Shown: one piece after another, positions 1 through 64,000 of the stretch
Layout: each line of letters opens with the position of its first letter
How positions within the stretch are numbered: position 1 is the first letter of the stretch
Program-made: the position numbers and the translations under genes
Source: Acetobacteraceae bacterium
GTDB taxonomy: Bacteria; Pseudomonadota; Alphaproteobacteria; Acetobacterales; Acetobacteraceae
DNA: 64,000 bases
Direction of reading: 5' to 3'
NCBI GenBank assembly: GCA_031291725.1
Contig: JARLIM010000040.1
Location: 15,071-79,070 of the forward strand
The notes under the pieces: model-generated
The model's input: the letters and a program-made list of their open reading frames with translations, nothing else
The model's database searches: none
What the model was told of the DNA's origin: nothing

Positions 1-8465: not shown

Positions 8466-9908
8466 ATGACGCAGGACAATACCGGCATTTCACTCGAAAG
8501 CGCCTTCAGCCACGTTCTCCGGCTTTATGAAGAGAAAGAGAACGTGCCGGAGGACCGGCGGCTGGGCGTGCTGCTGAACGGCAAGATGCCATTCGAGTGG
8601 CCGAAGATCCTGGCGACGGGGCTGAAATTTAACGAACCCATCGTCGCCGTAACGCACCCCAACCAAGGGCCGCCACCACCGCGGCGTCACGGGGAGACGC
8701 CGCGGGCCATTACATTTGGACCGCCGGTAAGTTATGTCCCGGAGGTTCCTTCAAATTTTCAACTCGACCGCCTGCTTCACGACGAGTTGCACGCGCCGAT
8801 GACCCAGTCGAATTGGGAAAAGCGAATCTGCCGGACACACCGTTGGCTCTTGGCCGCATTGACCGATGAACTCGCGCCGATCGATAGCTGGGGTTGGTGC
8901 ATGGCCAGATTCCCAGGCGACAAGTATAACTTTCTGGGAGAGCGGCGAAACGGCCCAGACGACGCGTATGCGGTCGATTACACCGGCTATATCGATCGAG
9001 ATTTTTGGCAACACGGTAGCATTTCATACAAGGCGTCCAGGGTGCTGGGTGGCGATCTCGATTGGTGCATTCCGATCGACAATGCGCTCTACGAGGGGCG
9101 GCTGAACGTTGAAGACATCAGGCTCGACAGGGAGCAATTTCTGGATCGGGTCGGCAGCACGCCCACGGGCGAAGTGGGCCTGCCGGAAGCCGCCCCATCG
9201 AAAGAGGTGGTGACGTTGTGCGGCCAACCCATCCACGGTTTGATGACTTGGTCCATCGAAAGACGTGGCCAACGTATTGATCTTCACACCGACCCAGACG
9301 CCGGTCTCGAAAGAGGATTGCGGGCCTTAGTTGTTCTGATCCAGAACCCCGGAAAGCGAGTGTCGAACTTCCTGATCGAAGGTCTCGAGCGTCGAGACTC
9401 GCATGGACGACAGACAGATCCAGCAAAAAACAAGGAAGCCGATGATCTCGCAAAAGAGATAGCCCCCTTGTCGCAAGATCTGCTTCTGGGCAGAAAATCG
9501 GTTGATGAGCTACATGAGCGGCTCAAGGAATCGATGATAAAATTGTGCCTGACGCCAAAAGAAATAAAAGACACCACAAAATATTTTGCGTGGGCCATGC
9601 TGTCGAGAGGCGACTTTGTAGAGAAAGGAAATTTGATTGGAAAGCATGCGAGACGAAATAGTCAAAATGTAATACCACAAATTAAAAAGGCACTAGATTT
9701 GATAGAAGAAAAGGCTGGGCTCGTCTGGGCGGCACTGGATGACAGCGCTCGCCAAGCGCATAAATTGATAGAAAATTTTATTCAAAGGGATGTGTATTCG
9801 TACAAATATGATCTCAGTCTTGCGGCATATGACTGGAAGGCGAGAGCGTCGTTTGGCGCCGAGAGCGCTGTCGAGAGCCATCAGGCGGATGAGCGCGCGG
9901 ACGGATAG
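8466..9908 (+). CDS. Hypothetical protein (480 aa), no recognisable domain
   Basis: Long ORF with coding-like composition. The 3' third is visibly AT-richer and predicted to be helical. Divergent from the polB operon. Confidence 0.65.
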   Translation: MTQDNTGISLESAFSHVLRLYEEKENVPEDRRLGVLLNGKMPFEWPKILATGLKFNEPIVAVTHPNQGPPPPRRHGETPRAITFGPPVSYVPEVPSNFQLDRLLHDELHAPMTQSNWEKRICRTHRWLLAALTDELAPIDSWGWCMARFPGDKYNFLGERRNGPDDAYAVDYTGYIDRDFWQHGSISYKASRVLGGDLDWCIPIDNALYEGRLNVEDIRLDREQFLDRVGSTPTGEVGLPEAAPSKEVVTLCGQPIHGLMTWSIERRGQRIDLHTDPDAGLERGLRALVVLIQNPGKRVSNFLIEGLERRDSHGRQTDPAKNKEADDLAKEIAPLSQDLLLGRKSVDELHERLKESMIKLCLTPKEIKDTTKYFAWAMLSRGDFVEKGNLIGKHARRNSQNVIPQIKKALDLIEEKAGLVWAALDDSARQAHKLIENFIQRDVYSYKYDLSLAAYDWKARASFGAESAVESHQADERADG

Positions 9909-10165
9909 CGAGCGAGGGTGATCACTGTCTTACACTCCGGGGCTCGTGAAGACAGCCGCCACCGACAGCCGCTTTGTTGTTCGTATGCGGCGATCGCCTC
10001 GATATAGGTGCACCATGACGGCTACTGCCGAATGTCGCCGCGGCGACATTCGGGGCTTCGACAATGGCGCTGCCATAATGCTCGACGATACCGGCTTTTC
10101 CGGAAGTTGCGGCACTTGAAGCCGGTTCGCAACTGCCGTCGGTGGATTGGCCGAGCATCCGGGGG

Positions 10166-10212
10166 TTGGGTGTAAACGCGCTTTCCTATTACCCCAGCCG
10201 CAGAATTACATC
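10166..10212 (+). repeat. Core motif copy 2 (att-like)
   Basis: TTGGGTGTAAACGCGCTTTCCTATTACCCCAGCCGCAGAATTACATC, in the gap between convergent genes. An upstream hairpin GAATGTCGCCGCGGCGACATTC (10030-10051) resembles the hairpin in the 309-bp repeats. Confidence 0.55.
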
Positions 10213-10298
10213 AATGACTGTGCCGTCCGGACAATGAGACTTGCGCTGTACTGTGTGAGGCGGCTGTACGTTTGGTTATGTGATCGCTTCAATGCCCG

Positions 10299-11018
10299 TC
10301 AATAACCCCACGCCTCGTGCCGAACCGGCAGCCGGTTCAGTTGCTCACGCTCAAACTGCCACTTTGGCATAAGCCGATCCATCAGAGCGACAAACCGCGC
10401 ATTATGCGTGGGCTCCAGCAGGTGCACCATCTCATGCACCACGATGTATTCCAGGCACTCGCGCGGCTTCTTCGCGAGGTCGGTGTTGAGGCGGATGTTG
10501 CGCGCGGCGTGGCTGCAACTGCCCCACTTCGTCCGCATGCGCTGAACGAACACGCGGTTGACCGTCACGCCCAGCAGCGGTTCCCACTTGGCGATCAGCG
10601 GCTGCACTGCCTCTTTGACCCGCTCACGATACCAGCCGTCCAAGACGGCTTGCCGGGCCTCCGGGCCAGTGCCGGGGCGAACCCGCAGCACCAGACGGCG
10701 GTGCTTGAGCTCAACTGACGGCGCGGCATCTGCCTCCACCACGGTGAGCAGATAACGCTTGCCCCACACGTAGTGGCTTTCCCGATCCAGATACTCGCGC
10801 GGCGCCTCGCGTTCTTGCGCGCGCAGTTTGCTCTGCTGCTGTTTGATCCAGCCAAGTTTGGAAATCGCGAACAGCCGGATGGTGTCGACGGTCATGTGCA
10901 AAGGTGCGGCAATCCGGACGCGTCCGGCCGGGGGATAGACGCTGAGGTGGACGTTCTTGATGTCTTTGCGGACGACTTCAACGCTGATGTCGCCGAGCTC
11001 AAGCTGGGTGTGCATCAA
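10299..11018 (-). CDS. DUF45 / YgjP-like zinc metallopeptidase (HExxH)
   Basis: WGSCSHAARNIRLN...YIVVHEMVHLLEPTHNARF. Its start overlaps the hsdR stop (ATGA), and it is the last gene of the R-M operon. Confidence 0.85.
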   Translation of the reverse strand: MMHTQLELGDISVEVVRKDIKNVHLSVYPPAGRVRIAAPLHMTVDTIRLFAISKLGWIKQQQSKLRAQEREAPREYLDRESHYVWGKRYLLTVVEADAAPSVELKHRRLVLRVRPGTGPEARQAVLDGWYRERVKEAVQPLIAKWEPLLGVTVNRVFVQRMRTKWGSCSHAARNIRLNTDLAKKPRECLEYIVVHEMVHLLEPTHNARFVALMDRLMPKWQFEREQLNRLPVRHEAWGY

Positions 11019-14000
11019 TATTCCGACTGCGCCTTGATGATGAGGAAGATGCGCTCAACCTCGCCCATATCCTGCAGTACGCCATACAGCCCGGCCATCA
11101 CCACGCGCTCCTTGGCCTGCACGCCCCGCCAGCTATCCGGCCGGGTTTGCTTGATGGTCTCGTCGATCCGCAGTGCCAGCTCGGCATTCTGGCCGAGGTT
11201 GTTGTAGAGCGCACGCTGGCCGGGGGTGTGGATAGTCTCCGGCGTGTTGTCGGCCTGTCCGGCGTCCACCTTCTTGGCCAGCTCGGCGATCTTGGCCAGA
11301 TAGGCCTCGTATTCAATCGCCCGCGCCTTCCTGGCCCGGATCACCTCGTCGAGCAGCGCCGACATGGCGTCGAAGAAGGCCGGGTCGTTGAGGTGTTCCT
11401 TGATGATCTTGCTGCGGACGTTGTTTTCAATCGTCTCGGCAATCGCATCCTGATTGCCCTTCATGCCGCCGAGTTGCGTGTTGATCGCGTTGGCGATGCC
11501 GGTTTTCACGATCAGATCGATCAGGCTCATTCCATCGAAGGGCGAAATTTTCCGCGGCTCGTCGGCCTCGATATAGGTGTCGATGAGGTGGCGCATGTCG
11601 GCCTCGTAGGCCTTGAGGTCGAGCGTCTCGCCGCTCGCCTTGCGCACGATTTCGCGCACGTTGAGGTAATGCGCCATCTGGCTCTTGATGCGCGCAATGT
11701 CGCCGGAGCTGTAACCCGCCAGATCGAGTTCGTCGGCGATGTTGGCGAAGGCGCGCACCAGGGCGACGCAGGCCTTGTAGAGCGCCGTGCGCTGCGGCTC
11801 GCGTTCCTGCAATTCGGCGGCGATCTCGGTGTTGCCGCAAAAATAATGGATGTGCTCCAGCTCGCCCTGCGGCGGCTCCACCGGTTCGCACAGCAGATCG
11901 AGCGTCTCCAGCGCGGTGTCCAGGCGTTCGCGGCCCTTGGTCAGCCGGTCCTGCACCATCACCTCGGGATCGACGCCGCCGGCGGAGTGATCCAGTTCGG
12001 AGGTGTAGACCGAAATCGCGTTCTCGACCTTTTTGAAGAGGTCCTTGTAGTCGACGATGTAGCCGAAATCCTTGTCCTCGCCGTCCAGCCGGTTGGTGCG
12101 GCAGATCGCCTGGAACAGGCCGTGATCCTGCATCGACTTGTCGATGTAGAGATAGGTGCAGGGCGGCGCGTCGAAGCCGGTGAGCAGTTTGTCGACCACC
12201 ACCAGCAGCTTCATGTTGGCGGGCTCTTTGATGAAGCGGGCCTTGGCCTGTTCCTCATAGGCCTCGGTGCGGTTCATCCCCGGCCGGTCTTCAACGTCCT
12301 TCAGCAGCTCGGTGTAGGTGTTGTAGATGATCTGCTTGTCGCTCTCGGTGTTCGCCCCGGTCTCCTCCAGCGTCACGTCGCGCGCTTGCGGGTTGTAGGA
12401 GGTGATGACGGCGCATTTGCCCTTGAACGGCGTCTGCTGGAACAGCGTGAAATACCGGCACGCTTCCAGAATGCTCGACGCCACCAGGATCGCGTTCCCC
12501 CGCGAATTGGACAGGCGCGGCTTGACGCTGAAATCGAAGATGATGTCGCGCACCACGCGGTCCATCCGCGACCGTGAGCTGAGCACGTGCTGCATCGTGC
12601 CCCACTGCTTTTTCAGCTCTTCCTTCTGCCAAGAGTTCAGCCCTCCGGTCTTGGATTCAAACCACGCATCGATCTTGTCCTCGGAGCCCAGCCGCTGGTC
12701 GATGTCGCGCGCCTCGTAGATGAGGTCGAGCACCACAGCGTCCTCCACCGCCTCGCTGAATTTGTAGGTGTGGATGTAGCCGCCAAATACTTCCAGGCTC
12801 GTCGCCTTGTCCTTCTTCAGCAGCGGCGTGCCGGTGAAGCCGATGAAGACGGCGTTGGGCATCATCGCCTTCATCACCCGGTGCAGCTTGCCGCTCTGGG
12901 TGCGGTGGCATTCATCGACGAAGACGAACACCTCGCCCACCGTCGCACTCGGCTGCCCCTCCATCTCCTTGATGAAGGCCTCGAAATCGTCGACGTCCTT
13001 GCGGCCGAATTTGTGGACCAGGGAGCAGAGCAGGCGCGGCGTGGCTTGGCCGAGTTGGCGCAGCAGGTCGCGGCCGCTGCTGGTGCGCTTTATGGTCTCC
13101 CCGGCTTCGGAGAACACCCGCTCGATCTGCTTGTCCAACTCGTCGCGGTCGGTGACGATGGCGACGCGGGCGTTCGGGTTGTTCTCCAGAATCCACTTGG
13201 CGAGCAGCACCATGACGATGCTTTTGCCGCTGCCCTGGGTGTGCCAGATGATGCCGCCCTGCCGCTGGCGGACATGTTCCTGCGCCGCTTTCAGGCCGAA
13301 ATATTGATGCACGCGCGGCAGTTTTTTGATGCCGCCGTCGAACAGCACGAAATCATGCATCAGCTCGATCAGCCGGTCCTTGCGGCAGATTTTCAGCAGG
13401 TATTTGTCGAGCTTGAAGCGGCTGTTGTCGGCCTCGTCCTCTTTCCAGGTGAGGAAGTATTTCTCCTGGGTGCCGATGGCGCCGTATTTCAGGCCCTCGG
13501 AGTCATTGCCGGCGAGCACGATCTGGTTGGTGGTGAAAAACCACTGGTTGAATTCCGGCAACTGGTTGGAGCGGTTCTGCCGGATGCCGTCGCCGATGCT
13601 TTTGCGGCTGTTCTTCAGCTCCAGCACGCCGATGGCGATGCCGTTGATGTAGAGCACCAAATCGGGCCGCCGCTCAAAACCGCCCTTGAGGGTGACTTCC
13701 TCGGCGAGGGCGAACTCGTTGGCCTCGGGGTGCTGCCAATCGATCAGATGCACGGTCTCGGTGGGCTTGCCGGCCTCGGTCTTCACCGGCACGCCGTAGC
13801 GCAGCAGCGTGTAGACCGCCTGGTTGTTGGCGTAGAGCGAGCGGTTGTGGTTGCCAGCCTCGGTGCGCAGCTTGTGCAGGGCGACGGCGATCTGTGCCGT
13901 GCTGACGCCGCGGCGGCACAGCCAGGGCGAGAGCAGGCTTTCCTCGATGTTGCTGTTGTCGCGGTCGGTCCAGTCGCCGAGGAAGCGGTAGCCGAGTTCG

Positions 14001-14062
14001 TCGCGGAACAGCGCGATCACTCGGTTCTGCGTGGCGCGCTCGGGCTGGCCGATGAGGCTCAT
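11015..14062 (-). CDS. hsdR: Type I restriction enzyme R subunit
   Basis: N-terminal nuclease region (DLVLYINGIAIGVLELK). SF2 helicase motifs HTQGSGKS, VFVDECHRTQ, GFTGTP and ICRTNR. ATG at 14062 is preceded by GAGGGA. Confidence 0.92.
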   Translation of the reverse strand: MSLIGQPERATQNRVIALFRDELGYRFLGDWTDRDNSNIEESLLSPWLCRRGVSTAQIAVALHKLRTEAGNHNRSLYANNQAVYTLLRYGVPVKTEAGKPTETVHLIDWQHPEANEFALAEEVTLKGGFERRPDLVLYINGIAIGVLELKNSRKSIGDGIRQNRSNQLPEFNQWFFTTNQIVLAGNDSEGLKYGAIGTQEKYFLTWKEDEADNSRFKLDKYLLKICRKDRLIELMHDFVLFDGGIKKLPRVHQYFGLKAAQEHVRQRQGGIIWHTQGSGKSIVMVLLAKWILENNPNARVAIVTDRDELDKQIERVFSEAGETIKRTSSGRDLLRQLGQATPRLLCSLVHKFGRKDVDDFEAFIKEMEGQPSATVGEVFVFVDECHRTQSGKLHRVMKAMMPNAVFIGFTGTPLLKKDKATSLEVFGGYIHTYKFSEAVEDAVVLDLIYEARDIDQRLGSEDKIDAWFESKTGGLNSWQKEELKKQWGTMQHVLSSRSRMDRVVRDIIFDFSVKPRLSNSRGNAILVASSILEACRYFTLFQQTPFKGKCAVITSYNPQARDVTLEETGANTESDKQIIYNTYTELLKDVEDRPGMNRTEAYEEQAKARFIKEPANMKLLVVVDKLLTGFDAPPCTYLYIDKSMQDHGLFQAICRTNRLDGEDKDFGYIVDYKDLFKKVENAISVYTSELDHSAGGVDPEVMVQDRLTKGRERLDTALETLDLLCEPVEPPQGELEHIHYFCGNTEIAAELQEREPQRTALYKACVALVRAFANIADELDLAGYSSGDIARIKSQMAHYLNVREIVRKASGETLDLKAYEADMRHLIDTYIEADEPRKISPFDGMSLIDLIVKTGIANAINTQLGGMKGNQDAIAETIENNVRSKIIKEHLNDPAFFDAMSALLDEVIRARKARAIEYEAYLAKIAELAKKVDAGQADNTPETIHTPGQRALYNNLGQNAELALRIDETIKQTRPDSWRGVQAKERVVMAGLYGVLQDMGEVERIFLIIKAQSEY

Positions 14063-14064
14063 GC

Positions 14065-14514
14065 TCAATCCCTCATGCTGGATTGGTCGAGGAAGGCTTC
14101 GATGCGTCGGTTCGACCAGCGCCCCGCCTTGGCGTAAACGTATTCGTGGGCGAGGTAATTTACGATGTCGTCGTTGAAGACCGGATAATCGTCGCGCTCC
14201 TCCGGTTCTTCGCAATCCCAATCGCTGCCCTGATCGGTCTGCAACCACAAGGCTTCGCGCTCATGTTTGGGCAGTTCGGCGACATAGGCGGCCAGGAGGG
14301 AGCGGACAGTGTCGTCATATGCGCCCCAGGCGAACGATTCTTCGTATTGCACCTGAACGCAGATCTCATCCCAAACCGTCTCCAGGCCGGTGCCGTCGCC
14401 CGAGGTGGTTTCTTTGCATTGCTGCAGAGCCCGGACAATCTTGCGGGTGATGCGCTGAGCGGCATGTTCCGCGACGGCGCGAACAATCACGGTTTCGCTC
14501 AGCTTTTCCGTCAT
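14065..14514 (-). CDS. Hypothetical acidic protein (149 aa) embedded between hsdS and hsdR
   Basis: ATGA overlap with the hsdS stop, and it ends 2 nt before the hsdR start. No recognisable motif. Confidence 0.65.
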   Translation of the reverse strand: MTEKLSETVIVRAVAEHAAQRITRKIVRALQQCKETTSGDGTGLETVWDEICVQVQYEESFAWGAYDDTVRSLLAAYVAELPKHEREALWLQTDQGSDWDCEEPEERDDYPVFNDDIVNYLAHEYVYAKAGRWSNRRIEAFLDQSSMRD

Positions 14515-15635
14515 ACGAGGCGAATCCTGCCGGTGAGGAGTTCCTGCATCATGCCCTGCTTGATGGCGCGGGCTTTGGTGAGTTTCGCGTCGAGGGCGGT
14601 GAGTTCGCTATCCATGTCGGAAAGTGCAATGGCAATAGATTGCTGCTCCGCCTTCGACTCAGGTAGAGGGATTTTTACGCTTTTCATCACGTCATTCATA
14701 AGCTTGGGGTTGCCTAAGTGACGCGACACGTGACGTTTGGCGATGGTTCCCAGAACGCTTGCCACAAATGAATGGTCGTCTGAATGAAGCTTGATCGTTC
14801 CGCACACATTTGTACAGTTAAATCGACCGTTTCGATAGAATACGGTGCCAGCGTTGGCTCCATCCGTCGTCCACGTTATGTATTCTCCATCAAATGAATA
14901 TGTATCAAGGTATCCCATAACGCCATCATTCGATGTTTGTGAGGAATACACCGGATAAATCGGGTTAACCGATCGGCCAATCTCTTTGTGGTTTATGACT
15001 CTCCCGCGTCCGACTTCGGAGAGTTCTCCAATGGTTTCCAAGCGCCAATCGCTTGGGATCTTGCCAATCTCAGTTGGCTTAAATCCTGATCTGGCCCCAA
15101 ACCCCGGCAGGCGGCGCTTGCCGGTGAGGAGTTCCTGCATGGCGCCTTGTTTGATGAGGCGTTTCTTGGCGAGGAGTTGCTCCAGGGATTCGATCAGCGC
15201 ATCCGCATCACTCAACGCCTCGGCAATGGCTTCTTGTTCGGCTTTGGTGGGTGGGAAGCGGATAGATATTTCATGAAGGTCGTTTCTATTGACACCCGGC
15301 ACGCCGCTCTTGCCGCTGTGCATATGGAAATCAATTGTGCGGAGTAAACTCGCGACGAAGAGCGGGCTGTTGCCGTGAAAATCTCTGACGTAGAGCGTTG
15401 TATTGAGAGGCCAAAAATCTTCTTCAACAAAAAAGACTTGCCCGATTGTTCCATATCGGCCAGTCACAACGCCTGGAGCTTTAACTTTCGCTTCTGAGTG
15501 TCGTTCCTCAATTCCCGATGAAGTAACAATTGGAACGTCGCCCGGTTTGCGCAGACGTTTCGGGAGATCGAAGCCACGTTGAAGCGTGGCGACGTTTCCA
15601 AGAACATCAGTCTTCCATTGTCCGGCCACCGTCAA
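14511..15635 (-). CDS. hsdS: Type I R-M specificity subunit
   Basis: Two target-recognition halves, each followed by the conserved helical spacer (LLAKKRLIKQGAMQELLTGKRRLPGF and LTKARAIKQGMMQELLTGRIRL). AT-richer than the flanks. TTG start overlaps the hsdM stop. Confidence 0.9.
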   Translation of the reverse strand: MTVAGQWKTDVLGNVATLQRGFDLPKRLRKPGDVPIVTSSGIEERHSEAKVKAPGVVTGRYGTIGQVFFVEEDFWPLNTTLYVRDFHGNSPLFVASLLRTIDFHMHSGKSGVPGVNRNDLHEISIRFPPTKAEQEAIAEALSDADALIESLEQLLAKKRLIKQGAMQELLTGKRRLPGFGARSGFKPTEIGKIPSDWRLETIGELSEVGRGRVINHKEIGRSVNPIYPVYSSQTSNDGVMGYLDTYSFDGEYITWTTDGANAGTVFYRNGRFNCTNVCGTIKLHSDDHSFVASVLGTIAKRHVSRHLGNPKLMNDVMKSVKIPLPESKAEQQSIAIALSDMDSELTALDAKLTKARAIKQGMMQELLTGRIRLV

Positions 15636-18022
15636 AATCCCATCCGCGCCAAGTGTCCGTTCACTTTGGCTTCGATGTCGGCCAAGCGGGTCGCCATCTG
15701 CGGCAATGCAGTCTCATAGCGTTCGCCGAGTTCACGCACCCGCCGCGTCAACTCCTGGCTCACTCGATCCAGTTCGCCGTGCACGGCAGCCTCCAGCGCC
15801 CCCAGCCACTTGTCATCCACCGCCAACGCCTTGATCTCGGCCGTGGTCAGCTTGGGATATTTCGCGTAGGCCTTGGCGTCGAGCGCCGCCTCGGCCTCCT
15901 TGAGCTGCCGCTTCAAATCGGCTTCGTCACCGCTCAACTCTAGCCATTCCTTCAGTGCTGCGGCCTCGTCCCGCGCCTCCTTGTCGCCCCGGATTTCCCG
16001 CAGACGCGCGGCGACGTTGGCTTTGTTGATCTTCTCCAATTCGGAGAATAGCCCGTCCTCGCCGCCATGCTCTTCCTCCAACTCGACGAGCTTGGCGCTG
16101 ACGGCTTCCAGTTCGGCGGCGATGGCGTCGATGGCTTTCTGCTCCTTCGCGAAGAAGCGCGCGACGATGAGCGGCTTGGGGATCAGGTCGCAGGCCCAGC
16201 CTTTGTCCTTTTCCTTGCCCTGCTTGTTCTTCTCGATGACGCGATAGGTCTCGGCCCGCCAGCCATCGGCGGCGATCAGATAGAGATCGTCCTGCATGGT
16301 CTCGGCCCAGTAATCCATCAGGTGCTGATAGATGTCATACGGGTCGATCAGCGCGCGACCGGCATAATGGCCGAGCAGATCCTCGCCCAGTTCGGCGATC
16401 ACCTGCTTGGGGTGGCAACCCGGCGTGAGCGCCTTCAACGCGGTGGCGGCGCGTTCGCGCCAGATGGCGAAATGCGCGGCCATGCCCTCGGTGAAGCCGA
16501 CGAATTCGGGGTGCTGGTAGATCGCCGCCTTGATGGTGGATTTCTCAACCGCAAGGTCGAGATAGCCCGGCCGGTTCGGCTTGAACAATGCGGCGCGCAG
16601 GCCGGGGCAGACCTGCCAATAGGCGCTGAGCGCCTCGATATCCGCCTCGGGAATGCCGCCGCGCAGATGCGCCTCGATATCCTGGCGGTCTTCCGGGATC
16701 TGGCTGTCGATGTAGCGCGGCAAATTGAGGTTGAAGTCGTTCTTCTCGATCTCGTCGATGCCGACCACGCGCGAGTAGCGCGGCAGGGCGAGCTGCCGGG
16801 TGAAGGCGTCGACGATCTTATGGATGTCCTGATCGCGCAGCCGGTTCTTCGGGCCGTCCTTGATGAAGCCGGCGCTGGCGTCGATCATGAAGATGCCGCG
16901 CCGGGCTTGGGCGTCGTGCTTGTCGATGACGACGATGCAGGCCGGGATGCCGGTGCCGTAGAACAGATTGGCGGGCAGGCCGATGATCGCCTTGATGTAG
17001 CCGCGCTTGATCAGGTTGCGGCGGATATCGGCCTCGGCATTGCCGCGGAACAGCACGCCGTGCGGCATAATGCAGGCGCCGCGCCCGGTGCTTTTCAGCG
17101 AGCGGACGATGTGCAGCAGATAGGCGTAATCGCCCTGCTTGCCCGGCGGCGTGCCGAAAGTCTGGAAGCGCCCGTGCGGGTCGTGCAGCGGGTCGATCCC
17201 GGTGCTCCAACGCTTGTCGGAGAAGGGCGGGTTGGCGACGACGTAATCGAAGGTCTTCAGCGCATCGCCATCCTTGAATTTCGGATCGGCCAGCGTGTTG
17301 CCCTGCACGATCAAGGCGGTGGGGTTGTCGTGCAGGATCATGTTCATCCGCGCCAGACCGCTGGTGGCGGCGTCTTTCTCCTGGCCATACATCGTCACCG
17401 GCGTGCGCGCGGCGTCGGCGACCTTGAGCAGCAGCGAGCCGGAGCCGCAGGTGGGATCGTAGACCGTGGTGGCGTTGCTGGTCTCGGCCTCATGGATGCC
17501 GAGCACCTGCGCGATGATCCTGCTGACCTCGGCCGGGGTGTAGAACTGCCCCTTGCTCTTGCCGCTCTCGGTGGCGAAATGGCGCATGAGGTATTCGTAA
17601 GCGTCACCGAGGATATCGTCGCCGTCGGCGCGGTTCTTGGAGAAATCGAGCGCGGGGTTCTCGAAGATGGCGATCAGGTTGGTCAGCCGCTCGACTTTTT
17701 CTTTGCCGCTGCCGAGCTTGGCGTCTTCGTTGAAGTCGGGGAAGTCGGATAGCTGGTTGGCGTCCGCGAGCGGGGCGATGATCTTCTTGTTGATCTGATC
17801 ACCGATGTCGGGCGTGCCCTTCAGCGCCACCATGTCCTTGAATCCGGCGCCGGCCGGGATGGTGATCGGGGCGAAGGGCTGGCCGGCGTATTTGTCGCTG
17901 ACGTATTTGATGAAGAGCAGGACGAGGACGTAATCCTTGTACTGGCTGGCATCCATGCCACCGCGCAGCTCATCGCAACCCTGCCAGAGGGAGGAATAGA
18001 GCTCGGATTTCTTGATGGCCAT
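15632..18022 (-). CDS. hsdM: Type I R-M N6-adenine DNA methyltransferase subunit, long form (796 aa)
   Basis: HsdM N-terminal domain (LWQGCDELRG...YKDYVLVLLFIKYVSD). AdoMet motif VYDPTCGSGSLL and catalytic VVANPPFS. C-terminal coiled-coil-like extension. Confidence 0.92.
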   Translation of the reverse strand: MAIKKSELYSSLWQGCDELRGGMDASQYKDYVLVLLFIKYVSDKYAGQPFAPITIPAGAGFKDMVALKGTPDIGDQINKKIIAPLADANQLSDFPDFNEDAKLGSGKEKVERLTNLIAIFENPALDFSKNRADGDDILGDAYEYLMRHFATESGKSKGQFYTPAEVSRIIAQVLGIHEAETSNATTVYDPTCGSGSLLLKVADAARTPVTMYGQEKDAATSGLARMNMILHDNPTALIVQGNTLADPKFKDGDALKTFDYVVANPPFSDKRWSTGIDPLHDPHGRFQTFGTPPGKQGDYAYLLHIVRSLKSTGRGACIMPHGVLFRGNAEADIRRNLIKRGYIKAIIGLPANLFYGTGIPACIVVIDKHDAQARRGIFMIDASAGFIKDGPKNRLRDQDIHKIVDAFTRQLALPRYSRVVGIDEIEKNDFNLNLPRYIDSQIPEDRQDIEAHLRGGIPEADIEALSAYWQVCPGLRAALFKPNRPGYLDLAVEKSTIKAAIYQHPEFVGFTEGMAAHFAIWRERAATALKALTPGCHPKQVIAELGEDLLGHYAGRALIDPYDIYQHLMDYWAETMQDDLYLIAADGWRAETYRVIEKNKQGKEKDKGWACDLIPKPLIVARFFAKEQKAIDAIAAELEAVSAKLVELEEEHGGEDGLFSELEKINKANVAARLREIRGDKEARDEAAALKEWLELSGDEADLKRQLKEAEAALDAKAYAKYPKLTTAEIKALAVDDKWLGALEAAVHGELDRVSQELTRRVRELGERYETALPQMATRLADIEAKVNGHLARMGF

Positions 18023-18036
18023 CGTCAGTCCTTGCG

Positions 18037-18345
18037 TTACGGCGTCCTCACCAGCGGCGCTGGCCTCTCCCCGATAATGGCGCGGCCACGGTGCCGGGGA
18101 GCGTCAGTTTCGCGAAGTTGCTGAAGATTGCGGCATCGGACGGGGATGGCAAGGGCCAGCGGGGCGGGGAGGGCGTGACAAGGTGTGTGTGCGATGCATC
18201 CGACGGGCGAGAGCTGTTCGATTTGTCGCCACGGCGACATTTTTTCGGACTTGGGGGCCATCGGAGCGTTGGGTGTAAGCACGCCTACCTCTTACCCCAG
18301 CCGCTGAATTACACCGACGGTCGGTGACCGGCCGGGCGATGCGAC
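18037..18345 (+). repeat. 309-bp direct repeat, copy A (contains core motif copy 3 at 18269-18318)
   Basis: Aligns end to end with 25147-25455. By eye there are about 30 substitutions and two 1-nt indels, so roughly 90 percent identity. Non-coding. Confidence 0.85.
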
Positions 18346-18494
18346 ATACACAGGTCTTCGTACTTGATCACGGCCCTTGTTGGTTCGTTGTTTTATCATA
18401 CATCCGATTTGCCCTGATATTGTCGGACCCATAGCGGCTTGCGACTACCCTGGACGTTGCTCTCCTGAACCTGCCCACTCAAGGACTCCCAGAG

Positions 18495-19115
18495 ATGGCG
18501 AACAAGCTGGCTGGCCAAAGGGCCAAATACTCGAAGGCGTTTGCCGATTTCAGCAGAACCGACGACGAAGATCAGAAGATCGGGCCCATCCGTCGTATGA
18601 TGGAGGTGATCCAACAAGCGCCCGCAAACGGCTTCACCGAAGCGGAAGTGACAAATAGCAGGGATTTACCGGACGAGGTCCGCCGTTTGCTGACGCAAGG
18701 GGCAAGAGTGCCGGAAATGTCAGAGGAGGACCCGGATCAACTCGTTCGCCAACGCGACCAGATGGTTGATATCTCCGACACGCACGAAGAGGGCAATGGG
18801 GATCAGTGCGTCTATGCATACGGGTATCGCTGCGCCCCGGACCGTTTGAAGGTTGGCAGGACCGACGGTGACGTAATCGACCGTATTGCTCGGCAAATAG
18901 CGACAAGCACGCCAGAGAAGCCAAGTCTTTTCCTCGTCATTCGCACGTCAGATTCCCGTGCGCTCGAGATGGCAATGCACGGTGTCCTTCGGCTTCGGCG
19001 CATGAAGATCATCGGCGGCGGCGATGAGTGGTTTCTGACGACCCGCGACGAACTGCTGGAGATCTATAGGGCGATCAGTGGCCCGGCTGCCAATCCGTTG
19101 GTGAGCGCCCCCTGA
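18495..19115 (+). CDS. T5orf172 (GIY-YIG-like) domain protein
   Basis: C-terminal half CVYAYGY...LKVGRTDGDVIDRI...MHGVLRLRR...GDEWF fits the T5orf172/GIY-YIG-like pattern. Confidence 0.7.
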   Translation: MANKLAGQRAKYSKAFADFSRTDDEDQKIGPIRRMMEVIQQAPANGFTEAEVTNSRDLPDEVRRLLTQGARVPEMSEEDPDQLVRQRDQMVDISDTHEEGNGDQCVYAYGYRCAPDRLKVGRTDGDVIDRIARQIATSTPEKPSLFLVIRTSDSRALEMAMHGVLRLRRMKIIGGGDEWFLTTRDELLEIYRAISGPAANPLVSAP

Positions 19116-19375
19116 CCGATGGGCTGCCCGACCGGCGATTATAGAGGTCGCCGTCTCATTTGCACCCTGCAGTTCCATCAAAGCACCTAAACCAAGTGCC
19201 CGCGAAATCAGCAGCAGGCCAGTTGCCTCAATGACGGGACTGGCTGTTTTCGCGAGCGTGCAATCAACGCTAACCGCCTTCGGCATCCACCACGTTGACG
19301 GACGTGACAGGAGACTTCACCGCTACAACCTGCTAAGGCTAATTTCTCGCCGCCCTAGAGGAGCGTCGTACAGCC

Positions 19376-19900
19376 GTGTTGTACCTTCTTCATACCAGTT
19401 GGTGGGCGAGGGCGCCGATCGTCATTGCGGTAGCTGTGAGCGTCCTGGCTGCCTGCTACGGCCTGAAAAGCGGGAGCGGGAGGACGCGGACGGTCAGCGC
19501 GGGCTTCTTCGAGGGGCCGGGACTCACAAACTCAGGGGCGGTCTCCACCGTCCTCTCACTCATCCCGCTGTTGTTGTCGGCCGACGTGCGGTCGGAGCCG
19601 AAGTCGGTCTCTCTGCTCGGGGCGGCGACGCTGGTGTTCGCGCTGAGTACATTCCTGGGGCTGTGGCTCTATGGCGGCGTCGCGGCGGCCCCCCATGCGA
19701 CGGAAGGCGGTGTGATCAAGGTGACCATCCCTCGGCGCCTGATCGTGGTCCAGAACGTCATCATGTCGTGCCTGATTGTGGGTGCGGGCTGCTTCCTGGT
19801 CTTCCTGCTCGTCACGCATAGCCTTGTGCCACCAGATGCCAAGTCGAACAGCAAAGTCACTATACTGGAGTGCACCGATGACAATTGTAGACGTCGTTAA
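19376..19900 (+). CDS. Integral membrane protein (about 4 TM helices)
   Basis: GTG start. Hydrophobic segments APIVIAVAVSVLAACYGL, AVSTVLSLIPLLLSA, LLGAATLVFALSTFLGLWLYGGV and VIMSCLIVGAGCFLVFLLV. Confidence 0.55.
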   Translation: MLYLLHTSWWARAPIVIAVAVSVLAACYGLKSGSGRTRTVSAGFFEGPGLTNSGAVSTVLSLIPLLLSADVRSEPKSVSLLGAATLVFALSTFLGLWLYGGVAAAPHATEGGVIKVTIPRRLIVVQNVIMSCLIVGAGCFLVFLLVTHSLVPPDAKSNSKVTILECTDDNCRRR

Positions 19901-20291
19901 TGACATCCGGCGCGGCTGCCAACGCGGTCCGGAAGCCGAGGAGGCGGAGCGGGGCGGGGAGAAACTCGACGACCCAGACGACGCGCTGCAACTCAGTTTC
20001 GAAATGGCCATAGCCATTCAACTTGGCGGCGGGACACGCTATAACCTCCCAGAAGCGCTCGACCTCGCCGGACGAATACTTTGCCCGCTCTTCGACTACG
20101 CCAAGCCGACTCAATATCGCACTGAGATGCGGAAGATTAGACTTCAATACCGGGGAATCGCGCGCAACTTCGAACTGCAACGCGACTGGTTCACACTCAC
20201 CGAACTACTCGTGAAAAAGGGTGCCCTCACGAGCGTGGACTCCGCCGTCAAAGCGCAGATATGGAGCGAATTGGGTAGGAAAGTTGGATAG
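19878..20291 (+). CDS. Hypothetical soluble protein (137 aa)
   Basis: ATG preceded by TGGAG. Overlaps the end of the membrane-protein gene, which suggests translational coupling. Confidence 0.5.
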   Translation: MTIVDVVNDIRRGCQRGPEAEEAERGGEKLDDPDDALQLSFEMAIAIQLGGGTRYNLPEALDLAGRILCPLFDYAKPTQYRTEMRKIRLQYRGIARNFELQRDWFTLTELLVKKGALTSVDSAVKAQIWSELGRKVG

Positions 20292-20490
20292 GAATTGCTG
20301 GTCACTGCGCGAGCGCAACGCGCCACTGCGCTCCAATTCCTTGAAGACCCCGCCGCGTCTCACGGAATGCCCGGCCCGACGCTGCCGGCTGCCTTTCACC
20401 GATAGCGAACTCCCGGTTTGCAGAACTCAAGACATATGAAATCACCAAAAATCGTCGATAGGGCCTTACGTCTTGTCTATTTTGACCTGC

Positions 20491-21198
20491 TCAGAAGTTA
20501 AATGGGCTCACCCATTGCCGGAAGAAAGAATTTGGCCCTCCGAGTATACCTTGATTCGGCACGGTCTTTGCGATCGCGTTATTGGGGCCTGGACCATGTG
20601 TTATGTCATGATCTGCATTGAGGAGCTGCTGAAGTGCAGTCGCCTGCAAGCTGAGGTTCGCGGCCTTTTTCTGCTGCAAATCCTGAATCACCGCGTTCTG
20701 CCTATCGATTTCCGACTGCAGAGCGCCGTTCTTCTGAAGGGCGGCCAATGCGTCAACTTCCTTGTTATACTCTGCGTCGAGCTTCGCATAATCGTCACGC
20801 AGCGTCTGCAAGGGGCTGGGGACAGGTTCATCGGCATAGGCTGGCGCAACCAGGCTGAGCGACGTGCCGTCGTGCCCTCTCTCGCCCTTTGCAGCAACCA
20901 GATTGCCGGAGCCGAACGCAACGCAGAAGATAATCAGGGAGTTCAGCACGTAGTAAATGCCCTGGATCCACCACTTTCTCGCGCTCGCCATTACCAAAAG
21001 CCCGAACAGGAAGCTCAACGCCAGCCCGATGTAGGACGGCGGGAGGCCGAAGTTTTTTGCCAAGGTATTAGCGATCAGCATGGTTATGCCACCCGCTGCG
21101 CCAGGTGTCAGCATCGCTTCGGGAGTGAGAAACTTGTCGAGCGCGCCGCCCCCGCCCCCGCTCCCGTGGTTCGATGTTGCGCTTTCCGTTCCGCTCAT
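20491..21198 (-). CDS. Membrane protein with C-terminal coiled-coil region (235 aa)
   Basis: Strong RBS GGGAGGGG. Gly-rich N-terminus, three hydrophobic helices, then a heptad-like segment (LRDDYAKLDAEYNKEVDALAALQK...). Confidence 0.6.
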   Translation of the reverse strand: MSGTESATSNHGSGGGGGALDKFLTPEAMLTPGAAGGITMLIANTLAKNFGLPPSYIGLALSFLFGLLVMASARKWWIQGIYYVLNSLIIFCVAFGSGNLVAAKGERGHDGTSLSLVAPAYADEPVPSPLQTLRDDYAKLDAEYNKEVDALAALQKNGALQSEIDRQNAVIQDLQQKKAANLSLQATALQQLLNADHDITHGPGPNNAIAKTVPNQGILGGPNSFFRQWVSPFNF

Positions 21199-21408
21199 GG
21201 CGACCCCTCCCAGCTTGAGCGGCGATGATAGCGGCGGACAACAGCGGCGTCATCAGGCGGCTAGGCTATCCCGCTCGATCAGCGAGGAGGCTAATTGTGC
21301 AAATCTCAAGAATTTTGCGACATGCCCAGCCGAAGTCGATTGGGTATCGAACCGGGACCGTGTAACAGTCTTGAGCTGGAGAACCCGCTCCTGAGGGAGG
21401 TAAGTGCC

Positions 21409-21729
21409 GTGAGTGCAGAATCGATAGCGATGCTAAGAATCGGACAACTTCTGATCACGTCACTTTTGGGGTTTGGGAGCATATTTCTCGGATATCGGCT
21501 ATTCTCCCAGATACCAGTCACCACCACGGCCGATGGCCAATTCAAGATGCCGAATATTGGCGAGGCTAAACTAAAGGCTGGGCCTGGCCTGTTCTTCGCT
21601 TTATTCGGGGCCATCGCGATCTATTTCAGCATAGACAGAGCAATCACGATTTCTAACACGCCAGACTCATCGTTTAGCTTTGCCAACGCGCCGCCCAGTT
21701 TTCAATACTCGTGCCAGCGACGCCAGTAA
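21409..21729 (+). CDS. Small membrane protein (about 106 aa, 2 TM)
   Basis: GTG lies 9 nt after GAGGGAGG. Hydrophobic segments LLITSLLGFGSIFLGY and GLFFALFGAIAIYF. Confidence 0.45.
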   Translation: MSAESIAMLRIGQLLITSLLGFGSIFLGYRLFSQIPVTTTADGQFKMPNIGEAKLKAGPGLFFALFGAIAIYFSIDRAITISNTPDSSFSFANAPPSFQYSCQRRQ

Positions 21730-21999
21730 ACCGGCGCTTCGAGTGACTGGTGCAAAACTCACTATTTATGCAACAAAATTAGGCCGCTGATCGGATTGAG
21801 CTTTCGGGTTTCAGAAGTCCGTTGCATAATCAGAGCCTGATTTACGGCGATGCACGGCCAAATGCAGCCATGCTGCGAATGACCGATTATGACCGTCGGC
21901 ACCCGGAGGCGGGCCGGCAGGAACCCGCGTACTGCAGACTTTCGGGGGGTTGGCCGCTTCTGCATGCGACTCTGGTCCGCTATTCGACACGATCTGTGG

Positions 22000-22287
22000 C
22001 TATGCGGGCCAAATAATTTTCTGCCCGCATTTTGAGAGCGGAGTGAACCGCGTCCGGTCTGCCGGCAACTGTAGTAAGCCAGCGTGTTCCAGGGTGAAAT
22101 TGGTGTTGTGAGCAAGTATTGCATTGAGGGTGCCGAATATCTGTCCGGTAAGCAATAGAAGCTGCACCAGGGTGCGATAGGTCCCGGCCGTCGGCCACTG
22201 CTTAAGCACCCGAGCAATCTCTGGCAAAATAAGTCCTGACATATTCGAGCGTCTAGCGTACTGTCGTCGGGTAGCAGCTGCAACCAT
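22000..22287 (-). pseudogene. Possible tyrosine-integrase remnant
   Basis: The translation has LVQLLLLTGQIFGTL ... LQLPADRTRFTPLSKCGQKI. This resembles the integrase box I (LLLLTGxRxxEl) and the downstream PAeRTK...PLS segment. There is no N-terminal or catalytic C-terminal part, and the frames are broken. Confidence 0.3.
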
Positions 22288-22298
22288 AGGAAGGCAGC

Positions 22299-22535
22299 AT
22301 GCGTCGCCCGTCCGGGGACCGTACGATGTCAGTTGAATATCTCTTGGTCACCTTCAATGATGACCGCGATGTTCTCGCCGACGGCGATCGCGTGGGCGTT
22401 ACCAACCACACGATCCTCCTTCCGGCCGACGAATATAACATCACGCTCAGTGGGGATGGCTATGCGCCGCCAAGCCAAACAGTCGTCCTCGCGGGCACCT
22501 CGATCATGCGACCGAAGGTTGTCACGTTCAGCTAG
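22299..22535 (+). CDS. Small PEGA-like beta-sandwich protein (78 aa)
   Basis: ATG is preceded by GGAAGG. VTFNDDRDVLADGDRVGVTNHTILLPADEYNITLSGDGYAPPSQTVVL resembles the PEGA domain pattern. The next gene starts 2 nt after its stop. Confidence 0.5.
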   Translation: MRRPSGDRTMSVEYLLVTFNDDRDVLADGDRVGVTNHTILLPADEYNITLSGDGYAPPSQTVVLAGTSIMRPKVVTFS

Positions 22536-22536
22536 A

Positions 22537-24012
22537 TTGACCAACTGCGCGCGCGCCGCGCGGGTCTGTGTGCTTCTTGCAGCCTTCGGTCTAGGCGCCT
22601 GCACGACGGTGCCTGACTTTCCGAACGTGCCGCTCGCGGCGGGAGCGGCGAATTCACCGCCAGCGAGCCCAATCGGCACGGATCCAGAGGCGCCATTGAT
22701 CTTGATGGCATTCTCGGGCGGGGGGTCGAGAGCGGCAGCGCTTGGGCTTGGCGTGCTGAATGAATTGGCCACCGCGGCTTACCCGGCGCACGGCAAATCG
22801 GAGTCACTGATCGATCGGGTCAAGGTGGTTTCCTCGGTGTCGGGCGGCAGCGTCGTCGCTGCCTGGTTTGGCTTCGCCGGCCCTGGGCGCCTGAATGAAC
22901 TGAAGGATAATTTCCTCAAACAGGACAACATGGCGACCTTGGAATGGCAGGCAGTAAATCCGCTCACCTTGGCCCGTCTGGCATTCAGCGGCTACACCCG
23001 CATTGATGTAATGCGCGATCTGCTCGATCGCGAGCTCTTCCACGGCGCGCGCTTCGCCGCTCTTCAAAGGCCGGGCGCGCCACTTGTGGTAATGAATGCC
23101 ACCGATATGGAATCGGGAGAGGTCTTCGCCTTCACGCCACAGCGCTTCGACGATCTGTGCTCCGATTTGAATCAGTTGCCGATCTCCGTTGCGGTCTCCG
23201 CATCGGCAGCGTTTCCGGTCGCGTTGTCGCCGATGAGCTTACGCAATTACAGCTACGAAAGCTGCAAAGGTGCTATCCCGTCGCCTGGTTGGATTGACGC
23301 AGGCCTCAGTTTCCCGTTGAACCGCTACATCAACCTCGAGGAATATAAGCGCGCGCGCTATGCGAACGCCCTCCGGAACGGTAACGACGCGTATCGTAAC
23401 GAGCATTATTTGCACCTGCTCGATGGCGGGCTCGCCGACAATCAAGGAGTGCAGTCGCTGAGCGAGGTGCTGGTTTCGCCGCACAGCGCGGCGCATATCA
23501 TCCGCGGCATCAATGCCGGCCACGCGAAGCGCATCGTCGTGATCTCGGTCAACGCACGCTCTGATGCAGACAGGGATATCGGCAAGGAAGCAGCAGTTCC
23601 CGGACTGCTGAAGGTGGTGGATACCGTGATTGGCACACCGATCGATGGCACCACCGCCTATGCTAATGCCAGCCTCCAGGATTTGGTCGCCACCCTGAAG
23701 AGCGCTGGTGAAACAGCACCGCAGGCGCCTGGGCATCCGCTGTTTGCCGGCATGCGGGTCTATGGCGTTGCCATCGATTTTGACCAGTTTATGCCAGAGC
23801 AGCACAACTTGCAGAATGTTGTGAAGAACATCGGCACGACCTGGACGCTCTCGGCCGCACAGCTACAGGCGGCGATCGATGCCGGGAAGATCCTGCTGCG
23901 CCAGCATCCTTGTTACCAGCGGCTTCTACTCGACCTGAAGGCCCGGCCTGCTGCAGGCGATGAGGCCACAATCCGTAAAGGCTGTCCGTTCGCGGGGGAC
24001 GACCCTTCCTAA
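22537..24012 (+). CDS. Patatin-like phospholipase, predicted lipoprotein
   Basis: TTG start. Signal/lipobox VCVLLAAFGLGAC. Oxyanion motif FSGGGSRAA, nucleophile elbow GVSGGS region (SSVSGGSVV), and catalytic Asp motif LLDGGLADNQG. Confidence 0.85.
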   Translation: MTNCARAARVCVLLAAFGLGACTTVPDFPNVPLAAGAANSPPASPIGTDPEAPLILMAFSGGGSRAAALGLGVLNELATAAYPAHGKSESLIDRVKVVSSVSGGSVVAAWFGFAGPGRLNELKDNFLKQDNMATLEWQAVNPLTLARLAFSGYTRIDVMRDLLDRELFHGARFAALQRPGAPLVVMNATDMESGEVFAFTPQRFDDLCSDLNQLPISVAVSASAAFPVALSPMSLRNYSYESCKGAIPSPGWIDAGLSFPLNRYINLEEYKRARYANALRNGNDAYRNEHYLHLLDGGLADNQGVQSLSEVLVSPHSAAHIIRGINAGHAKRIVVISVNARSDADRDIGKEAAVPGLLKVVDTVIGTPIDGTTAYANASLQDLVATLKSAGETAPQAPGHPLFAGMRVYGVAIDFDQFMPEQHNLQNVVKNIGTTWTLSAAQLQAAIDAGKILLRQHPCYQRLLLDLKARPAAGDEATIRKGCPFAGDDPS

Positions 24013-24371
24013 TCCAAGCATCCCTAGGCAGCAGTTCAACAATGACGCCAACCGGCTTACCGCCATTCCTAGTTGCCGGCACATCAAATGTCGACCATCA
24101 AACAACAGACAGAGCACAATTCAGAATTGATACACGTGGTTTGTCGCAGGGTTCTGATGCCGATCGACGCCTTGTGTCTTTGAACTAAAACGAGGCAGAA
24201 TGGTCACTATGCGGTGTATATTCACACCTTGGGTGGATCGGTGTGGATAAGCGCCCAAGCAGGGTCCGGGATATTTTACGAATCAACTGTATATCGCCCT
24301 GATCGGCACCGCGCTACTCGCCGATTCATATGCCGGGGCCATCAGCCCGGCCGTCCCGTGTCCATTCATCG

Positions 24372-25061
24372 TTAAGATGCAAGATGTGATGCTATTCCCC
24401 AGGCTTTCTGCAGAAGTGCCCCTTCGGCCAAGCGCTGGTCCGGTAACTTGCCGAGATCTGAGTAGGGATGGCTCGTCGGCAGAATGCAAAGGGGCTTTTC
24501 TTCGAAACTGACCTGCTCTTCCTGCCCAACGTGCAACTTCGGCAGACGTAACAAATCACCCAACAACCCCGCCGGACGGCTGCCAAGCACCACGATCAGA
24601 CGGGGCAGCAGGGTGCGGATTTGGAACGCGAGGTACTCGGCGCAGAGAGAATTATAGCTTGGGTTATTCATTGGGTGCGCCAAAGCCGAACGATCGCTGC
24701 GCAGTCCCAAGTAGGCATTTGTGTAGAATCCAAGGTGCCCGGGGATTTCTGCGTGCTTGAGGCGCTGCCGTAGCCACCGCCAAGTTGGTGGATTTTCATG
24801 CAGTCTCAGTCTCTGAAAGCCTGCTAGACTACCAAAATCATTGCCAAGAAACATTATTTCACCAGAGGGAAATGCAAAGGGGCTTGGCTGCCGCAACGCC
24901 AACTGATTATCGTCCCGCCACAGGCCATCCCCACCTGGGAAAAAGCCCTGACCAGTCAGCGTGCGCGGGAACGGTTCGAGGCCTTCGGGATAAGCTCGAC
25001 CGCCAAATCGGCCTTCTGCCTCGAGGGTGGTGAGGCGGCTAAGCAAGATGCCTATAGACAT
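24372..25061 (-). CDS. Uracil-DNA glycosylase superfamily-like protein (divergent)
   Basis: The order of motifs matches the UDG fold: IMFLGNDFGS (position of GEaPG motif A), FYTNAYLGLR, C..YL..QI..LLPRLIVVLG, and TSHPYS (HPS-type motif B). Confidence 0.55.
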   Translation of the reverse strand: MSIGILLSRLTTLEAEGRFGGRAYPEGLEPFPRTLTGQGFFPGGDGLWRDDNQLALRQPSPFAFPSGEIMFLGNDFGSLAGFQRLRLHENPPTWRWLRQRLKHAEIPGHLGFYTNAYLGLRSDRSALAHPMNNPSYNSLCAEYLAFQIRTLLPRLIVVLGSRPAGLLGDLLRLPKLHVGQEEQVSFEEKPLCILPTSHPYSDLGKLPDQRLAEGALLQKAWGIASHLAS

Positions 25062-25146
25062 ATGTCCAGTTCACTTTCGTATCGGCGGCTTAGGTTGGAT
25101 GTCAGGGGTCATGTATTGTGAACGTATCACACTGCGAAAACTCCGC

Positions 25147-25455
25147 TTACGGCATCCTCGCCAGCGGCACTGGCCTCTCCACTGTAATGACGCGGCCACG
25201 GTGGCGGGGAGCGTCAATTTCGCGAAGTTGCCGAAGATTGCGGCATCGGGCGGGGATGGCAAGGACCAGCGCGGCGGGGAGGCGTCACAAGGTGTGTGTG
25301 CAATGCATCCGATTGGCGAGAGCTGTTCGATTTGTCGCCACGGCGACATTTCTGCGGACTGGGTGGCCATCGGGACGTTGGGTGTAAGCACGCCTATCTA
25401 TTACCCCTGCCGCTGAATTACACCGACGCCTGTGATCGGCCGGGCCGAGCGCGAC
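25147..25455 (+). repeat. 309-bp direct repeat, copy B (contains core motif copy 4 at 25378-25427)
   Basis: Aligns with 18037-18345. Shared landmarks are the palindrome TTCGCGAA, the hairpin TGTCGCCACGGCGACA and the core TTGGGTGTAAGCACGCCTA...GAATTACACCGAC. Confidence 0.85.
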
Positions 25456-25570
25456 CGGAACGCTATGAGCGCCGATCGCTGGCCACCCCCGATCCCCCTC
25501 TGCTCCCGGTCGTCCCGGAACGTGCCCATAGGCGCCGCTACGTCGGCCGCGCCGGCATGGGAGCAAACCG

Positions 25571-26038
25571 ATGGAAATTCAGATCGCCAAGACCGCCCAC
25601 ATCCTGTCCGCCTTCCTGCTCTGCGGCGCCGGCTTCGGCTTGGCGCTGCGCTGCTTGGCCAGCCGCGTGCCTCGCCAGATGCACGTCATGCTCATGTCGC
25701 AGAGTCAGCTTGTGCTGCTCGACTGCCTGTTCACCATGCCGGCGCTGGTGCTGCAGCCGCTGACCGGCTTCTGGCTGGCGATCGTGGCGGGCGTTCCGCT
25801 CACTGCGCCCTGGATGGAGGCGTCGCTCGCCCTCTACGCCGTGACGCTGGGCTGCAACTTCGCGGCGCTCTGGCTACAGGGCGGCATGCTCGACACCGCT
25901 GAGGCGGCGCTGCGCGGCGAGAGCGAGTTGTCCGCCCGATATCACCGGCACTATCGGGCCTGGAACATCCTGGGCTGGCCCGCCTTCGCGGCGACGCTGG
26001 CGATCACTGTACTGATGGTGGTTAGGCCGGAGTGGTGA
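25571..26038 (+). CDS. DUF2269-like integral membrane protein
   Basis: 155 aa with four hydrophobic helices. N-terminus IAKTAHILSAFLLCGAGFGLA is typical of this family. Confidence 0.65.
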   Translation: MEIQIAKTAHILSAFLLCGAGFGLALRCLASRVPRQMHVMLMSQSQLVLLDCLFTMPALVLQPLTGFWLAIVAGVPLTAPWMEASLALYAVTLGCNFAALWLQGGMLDTAEAALRGESELSARYHRHYRAWNILGWPAFAATLAITVLMVVRPEW

Positions 26039-26045
26039 TCAATGC

Positions 26046-26615
26046 TCAGGGTTGCCACTCAGACCGATTGCTTTCCAAAGCCAGCGCGGTTTCCGCCAAC
26101 CCAATCTGCCGCATTATTTTTAGGTAGCCATCCGCAGTGATCGGTGGACGGGTCAGGCGCGACAGGCAATCGAGCACCGCTTGGAAGAACAGGTGCGGCG
26201 TCTCAGTGATGAAGGATTGCAGAAAGGCATCGGGATGCTGAGCCTCGACGCCATAAGGCGCGAGAGCCGCGGGCGGAAAGTCTTTCAAGTTGAAGGTGAC
26301 GATGACATTCGCCTCCGCCGTGATTGCGGCGGCGAGGACATGCCGGTCGTCAGGGTCAGGCAACGCTATGTCGGTCACGCGCGCCTCATAGCCCGTTACC
26401 AGGGCGTCCGGCATGGCGCGGTGCATCGCGGCCCTGGTCAAAGCGATTTGCTCTGCCAACTCCGGCCGAGCGATCAGCAGATTGCGCTGCCACTCGTCGT
26501 CGATGTCGGCTGACCATCGCGCTTGGAACAGGCCGGAGAAGGCAAGCTGCAGCAGCAGATCGCGCAAGGGGGCGGGATACAGCACATTGGCATCGAGAAC
26601 GGCGACGGCAGACAT
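26046..26615 (-). CDS. PIN-domain toxin
   Basis: AVLDANVLYPAPLRDLLL at the N-terminus, with acidic residues spaced as in PIN. The start overlaps the stop of the upstream HTH gene. Confidence 0.8.
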   Translation of the reverse strand: MSAVAVLDANVLYPAPLRDLLLQLAFSGLFQARWSADIDDEWQRNLLIARPELAEQIALTRAAMHRAMPDALVTGYEARVTDIALPDPDDRHVLAAAITAEANVIVTFNLKDFPPAALAPYGVEAQHPDAFLQSFITETPHLFFQAVLDCLSRLTRPPITADGYLKIMRQIGLAETALALESNRSEWQP

Positions 26616-27109
26616 CAGGCCTCGTAGCCGACGCCAATGTCCTGTCCAAGCCGTGCCAAATCATCGAGCGCCGCGCGCCGGTCGATATCGGTGCGGGTTT
26701 TATAGGCAATCACCTCGCGCAAGGCGACGCGGCGCTGGTTACCGACCTTTCGAAACGCCATGTCACCCTTTTCAAGCAGTCCAACCAGATAGGGCCGCGA
26801 GACATGGAGAATGTCGGCGGCCTGCTGGGTGGTCAGTTCGGCATGCAGAGGCAGCAGCGACACGGCGTTGCCGCTGGCCAGCTCGGAAAGGGCCGCGAAC
26901 AGCAGCTGAACTGCCGAGGACGGGATGCGCAGCTGTGTGGTCGCACCGCTTTCCCCGGCCACGGTGAAGGTGAAATCGCCGCTGGATTTTGCGAGCGCGC
27001 CGAGCGTTCCACGTGATTCGGCAGCCAACTGCATATCGTGCGCGTTGGGTATCATCGCCGTGCCGACGTTTGAAAGCTGGGTCACAGGCGTAGGAATCAT
27101 TGTGGGCAT
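26615..27109 (-). CDS. Excisionase-family HTH antitoxin partner of the PIN protein
   Basis: C-terminal LTTQQAADILHVSRPYLVGLLEKGDMAFRKVGNQRRVALREVIAY. ATG (MPTMIPTP) is chosen over the earlier in-frame start at 27181. Confidence 0.7.
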   Translation of the reverse strand: MPTMIPTPVTQLSNVGTAMIPNAHDMQLAAESRGTLGALAKSSGDFTFTVAGESGATTQLRIPSSAVQLLFAALSELASGNAVSLLPLHAELTTQQAADILHVSRPYLVGLLEKGDMAFRKVGNQRRVALREVIAYKTRTDIDRRAALDDLARLGQDIGVGYEA

Positions 27110-27201
27110 AGCCACCTCCTGATCGAGACCATACTCGATATAGACGAAATAGTCAAAATATCCGAAACGGGGTTGCGTCAACCCCTATCCGATTTAGACA
27201 A

Positions 27202-28662
27202 TTACGGTAATCCGAGCGTTGTCAGATGGGCGGGGGAGAAGCACAACAGACTTCGCTGAGTTGCCACCTGCCACGGGACTATGATAGAGGCAAACAAATC
27301 GACAAGCGTCTTTGGATCAAATAAATGTAGGGTTGCTCCATAGAATTGTATAAGAATCAATATCAGTGAATTGCCATCAATAGGCTGTTTTTGTTCGAAT
27401 CTAACTCGGGTTTCCTCAGATAAACTCTGCCATAATTCTAATGATCCAACGAAGGCCCTTGTAGAGTTTCCACCTGCTATGCCCATCTCAATCTCAATCG
27501 GATTCACCATGAGACGCTCAGCCGCCGGTTCATGGCTTTGACCATTGTCGATCGGATAATCGCCCAATACCTCAAGCAGTCGTATTAGAGATGTGATGGC
27601 TGTGGCGATCTGCTCAGCCGAGTAAGGATGTGGGCGCAAACCCTCCCATAGGCGCTCCAAAGCGGACTGTGCAGTACCATTCCTACGTGAGATGTCGGGA
27701 TTGATCACGAGTAGGTCGGTGCATGTCCGTCGCGCGGCAACGAGTTCAATAAGCGCGCTGGTGTTCGCCATGATGTATCCGGTAGACCAAGACGGTGGCG
27801 CCGAATCGATATCGATGGCGTCCCAGCGCTCGTCTGGGCCCACGCTCCATCCTGGTTTGAGCGGTACCAAGTCAAGCTCCGGCATCTGGTCGCCCAAGGG
27901 ATGCTCGATATGAAGGTGAACCGTTTTTTCCGACTTGATCAGACCCAATAAGGCGACCTCTCGGTCATTATTCAGACGATAGTCCTCGATCATTTGCTCG
28001 AGATGGCTTCGGCGATCCGGGTAGATCCGACGCTTCTCGATTGCCGGCGTTACACCCGTCTGAGCAAAGACAATTCGGTCGAGAGGCCAGATCCTATCAA
28101 TGTTGCACTGTGCTTCTAGGAACAGCCCCGACTGCGCCTGGAGGCGCCAAAGATTGGGCACGTCGACCTCTAGGAACCTCATCACAGGTCCTGAACGGCT
28201 GAATGCTTCGAAGATTTTGCTGACCTCATCCGGATCGAGTAGGTAAATGGCGCCTTGTTGACCAGGCACGCCTCCATCTGCCGCGAACCAGCCCGCGACC
28301 AAAGGATCTGTCGAGAAATCGATAAAGGTGGTCGGCGTCACTTGATGATGCTGCGCAGCGGCAATGATCTTGTCATCGTCGGTCAGGTAAGGCACGAGTT
28401 TCTCGGCTTCGCGCACCCAGGCGGCGAACGCGACGATCTTCTCACTCGCCCTGAGTCGCCCGGCGACGCCTTCTCGCGCGAAACTTGAGATCACCTTCCA
28501 CTGAGCATCCCGCTGCCCGCGAAAGTAGCGGTATCTCCCGGCCGCCCTGAATCGCGCAGCTAGCGCGATCGCTTCCTCGATATTTGCCACATCGAACTGG
28601 ACGAAGCCCCCGGGCGTCGTTCGCCCAGACGGAAGGTCGGTGCTTAGGTGACTAGATCCCAT
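27202..28662 (-). CDS. FRG-domain protein
   Basis: RYRYFRGQRDAQWKVISSFAR near the N-terminus. The C-terminal half is AT-richer and unrecognised. The start is uncertain (ATG 28662 or TTG 28803). Confidence 0.7.
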   Translation of the reverse strand: MGSSHLSTDLPSGRTTPGGFVQFDVANIEEAIALAARFRAAGRYRYFRGQRDAQWKVISSFAREGVAGRLRASEKIVAFAAWVREAEKLVPYLTDDDKIIAAAQHHQVTPTTFIDFSTDPLVAGWFAADGGVPGQQGAIYLLDPDEVSKIFEAFSRSGPVMRFLEVDVPNLWRLQAQSGLFLEAQCNIDRIWPLDRIVFAQTGVTPAIEKRRIYPDRRSHLEQMIEDYRLNNDREVALLGLIKSEKTVHLHIEHPLGDQMPELDLVPLKPGWSVGPDERWDAIDIDSAPPSWSTGYIMANTSALIELVAARRTCTDLLVINPDISRRNGTAQSALERLWEGLRPHPYSAEQIATAITSLIRLLEVLGDYPIDNGQSHEPAAERLMVNPIEIEMGIAGGNSTRAFVGSLELWQSLSEETRVRFEQKQPIDGNSLILILIQFYGATLHLFDPKTLVDLFASIIVPWQVATQRSLLCFSPAHLTTLGLP

Positions 28663-28890
28663 GTTATCCACTTTCCGAGCATTCACCGAAGTCAGGCTAG
28701 CCTGCGGCCCCTCTAGTAGCAAAACGACAGAGTTGGTGGCGGCAGAGAGGTGACCAATGAGACGGCGAGCAACGTCTACTTCTGAGCCCGTTATACGCGT
28801 CAAATCAGAGGCTTGCCGTTCTATTCGGTGTCGAAGTCCTGTGCGAAACTGGAACTAGGGTTCATCTCCTTTGTACGGAACGGGTGCAAA

Positions 28891-28924
28891 CCGGCTTATC
28901 CCCGCAGGAGCGGGGATAAGCCGG
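28891..28924 (-). terminator. Rho-independent terminator candidate after the DUF4160/DUF2442 pair
   Basis: Perfect 15-bp stem CCGGCTTATCCCCGC-AGGA-GCGGGGATAAGCCGG, followed by TTTG on the minus strand. Confidence 0.6.
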
Positions 28925-28954
28925 CCAAGCTATCGGAGAATTTTCCTGCCCGCC

Positions 28955-29386
28955 TCAAGCTGCCTGCTTGCGCGGTCTGCCGCCCTTCTTGCCGTTCTGC
29001 CGGGCGCTTTGCGTCTTGGCGGCTGATTTTGCCGATCCGCCTGCGGCCGCGAACATGCCGGCGGCGATCTGGCGCGGCACCAGCACCGGCAGCGCCGCTT
29101 TGATCATGCCGTCGACCGACACATGCAGATCGAGCGCTTCGATCTCGATCAGCGACCCATCCGGCCACAGCGTCATGCCGGCGAGGTGCTCGGCTCCGAC
29201 AGACTGGAGGCCTTTCACCAGCGCACGCGGGATGACGAAGCCGCCATTGTGTTGGGTGATGACCTCAAAGGCGTCGAGCCGCGGAAGGTAGGAGACCGCT
29301 TCGGCGCGGAACTCGCTCTTCGCCGTGCTCTGCCCGGCAGCCAAGGCTTCGGCGTAGTCAGCTTCGGTGATGTCGTGTCCGGTCAT
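28955..29386 (-). CDS. DUF2442-like protein with basic C-terminal tail
   Basis: AEAVSYLPRLDAFEVITQHNGGFVIPRALVKGL...LWPDGSLIEIEALDLHVSVDGM fits the DUF2442 pattern. ATGA overlap with the upstream gene. Confidence 0.65.
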   Translation of the reverse strand: MTGHDITEADYAEALAAGQSTAKSEFRAEAVSYLPRLDAFEVITQHNGGFVIPRALVKGLQSVGAEHLAGMTLWPDGSLIEIEALDLHVSVDGMIKAALPVLVPRQIAAGMFAAAGGSAKSAAKTQSARQNGKKGGRPRKQAA

Positions 29387-29826
29387 GGATTGTCTCCGTT
29401 GCCGATAACGGCCTGGGTATCGTCGGTGAAGGTCACCTTCAAAATGTGCGTTGCCGCATCATAGGCTGCGGAACGCACACGCTTTGCCTCATTCTGTCGG
29501 CGGTTCAGAATTGCGAGGTGATTCGCCGATGTCAGTAAGGCCCATTTGTTTTCCAAGCAGGTGGTGCCCATGCTGTGCCACCACAGCTTTCGGCAGGCCG
29601 CGAGGTTGGCCGAAATTTCGTCCAGCATTTGGTTGAGCTGCTTCGGCCGCACGGCGCCTGTTGTCGGGGCGATGCTCAACACGCCGGTGTCGCGCGAGGC
29701 GAAGGAGAACCACAACCGCACCACCCAGCCTTCCGCCCGATGCAGTGCATGAACATGGGGCGGACAGTGATCCTCGCTGGCGATGACGACCTTCGCGCCG
29801 GTTGTGGATTTGAATAGCTCAGCCAT
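29383..29826 (-). CDS. DUF4160-like protein
   Basis: EDHCPPHVHALHRAEGWVVRLWF matches the DUF4160 HxPPHvH signature. Paired with DUF2442 as commonly seen. Confidence 0.6.
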   Translation of the reverse strand: MAELFKSTTGAKVVIASEDHCPPHVHALHRAEGWVVRLWFSFASRDTGVLSIAPTTGAVRPKQLNQMLDEISANLAACRKLWWHSMGTTCLENKWALLTSANHLAILNRRQNEAKRVRSAAYDAATHILKVTFTDDTQAVIGNGDNP

Positions 29827-29946
29827 GGCTTGATATAAACCTAACGGGTTTGGTTATCAAGATAAGGATACGGTATCTCAGCGTGCGCCTTTGGGCGGTG
29901 GGCTTGTCGATGCAGGGACGCAGAACGACCCACGCGCTGATCGTCA

Positions 29947-32295
29947 TCACGCCGCCAGCCAAACCTGATTGAGGATCTGCGCCGCCAGTGCCGCCTTATC
30001 TTGCGGCAGAAATCGGCCGTAATGCTTGGCCACCATGTCCGGCGTGTCCTGAATGGCGTAGCTCGCCTGCTCGTAGGAACCGGTCTGCTTCAGGATGTGG
30101 GTGGCCAGCACGTCGCGGACATTGTGCGGTCCATGCGGCAGCAGCCCCTGGATGGCGCCGCGTCCGGTATACGGGTTGTAGATACCGTAACGCTGAACGG
30201 TCAGCCGCCATGCCTCGTAGAAGGTGATCTGGTTGTAGGAAGCGTCCACGCTGGTGATCTTCGCGGTCTTGACGAAGAACGTCCCGGGATCGTTCGCGCC
30301 GCCCAGCAGAACCTTGCGATGCCGGCTCACATAGGTCTCGATATGCTCGTAGAGACCGAGCAGGTTGGGCAAGATCAGCCGGAACGGCTTGGCGCCGAAG
30401 AAGGACGAGTTGGCGTTCTTGAAGGCGACCGACGGGATCAGCACTTCCCATCCGTGGTCGCGCTCGCTCCAGCGCAGTTCGCCGCACTTCATATCCTCCA
30501 GCCGGCGTTCGGAGGTCGGAAAGTGTCCGCGCGGACAGACCCGCAATTGGCGAAGGTTTTTCTGGCGCAGACCGAGATGCAGACCGAGCCGAAGCATCAG
30601 GCACGACCGAACGGCCTCCGCGGCGGGGCGCGGATAGCGGCGCGCGTCCGGCATCCGGCGCAGAATCTCGTCGGTGATCTTGCGATATTCCGCCAGCGGG
30701 CTTGCAGCCTCGAGAACCACCATGATCGGCTCGAACGGGTCCCGGTGAATGCGGGCCACACGCTCGATTTCCCTGATGCGATTGCCTGCGTGCTGGGCGA
30801 AGCGGTCGCAGGCTCCGTCCCAATCCAAACGGGCGGCGGCGATTTCCTCATTCGAGATCAGCGACGGGATGGCCTGCAGTCGGCCGACCAATTCGGGATG
30901 CTGCCGAAGCCAGCCGGTGCTTTGTCGCGCGAGACTCTGGGCGACGTTTAGCATGTCGACCTCCCAGCTTGTGAAGAAGCCGCGTCGACGCTCGCGCCAT
31001 TGTAGATACCAGTCCCAGACGCCGGGAAACATCAGCATCGCGAAGGTCAGCTGAGACAGCTTGACGCCGCAACCGCGAACCTCGCCGTCGGGCGCAGCCG
31101 CCAGCGCGCCGAACATCAGCCCAAAATGCTCGGTCTTCTGCGACGCGGTCTCTTCGCCCCAGACGCCGTTGCGTTGCAATCCGATCGTCGTCAGCGTCGC
31201 GGTCTTGAAGCGGATCAGATCGACCATCTCGGCGGTCAAATGCGGCGGCGCATCGATGGTGCCGAGCAGAAGGTCGGGGTCCCGCTCGGATCTTTCGCTC
31301 TCGTCGGCCTCATCGTCCGAGATCGGCAGGCGGGAAGCCGAAGGCCCGCCGCCATAAGCGATGTCCGGGAAGCGGATGGCGTAACGCTGTTTGGAGGCCG
31401 AGGCCTGATATCGGCGGTATTCGGTCGAGCCGGAGATCACGACGCGCCGGACCCACTCCAGAATTTCGGCCTGCTGCTTTGGCGTGCGGCTGTTGAAATC
31501 GTCGGGCAGATGCCAGGCGAGCCGGCGACGTTCGGCGGGCGCGATGTCGTCACCCAGGTCGAAACCCCTCGCCGAACGCGCCGGATGTGGAAGCGTGTTC
31601 TTGAAATATCCGGCCGGAAGCCGATAGCGGTGCTCGATGCGCTGAAGCATTTCCAGACTGTCGACGCTGCGCGGGACTTTGCTGCCCTGTAGCCAGGTGC
31701 TGATGGTCTTTTGCCAGACCGTCTCGCCGGGCCGGACGATGGCGCGGTGCAATGACCAGTAGGTATCGCCGTGGCGGCGCATCTGCAGTTCGAGTGCTTT
31801 GTGGAATTCCGTCGGGTGTTCCTCGATGTCGAATAGCGGCGTCGGAAATTCCTCAATCGGCCGAGGGCGCACCCCGCGCGGTTTGCCGGGTCGTTCGATG
31901 GCCGCCTTTTCGCTGGTTGCGATGTCGTCTTTCCTCGGCGGCTTGGCGCATTTCCGGCGTGCGGGCGAAAGGGCCTGAGCTTTGTCAACGGCTGTGGCGT
32001 CTTCCGTGTTGCCTGACCGTCGCGCGATTGAGTCGAACACTGGGCCGGCCAGTTGGCGCCATTCAGGTGTGAGTTTCCCCTCCAATCCGGAGGCGCTTTC
32101 GATCCGACGCCACGCCAAGCCGCGCCCGGCCCGGGGCGGCGCCTGCCGGTGGCGGATCAACGTAAAGATGAGCTCGAAAAGAGGCTTATAGATCTCGATT
32201 GGCAGGGCGGGAGCGAGGCGGCGCCGGCAGTAATCTTCGATTCTGGTCTTGAATGAGGAAAGCGATTCCGGGGATTGTTTAGCCATATCATCCAA
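29947..32295 (-). CDS. Large tyrosine recombinase (782 aa) with long unrecognised N-terminal region
   Basis: C-terminal catalytic region: LGLHLGLRQKNLRQL (box I Arg), HGPHNVRDVLATHILKQTG (HxxR), and MVAKHYGRF (Tyr). Alternative ATG at 32286. Confidence 0.75.
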   Translation of the reverse strand: MDDMAKQSPESLSSFKTRIEDYCRRRLAPALPIEIYKPLFELIFTLIRHRQAPPRAGRGLAWRRIESASGLEGKLTPEWRQLAGPVFDSIARRSGNTEDATAVDKAQALSPARRKCAKPPRKDDIATSEKAAIERPGKPRGVRPRPIEEFPTPLFDIEEHPTEFHKALELQMRRHGDTYWSLHRAIVRPGETVWQKTISTWLQGSKVPRSVDSLEMLQRIEHRYRLPAGYFKNTLPHPARSARGFDLGDDIAPAERRRLAWHLPDDFNSRTPKQQAEILEWVRRVVISGSTEYRRYQASASKQRYAIRFPDIAYGGGPSASRLPISDDEADESERSERDPDLLLGTIDAPPHLTAEMVDLIRFKTATLTTIGLQRNGVWGEETASQKTEHFGLMFGALAAAPDGEVRGCGVKLSQLTFAMLMFPGVWDWYLQWRERRRGFFTSWEVDMLNVAQSLARQSTGWLRQHPELVGRLQAIPSLISNEEIAAARLDWDGACDRFAQHAGNRIREIERVARIHRDPFEPIMVVLEAASPLAEYRKITDEILRRMPDARRYPRPAAEAVRSCLMLRLGLHLGLRQKNLRQLRVCPRGHFPTSERRLEDMKCGELRWSERDHGWEVLIPSVAFKNANSSFFGAKPFRLILPNLLGLYEHIETYVSRHRKVLLGGANDPGTFFVKTAKITSVDASYNQITFYEAWRLTVQRYGIYNPYTGRGAIQGLLPHGPHNVRDVLATHILKQTGSYEQASYAIQDTPDMVAKHYGRFLPQDKAALAAQILNQVWLAA

Positions 32296-32557
32296 TTATC
32301 GGCAGAAGGTGCGCATTGCGGGGCGGGCTGTATAGCCAATTGCCAATCCGATGAGAAAGCCCCTTAAAGGTGCCCCGGAGGTCGACAGCTGTGCCCCATT
32401 GCGACCTGACGGGAAACACGCGAAATTCTCATCAAAAGCTGAGGCGAATGATGTTCATCTGGCTGTATCCGGAAGATCCGAACGTCGCTCAGCGTCGAAC
32501 TCCTGAACCGAACCCTAGTCAGGACAAGCGATGCAGTTTCGCATCACACGATTATAC

Positions 32558-32618
32558 GGGTGAATATGGGTGTATTTTTGGCTGGTCGTTTGGGTGAATA
32601 TGGGTGATGATATGGGTG
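32558..32618 (+). promoter_or_regulatory. Direct repeats immediately upstream of the Fic gene
   Basis: GGGTGAATATGGGTG at 32558-32572 and 32592-32606, plus GATATGGGTG at 32609-32618. They end 13 nt before the Fic ATG. Confidence 0.4.
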
Positions 32619-32631
32619 AGGAAGGTCACCC

Positions 32632-33681
32632 ATGCTCAACACCGACACGATCCAGATCACGCCGGAAATACTCGTCCTGATCGCCGAAATCGACGAGTTC
32701 AAGGGCGCATGGCGCGCCCTCGGCACATTGGCGCCCGAGCGGCTGAAGGCGCTGCGTCACGTGGCGACGGTCGAAAGCATCGGTTCCTCCACCCGCATCG
32801 AGGGCAGCAGGCTGACCGATCGCGAGGTGGAGCGTCTGCTCGCCAATCTGGAAGTCAAGCAGTTCGCCACTCGCGACGAGCAGGAAGTCGCCGGCTACGC
32901 CGACGTGATGGAAACCGTCTATCGGGCCTGGCAAGATATCCCGATCACCGAAAACCACATCAAACAGCTTCACCGCGACCTCCTGCGCTACAGCGACAAG
33001 GACGAGCGGCACCGCGGCGACTACAAGACCGTCCGCAACGACGTGGGGGCTTTCGACAGCGAAGGTCGCATGATCGGCGTTGTCTTCGAGACCGCCACGC
33101 CCTTCGACACGCCGCGCCGGATGCAGGAACTTGTCGCCTGGTTACGCGATGCCCGTGAATTGGGGCGGCTGCACCCGCTGCTGATCACGGCGGTGTTCGT
33201 GGTCGTGTTCCTGGAGATCCACCCCTTCCAGGACGGCAACGGCCGCCTGAGCCGGGTTCTGACCACGCTTCTGCTGCTCCAGGGCGGCTATGCCTACGTG
33301 CCCTATACATCGCTGGAAAGCGTCATCGAGAACAGCAAGGAAGGCTACTATCTGGCCCTACGGCAGACCCAGGGCAGCATCCGCGGCGACACGCCGAATT
33401 GGCAGCCCTGGCTGGAGTTCTTCCTGCGCGCCCTACAGCAGCAGAAGCGCCGACTGGCCGATAGGGTCGAACGCGAGCGGCTGATGATGGCGGCCTTACC
33501 CGATCTCGCCGTCCAGATCGTCGACCATGCGCGGCAGCATGGCCGGGTGACGATGGGCGATATGGTCCGCATCACCAGCGCATCGCGCAACACGCTGAAG
33601 GAGCATTTCCGGCGTTTGCTGGAGCAGGGCCATCTCGTTCGGCATGGGGCGGGCAAGGGATCGTGGTACGGCTTGTCCTGA
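32632..33681 (+). CDS. Fic family protein (class II, autoinhibited AMPylase-type) with C-terminal winged-helix-like domain
   Basis: Fic motif HPFQDGNGRLSR. N-terminal inhibitory motif STRIEG ([ST]xxxE[GN]). Confidence 0.9.
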   Translation: MLNTDTIQITPEILVLIAEIDEFKGAWRALGTLAPERLKALRHVATVESIGSSTRIEGSRLTDREVERLLANLEVKQFATRDEQEVAGYADVMETVYRAWQDIPITENHIKQLHRDLLRYSDKDERHRGDYKTVRNDVGAFDSEGRMIGVVFETATPFDTPRRMQELVAWLRDARELGRLHPLLITAVFVVVFLEIHPFQDGNGRLSRVLTTLLLLQGGYAYVPYTSLESVIENSKEGYYLALRQTQGSIRGDTPNWQPWLEFFLRALQQQKRRLADRVERERLMMAALPDLAVQIVDHARQHGRVTMGDMVRITSASRNTLKEHFRRLLEQGHLVRHGAGKGSWYGLS

Positions 33682-34018
33682 TATGATCCGGCTGGCACGA
33701 CGTCGCGTGAGCAAAGCCATGCCAATGGTGCATCCGGTGGAACGATCGCGTTCCCCCGCTCTTCCCCTGAGGTGAATCGGGGCCATCAGTGGCGAGTATG
33801 GGCCAATGGTCTGCGGCGTCTGCCCGGCATAGGGCCAAAGGCGGTGATCCGCCTTCAAACGCGGTCAATGTCGGTTCATTGCGTCACCGAACAAGAAATT
33901 CCCAATCTGGGGGCGTGGGATTCGCGCTGTCGTCGGGCGTCTTCCGTCTGCCCCGCGCCGATTGACACTCAATTGAGCCACATGAAGGCAGCAACCAGTT
34001 GAACGGCAGTCATGCCGA

Positions 34019-34786
34019 TTACCCGGGAAAGTGCAGCACTTCGCAGTCGGGCAGGCCCCAGCACAGATGGCCCATGTCATGGGCCATCAACCCAAATCCC
34101 TCGGTTTCGATTTCGCCGCGCAGACCGAATTTCGCCCATGGGCCGGGATTGCGGGCCAGGCGATGGTCGGGGCCATAGAGAAACGGCGGGAAGATCAGCC
34201 CGTTGCGATGCAGGTCGGCACGGACCAGCAGCACCGAGCCGCCCACTGTGTCCAGGCGTACCACCGGTCCCTGCCCACGCAAATTTTCCAACAGCACCTG
34301 GCCATGGTCGCGCCAGGCATTGCGGTCAAAGCTCGGCCCGCCCGGTGTAAGCACGCAATGCGGATGCACGATGTCCTTGCCGGTCGCCAGCAGGGTGCGG
34401 ATCAAATCGCTGGGGGCGGAGATCACGTCGACATCGAGCCACAGCACCCAGGTTTCATCGCGCAGCGCACGCGCCAGCAATTGGTTGCGCGAGCGCGCCA
34501 GCGCGGCGCGGCGCACCAGTTGGATCTCGTCGGCCCAGCGTGGCACCTCCGGGCGCAGGCGAAACCCCTGCGGCTGCTGAAACAGCCGACTGCGTCGGTA
34601 ATGCCCACGCAGCTGTGCCAGACGTGCCGCCAGCGCCGCATGGGTGCCGTCGTCGCTGTCGCTTTCCAGATAAGCGAGGCTGAGTTTGCGCCTGGGATAA
34701 TCGAACTGCTCGATCAGCCGAAAATGGCTGTCCAGATGGCGCTCCGCGTTCTTGACCGGCACCGCGATGAGCAGATCGGGCAGCAT
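34019..34786 (-). CDS. GT-A fold glycosyltransferase (Anp1/Mnn9-like)
   Basis: IAVPVKNAERHL...LESDSDDGT...WVLWLDVDVI (DxD). Confidence 0.6.
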   Translation of the reverse strand: MLPDLLIAVPVKNAERHLDSHFRLIEQFDYPRRKLSLAYLESDSDDGTHAALAARLAQLRGHYRRSRLFQQPQGFRLRPEVPRWADEIQLVRRAALARSRNQLLARALRDETWVLWLDVDVISAPSDLIRTLLATGKDIVHPHCVLTPGGPSFDRNAWRDHGQVLLENLRGQGPVVRLDTVGGSVLLVRADLHRNGLIFPPFLYGPDHRLARNPGPWAKFGLRGEIETEGFGLMAHDMGHLCWGLPDCEVLHFPG

Positions 34787-36021
34787 CAGCGCGGCACGAC
34801 GGTGTCGAGCATCGCCTCCAACGCCGCCGTGACCGCCTCTGCGCCAAAGCGCAGCGCGATCGCCGGCATGGCCGCGCGCGCCGCACGTTGCATCGGCTCC
34901 GGATCATCGACAAAGCCACGCATCAGGGCACAGGCCATGGCATCCTCCGGTTCGGGCCATTGCTGATCGGCATCGAACCAGTTCACTCCGGCAATATGCG
35001 TCGCGGCGACCATGTGATGGGCAATGCGCCCCGGCCAATCCTGCCCGAGATAATCGACCGGCCCGCCATAGCCAACGGCCAGCACCGGCCGACCGCGCGC
35101 GGCCGCCTCGAAGCTGCCCAGTCCAAAGCCCTCGCAGCGCGAGAATGAGACATAGCAATGCCCCAGATCATGCAGCGCGGCGATGACCGGTTCGGCGATC
35201 TCATCATCGGCCCACAGGGCAATGCGGGGCGCGGCCTTGCCGGCCTCGGCGGCAAGACGGGCGATCAGTTTGGGCACGGAACGGACGAGGTCGCGGCCGT
35301 CTTGGCCCAGTTCAGGGTCGTCGAATTGGGCGAAGCGGCCGGTCTTGATCACCAGAACCACCGGATCGGCGGCGCTGAAGGTGGCGATGAAGCCGCGGAT
35401 CAGTGCCGCCAGCCGTTTGCGCGGATCCCAGGCATTGATGCTGTAGAACACGCTGTCACCGGGGCGGATGTCGAGCCAGGCGGCCAGCCCCGCCAGTCGA
35501 GCAGCCCCAAGCGTGGCGGCGGGCGGCGGGCGAACATGCGCCACCACGCTCACCGGCGGCAACGTGTCGGCATGGGCGCGCAGCACCTCGGCATTGTGCG
35601 TCGAAGGCACGCAGAGATGGTCAACCTGGGCGAGCACCGGCAGCCAGTGCGGGGTGATCCGGTCGGTCTCCCACACAGTCATGCCGATGACGGGCTGCTG
35701 TGCCGGCAGAAATCCCGGCCAGAAGCGCGGCATCAGGTGCAGGATGCACAGCTCGGCCGCCACCGGCGCGCTGGTGCGCGCGATCAGTGCCTTGCCGGGG
35801 TTGTTCGGCCCCGACATTCCGCGCGCGCACACCAATGCCCGCCCGTTGCTCAGTTCCTGCGCGCTGATCCGCCCGGCCCACAGCGCGGCATTGGGCCAGG
35901 GCGTCCAGTGCACCTCATGCCCCGCATCGACCAGGCAGCGGACATAGCCCTCCGCGGCAATGCCGTAGCCGGTCGAATCGGCATAGGAAATATAGGTGAT
36001 GCGTCTTGTCGCGTGGCTCAC
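34786..36021 (-). CDS. GT-B glycosyltransferase (GT1/GT4-like)
   Basis: C-terminal CYVSFSRCEGFGLGSFEAAARGRPVLAVGYGGPVDYL (the E-x7-E region). GTG start overlaps the upstream stop. Confidence 0.75.
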   Translation of the reverse strand: MSHATRRITYISYADSTGYGIAAEGYVRCLVDAGHEVHWTPWPNAALWAGRISAQELSNGRALVCARGMSGPNNPGKALIARTSAPVAAELCILHLMPRFWPGFLPAQQPVIGMTVWETDRITPHWLPVLAQVDHLCVPSTHNAEVLRAHADTLPPVSVVAHVRPPPAATLGAARLAGLAAWLDIRPGDSVFYSINAWDPRKRLAALIRGFIATFSAADPVVLVIKTGRFAQFDDPELGQDGRDLVRSVPKLIARLAAEAGKAAPRIALWADDEIAEPVIAALHDLGHCYVSFSRCEGFGLGSFEAAARGRPVLAVGYGGPVDYLGQDWPGRIAHHMVAATHIAGVNWFDADQQWPEPEDAMACALMRGFVDDPEPMQRAARAAMPAIALRFGAEAVTAALEAMLDTVVPR

Positions 36022-36713
36022 AGGGCGATGTTGCCGTAGTGGGAGGTGATGATCGTTGGGTCGATGACGATGTCAAAGCCGAGTGTGCGCAACCGACGGC
36101 ACACCCAGTAATCCTCGGAGAGATAGACATTGTTGTGCACTCCGACGCGAAAGACATCGTAATGCACCGCCGCATCGGTCGAACCGCGCTGCGTGCTCGG
36201 GCGTTCATAGACCCGGCCATGCACAATGGCGTCATTGACCAGCGCGTCGCAGGCGGCGCGTGAGAGCAGCAGTGCGGCTGTCCCGACGTTTTCCACCCGC
36301 AGCAGCGCACCGTTGCTGCCGACGCATTGGCCGATGTTCCACAGCCGATTGCCGGCATCGTCAAACCCCTTGAGCGCGACGGCGGCACCGATCGCCGGCA
36401 CCTGTGCGGCCAGCATGCGCACCAGGCCTTCCGGCGGCAGGATGGTATCGGCGTCAAGGAACAGCAGATGGGTCAGATGCCGGGCTTGGTGGAAATTGGC
36501 CAGGATGGTGTTGCGTGCCCGCGTGATCAGGCTCTCATTGCCGATGAAATTGGTATCGAAGCGCAGCCCGGCCGAGGTGAAGCCGAACAGCGTTCTGACA
36601 TAGTCGGTATGGACCATGCCACCATAGGCCGGGGTGCCGATCATCAGGTGAGACTGTCGCAACAGGCGCGCCATCGGCGAGGCGTCACGTGTGGCCTTGG
36701 GGCGGACGGTCAT
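36018..36713 (-). CDS. Putative GT-A glycosyltransferase
   Basis: IGTPAYGGMVH...HLLFLDADTILPPEGL (DxD). Confidence 0.5.
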   Translation of the reverse strand: MTVRPKATRDASPMARLLRQSHLMIGTPAYGGMVHTDYVRTLFGFTSAGLRFDTNFIGNESLITRARNTILANFHQARHLTHLLFLDADTILPPEGLVRMLAAQVPAIGAAVALKGFDDAGNRLWNIGQCVGSNGALLRVENVGTAALLLSRAACDALVNDAIVHGRVYERPSTQRGSTDAAVHYDVFRVGVHNNVYLSEDYWVCRRLRTLGFDIVIDPTIITSHYGNIAL

Positions 36714-37516
36714 GAAAGCAGCTCCGGCGGGCGATGCATGTTGGGGTTACCGGCAATCTGCAGGCTGATCTCGCACATGCGGTGCAGCGCTTCCTCGGGC
36801 ATCGCCCTGAGCTGGTCGAGCAGCCGCAGATTGTTGCGATAGAGCGGATCGTTGGCCGGATCGGTCACGGCCCGCCGATGGGGCAAATGCAGGCAGGTCA
36901 TGTCGCGCAGCGTGGCGTGGCGAAGCTGGGCGCGGCGCACCTTGATTTCCATCGCGTCATCCTCGCCGCCCCAGCCGAGGAACCGCTCATCCCAGCCGCC
37001 GAGCAGGGTGAAGAACGCACGCGCGAACAGCACCAGCCCGCCACATAACGGCGGCACCTCGCCCTGGACCTGGCGCGGCGTCGCCTGTCGGCAAAATCCG
37101 GGATCGGTCAGGCAGGAGAGGTCGGCACGCAGCAGCGCGGCCTGGGCGTCGTCGAGGTCGAGCACCGTCGTGAACGGCCGCACCACCGGCACGCCCGAGC
37201 GCACCGCCGCCACTGCATCGCGCACGCCGCGGCAGAGCAGATCGGCATCTCCAAAGGCCAGCACCGACCCGCGCGCGAGGCGCCAGCCGACATTGAAGCC
37301 CCAGCTTTTGTTGAACGGTCCGGGATTATGGACAAACACCGTGCGCAGCCGGTCGAAGCGTTCGAGATCGTCCAAACCGGGGGCGGCATCCTGCTCGACG
37401 AGAATCACCTCGGCCAAGCCCAGCCCCTCCAGCCAACTCAGCACGGTGGCGAGGTTTGCCCGCCGGGCCGGATCGCCCGAATGTCTGTAGGTCAGGATGA
37501 AGCTCGTGCTATCCAT
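36710..37516 (-). CDS. Glycosyltransferase, beta-1,4-galactosyltransferase-like C-terminal motif
   Basis: FNKSWGFNVGW...AFGDADLL...GGWDERFLGWGGEDDAM. Confidence 0.65.
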   Translation of the reverse strand: MDSTSFILTYRHSGDPARRANLATVLSWLEGLGLAEVILVEQDAAPGLDDLERFDRLRTVFVHNPGPFNKSWGFNVGWRLARGSVLAFGDADLLCRGVRDAVAAVRSGVPVVRPFTTVLDLDDAQAALLRADLSCLTDPGFCRQATPRQVQGEVPPLCGGLVLFARAFFTLLGGWDERFLGWGGEDDAMEIKVRRAQLRHATLRDMTCLHLPHRRAVTDPANDPLYRNNLRLLDQLRAMPEEALHRMCEISLQIAGNPNMHRPPELLS

Positions 37517-37555
37517 GGTCTTGGCTTTTCCGCGTCATGGGCTTGGGGTTTTCCG

Positions 37556-38326
37556 ATGATCAGCTGTCTGTGTGTGACCCAGGGAGACCGGATGGCGCTG
37601 CTCGACGAGGCGGTGTCGGATTTTGCCCATCAGAGCTTTCCCGATCGCGAATTGCTCATCCTGCACGATGGCTCCAACGAGATCCATGCCGCCCTGCTTG
37701 ATTTTCCCCGCCGTTATCCCGATGCCGCCATCCGGTTGCACCAGGCACCCAGTGGACACAGCCTGGGGCAGTTGCGCAATATCTCGCTTGATCTGGCGCA
37801 GGGCGACTGGATCTGCCAGTGGGATGACGACGACCGCTATCACCCCGATCGTCTGGCGCTGCAATGGGCACAGCTGTGCGCCGAGGGGGCGCAGGCCTGC
37901 TTCCTGGTCGATCAGCTGCATTGGCTGCGCCGTGAGGGGCTGATTTTCTGGACCGACTGGGACCGCGAACCCTATCCGATGAATGTCGTCCAGGGCACGC
38001 TGCTGGCCCTGCGAGATATCCTGCCGCGCTACCCGGATCTGCCGCGTGGCGAGGACACCGGCCTTACCCATGCGCTGATGCGCGCGGCGGCGCGGGGCGA
38101 GATCAAGATCGCGCGGCTGAAGGACGCTGGCTGGTGCACCATCTACACGCATCACGGCACCAATGTCTGGGGTCAGGATCACCACGCGGCGATCATTGCC
38201 GCCAAACATCTGGGCCCCGCGCGTCTGCTCCCACGCCTGCATCGGCTGCGGGCCGAGCTTGCCCGCTACCGTCCGGCCCTGCCGACGCTGCGCACCATGC
38301 TGGGCGGGGCGCTGCAATCGCTCTGA
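37556..38326 (+). CDS. GT2 family glycosyltransferase
   Basis: ISCLCVTQGDR...LLILHDGS...WDDDDRYHPDRL. Internal ATG of ORF 37328..38326. Confidence 0.75.
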   Translation: MISCLCVTQGDRMALLDEAVSDFAHQSFPDRELLILHDGSNEIHAALLDFPRRYPDAAIRLHQAPSGHSLGQLRNISLDLAQGDWICQWDDDDRYHPDRLALQWAQLCAEGAQACFLVDQLHWLRREGLIFWTDWDREPYPMNVVQGTLLALRDILPRYPDLPRGEDTGLTHALMRAAARGEIKIARLKDAGWCTIYTHHGTNVWGQDHHAAIIAAKHLGPARLLPRLHRLRAELARYRPALPTLRTMLGGALQSL

Positions 38327-38358
38327 GCCGGTCATGCCCGACGCAGAGCAAAGCGGAC

Positions 38359-38976
38359 TCAGCGCTGCTGGCGCTTGCGCCTGCGTGCCACCGCCAGACC
38401 AGCCGCACCCACACCGAAGACCGACAGTGAAACCGGTTCGGGCACCGGGGCGCTCTCCAGTGTCCACACCGCGAAGGGCGGATCGACCGTGATACCGGTC
38501 GAGTCTTGCGCAAAGGCGATGCTGGTATAGAAGCTGTTGGTCGTGCTGTCGTAGTTTTGCGTAATCACAGTGGAGATCGACAGAACATTGCCGTCGGAAA
38601 CCCCGAATGGCGTATCATAGTTGCAGACCGATCCGGCGCCCGTGAACGCGCACCCGCCGACGGTCTCGCCCGACAGGAGTGTCGCCGCCAGCACATCGAC
38701 CATCACAGCGTCCGCCACTTGTGCCGATACCTGGTTGCCAAACATAAAGCTGAAGGGTGCGGCATTGACGGTGCACTCGCTGAACAGCCCGGCGCAGGAT
38801 GTTGACGCGAAGTTCACGTCATAGATCGAGCCGCCCACGCTGAGGCCGGTGAAGCCGGAGACCGTGCTGCCGGAACCCACCACGCCAACCGCCGCCTCGG
38901 CGGGCGGAACCGTCACGGCTTGCGCCGACATCGCCATCGCCGCCGCGGCGAGGGTTCTGAACGCATTACGCCTCAT
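38359..38976 (-). CDS. PEP-CTERM sorting-signal protein
   Basis: Signal peptide MRRNAFRTLAAAAMAMSAQA. C-terminal VPEPVSLSVFGVGAAGLAVARRRKRQQR. Confidence 0.8.
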   Translation of the reverse strand: MRRNAFRTLAAAAMAMSAQAVTVPPAEAAVGVVGSGSTVSGFTGLSVGGSIYDVNFASTSCAGLFSECTVNAAPFSFMFGNQVSAQVADAVMVDVLAATLLSGETVGGCAFTGAGSVCNYDTPFGVSDGNVLSISTVITQNYDSTTNSFYTSIAFAQDSTGITVDPPFAVWTLESAPVPEPVSLSVFGVGAAGLAVARRRKRQQR

Positions 38977-39311
38977 CGCACACCCTTCTCGAAACAGGAT
39001 GCCGCACCGCCTTCGAAACAACACGCTGGTTGGGCGGGTGCAGGCACATTAACGGGATTTTTTTACGGCTTTATCAAAATAAATTCTATACCTCAACAAA
39101 AAATTGATCGCCTGGAATGGGTGCGAACCAGACGATGACGCCAGGACGAATCTCCTCAATCGGCCCTGAAGGTGGAAAAGATCGTCTTGCCGGGCCGCCC
39201 GATCATCGTATGCCCGCGACTGACCGCACCGGGGCGCTGCATGGTCTTGGAGGATGTCCATCGGGACACCGTCCACGACGCGCGATGGCCGTTCTGGTGG
39301 GTGAGGATCGC

Positions 39312-39465
39312 GAATATACAGCATGACTCCGGTATTTTTGATATAAAACCCTCGTATAAAGAGGATGTAATTATGTAAATTTATGTTAATAATTATGAAT
39401 TAATATTTCTGTCATATAACGTTTTTGTGATTTTGTCGATTTAAATAAGTAATATTCGGATTTAT
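39312..39465. promoter_or_regulatory. Extremely AT-rich leader/promoter region upstream of the giant surface-protein gene
   Basis: About 150 nt dominated by A/T in a GC-rich genome, with reiterated TTATG(T/A)(T/A)AA units (AATTATGTAAATTTATGTTAATAATTATGAATTAAT). Confidence 0.35.
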
Positions 39466-39588
39466 GCCGTCTTTCCCATCAGAAGTGAGGAGGGGGTGTT
39501 GCTATTGGTGTGATATCGAAAGCGCCTCTTTGGGGCTCTCGACCGCCCGCCACCAGCCGCGATCCACCATCATTTCGGGAAAACATCC

Positions 39589-42500
39589 ATGACCTCTTTT
39601 TTCGTCAGCAATGGCCAGACTGAGACGGGCGTCACGTTGCAGCCCGGCGATGAGCAGTATGTCTTCTCCGGTGGCACGGCCACGCAGACCAATATTTCCG
39701 ATCAGGCGACGCAGTTTGTCTCGTCAGGGGCGCTGGCAACGAGTGCCGTGGTGAACAGCGCTGGCTCGCAGGACATTTATGCCGGCGGATCGGCGGTCGG
39801 CACGCAGGTCAATAGCGGCGGTCTGCAGGCGGTGCTGGCGGGTGGGTCGGCGAGCGATATGTCGGTGAATAATTATGGCAGCCAGACCGTTGCCTCTGGC
39901 GGCTCTGTCGATGGTGTGTCGCTGAATTACAGTGCCACCGAGGTGCTGCAAGCCGGCGCTTCGGCGAGCAATGTCAGCGCATATTATGCCAGCATGACCG
40001 TGCAATCCGGCGCGGTGCTGAGCGGCCTGACGGCTTCCTGGGATAATTCACTGAATATTTCCGGCGGTCAGGCGAATGATATTGTCTTCAGCGGTGGATA
40101 TAATTCACTCAATGCGACATCCGGCTCTGTCGTCAACAATTTGACAGTTGACAACTATAATGGTGTTGGAATTGGCGATGGTGTTGTTGAAAATGGTGGC
40201 CTTATTAATGGTCAAGGCGTTGGTTGGTATAATATCGATGGCGTTTTTCAGGGCGGCTATGAAGTCATTTACAATGGCGCTGTTGCCAATGGTGTGGCGA
40301 CCGAGAATAACGGCCTTCTGTCTGTGCAGCAGGGCGTGGCCAACAACACCGTCGATCTTGCCGGCGGCTATGACACCGTCGATTGGGCGGGCACGGCCAA
40401 TGCCACATTGGTCAGCGCGGGCGGCACCGAGATCGTCAACAACAACGGCCTGGCCAGCGGCACCACGGTGCTGAGCGGCGGCATGCAGACCGTCAATGCC
40501 TATGGCACCACCAGCGGCACCAATATCCAGTCCGGCGGCACCGAGTTGGTGATGTCGATGGGCACGGCGCGGGGCACGGCGATCGGCGCGGGTGGCGCGG
40601 AGATTCTGACCTCCGGCGCGGTGGCAAGCGGCACCCAGGTTTCTGCCGGTGGTGTGGAAGTGGTGTCTGCCGGTGCGACGACCAGCAACAGCGTTGTTGC
40701 CAGCGGTGGGTTGGAGGTGATCGCCGCCGGTGGCACGGTGAGCGGGTTGGATGTGCAGGCAGGCGGCACCATCCAACTGGCCGGGCTGACGTTTGGCCAC
40801 GCGGCATCGGCCGCGTTCAATGCGGCCACGGATGTGCTGACGGTGACGGGCGCGGGCAGCGCCCCGGCGGAGAATGTGCAGCTCAGCGGCAACTATGCCG
40901 GGGATAATTTCCAACTGGTGCAGGCCGTGGATGGCAGTGTGGATGTGGTGGTGGTGGCCAATGGTGCCGCAGCCCCCACGCCGCCGAGCCAGCAGATCGT
41001 CTCGGGCACGCCTGCCGTCAGCGGCTTGTCGGTCGGTGACGGTGCCGGGATTGAGGTGATCAGCGGCGGTGTGGCCAATGCCACGCAGGTCAATGCCGCA
41101 GGAACATTGTCGGTCCTCAACGGTGGTTCGGTGTCCGGCACGCTGGTGGCGGCTGACGGCCTGGAAGTGATCGCTGCCGGCGGTGTGGCCAGTGCGACGA
41201 CGCTGGTGCAGGCGGCCACCGAGATCGTCTCGGCAGGGGGCACGGCGACGGCGACGCAGGTGGGCACGCTCGACTCGCAAATTGTCGCGGCGGGCGGCTC
41301 CGCCATCAGCGCCACAGTGACCTATGGCGGCCAGCAGACCGTGAGCAGTGGCGGTGTGGCAACCGGCACGTTTGTCTCTTCGGGCAGCGAGACGGTGCTG
41401 TCCGGCGGTTTGGCCAGCAACACGACCGTGGTTTCCGGTCAGGTTGTGGTCAGTGCGGGCGGTGCGATCGATGGGCTGACCCAGCAGAACTATACCAACA
41501 TGCTCGACAATGGCTCGGTCACCAGCCTGACGCTGCAAAATTGGGGCGGCACTTTCCAGGTGCTCAGCGGCGGCAGCGTGGATCAGGGCACTGTCAACAT
41601 CTACGATTCGGTGTGGGTGAACGGCGGCGGCCATGCCAGCAATATCGACGCCGGTGCCTATGGCGCTTCGGTTGGCATTGCCGCCGGTGCAGCAGGCAGT
41701 GCTCTGTCGGCGACAAATTCCGGCTCCATCAACATCTATGGCAGCACCACCGGCAACAGCGTGTTGTCGGCCGGCTATGAGAATGTGTGGGGCGGCGGCG
41801 TGGCGGGCGGCACCACGATCAGTTCGGGCGGTGTTGAGACGGTGTTCGGCAATGGCGTGGCCAGTGCTGCCGTGATCGACAATGGCGGATTGCAGGTGGT
41901 CTCGGCCAGTGGCGTTGCCTCCGGCACGGTGATCGAAGCGGGCGGTGGCGATTTGCTGGTCTCCGGCGGTCAGGCGGTTGGCGTGACGATCTCCGGCGGC
42001 GTGCAAGCGTTGCAGAACGGCGCCGCCGCCAGCGGCACCACCATTCTCTCCGGCGGCGTGGAGGTGGTCTCGGCCGGGGCTGCGACCAGTGGCACGACCA
42101 TCGGCGCAGGCGGGTTGGAGATGGTCGCCGCAGGCGGCACCGCCACCGGGCTTGTTCTGCAAACCGGCGGCACGGTGCAGCTGGATGGCGTGCAGTTCGT
42201 CTCGGGGGGCAGCCTGAGCCTGAATGCGGCCACGGATGTGCTCACCATCACCGAAGGCAGCAGCGTGAGCACGCTGCAACTGGCGGGCACGGTGAATGCG
42301 GCCAATTTGAAGCTGGTTGCCGCGGCCGATGGCAGCACCGATATCGTCAACCTGGCCAATGGCGGCACATTGCCGACCAACAACGCGGTTGTGGTGAGCA
42401 ACGGCCAGGTGGTCAGCGGGTTGCAGGTCGGCTCGGCGGCAGCGGTGATCGTGCTCGCGGGCGGTCAGGCGATTGGCACGGTCGTCAGTGGTGGCGGCGA

Positions 42501-45500
42501 ACTCGTTGTCTCCAATGGCGGCGTGACCAGCCAGACCAATGTGGGCTTGGCCGGTGCCGAATTGGTGTCCGCTGGCGGTGTGGCCAGTGGCGCGGTGATC
42601 GGTGAGGGTGGTGGCCAGACGGTCTCCTCGGGTGGCATCGGGTCCAATACGACTGTCAATTCCGGCGGCACGCAGCTGTTGCAGGGAGGCAGCGCCGCGG
42701 GCGGCGATGTCAATTCCGGTGGCACGCAGATCGTGTTGTCCGGCGGCGTGGCCTCGGGGACGTATTTCAACAGTTCCACCGAAATCGTCTCCTCCGGCGG
42801 CACGGTGAACAACACATCTTCCTGGGCGGCGTCGCAAAACGTGCTCTCCGGTGCAACGATCAGCGGCGTGGCACCCTTGGCGGGGACGATCGACATCGCC
42901 TCCGGTGCCAATGTCTCGGCGTTCGCGCCGGGCTATTATCAGACGGTCAACCTTGCCTCCGGTGTGGTGGTCAGTGGCTACACTGTGCAGGGGGGCGAAT
43001 ATGGCGGCCTGTCGATCTCCAGCGGTGTGACGGTTGACAATCTGACGGCCAATTGGGGCGACGCGGTGTATGCGCAGAGCGGCGCGACCGTCTCCGGCGT
43101 GCTGGTGCAGGGCGGCGGCACGGTGTTGGCCGAGACCGGGGCCAATGTCGGCGGCGGCATTGTCACCTCCACCGGCGGCATCTTCGTCAACAATGACGGC
43201 GCGATCTATGGCGTTGTGGACAGCGGCGGCACGGACATCGTCTCGGCCGGTGCGACCACGTATGGCACCAACATTCTCTCCGGCGGCTTTGAGATTGTCT
43301 CGGCCGGCGGTGTGGCCAGTGCCGCGCAGGTGCAAAGCGGCGGGCAGGTGGTGGTGTCCTCCGGCGGTGTGGCGCAGGACGCGGTGATCCTGTCCGGCGG
43401 TCTGGCGGTGCTGTCCAACGGCGGTGTGGCATCGGGGCTGGACATCACGTCGGGCGGGCTGTCGGTGGTCAATTCCGGGGGCATCGCCCAGGGCACGCTG
43501 GACGGTATCGGCGCGGTGCAAGGCGGCACGCAGATTGAGGCGGGCGGCGTGCAGGTGGCCTCCTCCGGTGGCATCGTCAGCGGCGTGGTGATCAATTCCG
43601 GCGGCACCGAGGTGGCGCTGTCCGGCAGCATCGTCGAGGGCGTGCAGCTGCTCTATGGCGGCACGATCGAGCTTGGCTACATTCCGTTCAACAGCGCGGC
43701 GACCGCGACCCTGGATCAGGCGACGAACATCCTCACCGTCACCGCCGGTGGGCAGGCGTATGAGGTGCAGTTCGCCGGTAGCTTCCATGGTGAGACCTAC
43801 AGCCTGCTGAGCGCTGCCGACGGTGCGACGGACGTGATGATCGGCTCGGCCAACGTGGTCAGCGGCAATCATGTCAGCAGCGGCGGTACGCAGACCATCA
43901 GTTCGGGCACGGTGGGCATTGGCATCACCGTTTCCAGCGGCGGCGTGGTTGGTGTGCAAAGTGGTGGGGCGGATAGCGGCACCAAGGTTGGCGACGGTGG
44001 CACGGTGGTGGTTTCCAGCGGCGGCTATGTTGTCAGCACGGCGGTCAGCTCCGGCGGCACGGCTGTGGTGAGCAATGGCGGATCGGCGATCAGCTCCATT
44101 CTCAGCTCGGGCGGCGAACAGGTTGTGCTCTCGGGCGGTTCGGCGAGCGGCACGCAGGCCGGGTCGGGTGGATTGGATGTGATTTCGTCCGGCGGGTCGG
44201 ATGTCGGCATCAAGCTGAGTGGCGGCGGCACGGTCGATATCGGCTATCTGCCGTTCGTCTCCGGCGGCGCGGTCTCGTTCAACTCCGCCACCGACACGCT
44301 GAGCATCACCGAGGGCGCGGGCAGTGCGACGTTGCAGCTTTCCGGCATCTATAATGGCGGCACGTTCCAGCTTTCCTCGGCGTCCGATGGCAGCACGGAG
44401 GTGACCTATGTTGCACCTGCCGGGTCAGCGGCACCGCCCCCGGTGGTGCCCCCGGTGGTGCAGAACATCATTGCCGGCACGGTCATCAATCTCAGTGGGC
44501 AGCACAATGTTGTCACCGGGGCGACGGTGGTGCCGCTGCCAAGCGGCGTGGCCGGCACCAATCTGTCCGGCCCGGTGGACGGGTATGCCACGATTTCCGG
44601 CACGGCGGACGACATCACCATCACCGCGCATGGCTACGACAACACGATCATCGCCGGTGGTGGCAATGATATCATCAATGCGGGGCTGGACGGCGCCAAT
44701 GTCACGGCGAGCAACGTGAATGGCAACAACGTGGTCAGCGGTGGCAACGGCTCGGCGAGCATCACGTTGGGCAATGGCAACAACACCGTCAACACGGGCG
44801 GCTACAGCAATGTGATCGCGCTCGGCGATGGCAACAACACGATCACGGCCGGGGTGGGGCTGGATGCGGTGACGGTTGGCAATGGCACCAACACCATCAT
44901 CGACACTGGCAGCGGCAACATCGTCACGGTGGGCGATGGCACCAACACCGTCACCGCCGGCAATGGCAGCGACACTGTCACGGTCGGCGGCGGCACGGCC
45001 AACATCACGGCTGCGGGTTATGGCGACAGCTTCATCCTGGATGGCGGTGCGACCACGATCAGCGGGATGGCCGGGTACGGTCAGATCACTTTGGCGAGCA
45101 GCTTCGGCTCCTCGGGCAGCGTGGATCTGGCCGGGTTCACGGGCAAATTGGTGCAGGTGGCGGGCAATTGGACGGCGGAAAAAGCCGATGGTGAGGTGTT
45201 TGCCACCTTCACATTGCCCACCGGCACCGTGCTGCAGAGCAGCGATGACGGCAAGGGCGGCCTGTTGATCCAACTCGGCACGGCATCGTCGTCAGGCGGC
45301 TCGGGCGGCTCGGGCGGCTCGGGCGGGTCCGGCGCGGCGTCGGCCACGCTCACGGAGACGTCGGGCGAGCAGACGATTGCGCTGACCGGCGATACGACAA
45401 CGCTGCATCTGTGGGGCTATCAGAACACCGTCACCAGCACCACGGGCGGGTTCAGCATCGATGGGGATGACGGATTTTCGTCCATCACGCTGGCGGGCGA

Positions 45501-46137
45501 TAACAACAACCTGCTGCTCGGTGGGACGGGTGACACCATCACACTGGGCGTTGGCAGCATCGGCGACAACACAATCTCCGGCACGCTGGGGTCCACCACG
45601 ATCCTCACCGGCGACGGCAATCAGACGATCACGGCGGGCGGCTTCTACAACACCATCACCACAGGTGCGGGCGACAGCACGATCCATGCCGGGGTGGGCT
45701 ATGCAACGGTGAGTGTGGGCGATGGCACCAATGGCATCACAGCCGACGGCAACAACAACACCATCGCCACCGCCGGCGGCAGCGATACGGTGACACTCTC
45801 TGGTTGGAACAATGTCATCAATGCCGGCTCCGGCCTGACGACGGTCACGGGCGGTTACGCAAATGTCTACAACGTTACCGCACTTGGTACAGCGGGCGGT
45901 GTCGATGTGACGGATTTCAATGCCAATTACGGCGATGTGCTCAATCTTACGGGGCTGGAATCCAGCCTTGCCACGGGTTGGACGCTGGCTGGGGTGATCG
46001 ATGCGACGGATCCGACGGCGTTGGATGTGAGCATCACCACAGCAGGCGGTGCGACCTATCAGCTTGCCACGTTGCACGGTGTGGATGCGAACGCCACGTT
46101 GGCCAGCCTGCAAGCGAGCCATAACATTCTGGGCTGA
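39589..46137 (+). CDS. Giant repetitive beta-helix-like secreted/surface protein (2182 aa), AIDA-like strand-loop-strand repeats
   Basis: Dozens of xSGGxxxVxxGGxAxGTxV repeats. Four module-end domains (…ATDVLTVTG…LSGNY.G..F.L…DGS.DV). A Gly/Asn repeat region (GDGNNTITAG), a Ser/Gly linker and a C-terminal VDVTDFNANYGDVLNLTGLE domain. No beta-barrel translocator is seen. Confidence 0.9.
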   Translation: MTSFFVSNGQTETGVTLQPGDEQYVFSGGTATQTNISDQATQFVSSGALATSAVVNSAGSQDIYAGGSAVGTQVNSGGLQAVLAGGSASDMSVNNYGSQTVASGGSVDGVSLNYSATEVLQAGASASNVSAYYASMTVQSGAVLSGLTASWDNSLNISGGQANDIVFSGGYNSLNATSGSVVNNLTVDNYNGVGIGDGVVENGGLINGQGVGWYNIDGVFQGGYEVIYNGAVANGVATENNGLLSVQQGVANNTVDLAGGYDTVDWAGTANATLVSAGGTEIVNNNGLASGTTVLSGGMQTVNAYGTTSGTNIQSGGTELVMSMGTARGTAIGAGGAEILTSGAVASGTQVSAGGVEVVSAGATTSNSVVASGGLEVIAAGGTVSGLDVQAGGTIQLAGLTFGHAASAAFNAATDVLTVTGAGSAPAENVQLSGNYAGDNFQLVQAVDGSVDVVVVANGAAAPTPPSQQIVSGTPAVSGLSVGDGAGIEVISGGVANATQVNAAGTLSVLNGGSVSGTLVAADGLEVIAAGGVASATTLVQAATEIVSAGGTATATQVGTLDSQIVAAGGSAISATVTYGGQQTVSSGGVATGTFVSSGSETVLSGGLASNTTVVSGQVVVSAGGAIDGLTQQNYTNMLDNGSVTSLTLQNWGGTFQVLSGGSVDQGTVNIYDSVWVNGGGHASNIDAGAYGASVGIAAGAAGSALSATNSGSINIYGSTTGNSVLSAGYENVWGGGVAGGTTISSGGVETVFGNGVASAAVIDNGGLQVVSASGVASGTVIEAGGGDLLVSGGQAVGVTISGGVQALQNGAAASGTTILSGGVEVVSAGAATSGTTIGAGGLEMVAAGGTATGLVLQTGGTVQLDGVQFVSGGSLSLNAATDVLTITEGSSVSTLQLAGTVNAANLKLVAAADGSTDIVNLANGGTLPTNNAVVVSNGQVVSGLQVGSAAAVIVLAGGQAIGTVVSGGGELVVSNGGVTSQTNVGLAGAELVSAGGVASGAVIGEGGGQTVSSGGIGSNTTVNSGGTQLLQGGSAAGGDVNSGGTQIVLSGGVASGTYFNSSTEIVSSGGTVNNTSSWAASQNVLSGATISGVAPLAGTIDIASGANVSAFAPGYYQTVNLASGVVVSGYTVQGGEYGGLSISSGVTVDNLTANWGDAVYAQSGATVSGVLVQGGGTVLAETGANVGGGIVTSTGGIFVNNDGAIYGVVDSGGTDIVSAGATTYGTNILSGGFEIVSAGGVASAAQVQSGGQVVVSSGGVAQDAVILSGGLAVLSNGGVASGLDITSGGLSVVNSGGIAQGTLDGIGAVQGGTQIEAGGVQVASSGGIVSGVVINSGGTEVALSGSIVEGVQLLYGGTIELGYIPFNSAATATLDQATNILTVTAGGQAYEVQFAGSFHGETYSLLSAADGATDVMIGSANVVSGNHVSSGGTQTISSGTVGIGITVSSGGVVGVQSGGADSGTKVGDGGTVVVSSGGYVVSTAVSSGGTAVVSNGGSAISSILSSGGEQVVLSGGSASGTQAGSGGLDVISSGGSDVGIKLSGGGTVDIGYLPFVSGGAVSFNSATDTLSITEGAGSATLQLSGIYNGGTFQLSSASDGSTEVTYVAPAGSAAPPPVVPPVVQNIIAGTVINLSGQHNVVTGATVVPLPSGVAGTNLSGPVDGYATISGTADDITITAHGYDNTIIAGGGNDIINAGLDGANVTASNVNGNNVVSGGNGSASITLGNGNNTVNTGGYSNVIALGDGNNTITAGVGLDAVTVGNGTNTIIDTGSGNIVTVGDGTNTVTAGNGSDTVTVGGGTANITAAGYGDSFILDGGATTISGMAGYGQITLASSFGSSGSVDLAGFTGKLVQVAGNWTAEKADGEVFATFTLPTGTVLQSSDDGKGGLLIQLGTASSSGGSGGSGGSGGSGAASATLTETSGEQTIALTGDTTTLHLWGYQNTVTSTTGGFSIDGDDGFSSITLAGDNNNLLLGGTGDTITLGVGSIGDNTISGTLGSTTILTGDGNQTITAGGFYNTITTGAGDSTIHAGVGYATVSVGDGTNGITADGNNNTIATAGGSDTVTLSGWNNVINAGSGLTTVTGGYANVYNVTALGTAGGVDVTDFNANYGDVLNLTGLESSLATGWTLAGVIDATDPTALDVSITTAGGATYQLATLHGVDANATLASLQASHNILG
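45295..45330 (+). repeat. Tandem 9-nt repeat (GGCGGCTCG x3 plus GGCGGGTCC) encoding the (GGS)n linker
   Basis: Read directly from the sequence. The repeat is in frame within the giant CDS. Confidence 0.8.
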
Positions 46138-46172
46138 ATTGCCAGAGTGTAGGGTGAAAAAGCACAGCGCAT

Positions 46173-46205
46173 CCGCCATTGCCCGACCTTCGGTGGCAAT
46201 GGCGG
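46173..46205. terminator. Hairpin between convergent genes (weak terminator candidate)
   Basis: CCGCCATTGCC-N11-GGCAATGGCGG, a perfect 11-bp stem. No clear T-tract on the plus strand. Confidence 0.35.
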
Positions 46206-46372
46206 AGTGTGCGAGTTTACGGCTCCGAGCCCAGGGTGCGGCAATAAATCGTGGATTTTCCCTGTAGATTGCCGGGAACATGGCCCGTCTGACCGTGGTG
46301 CAGAACGACCGCACCATTCGCGCTCTGGTGGCCGGGCGCATCGCATACCGCATCGTCGAGCGCGATGCCGGG

Positions 46373-47152
46373 TCAGGAATTGCCTGCGAGGATTTCCTTC
46401 GTCTCGTCCGGAGCGCAATTCACGCCGAAATATGCCCGTTCCAGACGCGCGGGCAGGTCGCTCTCTTGGGCGGAGGCGGTCATCACGATCCGGCCCTGTG
46501 AGAGCGCATAGAGCCGATCCGCCACCGCCAACGCCTTTTCGATCAACTGCTCCACCAGCAGCACCGCGACGCCCTTGTCGCGCAATCGCGCCAGCACGCT
46601 GAAGACGCGATCGACCAGCACCGGCGACAATCCGGCGGACGGCTCATCGAGCATCAACAGCTTCGGCTGCCGCACCAAACCCTGCGCCACCGCCAGCATC
46701 TGCTGCTGTCCGCCGCTGAGCGCACCGCCCAGGGCGTGACGTTTTTCCGCAATTTCCGGGAAATAGCCCAGCGCCTCTTCCACCCGTGCCGCCCGCTCGC
46801 CACGCGGCAGATGATAGCCCGCCAGCAGCAGATTATCCGTCACCGTGCTTTGGGTGAACACGCGATGGCCCTCGATCACATGCACCAGTCCCAGCATGCC
46901 CGCCTTGCCCGGATCGACACCGCGCAGGCTGGATCCGCCGAAGCCGATCTCACCCGCATCCCACGGCAACAGCCCCGAGATCGCCCGCAACAGCGTGGTC
47001 TTGCCCGCGCCGTTGGGGCCGAGCAGGGTGACGAGTTCACCCGCGCGGATGTCCATCTCCACGCCATGCAGAACGCCAACCTTGCCATAGCCCGCATGCA
47101 GGCCGTGAACGCGCAGCAGGGGGGCTTCAGGCTCCGAGATAGGCACTGACAA
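46373..47152 (-). CDS. Branched-chain amino acid-type ABC transporter ATP-binding protein (LivF-like)
   Basis: GPNGAGKTT, LSGGQQQMLAV and LLMLDEPS. Confidence 0.9.
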   Translation of the reverse strand: MSVPISEPEAPLLRVHGLHAGYGKVGVLHGVEMDIRAGELVTLLGPNGAGKTTLLRAISGLLPWDAGEIGFGGSSLRGVDPGKAGMLGLVHVIEGHRVFTQSTVTDNLLLAGYHLPRGERAARVEEALGYFPEIAEKRHALGGALSGGQQQMLAVAQGLVRQPKLLMLDEPSAGLSPVLVDRVFSVLARLRDKGVAVLLVEQLIEKALAVADRLYALSQGRIVMTASAQESDLPARLERAYFGVNCAPDETKEILAGNS

Positions 47153-48893
47153 CCTCCTTATGCACGCGGATTTCCGCAGGCGTGCCGTGGGCCAGCACGC
47201 GACCCAGATTGAGGACCGTCACCCGGTCGCAGACATCGAAAATCAGATCGGCATGATGCTCCACCAGCAGAACCGCCACGCCCTCCCGGCTGATCGCCTT
47301 GATCAGCGCGCCCAGGCGTTCGATTTCAATGGTGGACAGGCCCGCCGCCGGTTCGTCGAGCAGCACGAGGCGGGGGTGCAGCATCAATCCGCGCGCAATT
47401 TCCAGAAAGCGCAGCTCGCTATGTTGCAGCCGGTCCGCCCGGATATCGCCCAAGCCATCGAGACCCACCGCCTTGAGTGCCAGCACTGCGCGCTCTCGGA
47501 TCAGCCGCTCATCGGCACGCGCACGCGGCAGTGACAGCAGGGCCTCCACAAACGTCGCCCGCCCGGCCAGCGTGCCGCCGACCATGACGTTCTCCAGCAC
47601 CGTCTCCTCGCCGATGATCCGTGGCGTCTGGAAGGTGCGGCAAATGCCACGCGCCGCCCGCCCCACCGGAAGGCCGGCCGGAAGCGGGCTGTCGCCCAAT
47701 GTCAGCCTGCCTTCCTGCGGCTTGTAATAGCCGGAAATCACGTTCAGCGTTGTCGTCTTGCCGCTGCCATTCGGCCCGATCAGCCCGTGCACCTCGCCCG
47801 GCTCGACCGACAAATCCAGCCCATCGATGGCGCGCAGCCCGCCGAAGCGCAGCACGATGCCGGACAGATCCAAACGCTGCTTCCTGCGCGCCTCCCCGAG
47901 CAAGGACCGCAACGCCGCCTGTTGCGGCAGGATCACCCGGCCAGTTGGCAACGCCTTACGGTTCTCGCGGTTGAGCAACGCCGCGATGCCACCCGGCATC
48001 GCCAGCACAATCACCAGCAACAGCCCGGCATAGACAAAGGTGGACCATGCGGCCAGCGGTGCGGCGATTTCCGGCAACAGCGTCAGAATGATCGTGCCGA
48101 GCAACGGCCCCAGGATCGATCCGCGTCCACCGATCAGGATGGAGATGAAGAACAGCAGCGACAAATCGAAGGTGAACGCATCCGGCGTGATGTAGGTCTG
48201 CAACGCGGCAAACAACCCGCCCGCCAGCCCGGCGGCGGCGCCGGCGAACAGAAACACGCTCACCAGCAAGGCCGGTTTTGAAATCCCGCTCGCCTCGGCC
48301 GCCACTTCCGCATCGCGCGTGGCGATCAGCGCGCGACCGAAGCGGCTATGGGCAACATTGGCCGTGATGAGGGTGGCAATCATCGCCAGCCCCACGCACA
48401 GCCCATACAACCCCCAGGCGGTGTCGAACGGTGCGGGCAGGCTCGGCCCGCTCAGCCCGATGCCACCGCCGGTGACGTCCTGCCAGCCAAGTGCCACTTG
48501 CGTGACGATGGTGGCAAAGCCGAGCGTGGTCATCGCGAAATAGAAGGTGCGCAACCGCAAGGCGGGCAGTCCCACCACCACGCCGAACACCGCCCCCACA
48601 CCGGAGGCCGCCAGCAAGGCCAGGGCGGGCGAGACCTCCGGCAGCACATTGCCCGCCGCCAGGATCGAGGCCGTGTAGGCGCCGAGCGCGAACAGCGCCA
48701 CATAGCCGATCGCCAACTGCCCGGCATAGCCCACCACCAGATTGAGGCCCGCGATCAACACCCAATAGATCGCCGCCCGCGTGCCGATCAGCGCCCGATA
48801 CTCATTGCCCGACAACGGCAACAGCGCGAGCACCGCCAGGATCAGCACATAAGGCAGTGCGGTCATCCATTTGGAGCGTGTCATCGTCATCAC
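47127..48893 (-). CDS. Fused LivM-like permease / LivG-like ATPase
   Basis: N-terminal multi-TM permease. C-terminal GPNGSGKTT ... LVLLDEPAAGL. Confidence 0.85.
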   Translation of the reverse strand: MMTMTRSKWMTALPYVLILAVLALLPLSGNEYRALIGTRAAIYWVLIAGLNLVVGYAGQLAIGYVALFALGAYTASILAAGNVLPEVSPALALLAASGVGAVFGVVVGLPALRLRTFYFAMTTLGFATIVTQVALGWQDVTGGGIGLSGPSLPAPFDTAWGLYGLCVGLAMIATLITANVAHSRFGRALIATRDAEVAAEASGISKPALLVSVFLFAGAAAGLAGGLFAALQTYITPDAFTFDLSLLFFISILIGGRGSILGPLLGTIILTLLPEIAAPLAAWSTFVYAGLLLVIVLAMPGGIAALLNRENRKALPTGRVILPQQAALRSLLGEARRKQRLDLSGIVLRFGGLRAIDGLDLSVEPGEVHGLIGPNGSGKTTTLNVISGYYKPQEGRLTLGDSPLPAGLPVGRAARGICRTFQTPRIIGEETVLENVMVGGTLAGRATFVEALLSLPRARADERLIRERAVLALKAVGLDGLGDIRADRLQHSELRFLEIARGLMLHPRLVLLDEPAAGLSTIEIERLGALIKAISREGVAVLLVEHHADLIFDVCDRVTVLNLGRVLAHGTPAEIRVHKEVVSAYLGA

Positions 48894-49747
48894 ACCCTCC
48901 GGGCGGCGCTGGAGCCGAACAGGCCCTGAGGTGCGGCGAGCAGAATGGCAATGAACATCACGAACACCGCCACGGACGCAAAGATGCCGCCCACGGCGAA
49001 ATTCGCCGCCTGCTGGAACAACCCCAGCGCCAGCCCGCCGATCACCGCCCCCCGATTATTGCCCAAGCCGCCCAGGGCGACCGGGATGAAGCCGTAGAAA
49101 TTCAACTGCGGTCCGTTGGCAAAAAAGGCGAGCAGCAATTCACCGCCCGAAAATCCCGCCAGCCCCCCCACCACCGCCGCCAGCGCGTAGCTGGCAATGC
49201 GCAGATTGCGCTCCGGCAATCCCAACGCACGGGCGGCGAAATTATCTTCCGCCACCGCCAGAAACGCCCGGCCGATCAGCGTGCGGCGATAGAGATATTC
49301 CAGGCCGATGATCGTTGCCGCACAGGTGGCCACCGGCAGCCAGTATTTTTCATCCCAAACGCCGTCGCCGATGCCGAACAAACGCGGGAAGGGCTGCGGC
49401 TCCGTGCTCCACTCAATCGCCGTCACCTGTTGAATCAGCAACGCGAAGGCGAGGGTGGAGAGCACATAGAGATGCTGATCCAGGCTTTTCAGCACCGGCC
49501 TTACCGCCACGAACTCGGTCAGCACGCCGATGGCGGCACAGGCGAGCAACGTCGCCCCCAGCCCCACAATCAGCGGCAGACCGAGCCGGAGGATGAACAT
49601 CGATCCGAGCACCCCACCCAACATGCCCAACTGGCCTGCGGTGAAGCTCATCACCCGCGAGGTGGCGAACATCGTGTTGTAGGTGATGCCGATGAGCGCG
49701 TACACCGCGCCCACCGCCAACCCCGAGGCGAGGATCGAATACAGCAT
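48890..49747 (-). CDS. LivH-like ABC permease
   Basis: 285 aa, multi-TM, with a typical LivH N-terminus (ILASGLAVGAVYALIGITYN). Confidence 0.9.
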   Translation of the reverse strand: MLYSILASGLAVGAVYALIGITYNTMFATSRVMSFTAGQLGMLGGVLGSMFILRLGLPLIVGLGATLLACAAIGVLTEFVAVRPVLKSLDQHLYVLSTLAFALLIQQVTAIEWSTEPQPFPRLFGIGDGVWDEKYWLPVATCAATIIGLEYLYRRTLIGRAFLAVAEDNFAARALGLPERNLRIASYALAAVVGGLAGFSGGELLLAFFANGPQLNFYGFIPVALGGLGNNRGAVIGGLALGLFQQAANFAVGGIFASVAVFVMFIAILLAAPQGLFGSSAARRV

Positions 49748-49768
49748 GAAGTCAGCGCCCCTGTGTGA

Positions 49769-50953
49769 TCAATAGCCGGGCGCGAGGGTGAACGAGCCGT
49801 CCTTGGCCGAGTTCGCCGCAGACATCACCACCTCATCCGTCGGGTAGCCGTTGTGCTGATCGGCGGAGAAGGTGTAGTCGCCAAACACGCCCGGATATGG
49901 CTTGAGGCTGTTCCAATAGCCGATAATCGCCTCGCTGGACGTCGAGCCGGTGGCGTCCACCGCCTTGGCCACCAGATTGACCGCGTCATACCCACCGGCC
50001 ACCCACCAGAGCAGCGTGTCCGACAGATCGACCTTGCCCTTGAGGCGCTCGACGAATTCCGCGCTGCGCGGCGGCAATTTGCCATTGGCGTCGAACGAGC
50101 AGCTTTTATAGCCGATGGCGTAGACATTCGCCCAATTTTCCTTGGCCGTCACCAGGCTGGCGATTTCACCCGAAGACAGGGAGGGATGGCCGACAAATGG
50201 CACATTCCATCCCATCGTGCCGCGCGTGTTGAGCAGGCGGGCGATCATGCCGGTGGAGACACTCCACAGAATAATCGCCTCCGCCCCAGCGTTGCGGGCA
50301 CGCAGCATATCCGGTGTCATGTCCGGCTGGGTGGCGTCGATATTGGCGACATAGACAACGTCAGCGCCGTCTTTCTGGAACGCCGCTGCCGAGGCTTTGG
50401 CGGCGGTGACGCCATAGCCCGTGGTGTCGCCGATCACCGCCACCTTCTTCACCTTGATCACCTTGAGCGCATAATTGCGCACCGCGTCGTCCCATTGGCC
50501 GTTGGCTGGGGCGATGCGGAAGGCGTTGGGGTATTTCTTGGTGTCGATCAGGCTATCGACCACGCAGGGATGAATATTCGGCGTTTTGCTGCGCGCCATC
50601 ACCGCCGTGGTGGCCAGCGATTCGCCGGAATTCGTCGGCCCCCAGATCGCATCGACCTTCAACTGGCTGATCAGTTCCTGTGTGGCGTTCACCGCCTTGG
50701 TCGGGTCGCCCTGGGTGTCGCGCGTGATGATCTCGATCTTGCGCCCCTTCACGCCGCCCGCCGCGTTGATCGCGTCGGCTGCGAACATCACGCCGCGATT
50801 GAAGCCGATCGCCGGAGCCGAGCTGGCCCCGGTCAGCGAGGCAAGCCAGCCGATGCGGATCGGCTCATTGGCCGCCAAGGCCGGCCGGCCAAGGGCGAGT
50901 GCAGACGTGGCGGCGGCGGTTCCAAGTGCCAGAGTGCGGCGCGTGATCAGCAT
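49769..50953 (-). CDS. LivK-type periplasmic substrate-binding protein
   Basis: Tat/Sec-like signal RRTLALGTAAATSALALG followed by a type I periplasmic binding fold pattern (IRIGWLASLTG...). Confidence 0.85.
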   Translation of the reverse strand: MLITRRTLALGTAAATSALALGRPALAANEPIRIGWLASLTGASSAPAIGFNRGVMFAADAINAAGGVKGRKIEIITRDTQGDPTKAVNATQELISQLKVDAIWGPTNSGESLATTAVMARSKTPNIHPCVVDSLIDTKKYPNAFRIAPANGQWDDAVRNYALKVIKVKKVAVIGDTTGYGVTAAKASAAAFQKDGADVVYVANIDATQPDMTPDMLRARNAGAEAIILWSVSTGMIARLLNTRGTMGWNVPFVGHPSLSSGEIASLVTAKENWANVYAIGYKSCSFDANGKLPPRSAEFVERLKGKVDLSDTLLWWVAGGYDAVNLVAKAVDATGSTSSEAIIGYWNSLKPYPGVFGDYTFSADQHNGYPTDEVVMSAANSAKDGSFTLAPGY

Positions 50954-51016
50954 GGTGTTCGTCTCCCGGTATTGTTGTGTTCGCTTGCCCCATCTTGTGC
51001 AGGGCTGATTGCGTTA

Positions 51017-52099
51017 TCATCGTGTCAGATACTGAACCCGGCTCTGGTCGAAGGTAAAGCCCCAGCCTGGGCGTTCCGGCACAATCGCGTCGCCGTTCTC
51101 AAACTCCAGCGCCTCGTTATAGAGCTGGGAGAACCACGGCATGTATTCGAGGAAGCTTGAGTTCGACAGCCCGCCAAGCACCTGGATCGACGTTTCAGGG
51201 AACAGGTGGCTGGAGACCGGCACATCATGGCTCTCCGCCATATGGCCCACCCGCACAAACTCGCTCACCCCGCCCACGCGCTGCAAATCGGGCATCAAAA
51301 TATCGGCCGAGCGCAGTTCGAGCATGCGGCGGAAGCCATAGCGCGTATACTCGGTCTCGCCGCTGGCAATCGGCGTATCCAGCGCCTCAGCCACCCGCGC
51401 CAGACCTTCCACGTCGTAAGCCGGCAGGGGTTCTTCGTACCAGGTCAGGTTGAACTCCTCCAGCATGCGGCCGAATCGGATCGCCTGTGGCTCCGTCAGT
51501 CCCTGATTGGAATCGGCCATCAGCTTGATGTCCGGCCCGATCGCCGCCCGCACCGCGCGCACGCGGGCAATGTCGATCGACGGATCCGAATGACCGAAGC
51601 GCATCTTCATCGCCCGCCATCCCTGCGCCTTGAAGCTCAACGCCTCGTCCACCAGCGCCTCCAGGCTGCGGTCCAGCCACAATCCGCCGCTGTGATAGGC
51701 GGGCACGCGGTTTTTCGCCCCGCCGAGCAGGCGATAGATCGGCAGATTGCTGGCCTTGCCCAGCGCGTCCCACAACGCGCCATCGATGGCCGAGATGCCC
51801 ATCACCGGCACGCCTTTATGGCCGAGGAAATTGATGTCCTTCCACGCCCGCGCCCAGAAACCCGCGATATGTCCGGCATCCTGGCCCACCGCCACATCGG
51901 CCAGATCCTCCACCATCTGCCGCAACACCTTCGTGCGGCGGTCATTGAGGGTGAAGACCAGGTTTTCGCCGGTGATGCCCGCATCGGTGTGCAACGTCAC
52001 CAGCACGATGCCAAAACAGGTGAACTGGCCCAACGCGCTGCCAATCGGCGGCTCCAGCGGCAGGCGCAGCGCCTGGGTTTCTATCCGGGTGACTTTCAT
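51017..52099 (-). CDS. Enolase-superfamily enzyme (mandelate racemase / muconate lactonizing family)
   Basis: MKVTRIETQALRLPL..., KMRFGH, LMADSNQG, WYEEP and ASGE. Internal ATG of the 703-aa ORF. Confidence 0.85.
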   Translation of the reverse strand: MKVTRIETQALRLPLEPPIGSALGQFTCFGIVLVTLHTDAGITGENLVFTLNDRRTKVLRQMVEDLADVAVGQDAGHIAGFWARAWKDINFLGHKGVPVMGISAIDGALWDALGKASNLPIYRLLGGAKNRVPAYHSGGLWLDRSLEALVDEALSFKAQGWRAMKMRFGHSDPSIDIARVRAVRAAIGPDIKLMADSNQGLTEPQAIRFGRMLEEFNLTWYEEPLPAYDVEGLARVAEALDTPIASGETEYTRYGFRRMLELRSADILMPDLQRVGGVSEFVRVGHMAESHDVPVSSHLFPETSIQVLGGLSNSSFLEYMPWFSQLYNEALEFENGDAIVPERPGWGFTFDQSRVQYLTR

Positions 52100-53211
52100 C
52101 GTGCGGTCTCCGTGCGCGTTGTTGGCCCCTTGGCATAGCGGGCGAGAAGGACGGGGTCCGGGTCGCAGCCCAATCCGGGGCCGTTCGGCACGGCCAGCTT
52201 GCCGTTCTGCGGGCGCACCCACGGATCGAACGGATTGGCCTCCATCTCCACCCACAACACCTCGATCAACGGTTGTTCGATCAGCGCTGCGGCCACGTGC
52301 AGTGTGGCGAGAAAGCCGGGGCCGAAATACGGGCTGTGCGGCGCCACGGCCACGGCATTGGCCTGGCAGAGATGGATGATCCGCACCATTTCGCTGATGC
52401 CGCCCAGCTTGGTCACGCTCGGCTGCGCGATATCGATCGCCCCCGCCTCGATCAGCGTCTTGAACCCGAACAGCCCGGCCACATTCTCCCCCGCCGACAA
52501 CGGAATGCCGTAGCGGCGCAAGCTGGCAAGGCCGTGCACATCCTCGGGCGGCCAGACCGGCTCTTCCAGCCATGCCAGCCCGTCCATCTCCATCGATTCC
52601 GCCATCTCCTGCGCTTTCGGCGGCAACCAGGCGCAGTTGACGTCCAGCATCACCTTGGCATCGCCCGCCACGTCCATCGCCGTCAGCACATCGGCGCGGC
52701 TCGTCTGATGCAGTTTGATCGCCCGATAGCCCGCCGCCACCGCATCGGCTGTGTTCCTGGCCACCAAGGCGGGGGTGGTGTAGTTCAACAGGCTGGCATA
52801 GGCGTCGAGCAATCCCGGCGTGCTGCCGCCCAACAGCCGCCAGATCGGCTGGCCGGTGCGTTTGCCCAGCAAATCCCACAGCGCGATCTCGATGCCCGCA
52901 TAGCCATACACAAACGACCCGTTGCGCCCGAGCAGATGCGTGGAATGCAGGATCGCCCGGTTGATCGCGTTGATATCGCCCGCATCGCGCCCGATCATCA
53001 AAGGCGCGATGATGCTGTCGATCGCCGCCTTGGTGGTGGCAATCGCCGCATGGCCGAACGCCTCGCCCCATCCCACCAACCCGTCCTCGGTCTCCACGCG
53101 AACCAGCAGGATCTCCATCCGGTCCCATAATTGCCCGGCAAAGGATTGATACGGCCCGCCCATGGTGAAGGGCAGGGCGACGACCGAGGTTTCGATGGCA
53201 GTGATCTTCAT
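52096..53211 (-). CDS. Enolase-superfamily enzyme paralogue
   Basis: MKITAIETSVVALPF..., IKLHQ, VMLDVNCAW, WLEEP and SAGE. ATGA overlap with the downstream paralogue. Confidence 0.85.
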   Translation of the reverse strand: MKITAIETSVVALPFTMGGPYQSFAGQLWDRMEILLVRVETEDGLVGWGEAFGHAAIATTKAAIDSIIAPLMIGRDAGDINAINRAILHSTHLLGRNGSFVYGYAGIEIALWDLLGKRTGQPIWRLLGGSTPGLLDAYASLLNYTTPALVARNTADAVAAGYRAIKLHQTSRADVLTAMDVAGDAKVMLDVNCAWLPPKAQEMAESMEMDGLAWLEEPVWPPEDVHGLASLRRYGIPLSAGENVAGLFGFKTLIEAGAIDIAQPSVTKLGGISEMVRIIHLCQANAVAVAPHSPYFGPGFLATLHVAAALIEQPLIEVLWVEMEANPFDPWVRPQNGKLAVPNGPGLGCDPDPVLLARYAKGPTTRTETAR

Positions 53212-53280
53212 GCGCCGAGGCTAGGAGGCGTGAAACTTAAGGGATATCCCAGGTGGCTTAATTCGACATAAGCTGCCCTG

Positions 53281-54180
53281 ATGTTGCTCTCTCTGCGTCA
53301 GTTGGAAATCATCCACGCCGTCTGCCGTCACGGCTCCGTCACAGCGGCGGCGGCGGCGCTGGAGGTCTCGCAGCCCGCCATCAGCATGGTGCTGCGCGAC
53401 TGCACCCGTCTGACCGGCTTTCCCCTTTTCCGCCGTCAGCAGGGCCGTCTGCAACCAACGCCCGAAATGCAGGTGTTGCTGCCCGATCTGACGCGGATGT
53501 TCGAAGGGGCGGAGCGCATCGACCGTCTGTTGGGGGATATCCGCGAGACCAGCGTGGGGGCGGTGCATCTGGCCGTCACCCCGGCCTTGGCCGATTCCCT
53601 GTTGCCCCGCGCCGTCGCCACCTTCCAACGCGCCCGCCCCCGCATCGCGCTCACGTTGCGCACGATGGACAATCTCGGTGTCGTCGAAGCCGTCACCCAA
53701 TTGCGCGTCGATTTCGGGCTGGTGCTGACACCGTTGGGTGAGCCGGAGACGAAATTGGTGCCGCTGTGCACCGGGGCCTTGGTCTGCGTCGTGCCGCCCG
53801 GCCATCCGCTGGCGGGGCGGGTGAGTGTGTCCCCGGCGGATCTGGCGCCTTATCCGCTGATTTCCTTCAGCCGCAATTTGCCGCTGGGCCATCTGGTTGA
53901 AACCGCTTTCCGCCGTGCGGGCGTGCCGCGACGCATCGGACTTGAGGTCAATCAATCCTCCGTCGCCTGCGCTTTGGTGCGGGAGGGGGCAGGCGTTGCG
54001 GTGATCGATCCGTTTCTGCTGAACAGTTCGCTGGATCGTGGTGTGATTGCCCTGCCGCTCACCCCGTTGACCAACGTGACGGCGCAGGCGCTGATCTCCC
54101 GCGAGGCCAAGCTTTCACGGGCCGCCTTGTTGCTGCTCGCCACCATTCGCCAGACGGCGCGGGCGATGCAGGGGCGCTGA
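53281..54180 (+). CDS. LysR-family transcriptional regulator
   Basis: N-terminal LRQLEIIHAVCRHGSVTAAAAALEVSQPAISMVLRD. Divergent from the enolase operon. Confidence 0.9.
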   Translation: MLLSLRQLEIIHAVCRHGSVTAAAAALEVSQPAISMVLRDCTRLTGFPLFRRQQGRLQPTPEMQVLLPDLTRMFEGAERIDRLLGDIRETSVGAVHLAVTPALADSLLPRAVATFQRARPRIALTLRTMDNLGVVEAVTQLRVDFGLVLTPLGEPETKLVPLCTGALVCVVPPGHPLAGRVSVSPADLAPYPLISFSRNLPLGHLVETAFRRAGVPRRIGLEVNQSSVACALVREGAGVAVIDPFLLNSSLDRGVIALPLTPLTNVTAQALISREAKLSRAALLLLATIRQTARAMQGR

Positions 54181-54367
54181 GAGGGGGCGCAAGACAAAGG
54201 CTTTGCCGTCAACGGGCAAGCAGCTATGGCTGGGGGAGACCACAAGCTGTTGCAAGCGTTCGCCAGGCACGGCTTCGTTCTCATTCCGCGGGTGATGGTG
54301 CATGCGACGCTTAGGCCTTGTCCTCAAACCGATCGAGCCGTGCCAGATACCGGATCGCGGGTTGGAC

Positions 54368-55561
54368 ATGGTCAATCTGCTGCTCGCCGCGTCTGGATCG
54401 GCCTACGGCACCTTCATCCCTGTCTATCTGACGGCGCATGCATGGGGCCAAGCCCGCATTGGGGAGGTTCTCGCTTTTAACACCATCGCGGCGATGATCT
54501 GTCAGATTCCAGCCGGCCTACTGATCGATCTGGTCGGACCGCGTCGGCGTCTCGTGTTGAGCCTTGCGGTGCTGACGATGGGGGCAGCCCCGTTGCTGAT
54601 CGTTTTTGCGCCCAGTGCGATTCCGGTCGTCATTGCTCTGTTGTTGCAGGCGATGGCGAGCAGCCTGTTGACCCCGGCGGTGGCCGCAATCAGCCTGTCG
54701 CTGTGTGGCCGCACGTGGTTTTCAGAGCGGTTGGGGCGCAATGGCCGCTACGGGTCAATCGGTGCGGCTCTTGGCGCGTTGATCATGGGGACGTGCATCG
54801 AATTGGGCTGGCAGAACGCCAGCTTCATCATCGCCGGAGCGCTGACCGTGCCAACTTTGTGGGCCATCCGGATGATCGGGGCGGATCGGGTGCATCTGCT
54901 GCGTCACGGCATCGGCTCTCATCCGAACCACAAGCCGCCGCCGGGCCATCCTGGCTGGCGTGGATTGCTGCGGGAGCGGAGATTGCTGATCTTTGCAATG
55001 TGCGTTGCGTTCTTCTCGCTCGCCAGCGCCGGCCTGCTGCAAATCGCCGCTGTCGGCATCAATGCCAGGATGGGCGCGCGGTCCGGCCCGGTATTGGCGG
55101 CGATGGTGATTGTGCCGCAGCTTGTGGTGATCTGGATTTCCCCCGCCATCGCCCGTGCCGTGGAGATTTACGGTCGCCGCCCGTTGCTGCTGGCCGCCTT
55201 TGCCACGCTGCCGCTGCATGCCGGCCTGTTCGCGGTGATCCGCAACGGCTACGCGCTGATTCCAATTCAGACCCTGGAAGGCGCGGGCGGTGCGATCTAC
55301 GGCGTGTTGCTGTCGCTGGTGTCCGACGATCTGACACGTCGCACCGGGTATTATACGCTGTGTCTGAGCATGCTTGGGCTGGCTTCGGGCCTGGGGGCGG
55401 CGATGAGCAGCACGCTGGCGGGACGGGTGGCCGACGCCGCCGGACGCCCCGCTGCGTTTATCGCGTTGACGGTGTGTGGCGTGCTGGCCTTCGCGTTCGC
55501 GGCCTTGGCGATGCCGGAGACCAAGGTGCCGGAGGCCGCCATTCCAGCCGAGCCGCGATAG
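54368..55561 (+). CDS. MFS transporter
   Basis: About 12 hydrophobic helices. ATG at 54368 is chosen within ORF 54302..55561. Confidence 0.8.
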   Translation: MVNLLLAASGSAYGTFIPVYLTAHAWGQARIGEVLAFNTIAAMICQIPAGLLIDLVGPRRRLVLSLAVLTMGAAPLLIVFAPSAIPVVIALLLQAMASSLLTPAVAAISLSLCGRTWFSERLGRNGRYGSIGAALGALIMGTCIELGWQNASFIIAGALTVPTLWAIRMIGADRVHLLRHGIGSHPNHKPPPGHPGWRGLLRERRLLIFAMCVAFFSLASAGLLQIAAVGINARMGARSGPVLAAMVIVPQLVVIWISPAIARAVEIYGRRPLLLAAFATLPLHAGLFAVIRNGYALIPIQTLEGAGGAIYGVLLSLVSDDLTRRTGYYTLCLSMLGLASGLGAAMSSTLAGRVADAAGRPAAFIALTVCGVLAFAFAALAMPETKVPEAAIPAEPR

Positions 55562-55754
55562 AGATTCCCGCGACAGAGATTCTAGAGTACCCTGGCAGGC
55601 TGCTGAAAAACTCTGTCGGTCGGCGCGGCGGCCCTTTTCCGCGCCAGATTCGTTCAAGGCTTGCCACGATGCACACACATCGTGTCTTCGCCTTGGCCTT
55701 TCTGGCACGAAAAATGAGTCGCCGCCCCTCCGCGAACAGTTTTTCAGTAACCTG

Positions 55755-57896
55755 CTAGGGCAAGGGCCGGATGACGCCCACGGAACGGTCGAACGCGATC
55801 AGCTTTTGCGCGATACACCGGGCCTCGCGGTGCAGCGCAATGTCGGTCGCTCCGTCCGCCGCCCGCAGGCGCAGGGCGATGTCATGCATGCCCTGGTCGG
55901 TATGCACGTCCCGACCGTGATAGATCGGCGATTCTCCGCCCTGCCACGCCATGCGCGGGCTGCGCAGCAAGGTCCATTGCCAGAGTTGGGCATCCGCGCG
56001 CAGGCTGAACGCGTCCTGGCTCAGCATCGCCAACCCAACGCCGGGGAAGGCAAGCCGGCTCCAGCCCTGCACCGGAAATTCCGTCGCGGACAATGGCCGC
56101 GCGATCGCCCCACCCGGCACCGCATCGACCCGCGATTGCGGTGGATCGCGCAATGACAGCGCGAGTTGCAGCAATTTGTAACGCTCGTCGAAATTCACCT
56201 CGATGCGCAATGTCACTGCCGGGTCGAAGCGGTTCAGGCTGAGCGTCCAACGTAGGCGGGAGGTGCCGATGCGATGTTCCATCCGCACCCGTGCCCGCAA
56301 CGGTCCCGCCTCCTCGACAACCCACACGCCGCCGGTGAGCGTCTCGGCAATTGCCTCGCTCCAGGTGTCCGTGTCGAAACACCACGTATCGGTGTGGTCG
56401 TGCCGCAGATGCAGTGTCATGCCGGATGGCCCCAGCATCTCCTGCCCATCCACCGCCAGCGAGACCACGCCGGAGGGGCCGAGATCGAGCCGCAATCGGC
56501 TATTCTCCAACCGCGTCGGCGAAACGTGCAGATCGCTCGAAACCTCCAGCTTCGGGGCCGGACCGGGGCGGATCGTCACAGCGATGCCGCCCAGCGCCGG
56601 CACGTTCACCGGAAACAGCAATCGGGGAATGCGGTGCATGCCGTCTGGTTGCGTCTGCTGGAACGGGATCGGCGTGCCATCGGCGTCTGTCAGATAGCGA
56701 TTCTGCCACAGATCGTAATCGATCCAGGTTTCGCACTCTGCCATCCCATCAAACGCAGAATCGTCGGTGTTGACCAGAACAAGGCGCTGGCAGGCGCTGG
56801 CAGGCAATGTGCGTTCGGCCCAGCTGCGCGTGACGTCAAGGATCGTCTCCTCGGCCACCATCCGCGCCCGCCCCTGCATCGCCGATACACTTGCCCAGGC
56901 CGAGGGGGTGGAGGTGCCGGTGACGATGTCGTGAAAGCTGGTGAACAGCGCGTCATCCCAGGCGGTGTCGATCCTGGCCAGATGCGCCGAGGCGTCCGGA
57001 ACCAATGCCCGCGCGGCGCGTTCGGCCTGATCGAGCAGATGCTCGGCTTGCCGCTGCGCCCGCTTGATGCCGCCCATCGCCGAATAGCAACCAGGAAAAC
57101 AATGCTGCAATTCGCCCTCCACCACCGGCAGAATGTCGCGATGCGGCGCGATGGCGGCGAAGAATTCCACCGGTGAGGACAGGCGCAGTTCCAGCCCCGG
57201 CAAGGTGAAGCGGTTTGCCCGAATCCACTCGATCTGCGCCCGCGTCGGGCCGCCGCCGTGATTGCCAACGCCGTAGAAACACATCGTATGCCCGAGCGCC
57301 GGATCCGAGCGGGCAACGCCCATCGCGATATGCGCGCTGATATCGGCGTTGCTGAATGCGTAGCCGGGATAGACCCGAAACGCCGGAAGTTCCGCCCCGC
57401 CGGCACCACGCCAGAGAAAGGCCGAGTGCGGGAAATCGAACTGCCGAGGGTCTGGGCGGCCAAAGACATATGCGTCATAGCCGTGCTCAGCGAGAATATC
57501 CGGCAGGGACGCCGGGTGGCCGAAACTGTCGACATTGTAGCCGATGCGCGGCTGCGTGCCGAAACGGTCCTGGAAATAGCCTTGCCCATGGCGGATCTGA
57601 CGACGCAACGCCATCTCGGTCGGCAGGTTCAGATCTGGCTGTACATAGGTGCCGCCAACGATGCGCCACTGCCCCGCGGCGACATGGCGGCGAATGCGGG
57701 CGAACACATCCGGGCGGAGCCGTTCGGCCTGACGATAAAGCCACGCCTCGCCCCGTGTGTAGATGAAGTCGGGATATTCGTCGCAGCGATCCGCCGCCGC
57801 CGCCAGGGTGGACAGGGCCTCATCCACCCCGGCCTGCCAGCCCCAGAGCCAGACCGGATCAATGTGAGCATTGCCGATCATGTGCACGACAAGCAT
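55755..57896 (-). CDS. Glycoside hydrolase family 38 (alpha-mannosidase-like)
   Basis: MIGNAHIDPVWLW ... GGTYVQPDLNLP ... YNVDSFGHPASLPDIL. Confidence 0.8.
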   Translation of the reverse strand: MLVVHMIGNAHIDPVWLWGWQAGVDEALSTLAAAADRCDEYPDFIYTRGEAWLYRQAERLRPDVFARIRRHVAAGQWRIVGGTYVQPDLNLPTEMALRRQIRHGQGYFQDRFGTQPRIGYNVDSFGHPASLPDILAEHGYDAYVFGRPDPRQFDFPHSAFLWRGAGGAELPAFRVYPGYAFSNADISAHIAMGVARSDPALGHTMCFYGVGNHGGGPTRAQIEWIRANRFTLPGLELRLSSPVEFFAAIAPHRDILPVVEGELQHCFPGCYSAMGGIKRAQRQAEHLLDQAERAARALVPDASAHLARIDTAWDDALFTSFHDIVTGTSTPSAWASVSAMQGRARMVAEETILDVTRSWAERTLPASACQRLVLVNTDDSAFDGMAECETWIDYDLWQNRYLTDADGTPIPFQQTQPDGMHRIPRLLFPVNVPALGGIAVTIRPGPAPKLEVSSDLHVSPTRLENSRLRLDLGPSGVVSLAVDGQEMLGPSGMTLHLRHDHTDTWCFDTDTWSEAIAETLTGGVWVVEEAGPLRARVRMEHRIGTSRLRWTLSLNRFDPAVTLRIEVNFDERYKLLQLALSLRDPPQSRVDAVPGGAIARPLSATEFPVQGWSRLAFPGVGLAMLSQDAFSLRADAQLWQWTLLRSPRMAWQGGESPIYHGRDVHTDQGMHDIALRLRAADGATDIALHREARCIAQKLIAFDRSVGVIRPLP

Positions 57897-58007
57897 GGTC
57901 GCCTCCCCAGCTCCGATGACCGCCAGCAGCGCACCGGATGGCGTATACTGTCAATGTCGGCGTAGCATCCGTGCAGGCTACAACGCCTTCAAGAGGCCGC
58001 ACCGACG

Positions 58008-59822
58008 ATGCAAGATGCCGCACTGGCCTGCGAGATGACCGTCGAGGTTGATGCTGCCACCGGTTTGCGGCGTCAGACAACAAGGCTGCGCAACCGCAAC
58101 CGCCTTGGCGGGGCAGAGATCGCTCTCGATCATGCCGCCATCCCCTTGATGACGATTCCGGATGCCGTCGCGCAGGCGACCTATCTGACCGGCGATTGGG
58201 CGGCCGAGGCGCAAACCCGGACGCAGACAGGCGGCGCTTTGCATCTTGAAAGCCGAGCCGGCAAAACCGGCTTCACCTTCCAGCCCTGGCTGGCGCTGAG
58301 CTCCCCCACGACGACATGGATGTGCGAAATCCTGTGGTCCGGCAATTGGGTGCTGGACGCCCAAATCACCCCGGAAGGCGTGACGATCTCCGGCGGTCTG
58401 AACCCGTTTGGACTGCATCACAGATTGTTGCCCGGCGAAGCCCTGGCGCTGCCCGATATGCTGCTCGGCCGCATCGACGGCGATCTCAACACCGCCACAC
58501 AGTGCCTGCACGATTGGCTCCGTGCCCGCAGACCTGATCCAGACAGGCTGATCCCGGTGCAGTTCAATTCCTGGTATGTCTGCGGTGAGACACCGGAGGA
58601 GGCCAGGCTTGCTTCCTTGATTCCCTTGGCTGCCGAGCTTGGTTGCGAGGTGTTTGTGCTCGATGCCGGTTGGTTCGCCTCCAATGCGGGCGACCCCGAC
58701 GAGGATTGGTATCTGCGTGTTGGCGACTGGACGGTGGATCGCACGCGCCTGCCGAATGGTTTGGCGGCGCTGCGCGATTCCTGTGCCGCGCATGGGATGG
58801 GGTTTGGCATCTGGTGCGAGCCGGAATCGGTTGGCCCGCGCGCGGCCATTCGCGCCAACGCGACCTGGTTTCATCATCTCAACCACGCCCCACCACCCGA
58901 CGACGCCCGCGCGCAGCTTCATCTCGGTGTGCCGGAGGCTTGGGCGTGGGCGCGCGATATTCTGTTCGGTCTGATCCGCCACTCCGGCTCCAGCTGGCTG
59001 AAATGGGATTTCAATGCCGATCTCTTCGCCGGCGGCTGGGCCCCCGGACTGCCGGACAGCCTGACCAGGCAGGACCCGCTGAGTGCGCATGTCCGGGGGG
59101 TCTATCGTCTGCAGGATGCAATCCGCGCCGAATTTCCTGACCTTGTGCTGGAGATGTGCGCCAGCGGCGGCGGTCGGATGGATGGAGCCATCCTGGAGCG
59201 CGCGCACACCAACTGGATCTCCGACCAGCCGAAGGCCCTGGCCAAGCTGGCAATTCATTTCGGGATACAGCGCGTTCATCCCGCCCTGTGCTGCAACGAC
59301 TGGCTGATCGACTGGCCGCCGCGTGCCATCAAGGGGGTGGATGGCATCGACACGCGCGGCGATCTGCGATTCCGGTTGCATGTCGCCATGCTTGGCAGTT
59401 TCGGCCTCAGCGCCCCGATCGACGCCTGGCCCGAGCTGGACCGCGCCATCGTCGCCGCCGAAATCGCCTTATATCGCAACAGGCTGCGGCCACTGATCCA
59501 TCTTGGCAACCAATATCTCCTCACCGACCCGCCACCGCTGGACGGCGAGGGTGACTGGGCGGCGATGTGGTATGTGGCCAAGGACGGCACATCTGCCGCG
59601 TTGTTCGCCTTCCGGCTACGGGGTGCGGAGACACGCAGCTTTCCTGTGCCCGGCCTTGCGCAGGGCAGGCAGCGCCTGACCGGTGATGGTGCATCCCTCA
59701 CCCGTGCCGGACTCTGCGTCACGCTGGCGGAGAATTTCCGCTCCGCCTTGCTGATTGTGGATGTGGACCCAAGCCTCTCATCGGACAGAGGACATGGAGC
59801 GCATGGTTTCGACCTATCATGA
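58008..59822 (+). CDS. Glycoside hydrolase family 36 (alpha-galactosidase-like)
   Basis: FVLDAGWF, GIWCEPE, WLKWDFN and CASGGGRMD. Confidence 0.8.
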   Translation: MQDAALACEMTVEVDAATGLRRQTTRLRNRNRLGGAEIALDHAAIPLMTIPDAVAQATYLTGDWAAEAQTRTQTGGALHLESRAGKTGFTFQPWLALSSPTTTWMCEILWSGNWVLDAQITPEGVTISGGLNPFGLHHRLLPGEALALPDMLLGRIDGDLNTATQCLHDWLRARRPDPDRLIPVQFNSWYVCGETPEEARLASLIPLAAELGCEVFVLDAGWFASNAGDPDEDWYLRVGDWTVDRTRLPNGLAALRDSCAAHGMGFGIWCEPESVGPRAAIRANATWFHHLNHAPPPDDARAQLHLGVPEAWAWARDILFGLIRHSGSSWLKWDFNADLFAGGWAPGLPDSLTRQDPLSAHVRGVYRLQDAIRAEFPDLVLEMCASGGGRMDGAILERAHTNWISDQPKALAKLAIHFGIQRVHPALCCNDWLIDWPPRAIKGVDGIDTRGDLRFRLHVAMLGSFGLSAPIDAWPELDRAIVAAEIALYRNRLRPLIHLGNQYLLTDPPPLDGEGDWAAMWYVAKDGTSAALFAFRLRGAETRSFPVPGLAQGRQRLTGDGASLTRAGLCVTLAENFRSALLIVDVDPSLSSDRGHGAHGFDLS

Positions 59823-60174
59823 CGGCGAAAGCGACACGCGCCCTTGGGGGCATTGGGAGGTGCTGTCGTCGGCTTCGGATTATGTTGTCAAGCGCATCGT
59901 CATAAGACCAGGACAGCACATCTCGCTCCAGCGCCACGCTCACCGCTCCGAACATTGGGTTGTCATTGGCGGCATAGGGTTGATGACGCTTGGGACAGAA
60001 CACAGAACGATCCACACCGGCGAGCAGGCCTTGATTCACTGTGGGGAGCTGCACCGCATCGAGAACATTGGCGATGGTGATTTGGTCTTTATCGAGGTGC
60101 AACTCGGCACTTGGCTGAGTGAAGACGACATCGAGCGGCTCGCGGATGAATCAGGGCCGGTTGCGCCGCCGTAA
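59797..60174 (+). CDS. Cupin, mannose-6-phosphate isomerase type II C-terminal domain-like
   Basis: RPWGHWEVL...VKRIVIRPGQHISLQRHAHRSEHWVV...HRIENIGDGDLVFIEVQLGTWLSEDDIERL. Confidence 0.8.
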   Translation, partial: ERMVSTYHDGESDTRPWGHWEVLSSASDYVVKRIVIRPGQHISLQRHAHRSEHWVVIGGIGLMTLGTEHRTIHTGEQALIHCGELHRIENIGDGDLVFIEVQLGTWLSEDDIERLADESGPVAPP

Positions 60175-60240
60175 GCCGCTCCGGCGAGGCTGTGCCTGCC
60201 GTTGGTGATCGTGCCGCAGCCGATGGCGGCTGTCTGGCTG

Positions 60241-62553
60241 TCATCCCCGCGTGTGAGCTTGGTGGTTCTCATGAAGCCGCTGCGTCAGTTCTTCCGCCAG
60301 CCGTTGCACGACCGCCATCCACCCGCCATGCGCGCGCTGCCGGAACAGGCGCACGCTGGAGTACCACGGGCTGTCCTCTCGTTCGAGCAGCCAGCGCCAG
60401 TCAACGGCAAAAGGTAACAGTATCCAGCAAGGTTTGCCCATTGCGCCCGCCAGATGCGCCACGCTGGTGTCAACTGCGATCACGAGATCGACGGTGGCCA
60501 GCAGAGCCGCCGTCTCGCCGAAATCGTTCAAGTCGTCGCCGAAAAAGCGCAACTGAGGAAAGGCGGACATCGCTTGGCGGTCAGTTTCGCGAACCTCTTT
60601 CTGCAGGCAGACCCAGTCGGCGTTCAGCGATAACAATGGTGCCAGGGTGGAAAATGGCACGGAACGATTTCGGTCGTTCTTGTGGATCGTGCTTCCACTC
60701 CAAACCAAGCCGATACGCTGCCGCGTCTTGCGGCCAATCCGGGCCGACCATGCCGCCAGCTTCGTCGGGTCGGGGTGGATGTAGCCTTCGGCACTGGGGA
60801 TGGTTTGCAGAGTTGTTCCAAGGGCGAGCGGCAGGCTCATCAAGGGACAGTGAAAATCGAAATGCGGCAAAGGCTCTCCGTCACCGATCAGGACATCAAT
60901 GCCGGGCAGCGTGTCGAACACTGATGTCAAACTGGTCGGTACTTGGAGGATGATCCGGGCATCAAGGGCTGCGATCTGCGGGATAAAGCGGACGAGTTGG
61001 ATGCTATCACCCAGCCCCTGCTCGGCATGGAGGAGGATCGTCTTGCCTGCCAGAGACTGCCCGCCCAACCAAAGAGGACGATCGGAATACTTGCGCTCGG
61101 TTCCTTTCTGTCCTACTTTCCATCGCCACTCGTATAGCGGCCAGCCTTTCGGGTAATCGCCGTGGGCCAGCAGCAGCAACCCCTTGTTCCAGTTGGCGTT
61201 CGCGTGGTTCGGATGGAGTGTCAATGCGCGGTCAAAGCAGCCGCCGGCTTCGTCCAGGCGCTGCAAATCGAACAGCACCACACCCCGGTTACTGTGTGCG
61301 TCGGCAAGGTTCGGGTTGAGGGCCAGTGCCCGGTCACAGCTCGCCAGCGCCTCATCCAACCGCAGCAGGTTGCGCAGCACGTTGCCCCGGCTGCTATGGG
61401 CATTCGCGTGGTGGGGATTGAGTGCCAGCGCACGGTCACAACTCATCAATGCCTCGTCGTGACGCTGCATGTCGCACAGCACGTTGCCCCGGTTACAATG
61501 AGCGTCCGCGTGATTGGGATTGAGTGCCAGTGCGCGGTCGCAGCAGTTCAGGGCTTCGTCCAGAGACTGAAGGTCGCGCAGCACGGAGCCTCGGTTGACA
61601 TGCGCATCCTCGTGGTTCGGATCGAGCGCCAGCGCGCGATCGCAGCTCGCCAAAGCCTCGTCAAGACGTTGCAGATCCAACAGCACCACTCCTTGTGTGC
61701 TGTGGGCCGCGGCGGCGCTTGGGCTGATTGCGAGTGCCCGGCCACAACTGGCCAGAGCCTCCTCTGGGCGCTGTAGATCCCGCAGCACAATGCTGCGGTT
61801 GAGGTGACAATGTGGGTGGTTGGGATTGAGAGCCAGTGCCGCGTCATAACTGGCCAGCGCCTCGTCCAAACGCTGCATGCCTCGCAGCACGTTGCCCCGG
61901 TTGCTGTGCGCATCCGCGTGGTTGGGATTGAGTGCCAGCGCACGCTCATAACTGGCCAGCGCTTCGTCCGGGCGTTGCAACTCCAGAAGCACGTTGCCCC
62001 GGTTGCTGTGCGCATCCGCGTGGTGAGGATTGAGTGTCAGCGCACGTTCGTAGCTGGCCAGCGCCTCGTCCAGGCGCTGCAAATCCCGCAGCGCGGTGCC
62101 TCGGTTGATCTCGGCATTGAGCTGGTTGGGATCGATTGCCAGCGCGCGCTCGTAGCTGGCCAATGCTTCCTCCAGACGCCGCAAATTCCGCAGCACATTG
62201 CCGCGATTGATATGGGCGTGGGTGTGCATGGGATGAATGGCCAGCGCATGGTCACAGCTGGCCAAAGCCTCGTCAAAGCGTTGCAGAGCCCAGAGAATAT
62301 TGCCTTTGTTGCTGTGGGCATCGGCGTTGTTCGGGTTGATTCGCAGTGCCTCTGAAATAAGTATAAGTCCGTCAGCGTGTCGGCTTGACTGCATAAAGCA
62401 GACGCCGAGCAAATGAAGTGCGTCAAAATTCTCCGGTTCGCTTCGAAGAATTTCTATATAAATTGGTTGAGCTTGATCTATTTTCCCCATTTTGTGGAGG
62501 GTAATAGCTCTGTTCAAAAGATTTTTATCTTGGTTTTGTGTTTTGTTTATCAT
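60241..62553 (-). CDS. TPR-repeat protein with C-terminal GT9 (heptosyltransferase-like) glycosyltransferase domain
   Basis: About 13 TPR units, then [21 protein letters not shown]...[22 protein letters not shown]. Confidence 0.85.
   Translation of the reverse strand: [770 protein letters not shown]
61083..62493 (-). repeat. Tandem 102-nt (34-aa) TPR-coding repeats, unusually uniform
   Basis: Eleven consecutive units are close to [34 protein letters not shown]. Confidence 0.7.
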
Positions 62554-62726
62554 GATAATCCAATTGTTATTTTATGAAATTCTGACGCCATATTTGGTTT
62601 CGTCGGACGAGGTGGCTCCTATGACGCGCAGGCTCTCTTCGGTTGCGGTCGCGTCGCATCACGCTTGATGACAACCGGCCATTTGGAAAGGCTATACTGC
62701 CCCAAGGATATCAAAGCGGTGTGTCT

Positions 62727-63431
62727 ATGCGCCCATCTTACGGTCTGTTTGCCATCATTGTCGCGCTGGCCATGCCCACAATGCCAATTTGTGTTGCCCA
62801 GAGCCTTGAGAACGCTCAGATTTCCGGTGCTCTCCGACTCGCCGCTGAATGCGAGACGGGGGCTCACTGTGCTAGCGTGCTCAATCCGCCCGATGCAAGC
62901 CCTCCGCCGCCCGCGCCGCTTTCCAATGACTCCAACGGTGTTCTCGCGCAGCGTCCGAGCCAGGAGGAGGCAGCATGCTTCGAGACGGCAATAGAGAGCC
63001 CAGAGCCTTTCCTGGGCAGGTACCAGGAGGTGTTCCGCGTGTCGGACGGATCTTGGTGGGAGGTGGGGCGCGTCTACGAATATTTCGACGCACATCGGCC
63101 GAAGGTGTGGCTCTGCCCAGGTGAGCGGCACCTGCAACTGGGCGAGAAGATAATTCCCATTCGGCTGCTGGCTCCTGCGAGCACGGCGTTTGGCAGATTG
63201 CCGTCAAATATCTCTGCCAGTGTATCGTCCAGGATACGAGGTGAATTCACGGGGTGGACCGGCAATACAACATTTCAGCTGGAGAATGGCGAAATCTGGT
63301 CGCAAGCGGCCGCTGGTTCCTATTCTGCACGGTTGACCGCACCGTTGGTGGTGATTTTCCACGACGGCACGGGCTACAAAATGCAAGTCGAGGGCGCGAA
63401 TGGGAGCCTCGCCGTCACGCGGGTGCAGTAA
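62727..63431 (+). CDS. Hypothetical secreted protein
   Basis: Signal peptide MRPSYGLFAIIVALAMPTMPICVAQS. No recognised domain. Confidence 0.5.
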   Translation: MRPSYGLFAIIVALAMPTMPICVAQSLENAQISGALRLAAECETGAHCASVLNPPDASPPPPAPLSNDSNGVLAQRPSQEEAACFETAIESPEPFLGRYQEVFRVSDGSWWEVGRVYEYFDAHRPKVWLCPGERHLQLGEKIIPIRLLAPASTAFGRLPSNISASVSSRIRGEFTGWTGNTTFQLENGEIWSQAAAGSYSARLTAPLVVIFHDGTGYKMQVEGANGSLAVTRVQ

Positions 63432-63514
63432 GGGCACGATGCGCGCCTGCCTTTTTGCAAATCGCAATGAGATGACGCCACTCAATCTTTCCCGTTGGGG
63501 CGCTGGCAGAAGCG

Positions 63515-64000
63515 TTATGTGATCGTGGCGATGCCGGCGGCGAAGGACATGTGATTTTCCAACAAATTGGCTGCTGTCTGGGCGCTTCCCATACCCAGCA
63601 GCACCACGCCATGTTCGGGATCGGTCCGGCTGTAGATGGAAATCGCATGCACGCCGTTCACGGTGGTGTCCGAGGCCAGCAGGGTGTTGCTGGCGATACC
63701 CTCCAGATTGATTTGCAACGTATCCAAGCCGTATTGAAAATTGGCGATTGTTTCGATGCCGCTGGAGGGCACCAGATCATAGGCGATGACCGCCGCCCCA
63801 GAACCCAATGTGAGGCTGTCCGGCATGCCGATGAATGACAGGCTGGGCGCGCTGAGACCGGCGCTGACCGAGGCGAGGTTGCCTGCCATATCGATGGCAA
63901 GCGGAAAGCTTGCCCCCGTGAAGTTGAGCGTGTCACCGGTATCGGTGCCGATGACTGTGACAGGTGTGGGCGGCGGCGGTGTTTGGAGAGTAATGCCGGC
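63515..64000 (-). CDS. C-terminal end of a second large secreted repeat protein (5' part outside the window)
   Basis: The frame is open to nt 64000 (…TPPPPTPVTVIGTDTGDTLNFTGASFPLAIDMAGN…). The C-terminal domain has the same flavour as that of the 2182-aa protein. Confidence 0.6.
   Translation of the reverse strand, partial: AGITLQTPPPPTPVTVIGTDTGDTLNFTGASFPLAIDMAGNLASVSAGLSAPSLSFIGMPDSLTLGSGAAVIAYDLVPSSGIETIANFQYGLDTLQINLEGIASNTLLASDTTVNGVHAISIYSRTDPEHGVVLLGMGSAQTAANLLENHMSFAAGIATIT

Follow-up and report, generated by a model that had tools for sequence, protein, structure and literature searches.

A 64,000-nt stretch of DNA from an Acetobacteraceae bacterium (GenBank assembly GCA_031291725.1, contig JARLIM010000040.1; hereafter the window) contains two direct repeats of about 300 nt that bracket a 7.1-kb cassette, and the question is what these repeats are and whether the cassette is a mobile element in its own right. 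The original prediction took it for an independently integrating or excisable unit. The cassette does have direct, recombination-site-like bounds and is plausibly excisable, but it is one of three modules of a pipolin-associated array and not a stand-alone element. We propose, with a probability of roughly 0.62, that the repeats are hybrid attachment (att) sites in a tandem array of att-bounded cargo modules, which lack an integrase, lie beside a pipolin and could be mobilised in trans.

In the BLASTN alignment of 18037-18337 with 25147-25445, 89.7% of 301 nt are identical, the differences being 29 mismatches and two one-nt gaps at alignment columns 135 and 283 (E 2e-112). The direct repeat of about 90% identity with two 1-nt indels seen by eye is therefore real, and a repeat search of the window returned it in two blocks of 90% identity, spaced by 7109 and 7110. 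The alignment had been drawn over the full 309 bp; it holds for about 301 nt and fails in the final 8-10 nt (to 18345 and 25455), where only 6/11 positions are identical. The two copies are composed as follows:

18037..18345, + strand: repeat copy A, with an arm (18037-18248) and att core copy 3 (18249-18326; 44-nt block 18272-18315)
25147..25455, + strand: repeat copy B, with an arm (25147-25357) and att core copy 4 (25358-25433; 44-nt block 25381-25424)

The 3' ~75 nt of the repeat is a conserved core, found in the window in four copies in direct orientation. Inside it lies a 44-nt block with the inverted heptamers GGTGTAA and TTACACC at its ends; the heptamers are 30 nt apart, wider than in a canonical tyrosine-recombinase core. 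A 22-nt core pattern occurs exactly four times in the window, always on the + strand and within 1.8-25.4 kb, the chance expectation being none, and nhmmer recovered the core copies with E-values of 4e-20 to 4e-22. Copies 3 and 4, both on the + strand, keep the invariant positions. The other two copies, which had been missed in the first description of this DNA, are:

1800..1873, + strand: att core copy 1 (nhmmer E 3.8e-20, exact 22-nt pattern; 44-nt block 1823-1866)
10146..10222, + strand: att core copy 2 (nhmmer E 4.4e-22; 44-nt block 10169-10212)

The repeat had been considered too long for a usual att duplication, a distinction that falls away when it is read as a ~75-nt att core plus ~210 nt of one common arm. 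This arm is common to copies 3 and 4 only; copies 1 and 2 have a different arm, and conserved arm-type integrase sites are not evident because the arms of copies 1/2 and 3/4 differ. The left arm of core 1 (1608-1799, ~190 nt) is conserved in two relatives, L010 and L012, whose homology stops at 1608; beyond that position the left flank of L010 had no match among the sequences compared. A hairpin lies near core copy 2 (10031-10050). A dispersed repeat of the REP/MITE type was rejected, since the window has only four copies, confined to 25 kb, and its remaining 39 kb is free of them. Elsewhere, the core pattern was present in 2 related contigs, belonging to one MAG, of a species-representative genome collection and in 4 related contigs of a metagenome collection, and two pattern scans of viral contigs gave no occurrence.

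The array extends from 1800 to 25433, where the four cores split a ~24-kb defence island into three modules of 7-8 kb (7.1-8.3 kb between cores, with 4 to 12 genes each, on both strands). Cores 1 and 2 enclose the pipolin, cores 2 and 3 a type I restriction-modification module, and cores 3 and 4 the 7.1-kb T5orf172/patatin/UDG-like cassette. Defence genes are also present left of core 1. The features within and beside the array are:

1963..2217, - strand: excisionase-like HTH_17 gene, 84 aa (PF12728 E 1.2e-10), overlapping the integrase stop codon
2214..3602, - strand: tyrosine integrase with arm-binding domain, P4/DUF4102 type (PF00589 E 3.9e-24, PF13356 E 5.8e-19)
3538..6609, - strand: family-B DNA polymerase, piPolB type by its sequence (PF03175 E 7.7e-8)
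6619..8323, - strand: two genes without a Pfam match (6619-7335 and 7211-8323) that accompany the polymerase in relatives
8466..9908, + strand: gene of 480 aa, low G+C (0.53), with no Pfam, NCBIfam or PADLOC match and absent from L008
10299..18022, - strand: module 2, a YgjP-like metallopeptidase and type I restriction-modification HsdR, HsdS and HsdM (Pfam)
18495..25061, no single strand: module 3, the 7.1-kb cassette of the original prediction (Pfam and other profile searches, gene calls of L001)
25482..26038, + strand: conserved right flank, ~90 nt of upstream region and a DUF2269 membrane-protein gene (25571-26038; PF10027 E 6.8e-40)

Next to core 1 comes the excisionase-like gene, its stop 89 nt away, and then the integrase and the polymerase, so that cores 1 and 2 bracket these three genes together with accessory ones. 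The polymerase is 57% identical over 91% of its length to the 'putative Primer-independent DNA polymerase PolB' of Rhodovastum atsumiense, and tblastn gave matches on plasmids of Pseudosulfitobacter, a genus named for plasmid pipolins in the relevant part of PMC11551731; no solved structure is related to it by sequence. It appears to be of the piPolB type, with primer-independent synthesis as a prediction, so the module carries what the same part of PMC11551731 gives as the sole hallmark of pipolins. A recombinase and flanking att-like direct repeats, also pipolin traits, are present as well (genes 1963-3602; cores 1800-1873 and 10146-10222). The gene pair at 6619-8323 has homologous DNA in L008 and counterparts of similar size at the same position in L013, L016 and L030. 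A plasmid search matched only generic hsdM, and a plasmid or phage origin of the segment was rejected.

Module 3 contains a T5orf172/MUG113 gene, several small genes, a PEGA-like ORF, a patatin gene and a UDG-superfamily-like gene. The T5orf172 and patatin assignments made at first sight were borne out, while the PEGA-like gene gave a weak match only (E 6.7e-5) and the UDG-like gene three weak, concordant matches over residues 138-203. The UDG-like protein belongs to a family of >190 proteins, some of them with PF03167, and its closest relative with a long context is located in a phage tail module. It has no significant similarity to the UDG-like gene of L024, and the idea that it marks a lineage-conserved end of the pipolin was given up. 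Searches of modules 2 and 3 for a recombinase by Pfam or tblastn found none, and tblastn of the 2214-3602 integrase against the window found no other integrase-like sequence. This integrase is the only one in this part of the window and, with its excisionase-like partner (1963-3602), lies ~15 kb to the left of the cassette.

Comparison with related loci suggested which enzyme the core belongs to. In L008, L016, L013 and L030 the integrase-polymerase module has the core, or the 3' half of it, at its polymerase-distal end, and in L005 it is found 10 nt upstream of an integrase gene with 69% identity. Upstream of the DUF2269 flank there is a core in L008 and L016, and unrelated DNA in L021, L024 and L031; in these three and in L022, which has the same flank, the integrase is more distant or missing and the core is lacking. 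The core tracks this integrase lineage among the relatives, and the integrase is predicted to bind it.

A second array of this kind was found in the pipolin of Rhodovastum atsumiense (OW485601.1, about 5.154-5.177 Mb; locus L014), which has three direct core copies, two of them ending ~300-nt direct repeats (87-95% identical) made of core and arm that surround a 4.8-kb cargo with an N-terminal fragment of an integrase. Its heptamers have changed together, to GGTGTCA and TGACACC, and the excisionase-like protein of the window is 41% identical to the product of the gene at the same position there. The two loci are alike in the lineage of their polymerase, integrase and excisionase, in a homologous core with inverted heptamers, and in core-plus-arm repeats around a cargo module of a few kb. 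They differ in that the extra module of Rhodovastum is on the integrase side and that of the window on the polymerase-distal side, in that its arm is on the other side of the core, and in that its cargo keeps the integrase fragment.

No tRNA or tmRNA gene was found in the window or in loci L008, L013, L014, L016 and L030, and such a gene was rejected as the integration target. The chromosomal flanks of L022 (leuB, tRNA-Arg, PRC, SRAP) were tried as a marker of the target, and the window has none of them. In L030 there are separate 75-nt repeats on the outside.

The proposed test of the cassette as a unit was the search for empty sites. Strain-level relatives (99.4-100% identity) all carried both repeat copies, and no exact empty site with a single 309-nt unit was found. 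In the more distant L008 and L016, a single core joins the integrase-polymerase module directly to the DUF2269 flank, so that restriction module and cassette are both missing at this place. The module order of L008 differs, running pipolin, core, truncated DUF2269, core 2 and then restriction module. The assembled contigs contained no alternative content between copies A and B, no excision product and no circular form, and exact-protein look-ups of the DUF2269 and UDG-like genes returned the same arrangement only, while HsdM had no entry. A contig of 7132 nt (L019) was rejected as a circle; it ends in common 30-mers, as a break in a de Bruijn graph would.

Taken as att sites of an array, the repeats could have arisen in the following way. 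A circle with arm and core would have brought in each cargo module, or served for its exchange, and would have recombined with a resident site having a like arm, either by the action of the integrase at the core or by homologous recombination within the ~300 nt. Core and arm would be duplicated together because an element with both would enter a resident site having the same arm; the whole ~300-nt unit would then stand twice, and the 10% divergence would be the difference between donor and recipient. An old duplication and different donors had both been offered for this divergence, and different donors are the probable source, since the ~10% divergence is even and the flanked modules differ in composition. 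The integrase and excisionase of the pipolin are predicted to recombine any pair of cores, so that the 7.1-kb cassette or the restriction module could be excised by itself, or the 23.6-kb array in its entirety, and the cargo modules would thus behave like cis-mobilisable elements (CIMEs).

An account that departs from the array model only in the enzyme making the crossover attributes the duplication to homology alone: RecA would have recombined a circle, or a second pipolin, that had the ~300-nt junction unit in common with the locus, by Campbell-type insertion or unequal exchange. On this view the cores would be passive passengers, and present-day loss of the cassette would also proceed via RecA only. 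The account agrees with the divergence between copies A and B, which is even along arm and core and not sharper at the core (200/222 identical positions in the arm, or 90.1%, vs 69/78 in the core, or 88.5%), with exact runs of up to 37 nt, and with arms that are not conserved over all four sites. However, the core is kept across lineages with unrelated flanks, where it follows the integrase type, and the heptamers co-vary in Rhodovastum; moreover, a divergence of 10% strongly lowers homologous recombination, which counts against RecA acting alone. We consider this account unlikely.

It is still less probable that the 309-nt unit is an expression element or small gene duplicated for its own sake, such as a promoter or leader of the leftward hsdM and UDG-like genes or a small ORF or RNA. 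Both copies do lie directly upstream of leftward genes, copy A starting 15 nt from the ATG of hsdM and copy B 86 nt from that of the UDG-like gene, and copy A has a terminator-like hairpin on the + strand, but no sigma-70-like promoter was found in either copy, and the core portion is also present at sites 1 and 2, neither of which has a leftward gene beside it. An RNA is disfavoured by Rfam, in which the unit gave nothing at the gathering score or at E<=1, and by the consensus fold, in which 0/94 predicted pairs had a compensatory change in a comparison of two sequences only; a known RNA family or riboswitch was rejected on the same grounds. As to a small gene, the substitutions between copies A and B are 3-periodic (18/29 in one phase; chi-square P 0.0045, post hoc), and one + frame has 15 synonymous vs 9 non-synonymous codon differences. 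However, no frame is intact in both copies because the indels shift the frames, Pfam gave no match, and a search of the translations against 1.84 billion representative proteins returned no genuine homologues, only two repetitive surface proteins. The repeats can thus be regarded as non-coding, as they had been described, with the 3-periodic substitutions as a caveat, and they are not part of a conserved chromosomal gene, a case that had been raised as a possible refutation. The periodicity hints at a coding past of the unit, which the array model does not explain. Two further origins were rejected: the 3' end of a conserved gene, where the 'LPQPxNYT' frame across the core is closed in most copies and has no Pfam match, and a relic of DUF2269 in the arm, where tblastn and blastn of DUF2269 against the window found no second copy.

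Finally, the view of the cassette as an autonomous integrative element, formerly served by an integrase of its own that survives in decayed form at 22000-22287, is highly improbable. The 95-aa translation has an 'LLLLTGQ'-like stretch reminiscent of tyrosine recombinases, a by-eye impression only. It gave no Pfam match at E<=10 and no BLASTP similarity to the integrase of the window, tblastn of that integrase gave no match either, and hhalign assigned a probability of 0.1% in a comparison with a profile built from eight integrases of this lineage.

Under the array model, annotation should treat the 7.1-kb cassette as cargo of the pipolin, and not as a separate decayed element. Recent descriptions present pipolins as platforms in two parts, on which defence systems are kept and exchanged by a swap mechanism that is not known. 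Here and in an isolate, Rhodovastum atsumiense, additional copies of the att core of the element itself divide up the cargo, which offers a concrete and testable route for the gain and loss of modules. The locus further adds to the pipolins an alphaproteobacterial lineage in which the integrase is of the P4 type and has an excisionase-like partner, and in which the site is not a tRNA gene.

Compared with known systems, the locus belongs to kinds already described, being a pipolin together with genomic-island accretion, a known way in which islands grow. Att-like direct repeats, recombinases and defence cargo are features of pipolins in the portions of PMC11551731 and PMC9710591 that concern them, where tandem accretion is also suggested. 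The locus resembles pipolins (PMC11551731, PMC9710591, PMC7385651) in that the nearest named relative of its polymerase is annotated as a primer-independent PolB, in the adjacent tyrosine recombinase and the att-like direct repeats around the polymerase, in a defence-rich cargo (type I restriction-modification, UDG-like, ATPases), and in a two-part layout of small core and variable cargo. It differs in having no tRNA or tmRNA at the att site, the 3' end of such a gene being typical of gammaproteobacterial pipolins, although integration there is not treated as defining in the pertinent part of PMC11551731. It also differs in its P4/DUF4102-type integrase with an HTH_17 partner, the alphaproteobacterial pipolins covered in that part of PMC11551731 having large serine recombinases (yifB site), IntP2 or IntTn916, and in the subdivision of its cargo by four att copies.

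The CIME and accretion model (PMC5704250), with the ICESt1/ICESt3 family and others, is matched by segments that lack a recombinase, have direct att sites and adjoin an element with a cognate integrase, here a putative one, so that several alternative excision products are predicted. The cassette has two direct att sites and no integration or transfer genes of its own (no recombinase detected in 18346-25146 by Pfam, tblastn or hhalign), and the integrase and excisionase-like pair beside core 1 are candidate cognate enzymes. In contrast to CIMEs, the partner is a pipolin and not a conjugative element, the shared sequence is the core plus ~210 nt of one arm, and excision is predicted from sequence.

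With integrons the locus has in common a one-orientation array of cassettes with recombination sites between them and a recombinase at one end. Tentatively, and with the odds against it, the integrase-excisionase pair and the 44-nt core may even form a cassette system for multi-gene defence modules, whose circles would leave one pipolin and enter others at the core. If so, the internal att sites would be the physical mechanism of the exchange of defence cargo reported for pipolins, integron-like in principle but working on operon sets of 5-8 kb with a P4-type integrase. The integrase itself is not IntI (TIGR02249, 44.7 bits vs a cut-off of 265; PRK15417, 28.4 vs 435), the sites are not imperfect palindromes of the attC type, and in place of short, mostly single-ORF cassettes the array is made of multi-gene modules of 7-8 kb with gene orientations of their own.

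The direct repeats originally predicted around the 7.1-kb segment (copy A, 18037-18345; copy B, 25147-25455) were recovered by BLASTN with 89.7% identity over 301 nt (18037-18337 against 25147-25445; 29 mismatches, two 1-nt gaps, E 2e-112), the final ~10 nt of the proposed 309-nt extent being identical at only 6 of 11 positions. Divergence was uniform along the unit, the first 222 alignment columns from the left being 90.1% identical and the following 78 columns 88.5%, and the longest identical stretch was 37 nt. The original prediction had overlooked two further same-strand matches, at 10156-10240 and 1814-1873, to the final 60-87 nt at the 3' end of the unit. A 22-nt pattern from the invariant part of this core, TTACCCCNGCCGNNGAATTACA, had exactly four occurrences across the 64-kb window (positions 1843, 10189, 18292 and 25401), always on the + strand, with none expected by chance, and an HMM of the core located four copies with E-values of 4e-20 to 4e-22, their starts being 8346, 8103 and 7109 nt apart:

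1800-1873, + strand, core 1
10146-10222, + strand, core 2
18249-18326, + strand, core 3
25358-25433, + strand, core 4

The repeat is real and non-random, and its two copies belong to a pipolin-centred array that has four att copies in all.

Inverted heptamers, GGTGTAA and TTACACC, form the edges of a 44-nt block at 1823-1866, 18272-18315 and 25381-25424, core 2 departing from this rule with TTACATC in place of TTACACC. In the pipolin of the cultured species Rhodovastum atsumiense (OW485601.1, 5154328-5177339) the heptamers (GGTGTCA and TGACACC) differ from those in the window on both sides yet stay complementary, a co-variation that fits a putative protein-binding or hairpin-forming site of recombination. 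At 30 nt, the heptamer spacing is longer than in the textbook tyrosine-recombinase core; TACCCC and AATTACA-C were invariant in an alignment of 11 core sequences. A left arm of ~210 nt was common to copies 3 and 4 only, and cores 1 and 2 had a different, weaker arm in common. A hairpin, TGTCGCC-ACG-GGCGACA, lies left of cores 2, 3 and 4 (10031-10050, 18224-18239 and 25333-25348) and in L008 (6633-6650), a related locus of about 88% identity; its distance to the core varies (about 95 nt versus about 10 nt), and it is followed by a T run in copy A only, where it is terminator-like on the + strand.

The module between cores 1 and 2 contained the following genes:

1963-2217, - strand, HTH_17 protein of 84 aa, excisionase-like (E 1.2e-10)
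2214-3602, - strand, tyrosine integrase of 462 aa with an Arm-DNA-bind_3 domain
3538-6609, - strand, family-B DNA polymerase of about 1000 aa (PF03175)
beyond the polymerase, - strand, two genes without assigned function, completing the minus-strand set after core 1
8466-9908, + strand, 480-aa ORF of low G+C (0.53), with the pipolin accessory genes on one side and core 2 on the other

The 480-aa ORF had no match in Pfam, NCBIfam or PADLOC and is missing from L008. The polymerase was 57% identical (91% coverage) to a Rhodovastum atsumiense protein annotated as 'putative Primer-independent DNA polymerase PolB', and in tblastn against plasmids it matched those of Pseudosulfitobacter, a genus cited for plasmid pipolins in PMC11551731. 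Judged by these homologies, the left module is a pipolin, an element in which piPolB is accompanied by a recombinase and by direct repeats resembling att sites (PMC11551731, PMC9710591, PMC7385651).

Strain-level contigs from several samples (99.4-100% identity) had the same arrangement, and all kept both repeat copies, so that the single-copy close relative looked for was not found among them. A 7132-nt contig, apparently the length of one cassette, simply ends in the shared 30-mers. Genome and metagenome scans yielded few related contigs with the core pattern. L008 has the integrase, polymerase and accessory genes, a core, a ~90-nt upstream region with a truncated DUF2269 gene, then the hairpin, a second core and YgjP. 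Loci L010 and L012, whose homology to the window ends at position 1608, have core 1 together with its left arm of ~190 nt, as well as the excisionase-like gene and the integrase. A single MAG supplied L005 and L007, in which an integrase of 69% identity has the 3' half of the core 10 nt upstream of it. Among genomic contexts of polymerase homologues, L016 shows integrase, polymerase, two genes, core and DUF2269, then a different restriction system, and L013 and L030 have a half-core at the polymerase-distal module edge, which in L013 faces housekeeping genes. L030, another pipolin of the lineage, also has outer direct repeats of 75 nt (15-89 and 18619-18693; 89% identity), separated by 18.6 kb, which enclose its polymerase, integrase and internal half-core and have no sequence relationship to the core. 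The core travels with the integrase-polymerase lineage and not with the DUF2269 flank, because it was absent from L021, L024, L031 and L022, which have the same flank and a more distant integrase or none.

A recurrent breakpoint was found at ~25482, immediately left of the ~90-nt region and DUF2269 (25482-26038). Comparison with L008, L016, L021, L024, L031 and L022 showed that five other loci conserve this segment and that the DNA adjoining it on the left is unrelated (mobile) in each; the breakpoint may be an insertion hot spot for several kinds of element. In the pipolin-free scaffold L022, DUF2269 is a neighbour of leuB, about 1.4 kb past tRNA-Arg(ACG); homology to the gene begins only at about codon 15, and none of the flanking genes is present in the window. 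Two DUF2269 copies were seen in L024 and in the L021 contig.

The cargo and flanks were as follows:

168-1379, + strand, left of core 1, HEC-04-type ATPase (PADLOC candidate defence family HEC-04, E 1.7e-157)
between cores 2 and 3 (module 2), YgjP-like gene, HsdR, HsdS and HsdM
between cores 3 and 4 (cassette), T5orf172/MUG113, PEGA-like ORF, patatin and UDG-like protein (24372-25061, - strand)
right of core 4, DUF2269, PIN/HTH pair, FRG/PDC-S15 protein, Fic, glycosyltransferases and AIDA-type adhesin
of these, 26046-28803, - strand, PIN_3 and HTH_17 gene pair and 533-aa FRG-domain protein matching PADLOC candidate family PDC-S15
also of these, 39589-46137, + strand, 2182-aa protein with an AIDA-type autotransporter stalk domain

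The T5orf172 and patatin genes were as predicted; the PEGA-like assignment found a match, but a weak one, and that of the UDG-like gene three concordant matches, all weak. The UDG-superfamily-like protein is a member of a large family that has no name (>190 proteins/clusters, some with PF03167), and its closest relative with long context lies in a phage tail module. The gene for this relative, 68% identical, stands alone in rightward orientation, with the tape-measure gene on one side and further genes of the tail module on the other (L025-L029), in a phage found in >20 contigs, and looks like a moron. The PIN_3/HTH_17 pair and the PDC-S15 match directly after DUF2269 place further defence/addiction cargo outside the att array. 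The 2182-aa protein has the glycosyltransferase cluster on one side and ordinary chromosomal transport genes on the other, ordinary chromosomal genes beginning at about 46 kb. The HEC-04 match starts at profile position 90, the N-terminus being missing or lying before position 168; G+C is 0.52-0.56 around it, suggesting that another module may lie left of core 1.

The 7.1-kb segment is best read as an att-bounded, integrase-less cargo, predicted to be mobilisable in trans, rather than as a decayed autonomous element. A circle carrying arm and core would enter a resident site having a related arm, duplicating the whole ~300-nt unit whichever enzyme does the crossover, and the divergence between copies would be the donor-recipient difference. 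Origin and loss by RecA only, from which this model differs only in the acting enzyme, fits the same data and is rated less likely. We regard it as still less probable that the 309-nt unit is a promoter, leader or small gene. In favour of this reading, each copy directly precedes a leftward gene (the hsdM ATG by 15 nt, the UDG-like ATG by 86 nt), and substitutions between the copies are 3-periodic (18/29 in one phase; post hoc P 0.0045). In a + frame that only copy B keeps open (25191-25763), 15 codon differences are synonymous and 9 non-synonymous. However, this frame is broken in copy A, the corresponding frame is closed in the other cores, neither protein homologue nor domain was found for it, and the unit had no detected sigma-70-like promoter or RNA-family match. 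An autonomous element with a decayed integrase at 22000-22287 is hardly credible, being contradicted by every test of that ORF, which had no Pfam match at E<=10, no BLASTP similarity to the local integrase and, in hhalign with a profile built from eight same-lineage integrases, a probability of 0.1%, while tblastn of the local integrase found no second integrase-like sequence elsewhere in the window.

Neither the element class nor the accretion process is new, PMC11551731 having already suggested tandem accretion as possible for pipolins. New are the lineage, an alphaproteobacterial pipolin whose P4-type integrase has an HTH_17 partner and whose core is a non-tRNA one, and the clear subdivision of a defence cargo by internal att sites, recurring in a cultured species. 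The Rhodovastum atsumiense pipolin is an independent case, in which, as in the window, direct cores end ~300-nt repeats around cargo: it has three direct core-like sites (6188-6243, 15857-15901 and 20702-20745), two of which terminate direct repeats 87-95% identical (15587-15882 and 20467-20727) around 4.8 kb encoding BrxR-like and TerB-like proteins, two unknown genes and an integrase N-terminal fragment, whereas no such fragment was detected in the window cassette. This layout of repeats and cargo corresponds to the tandem-accretion/cis-mobilisable-element pattern reviewed in PMC5704250.
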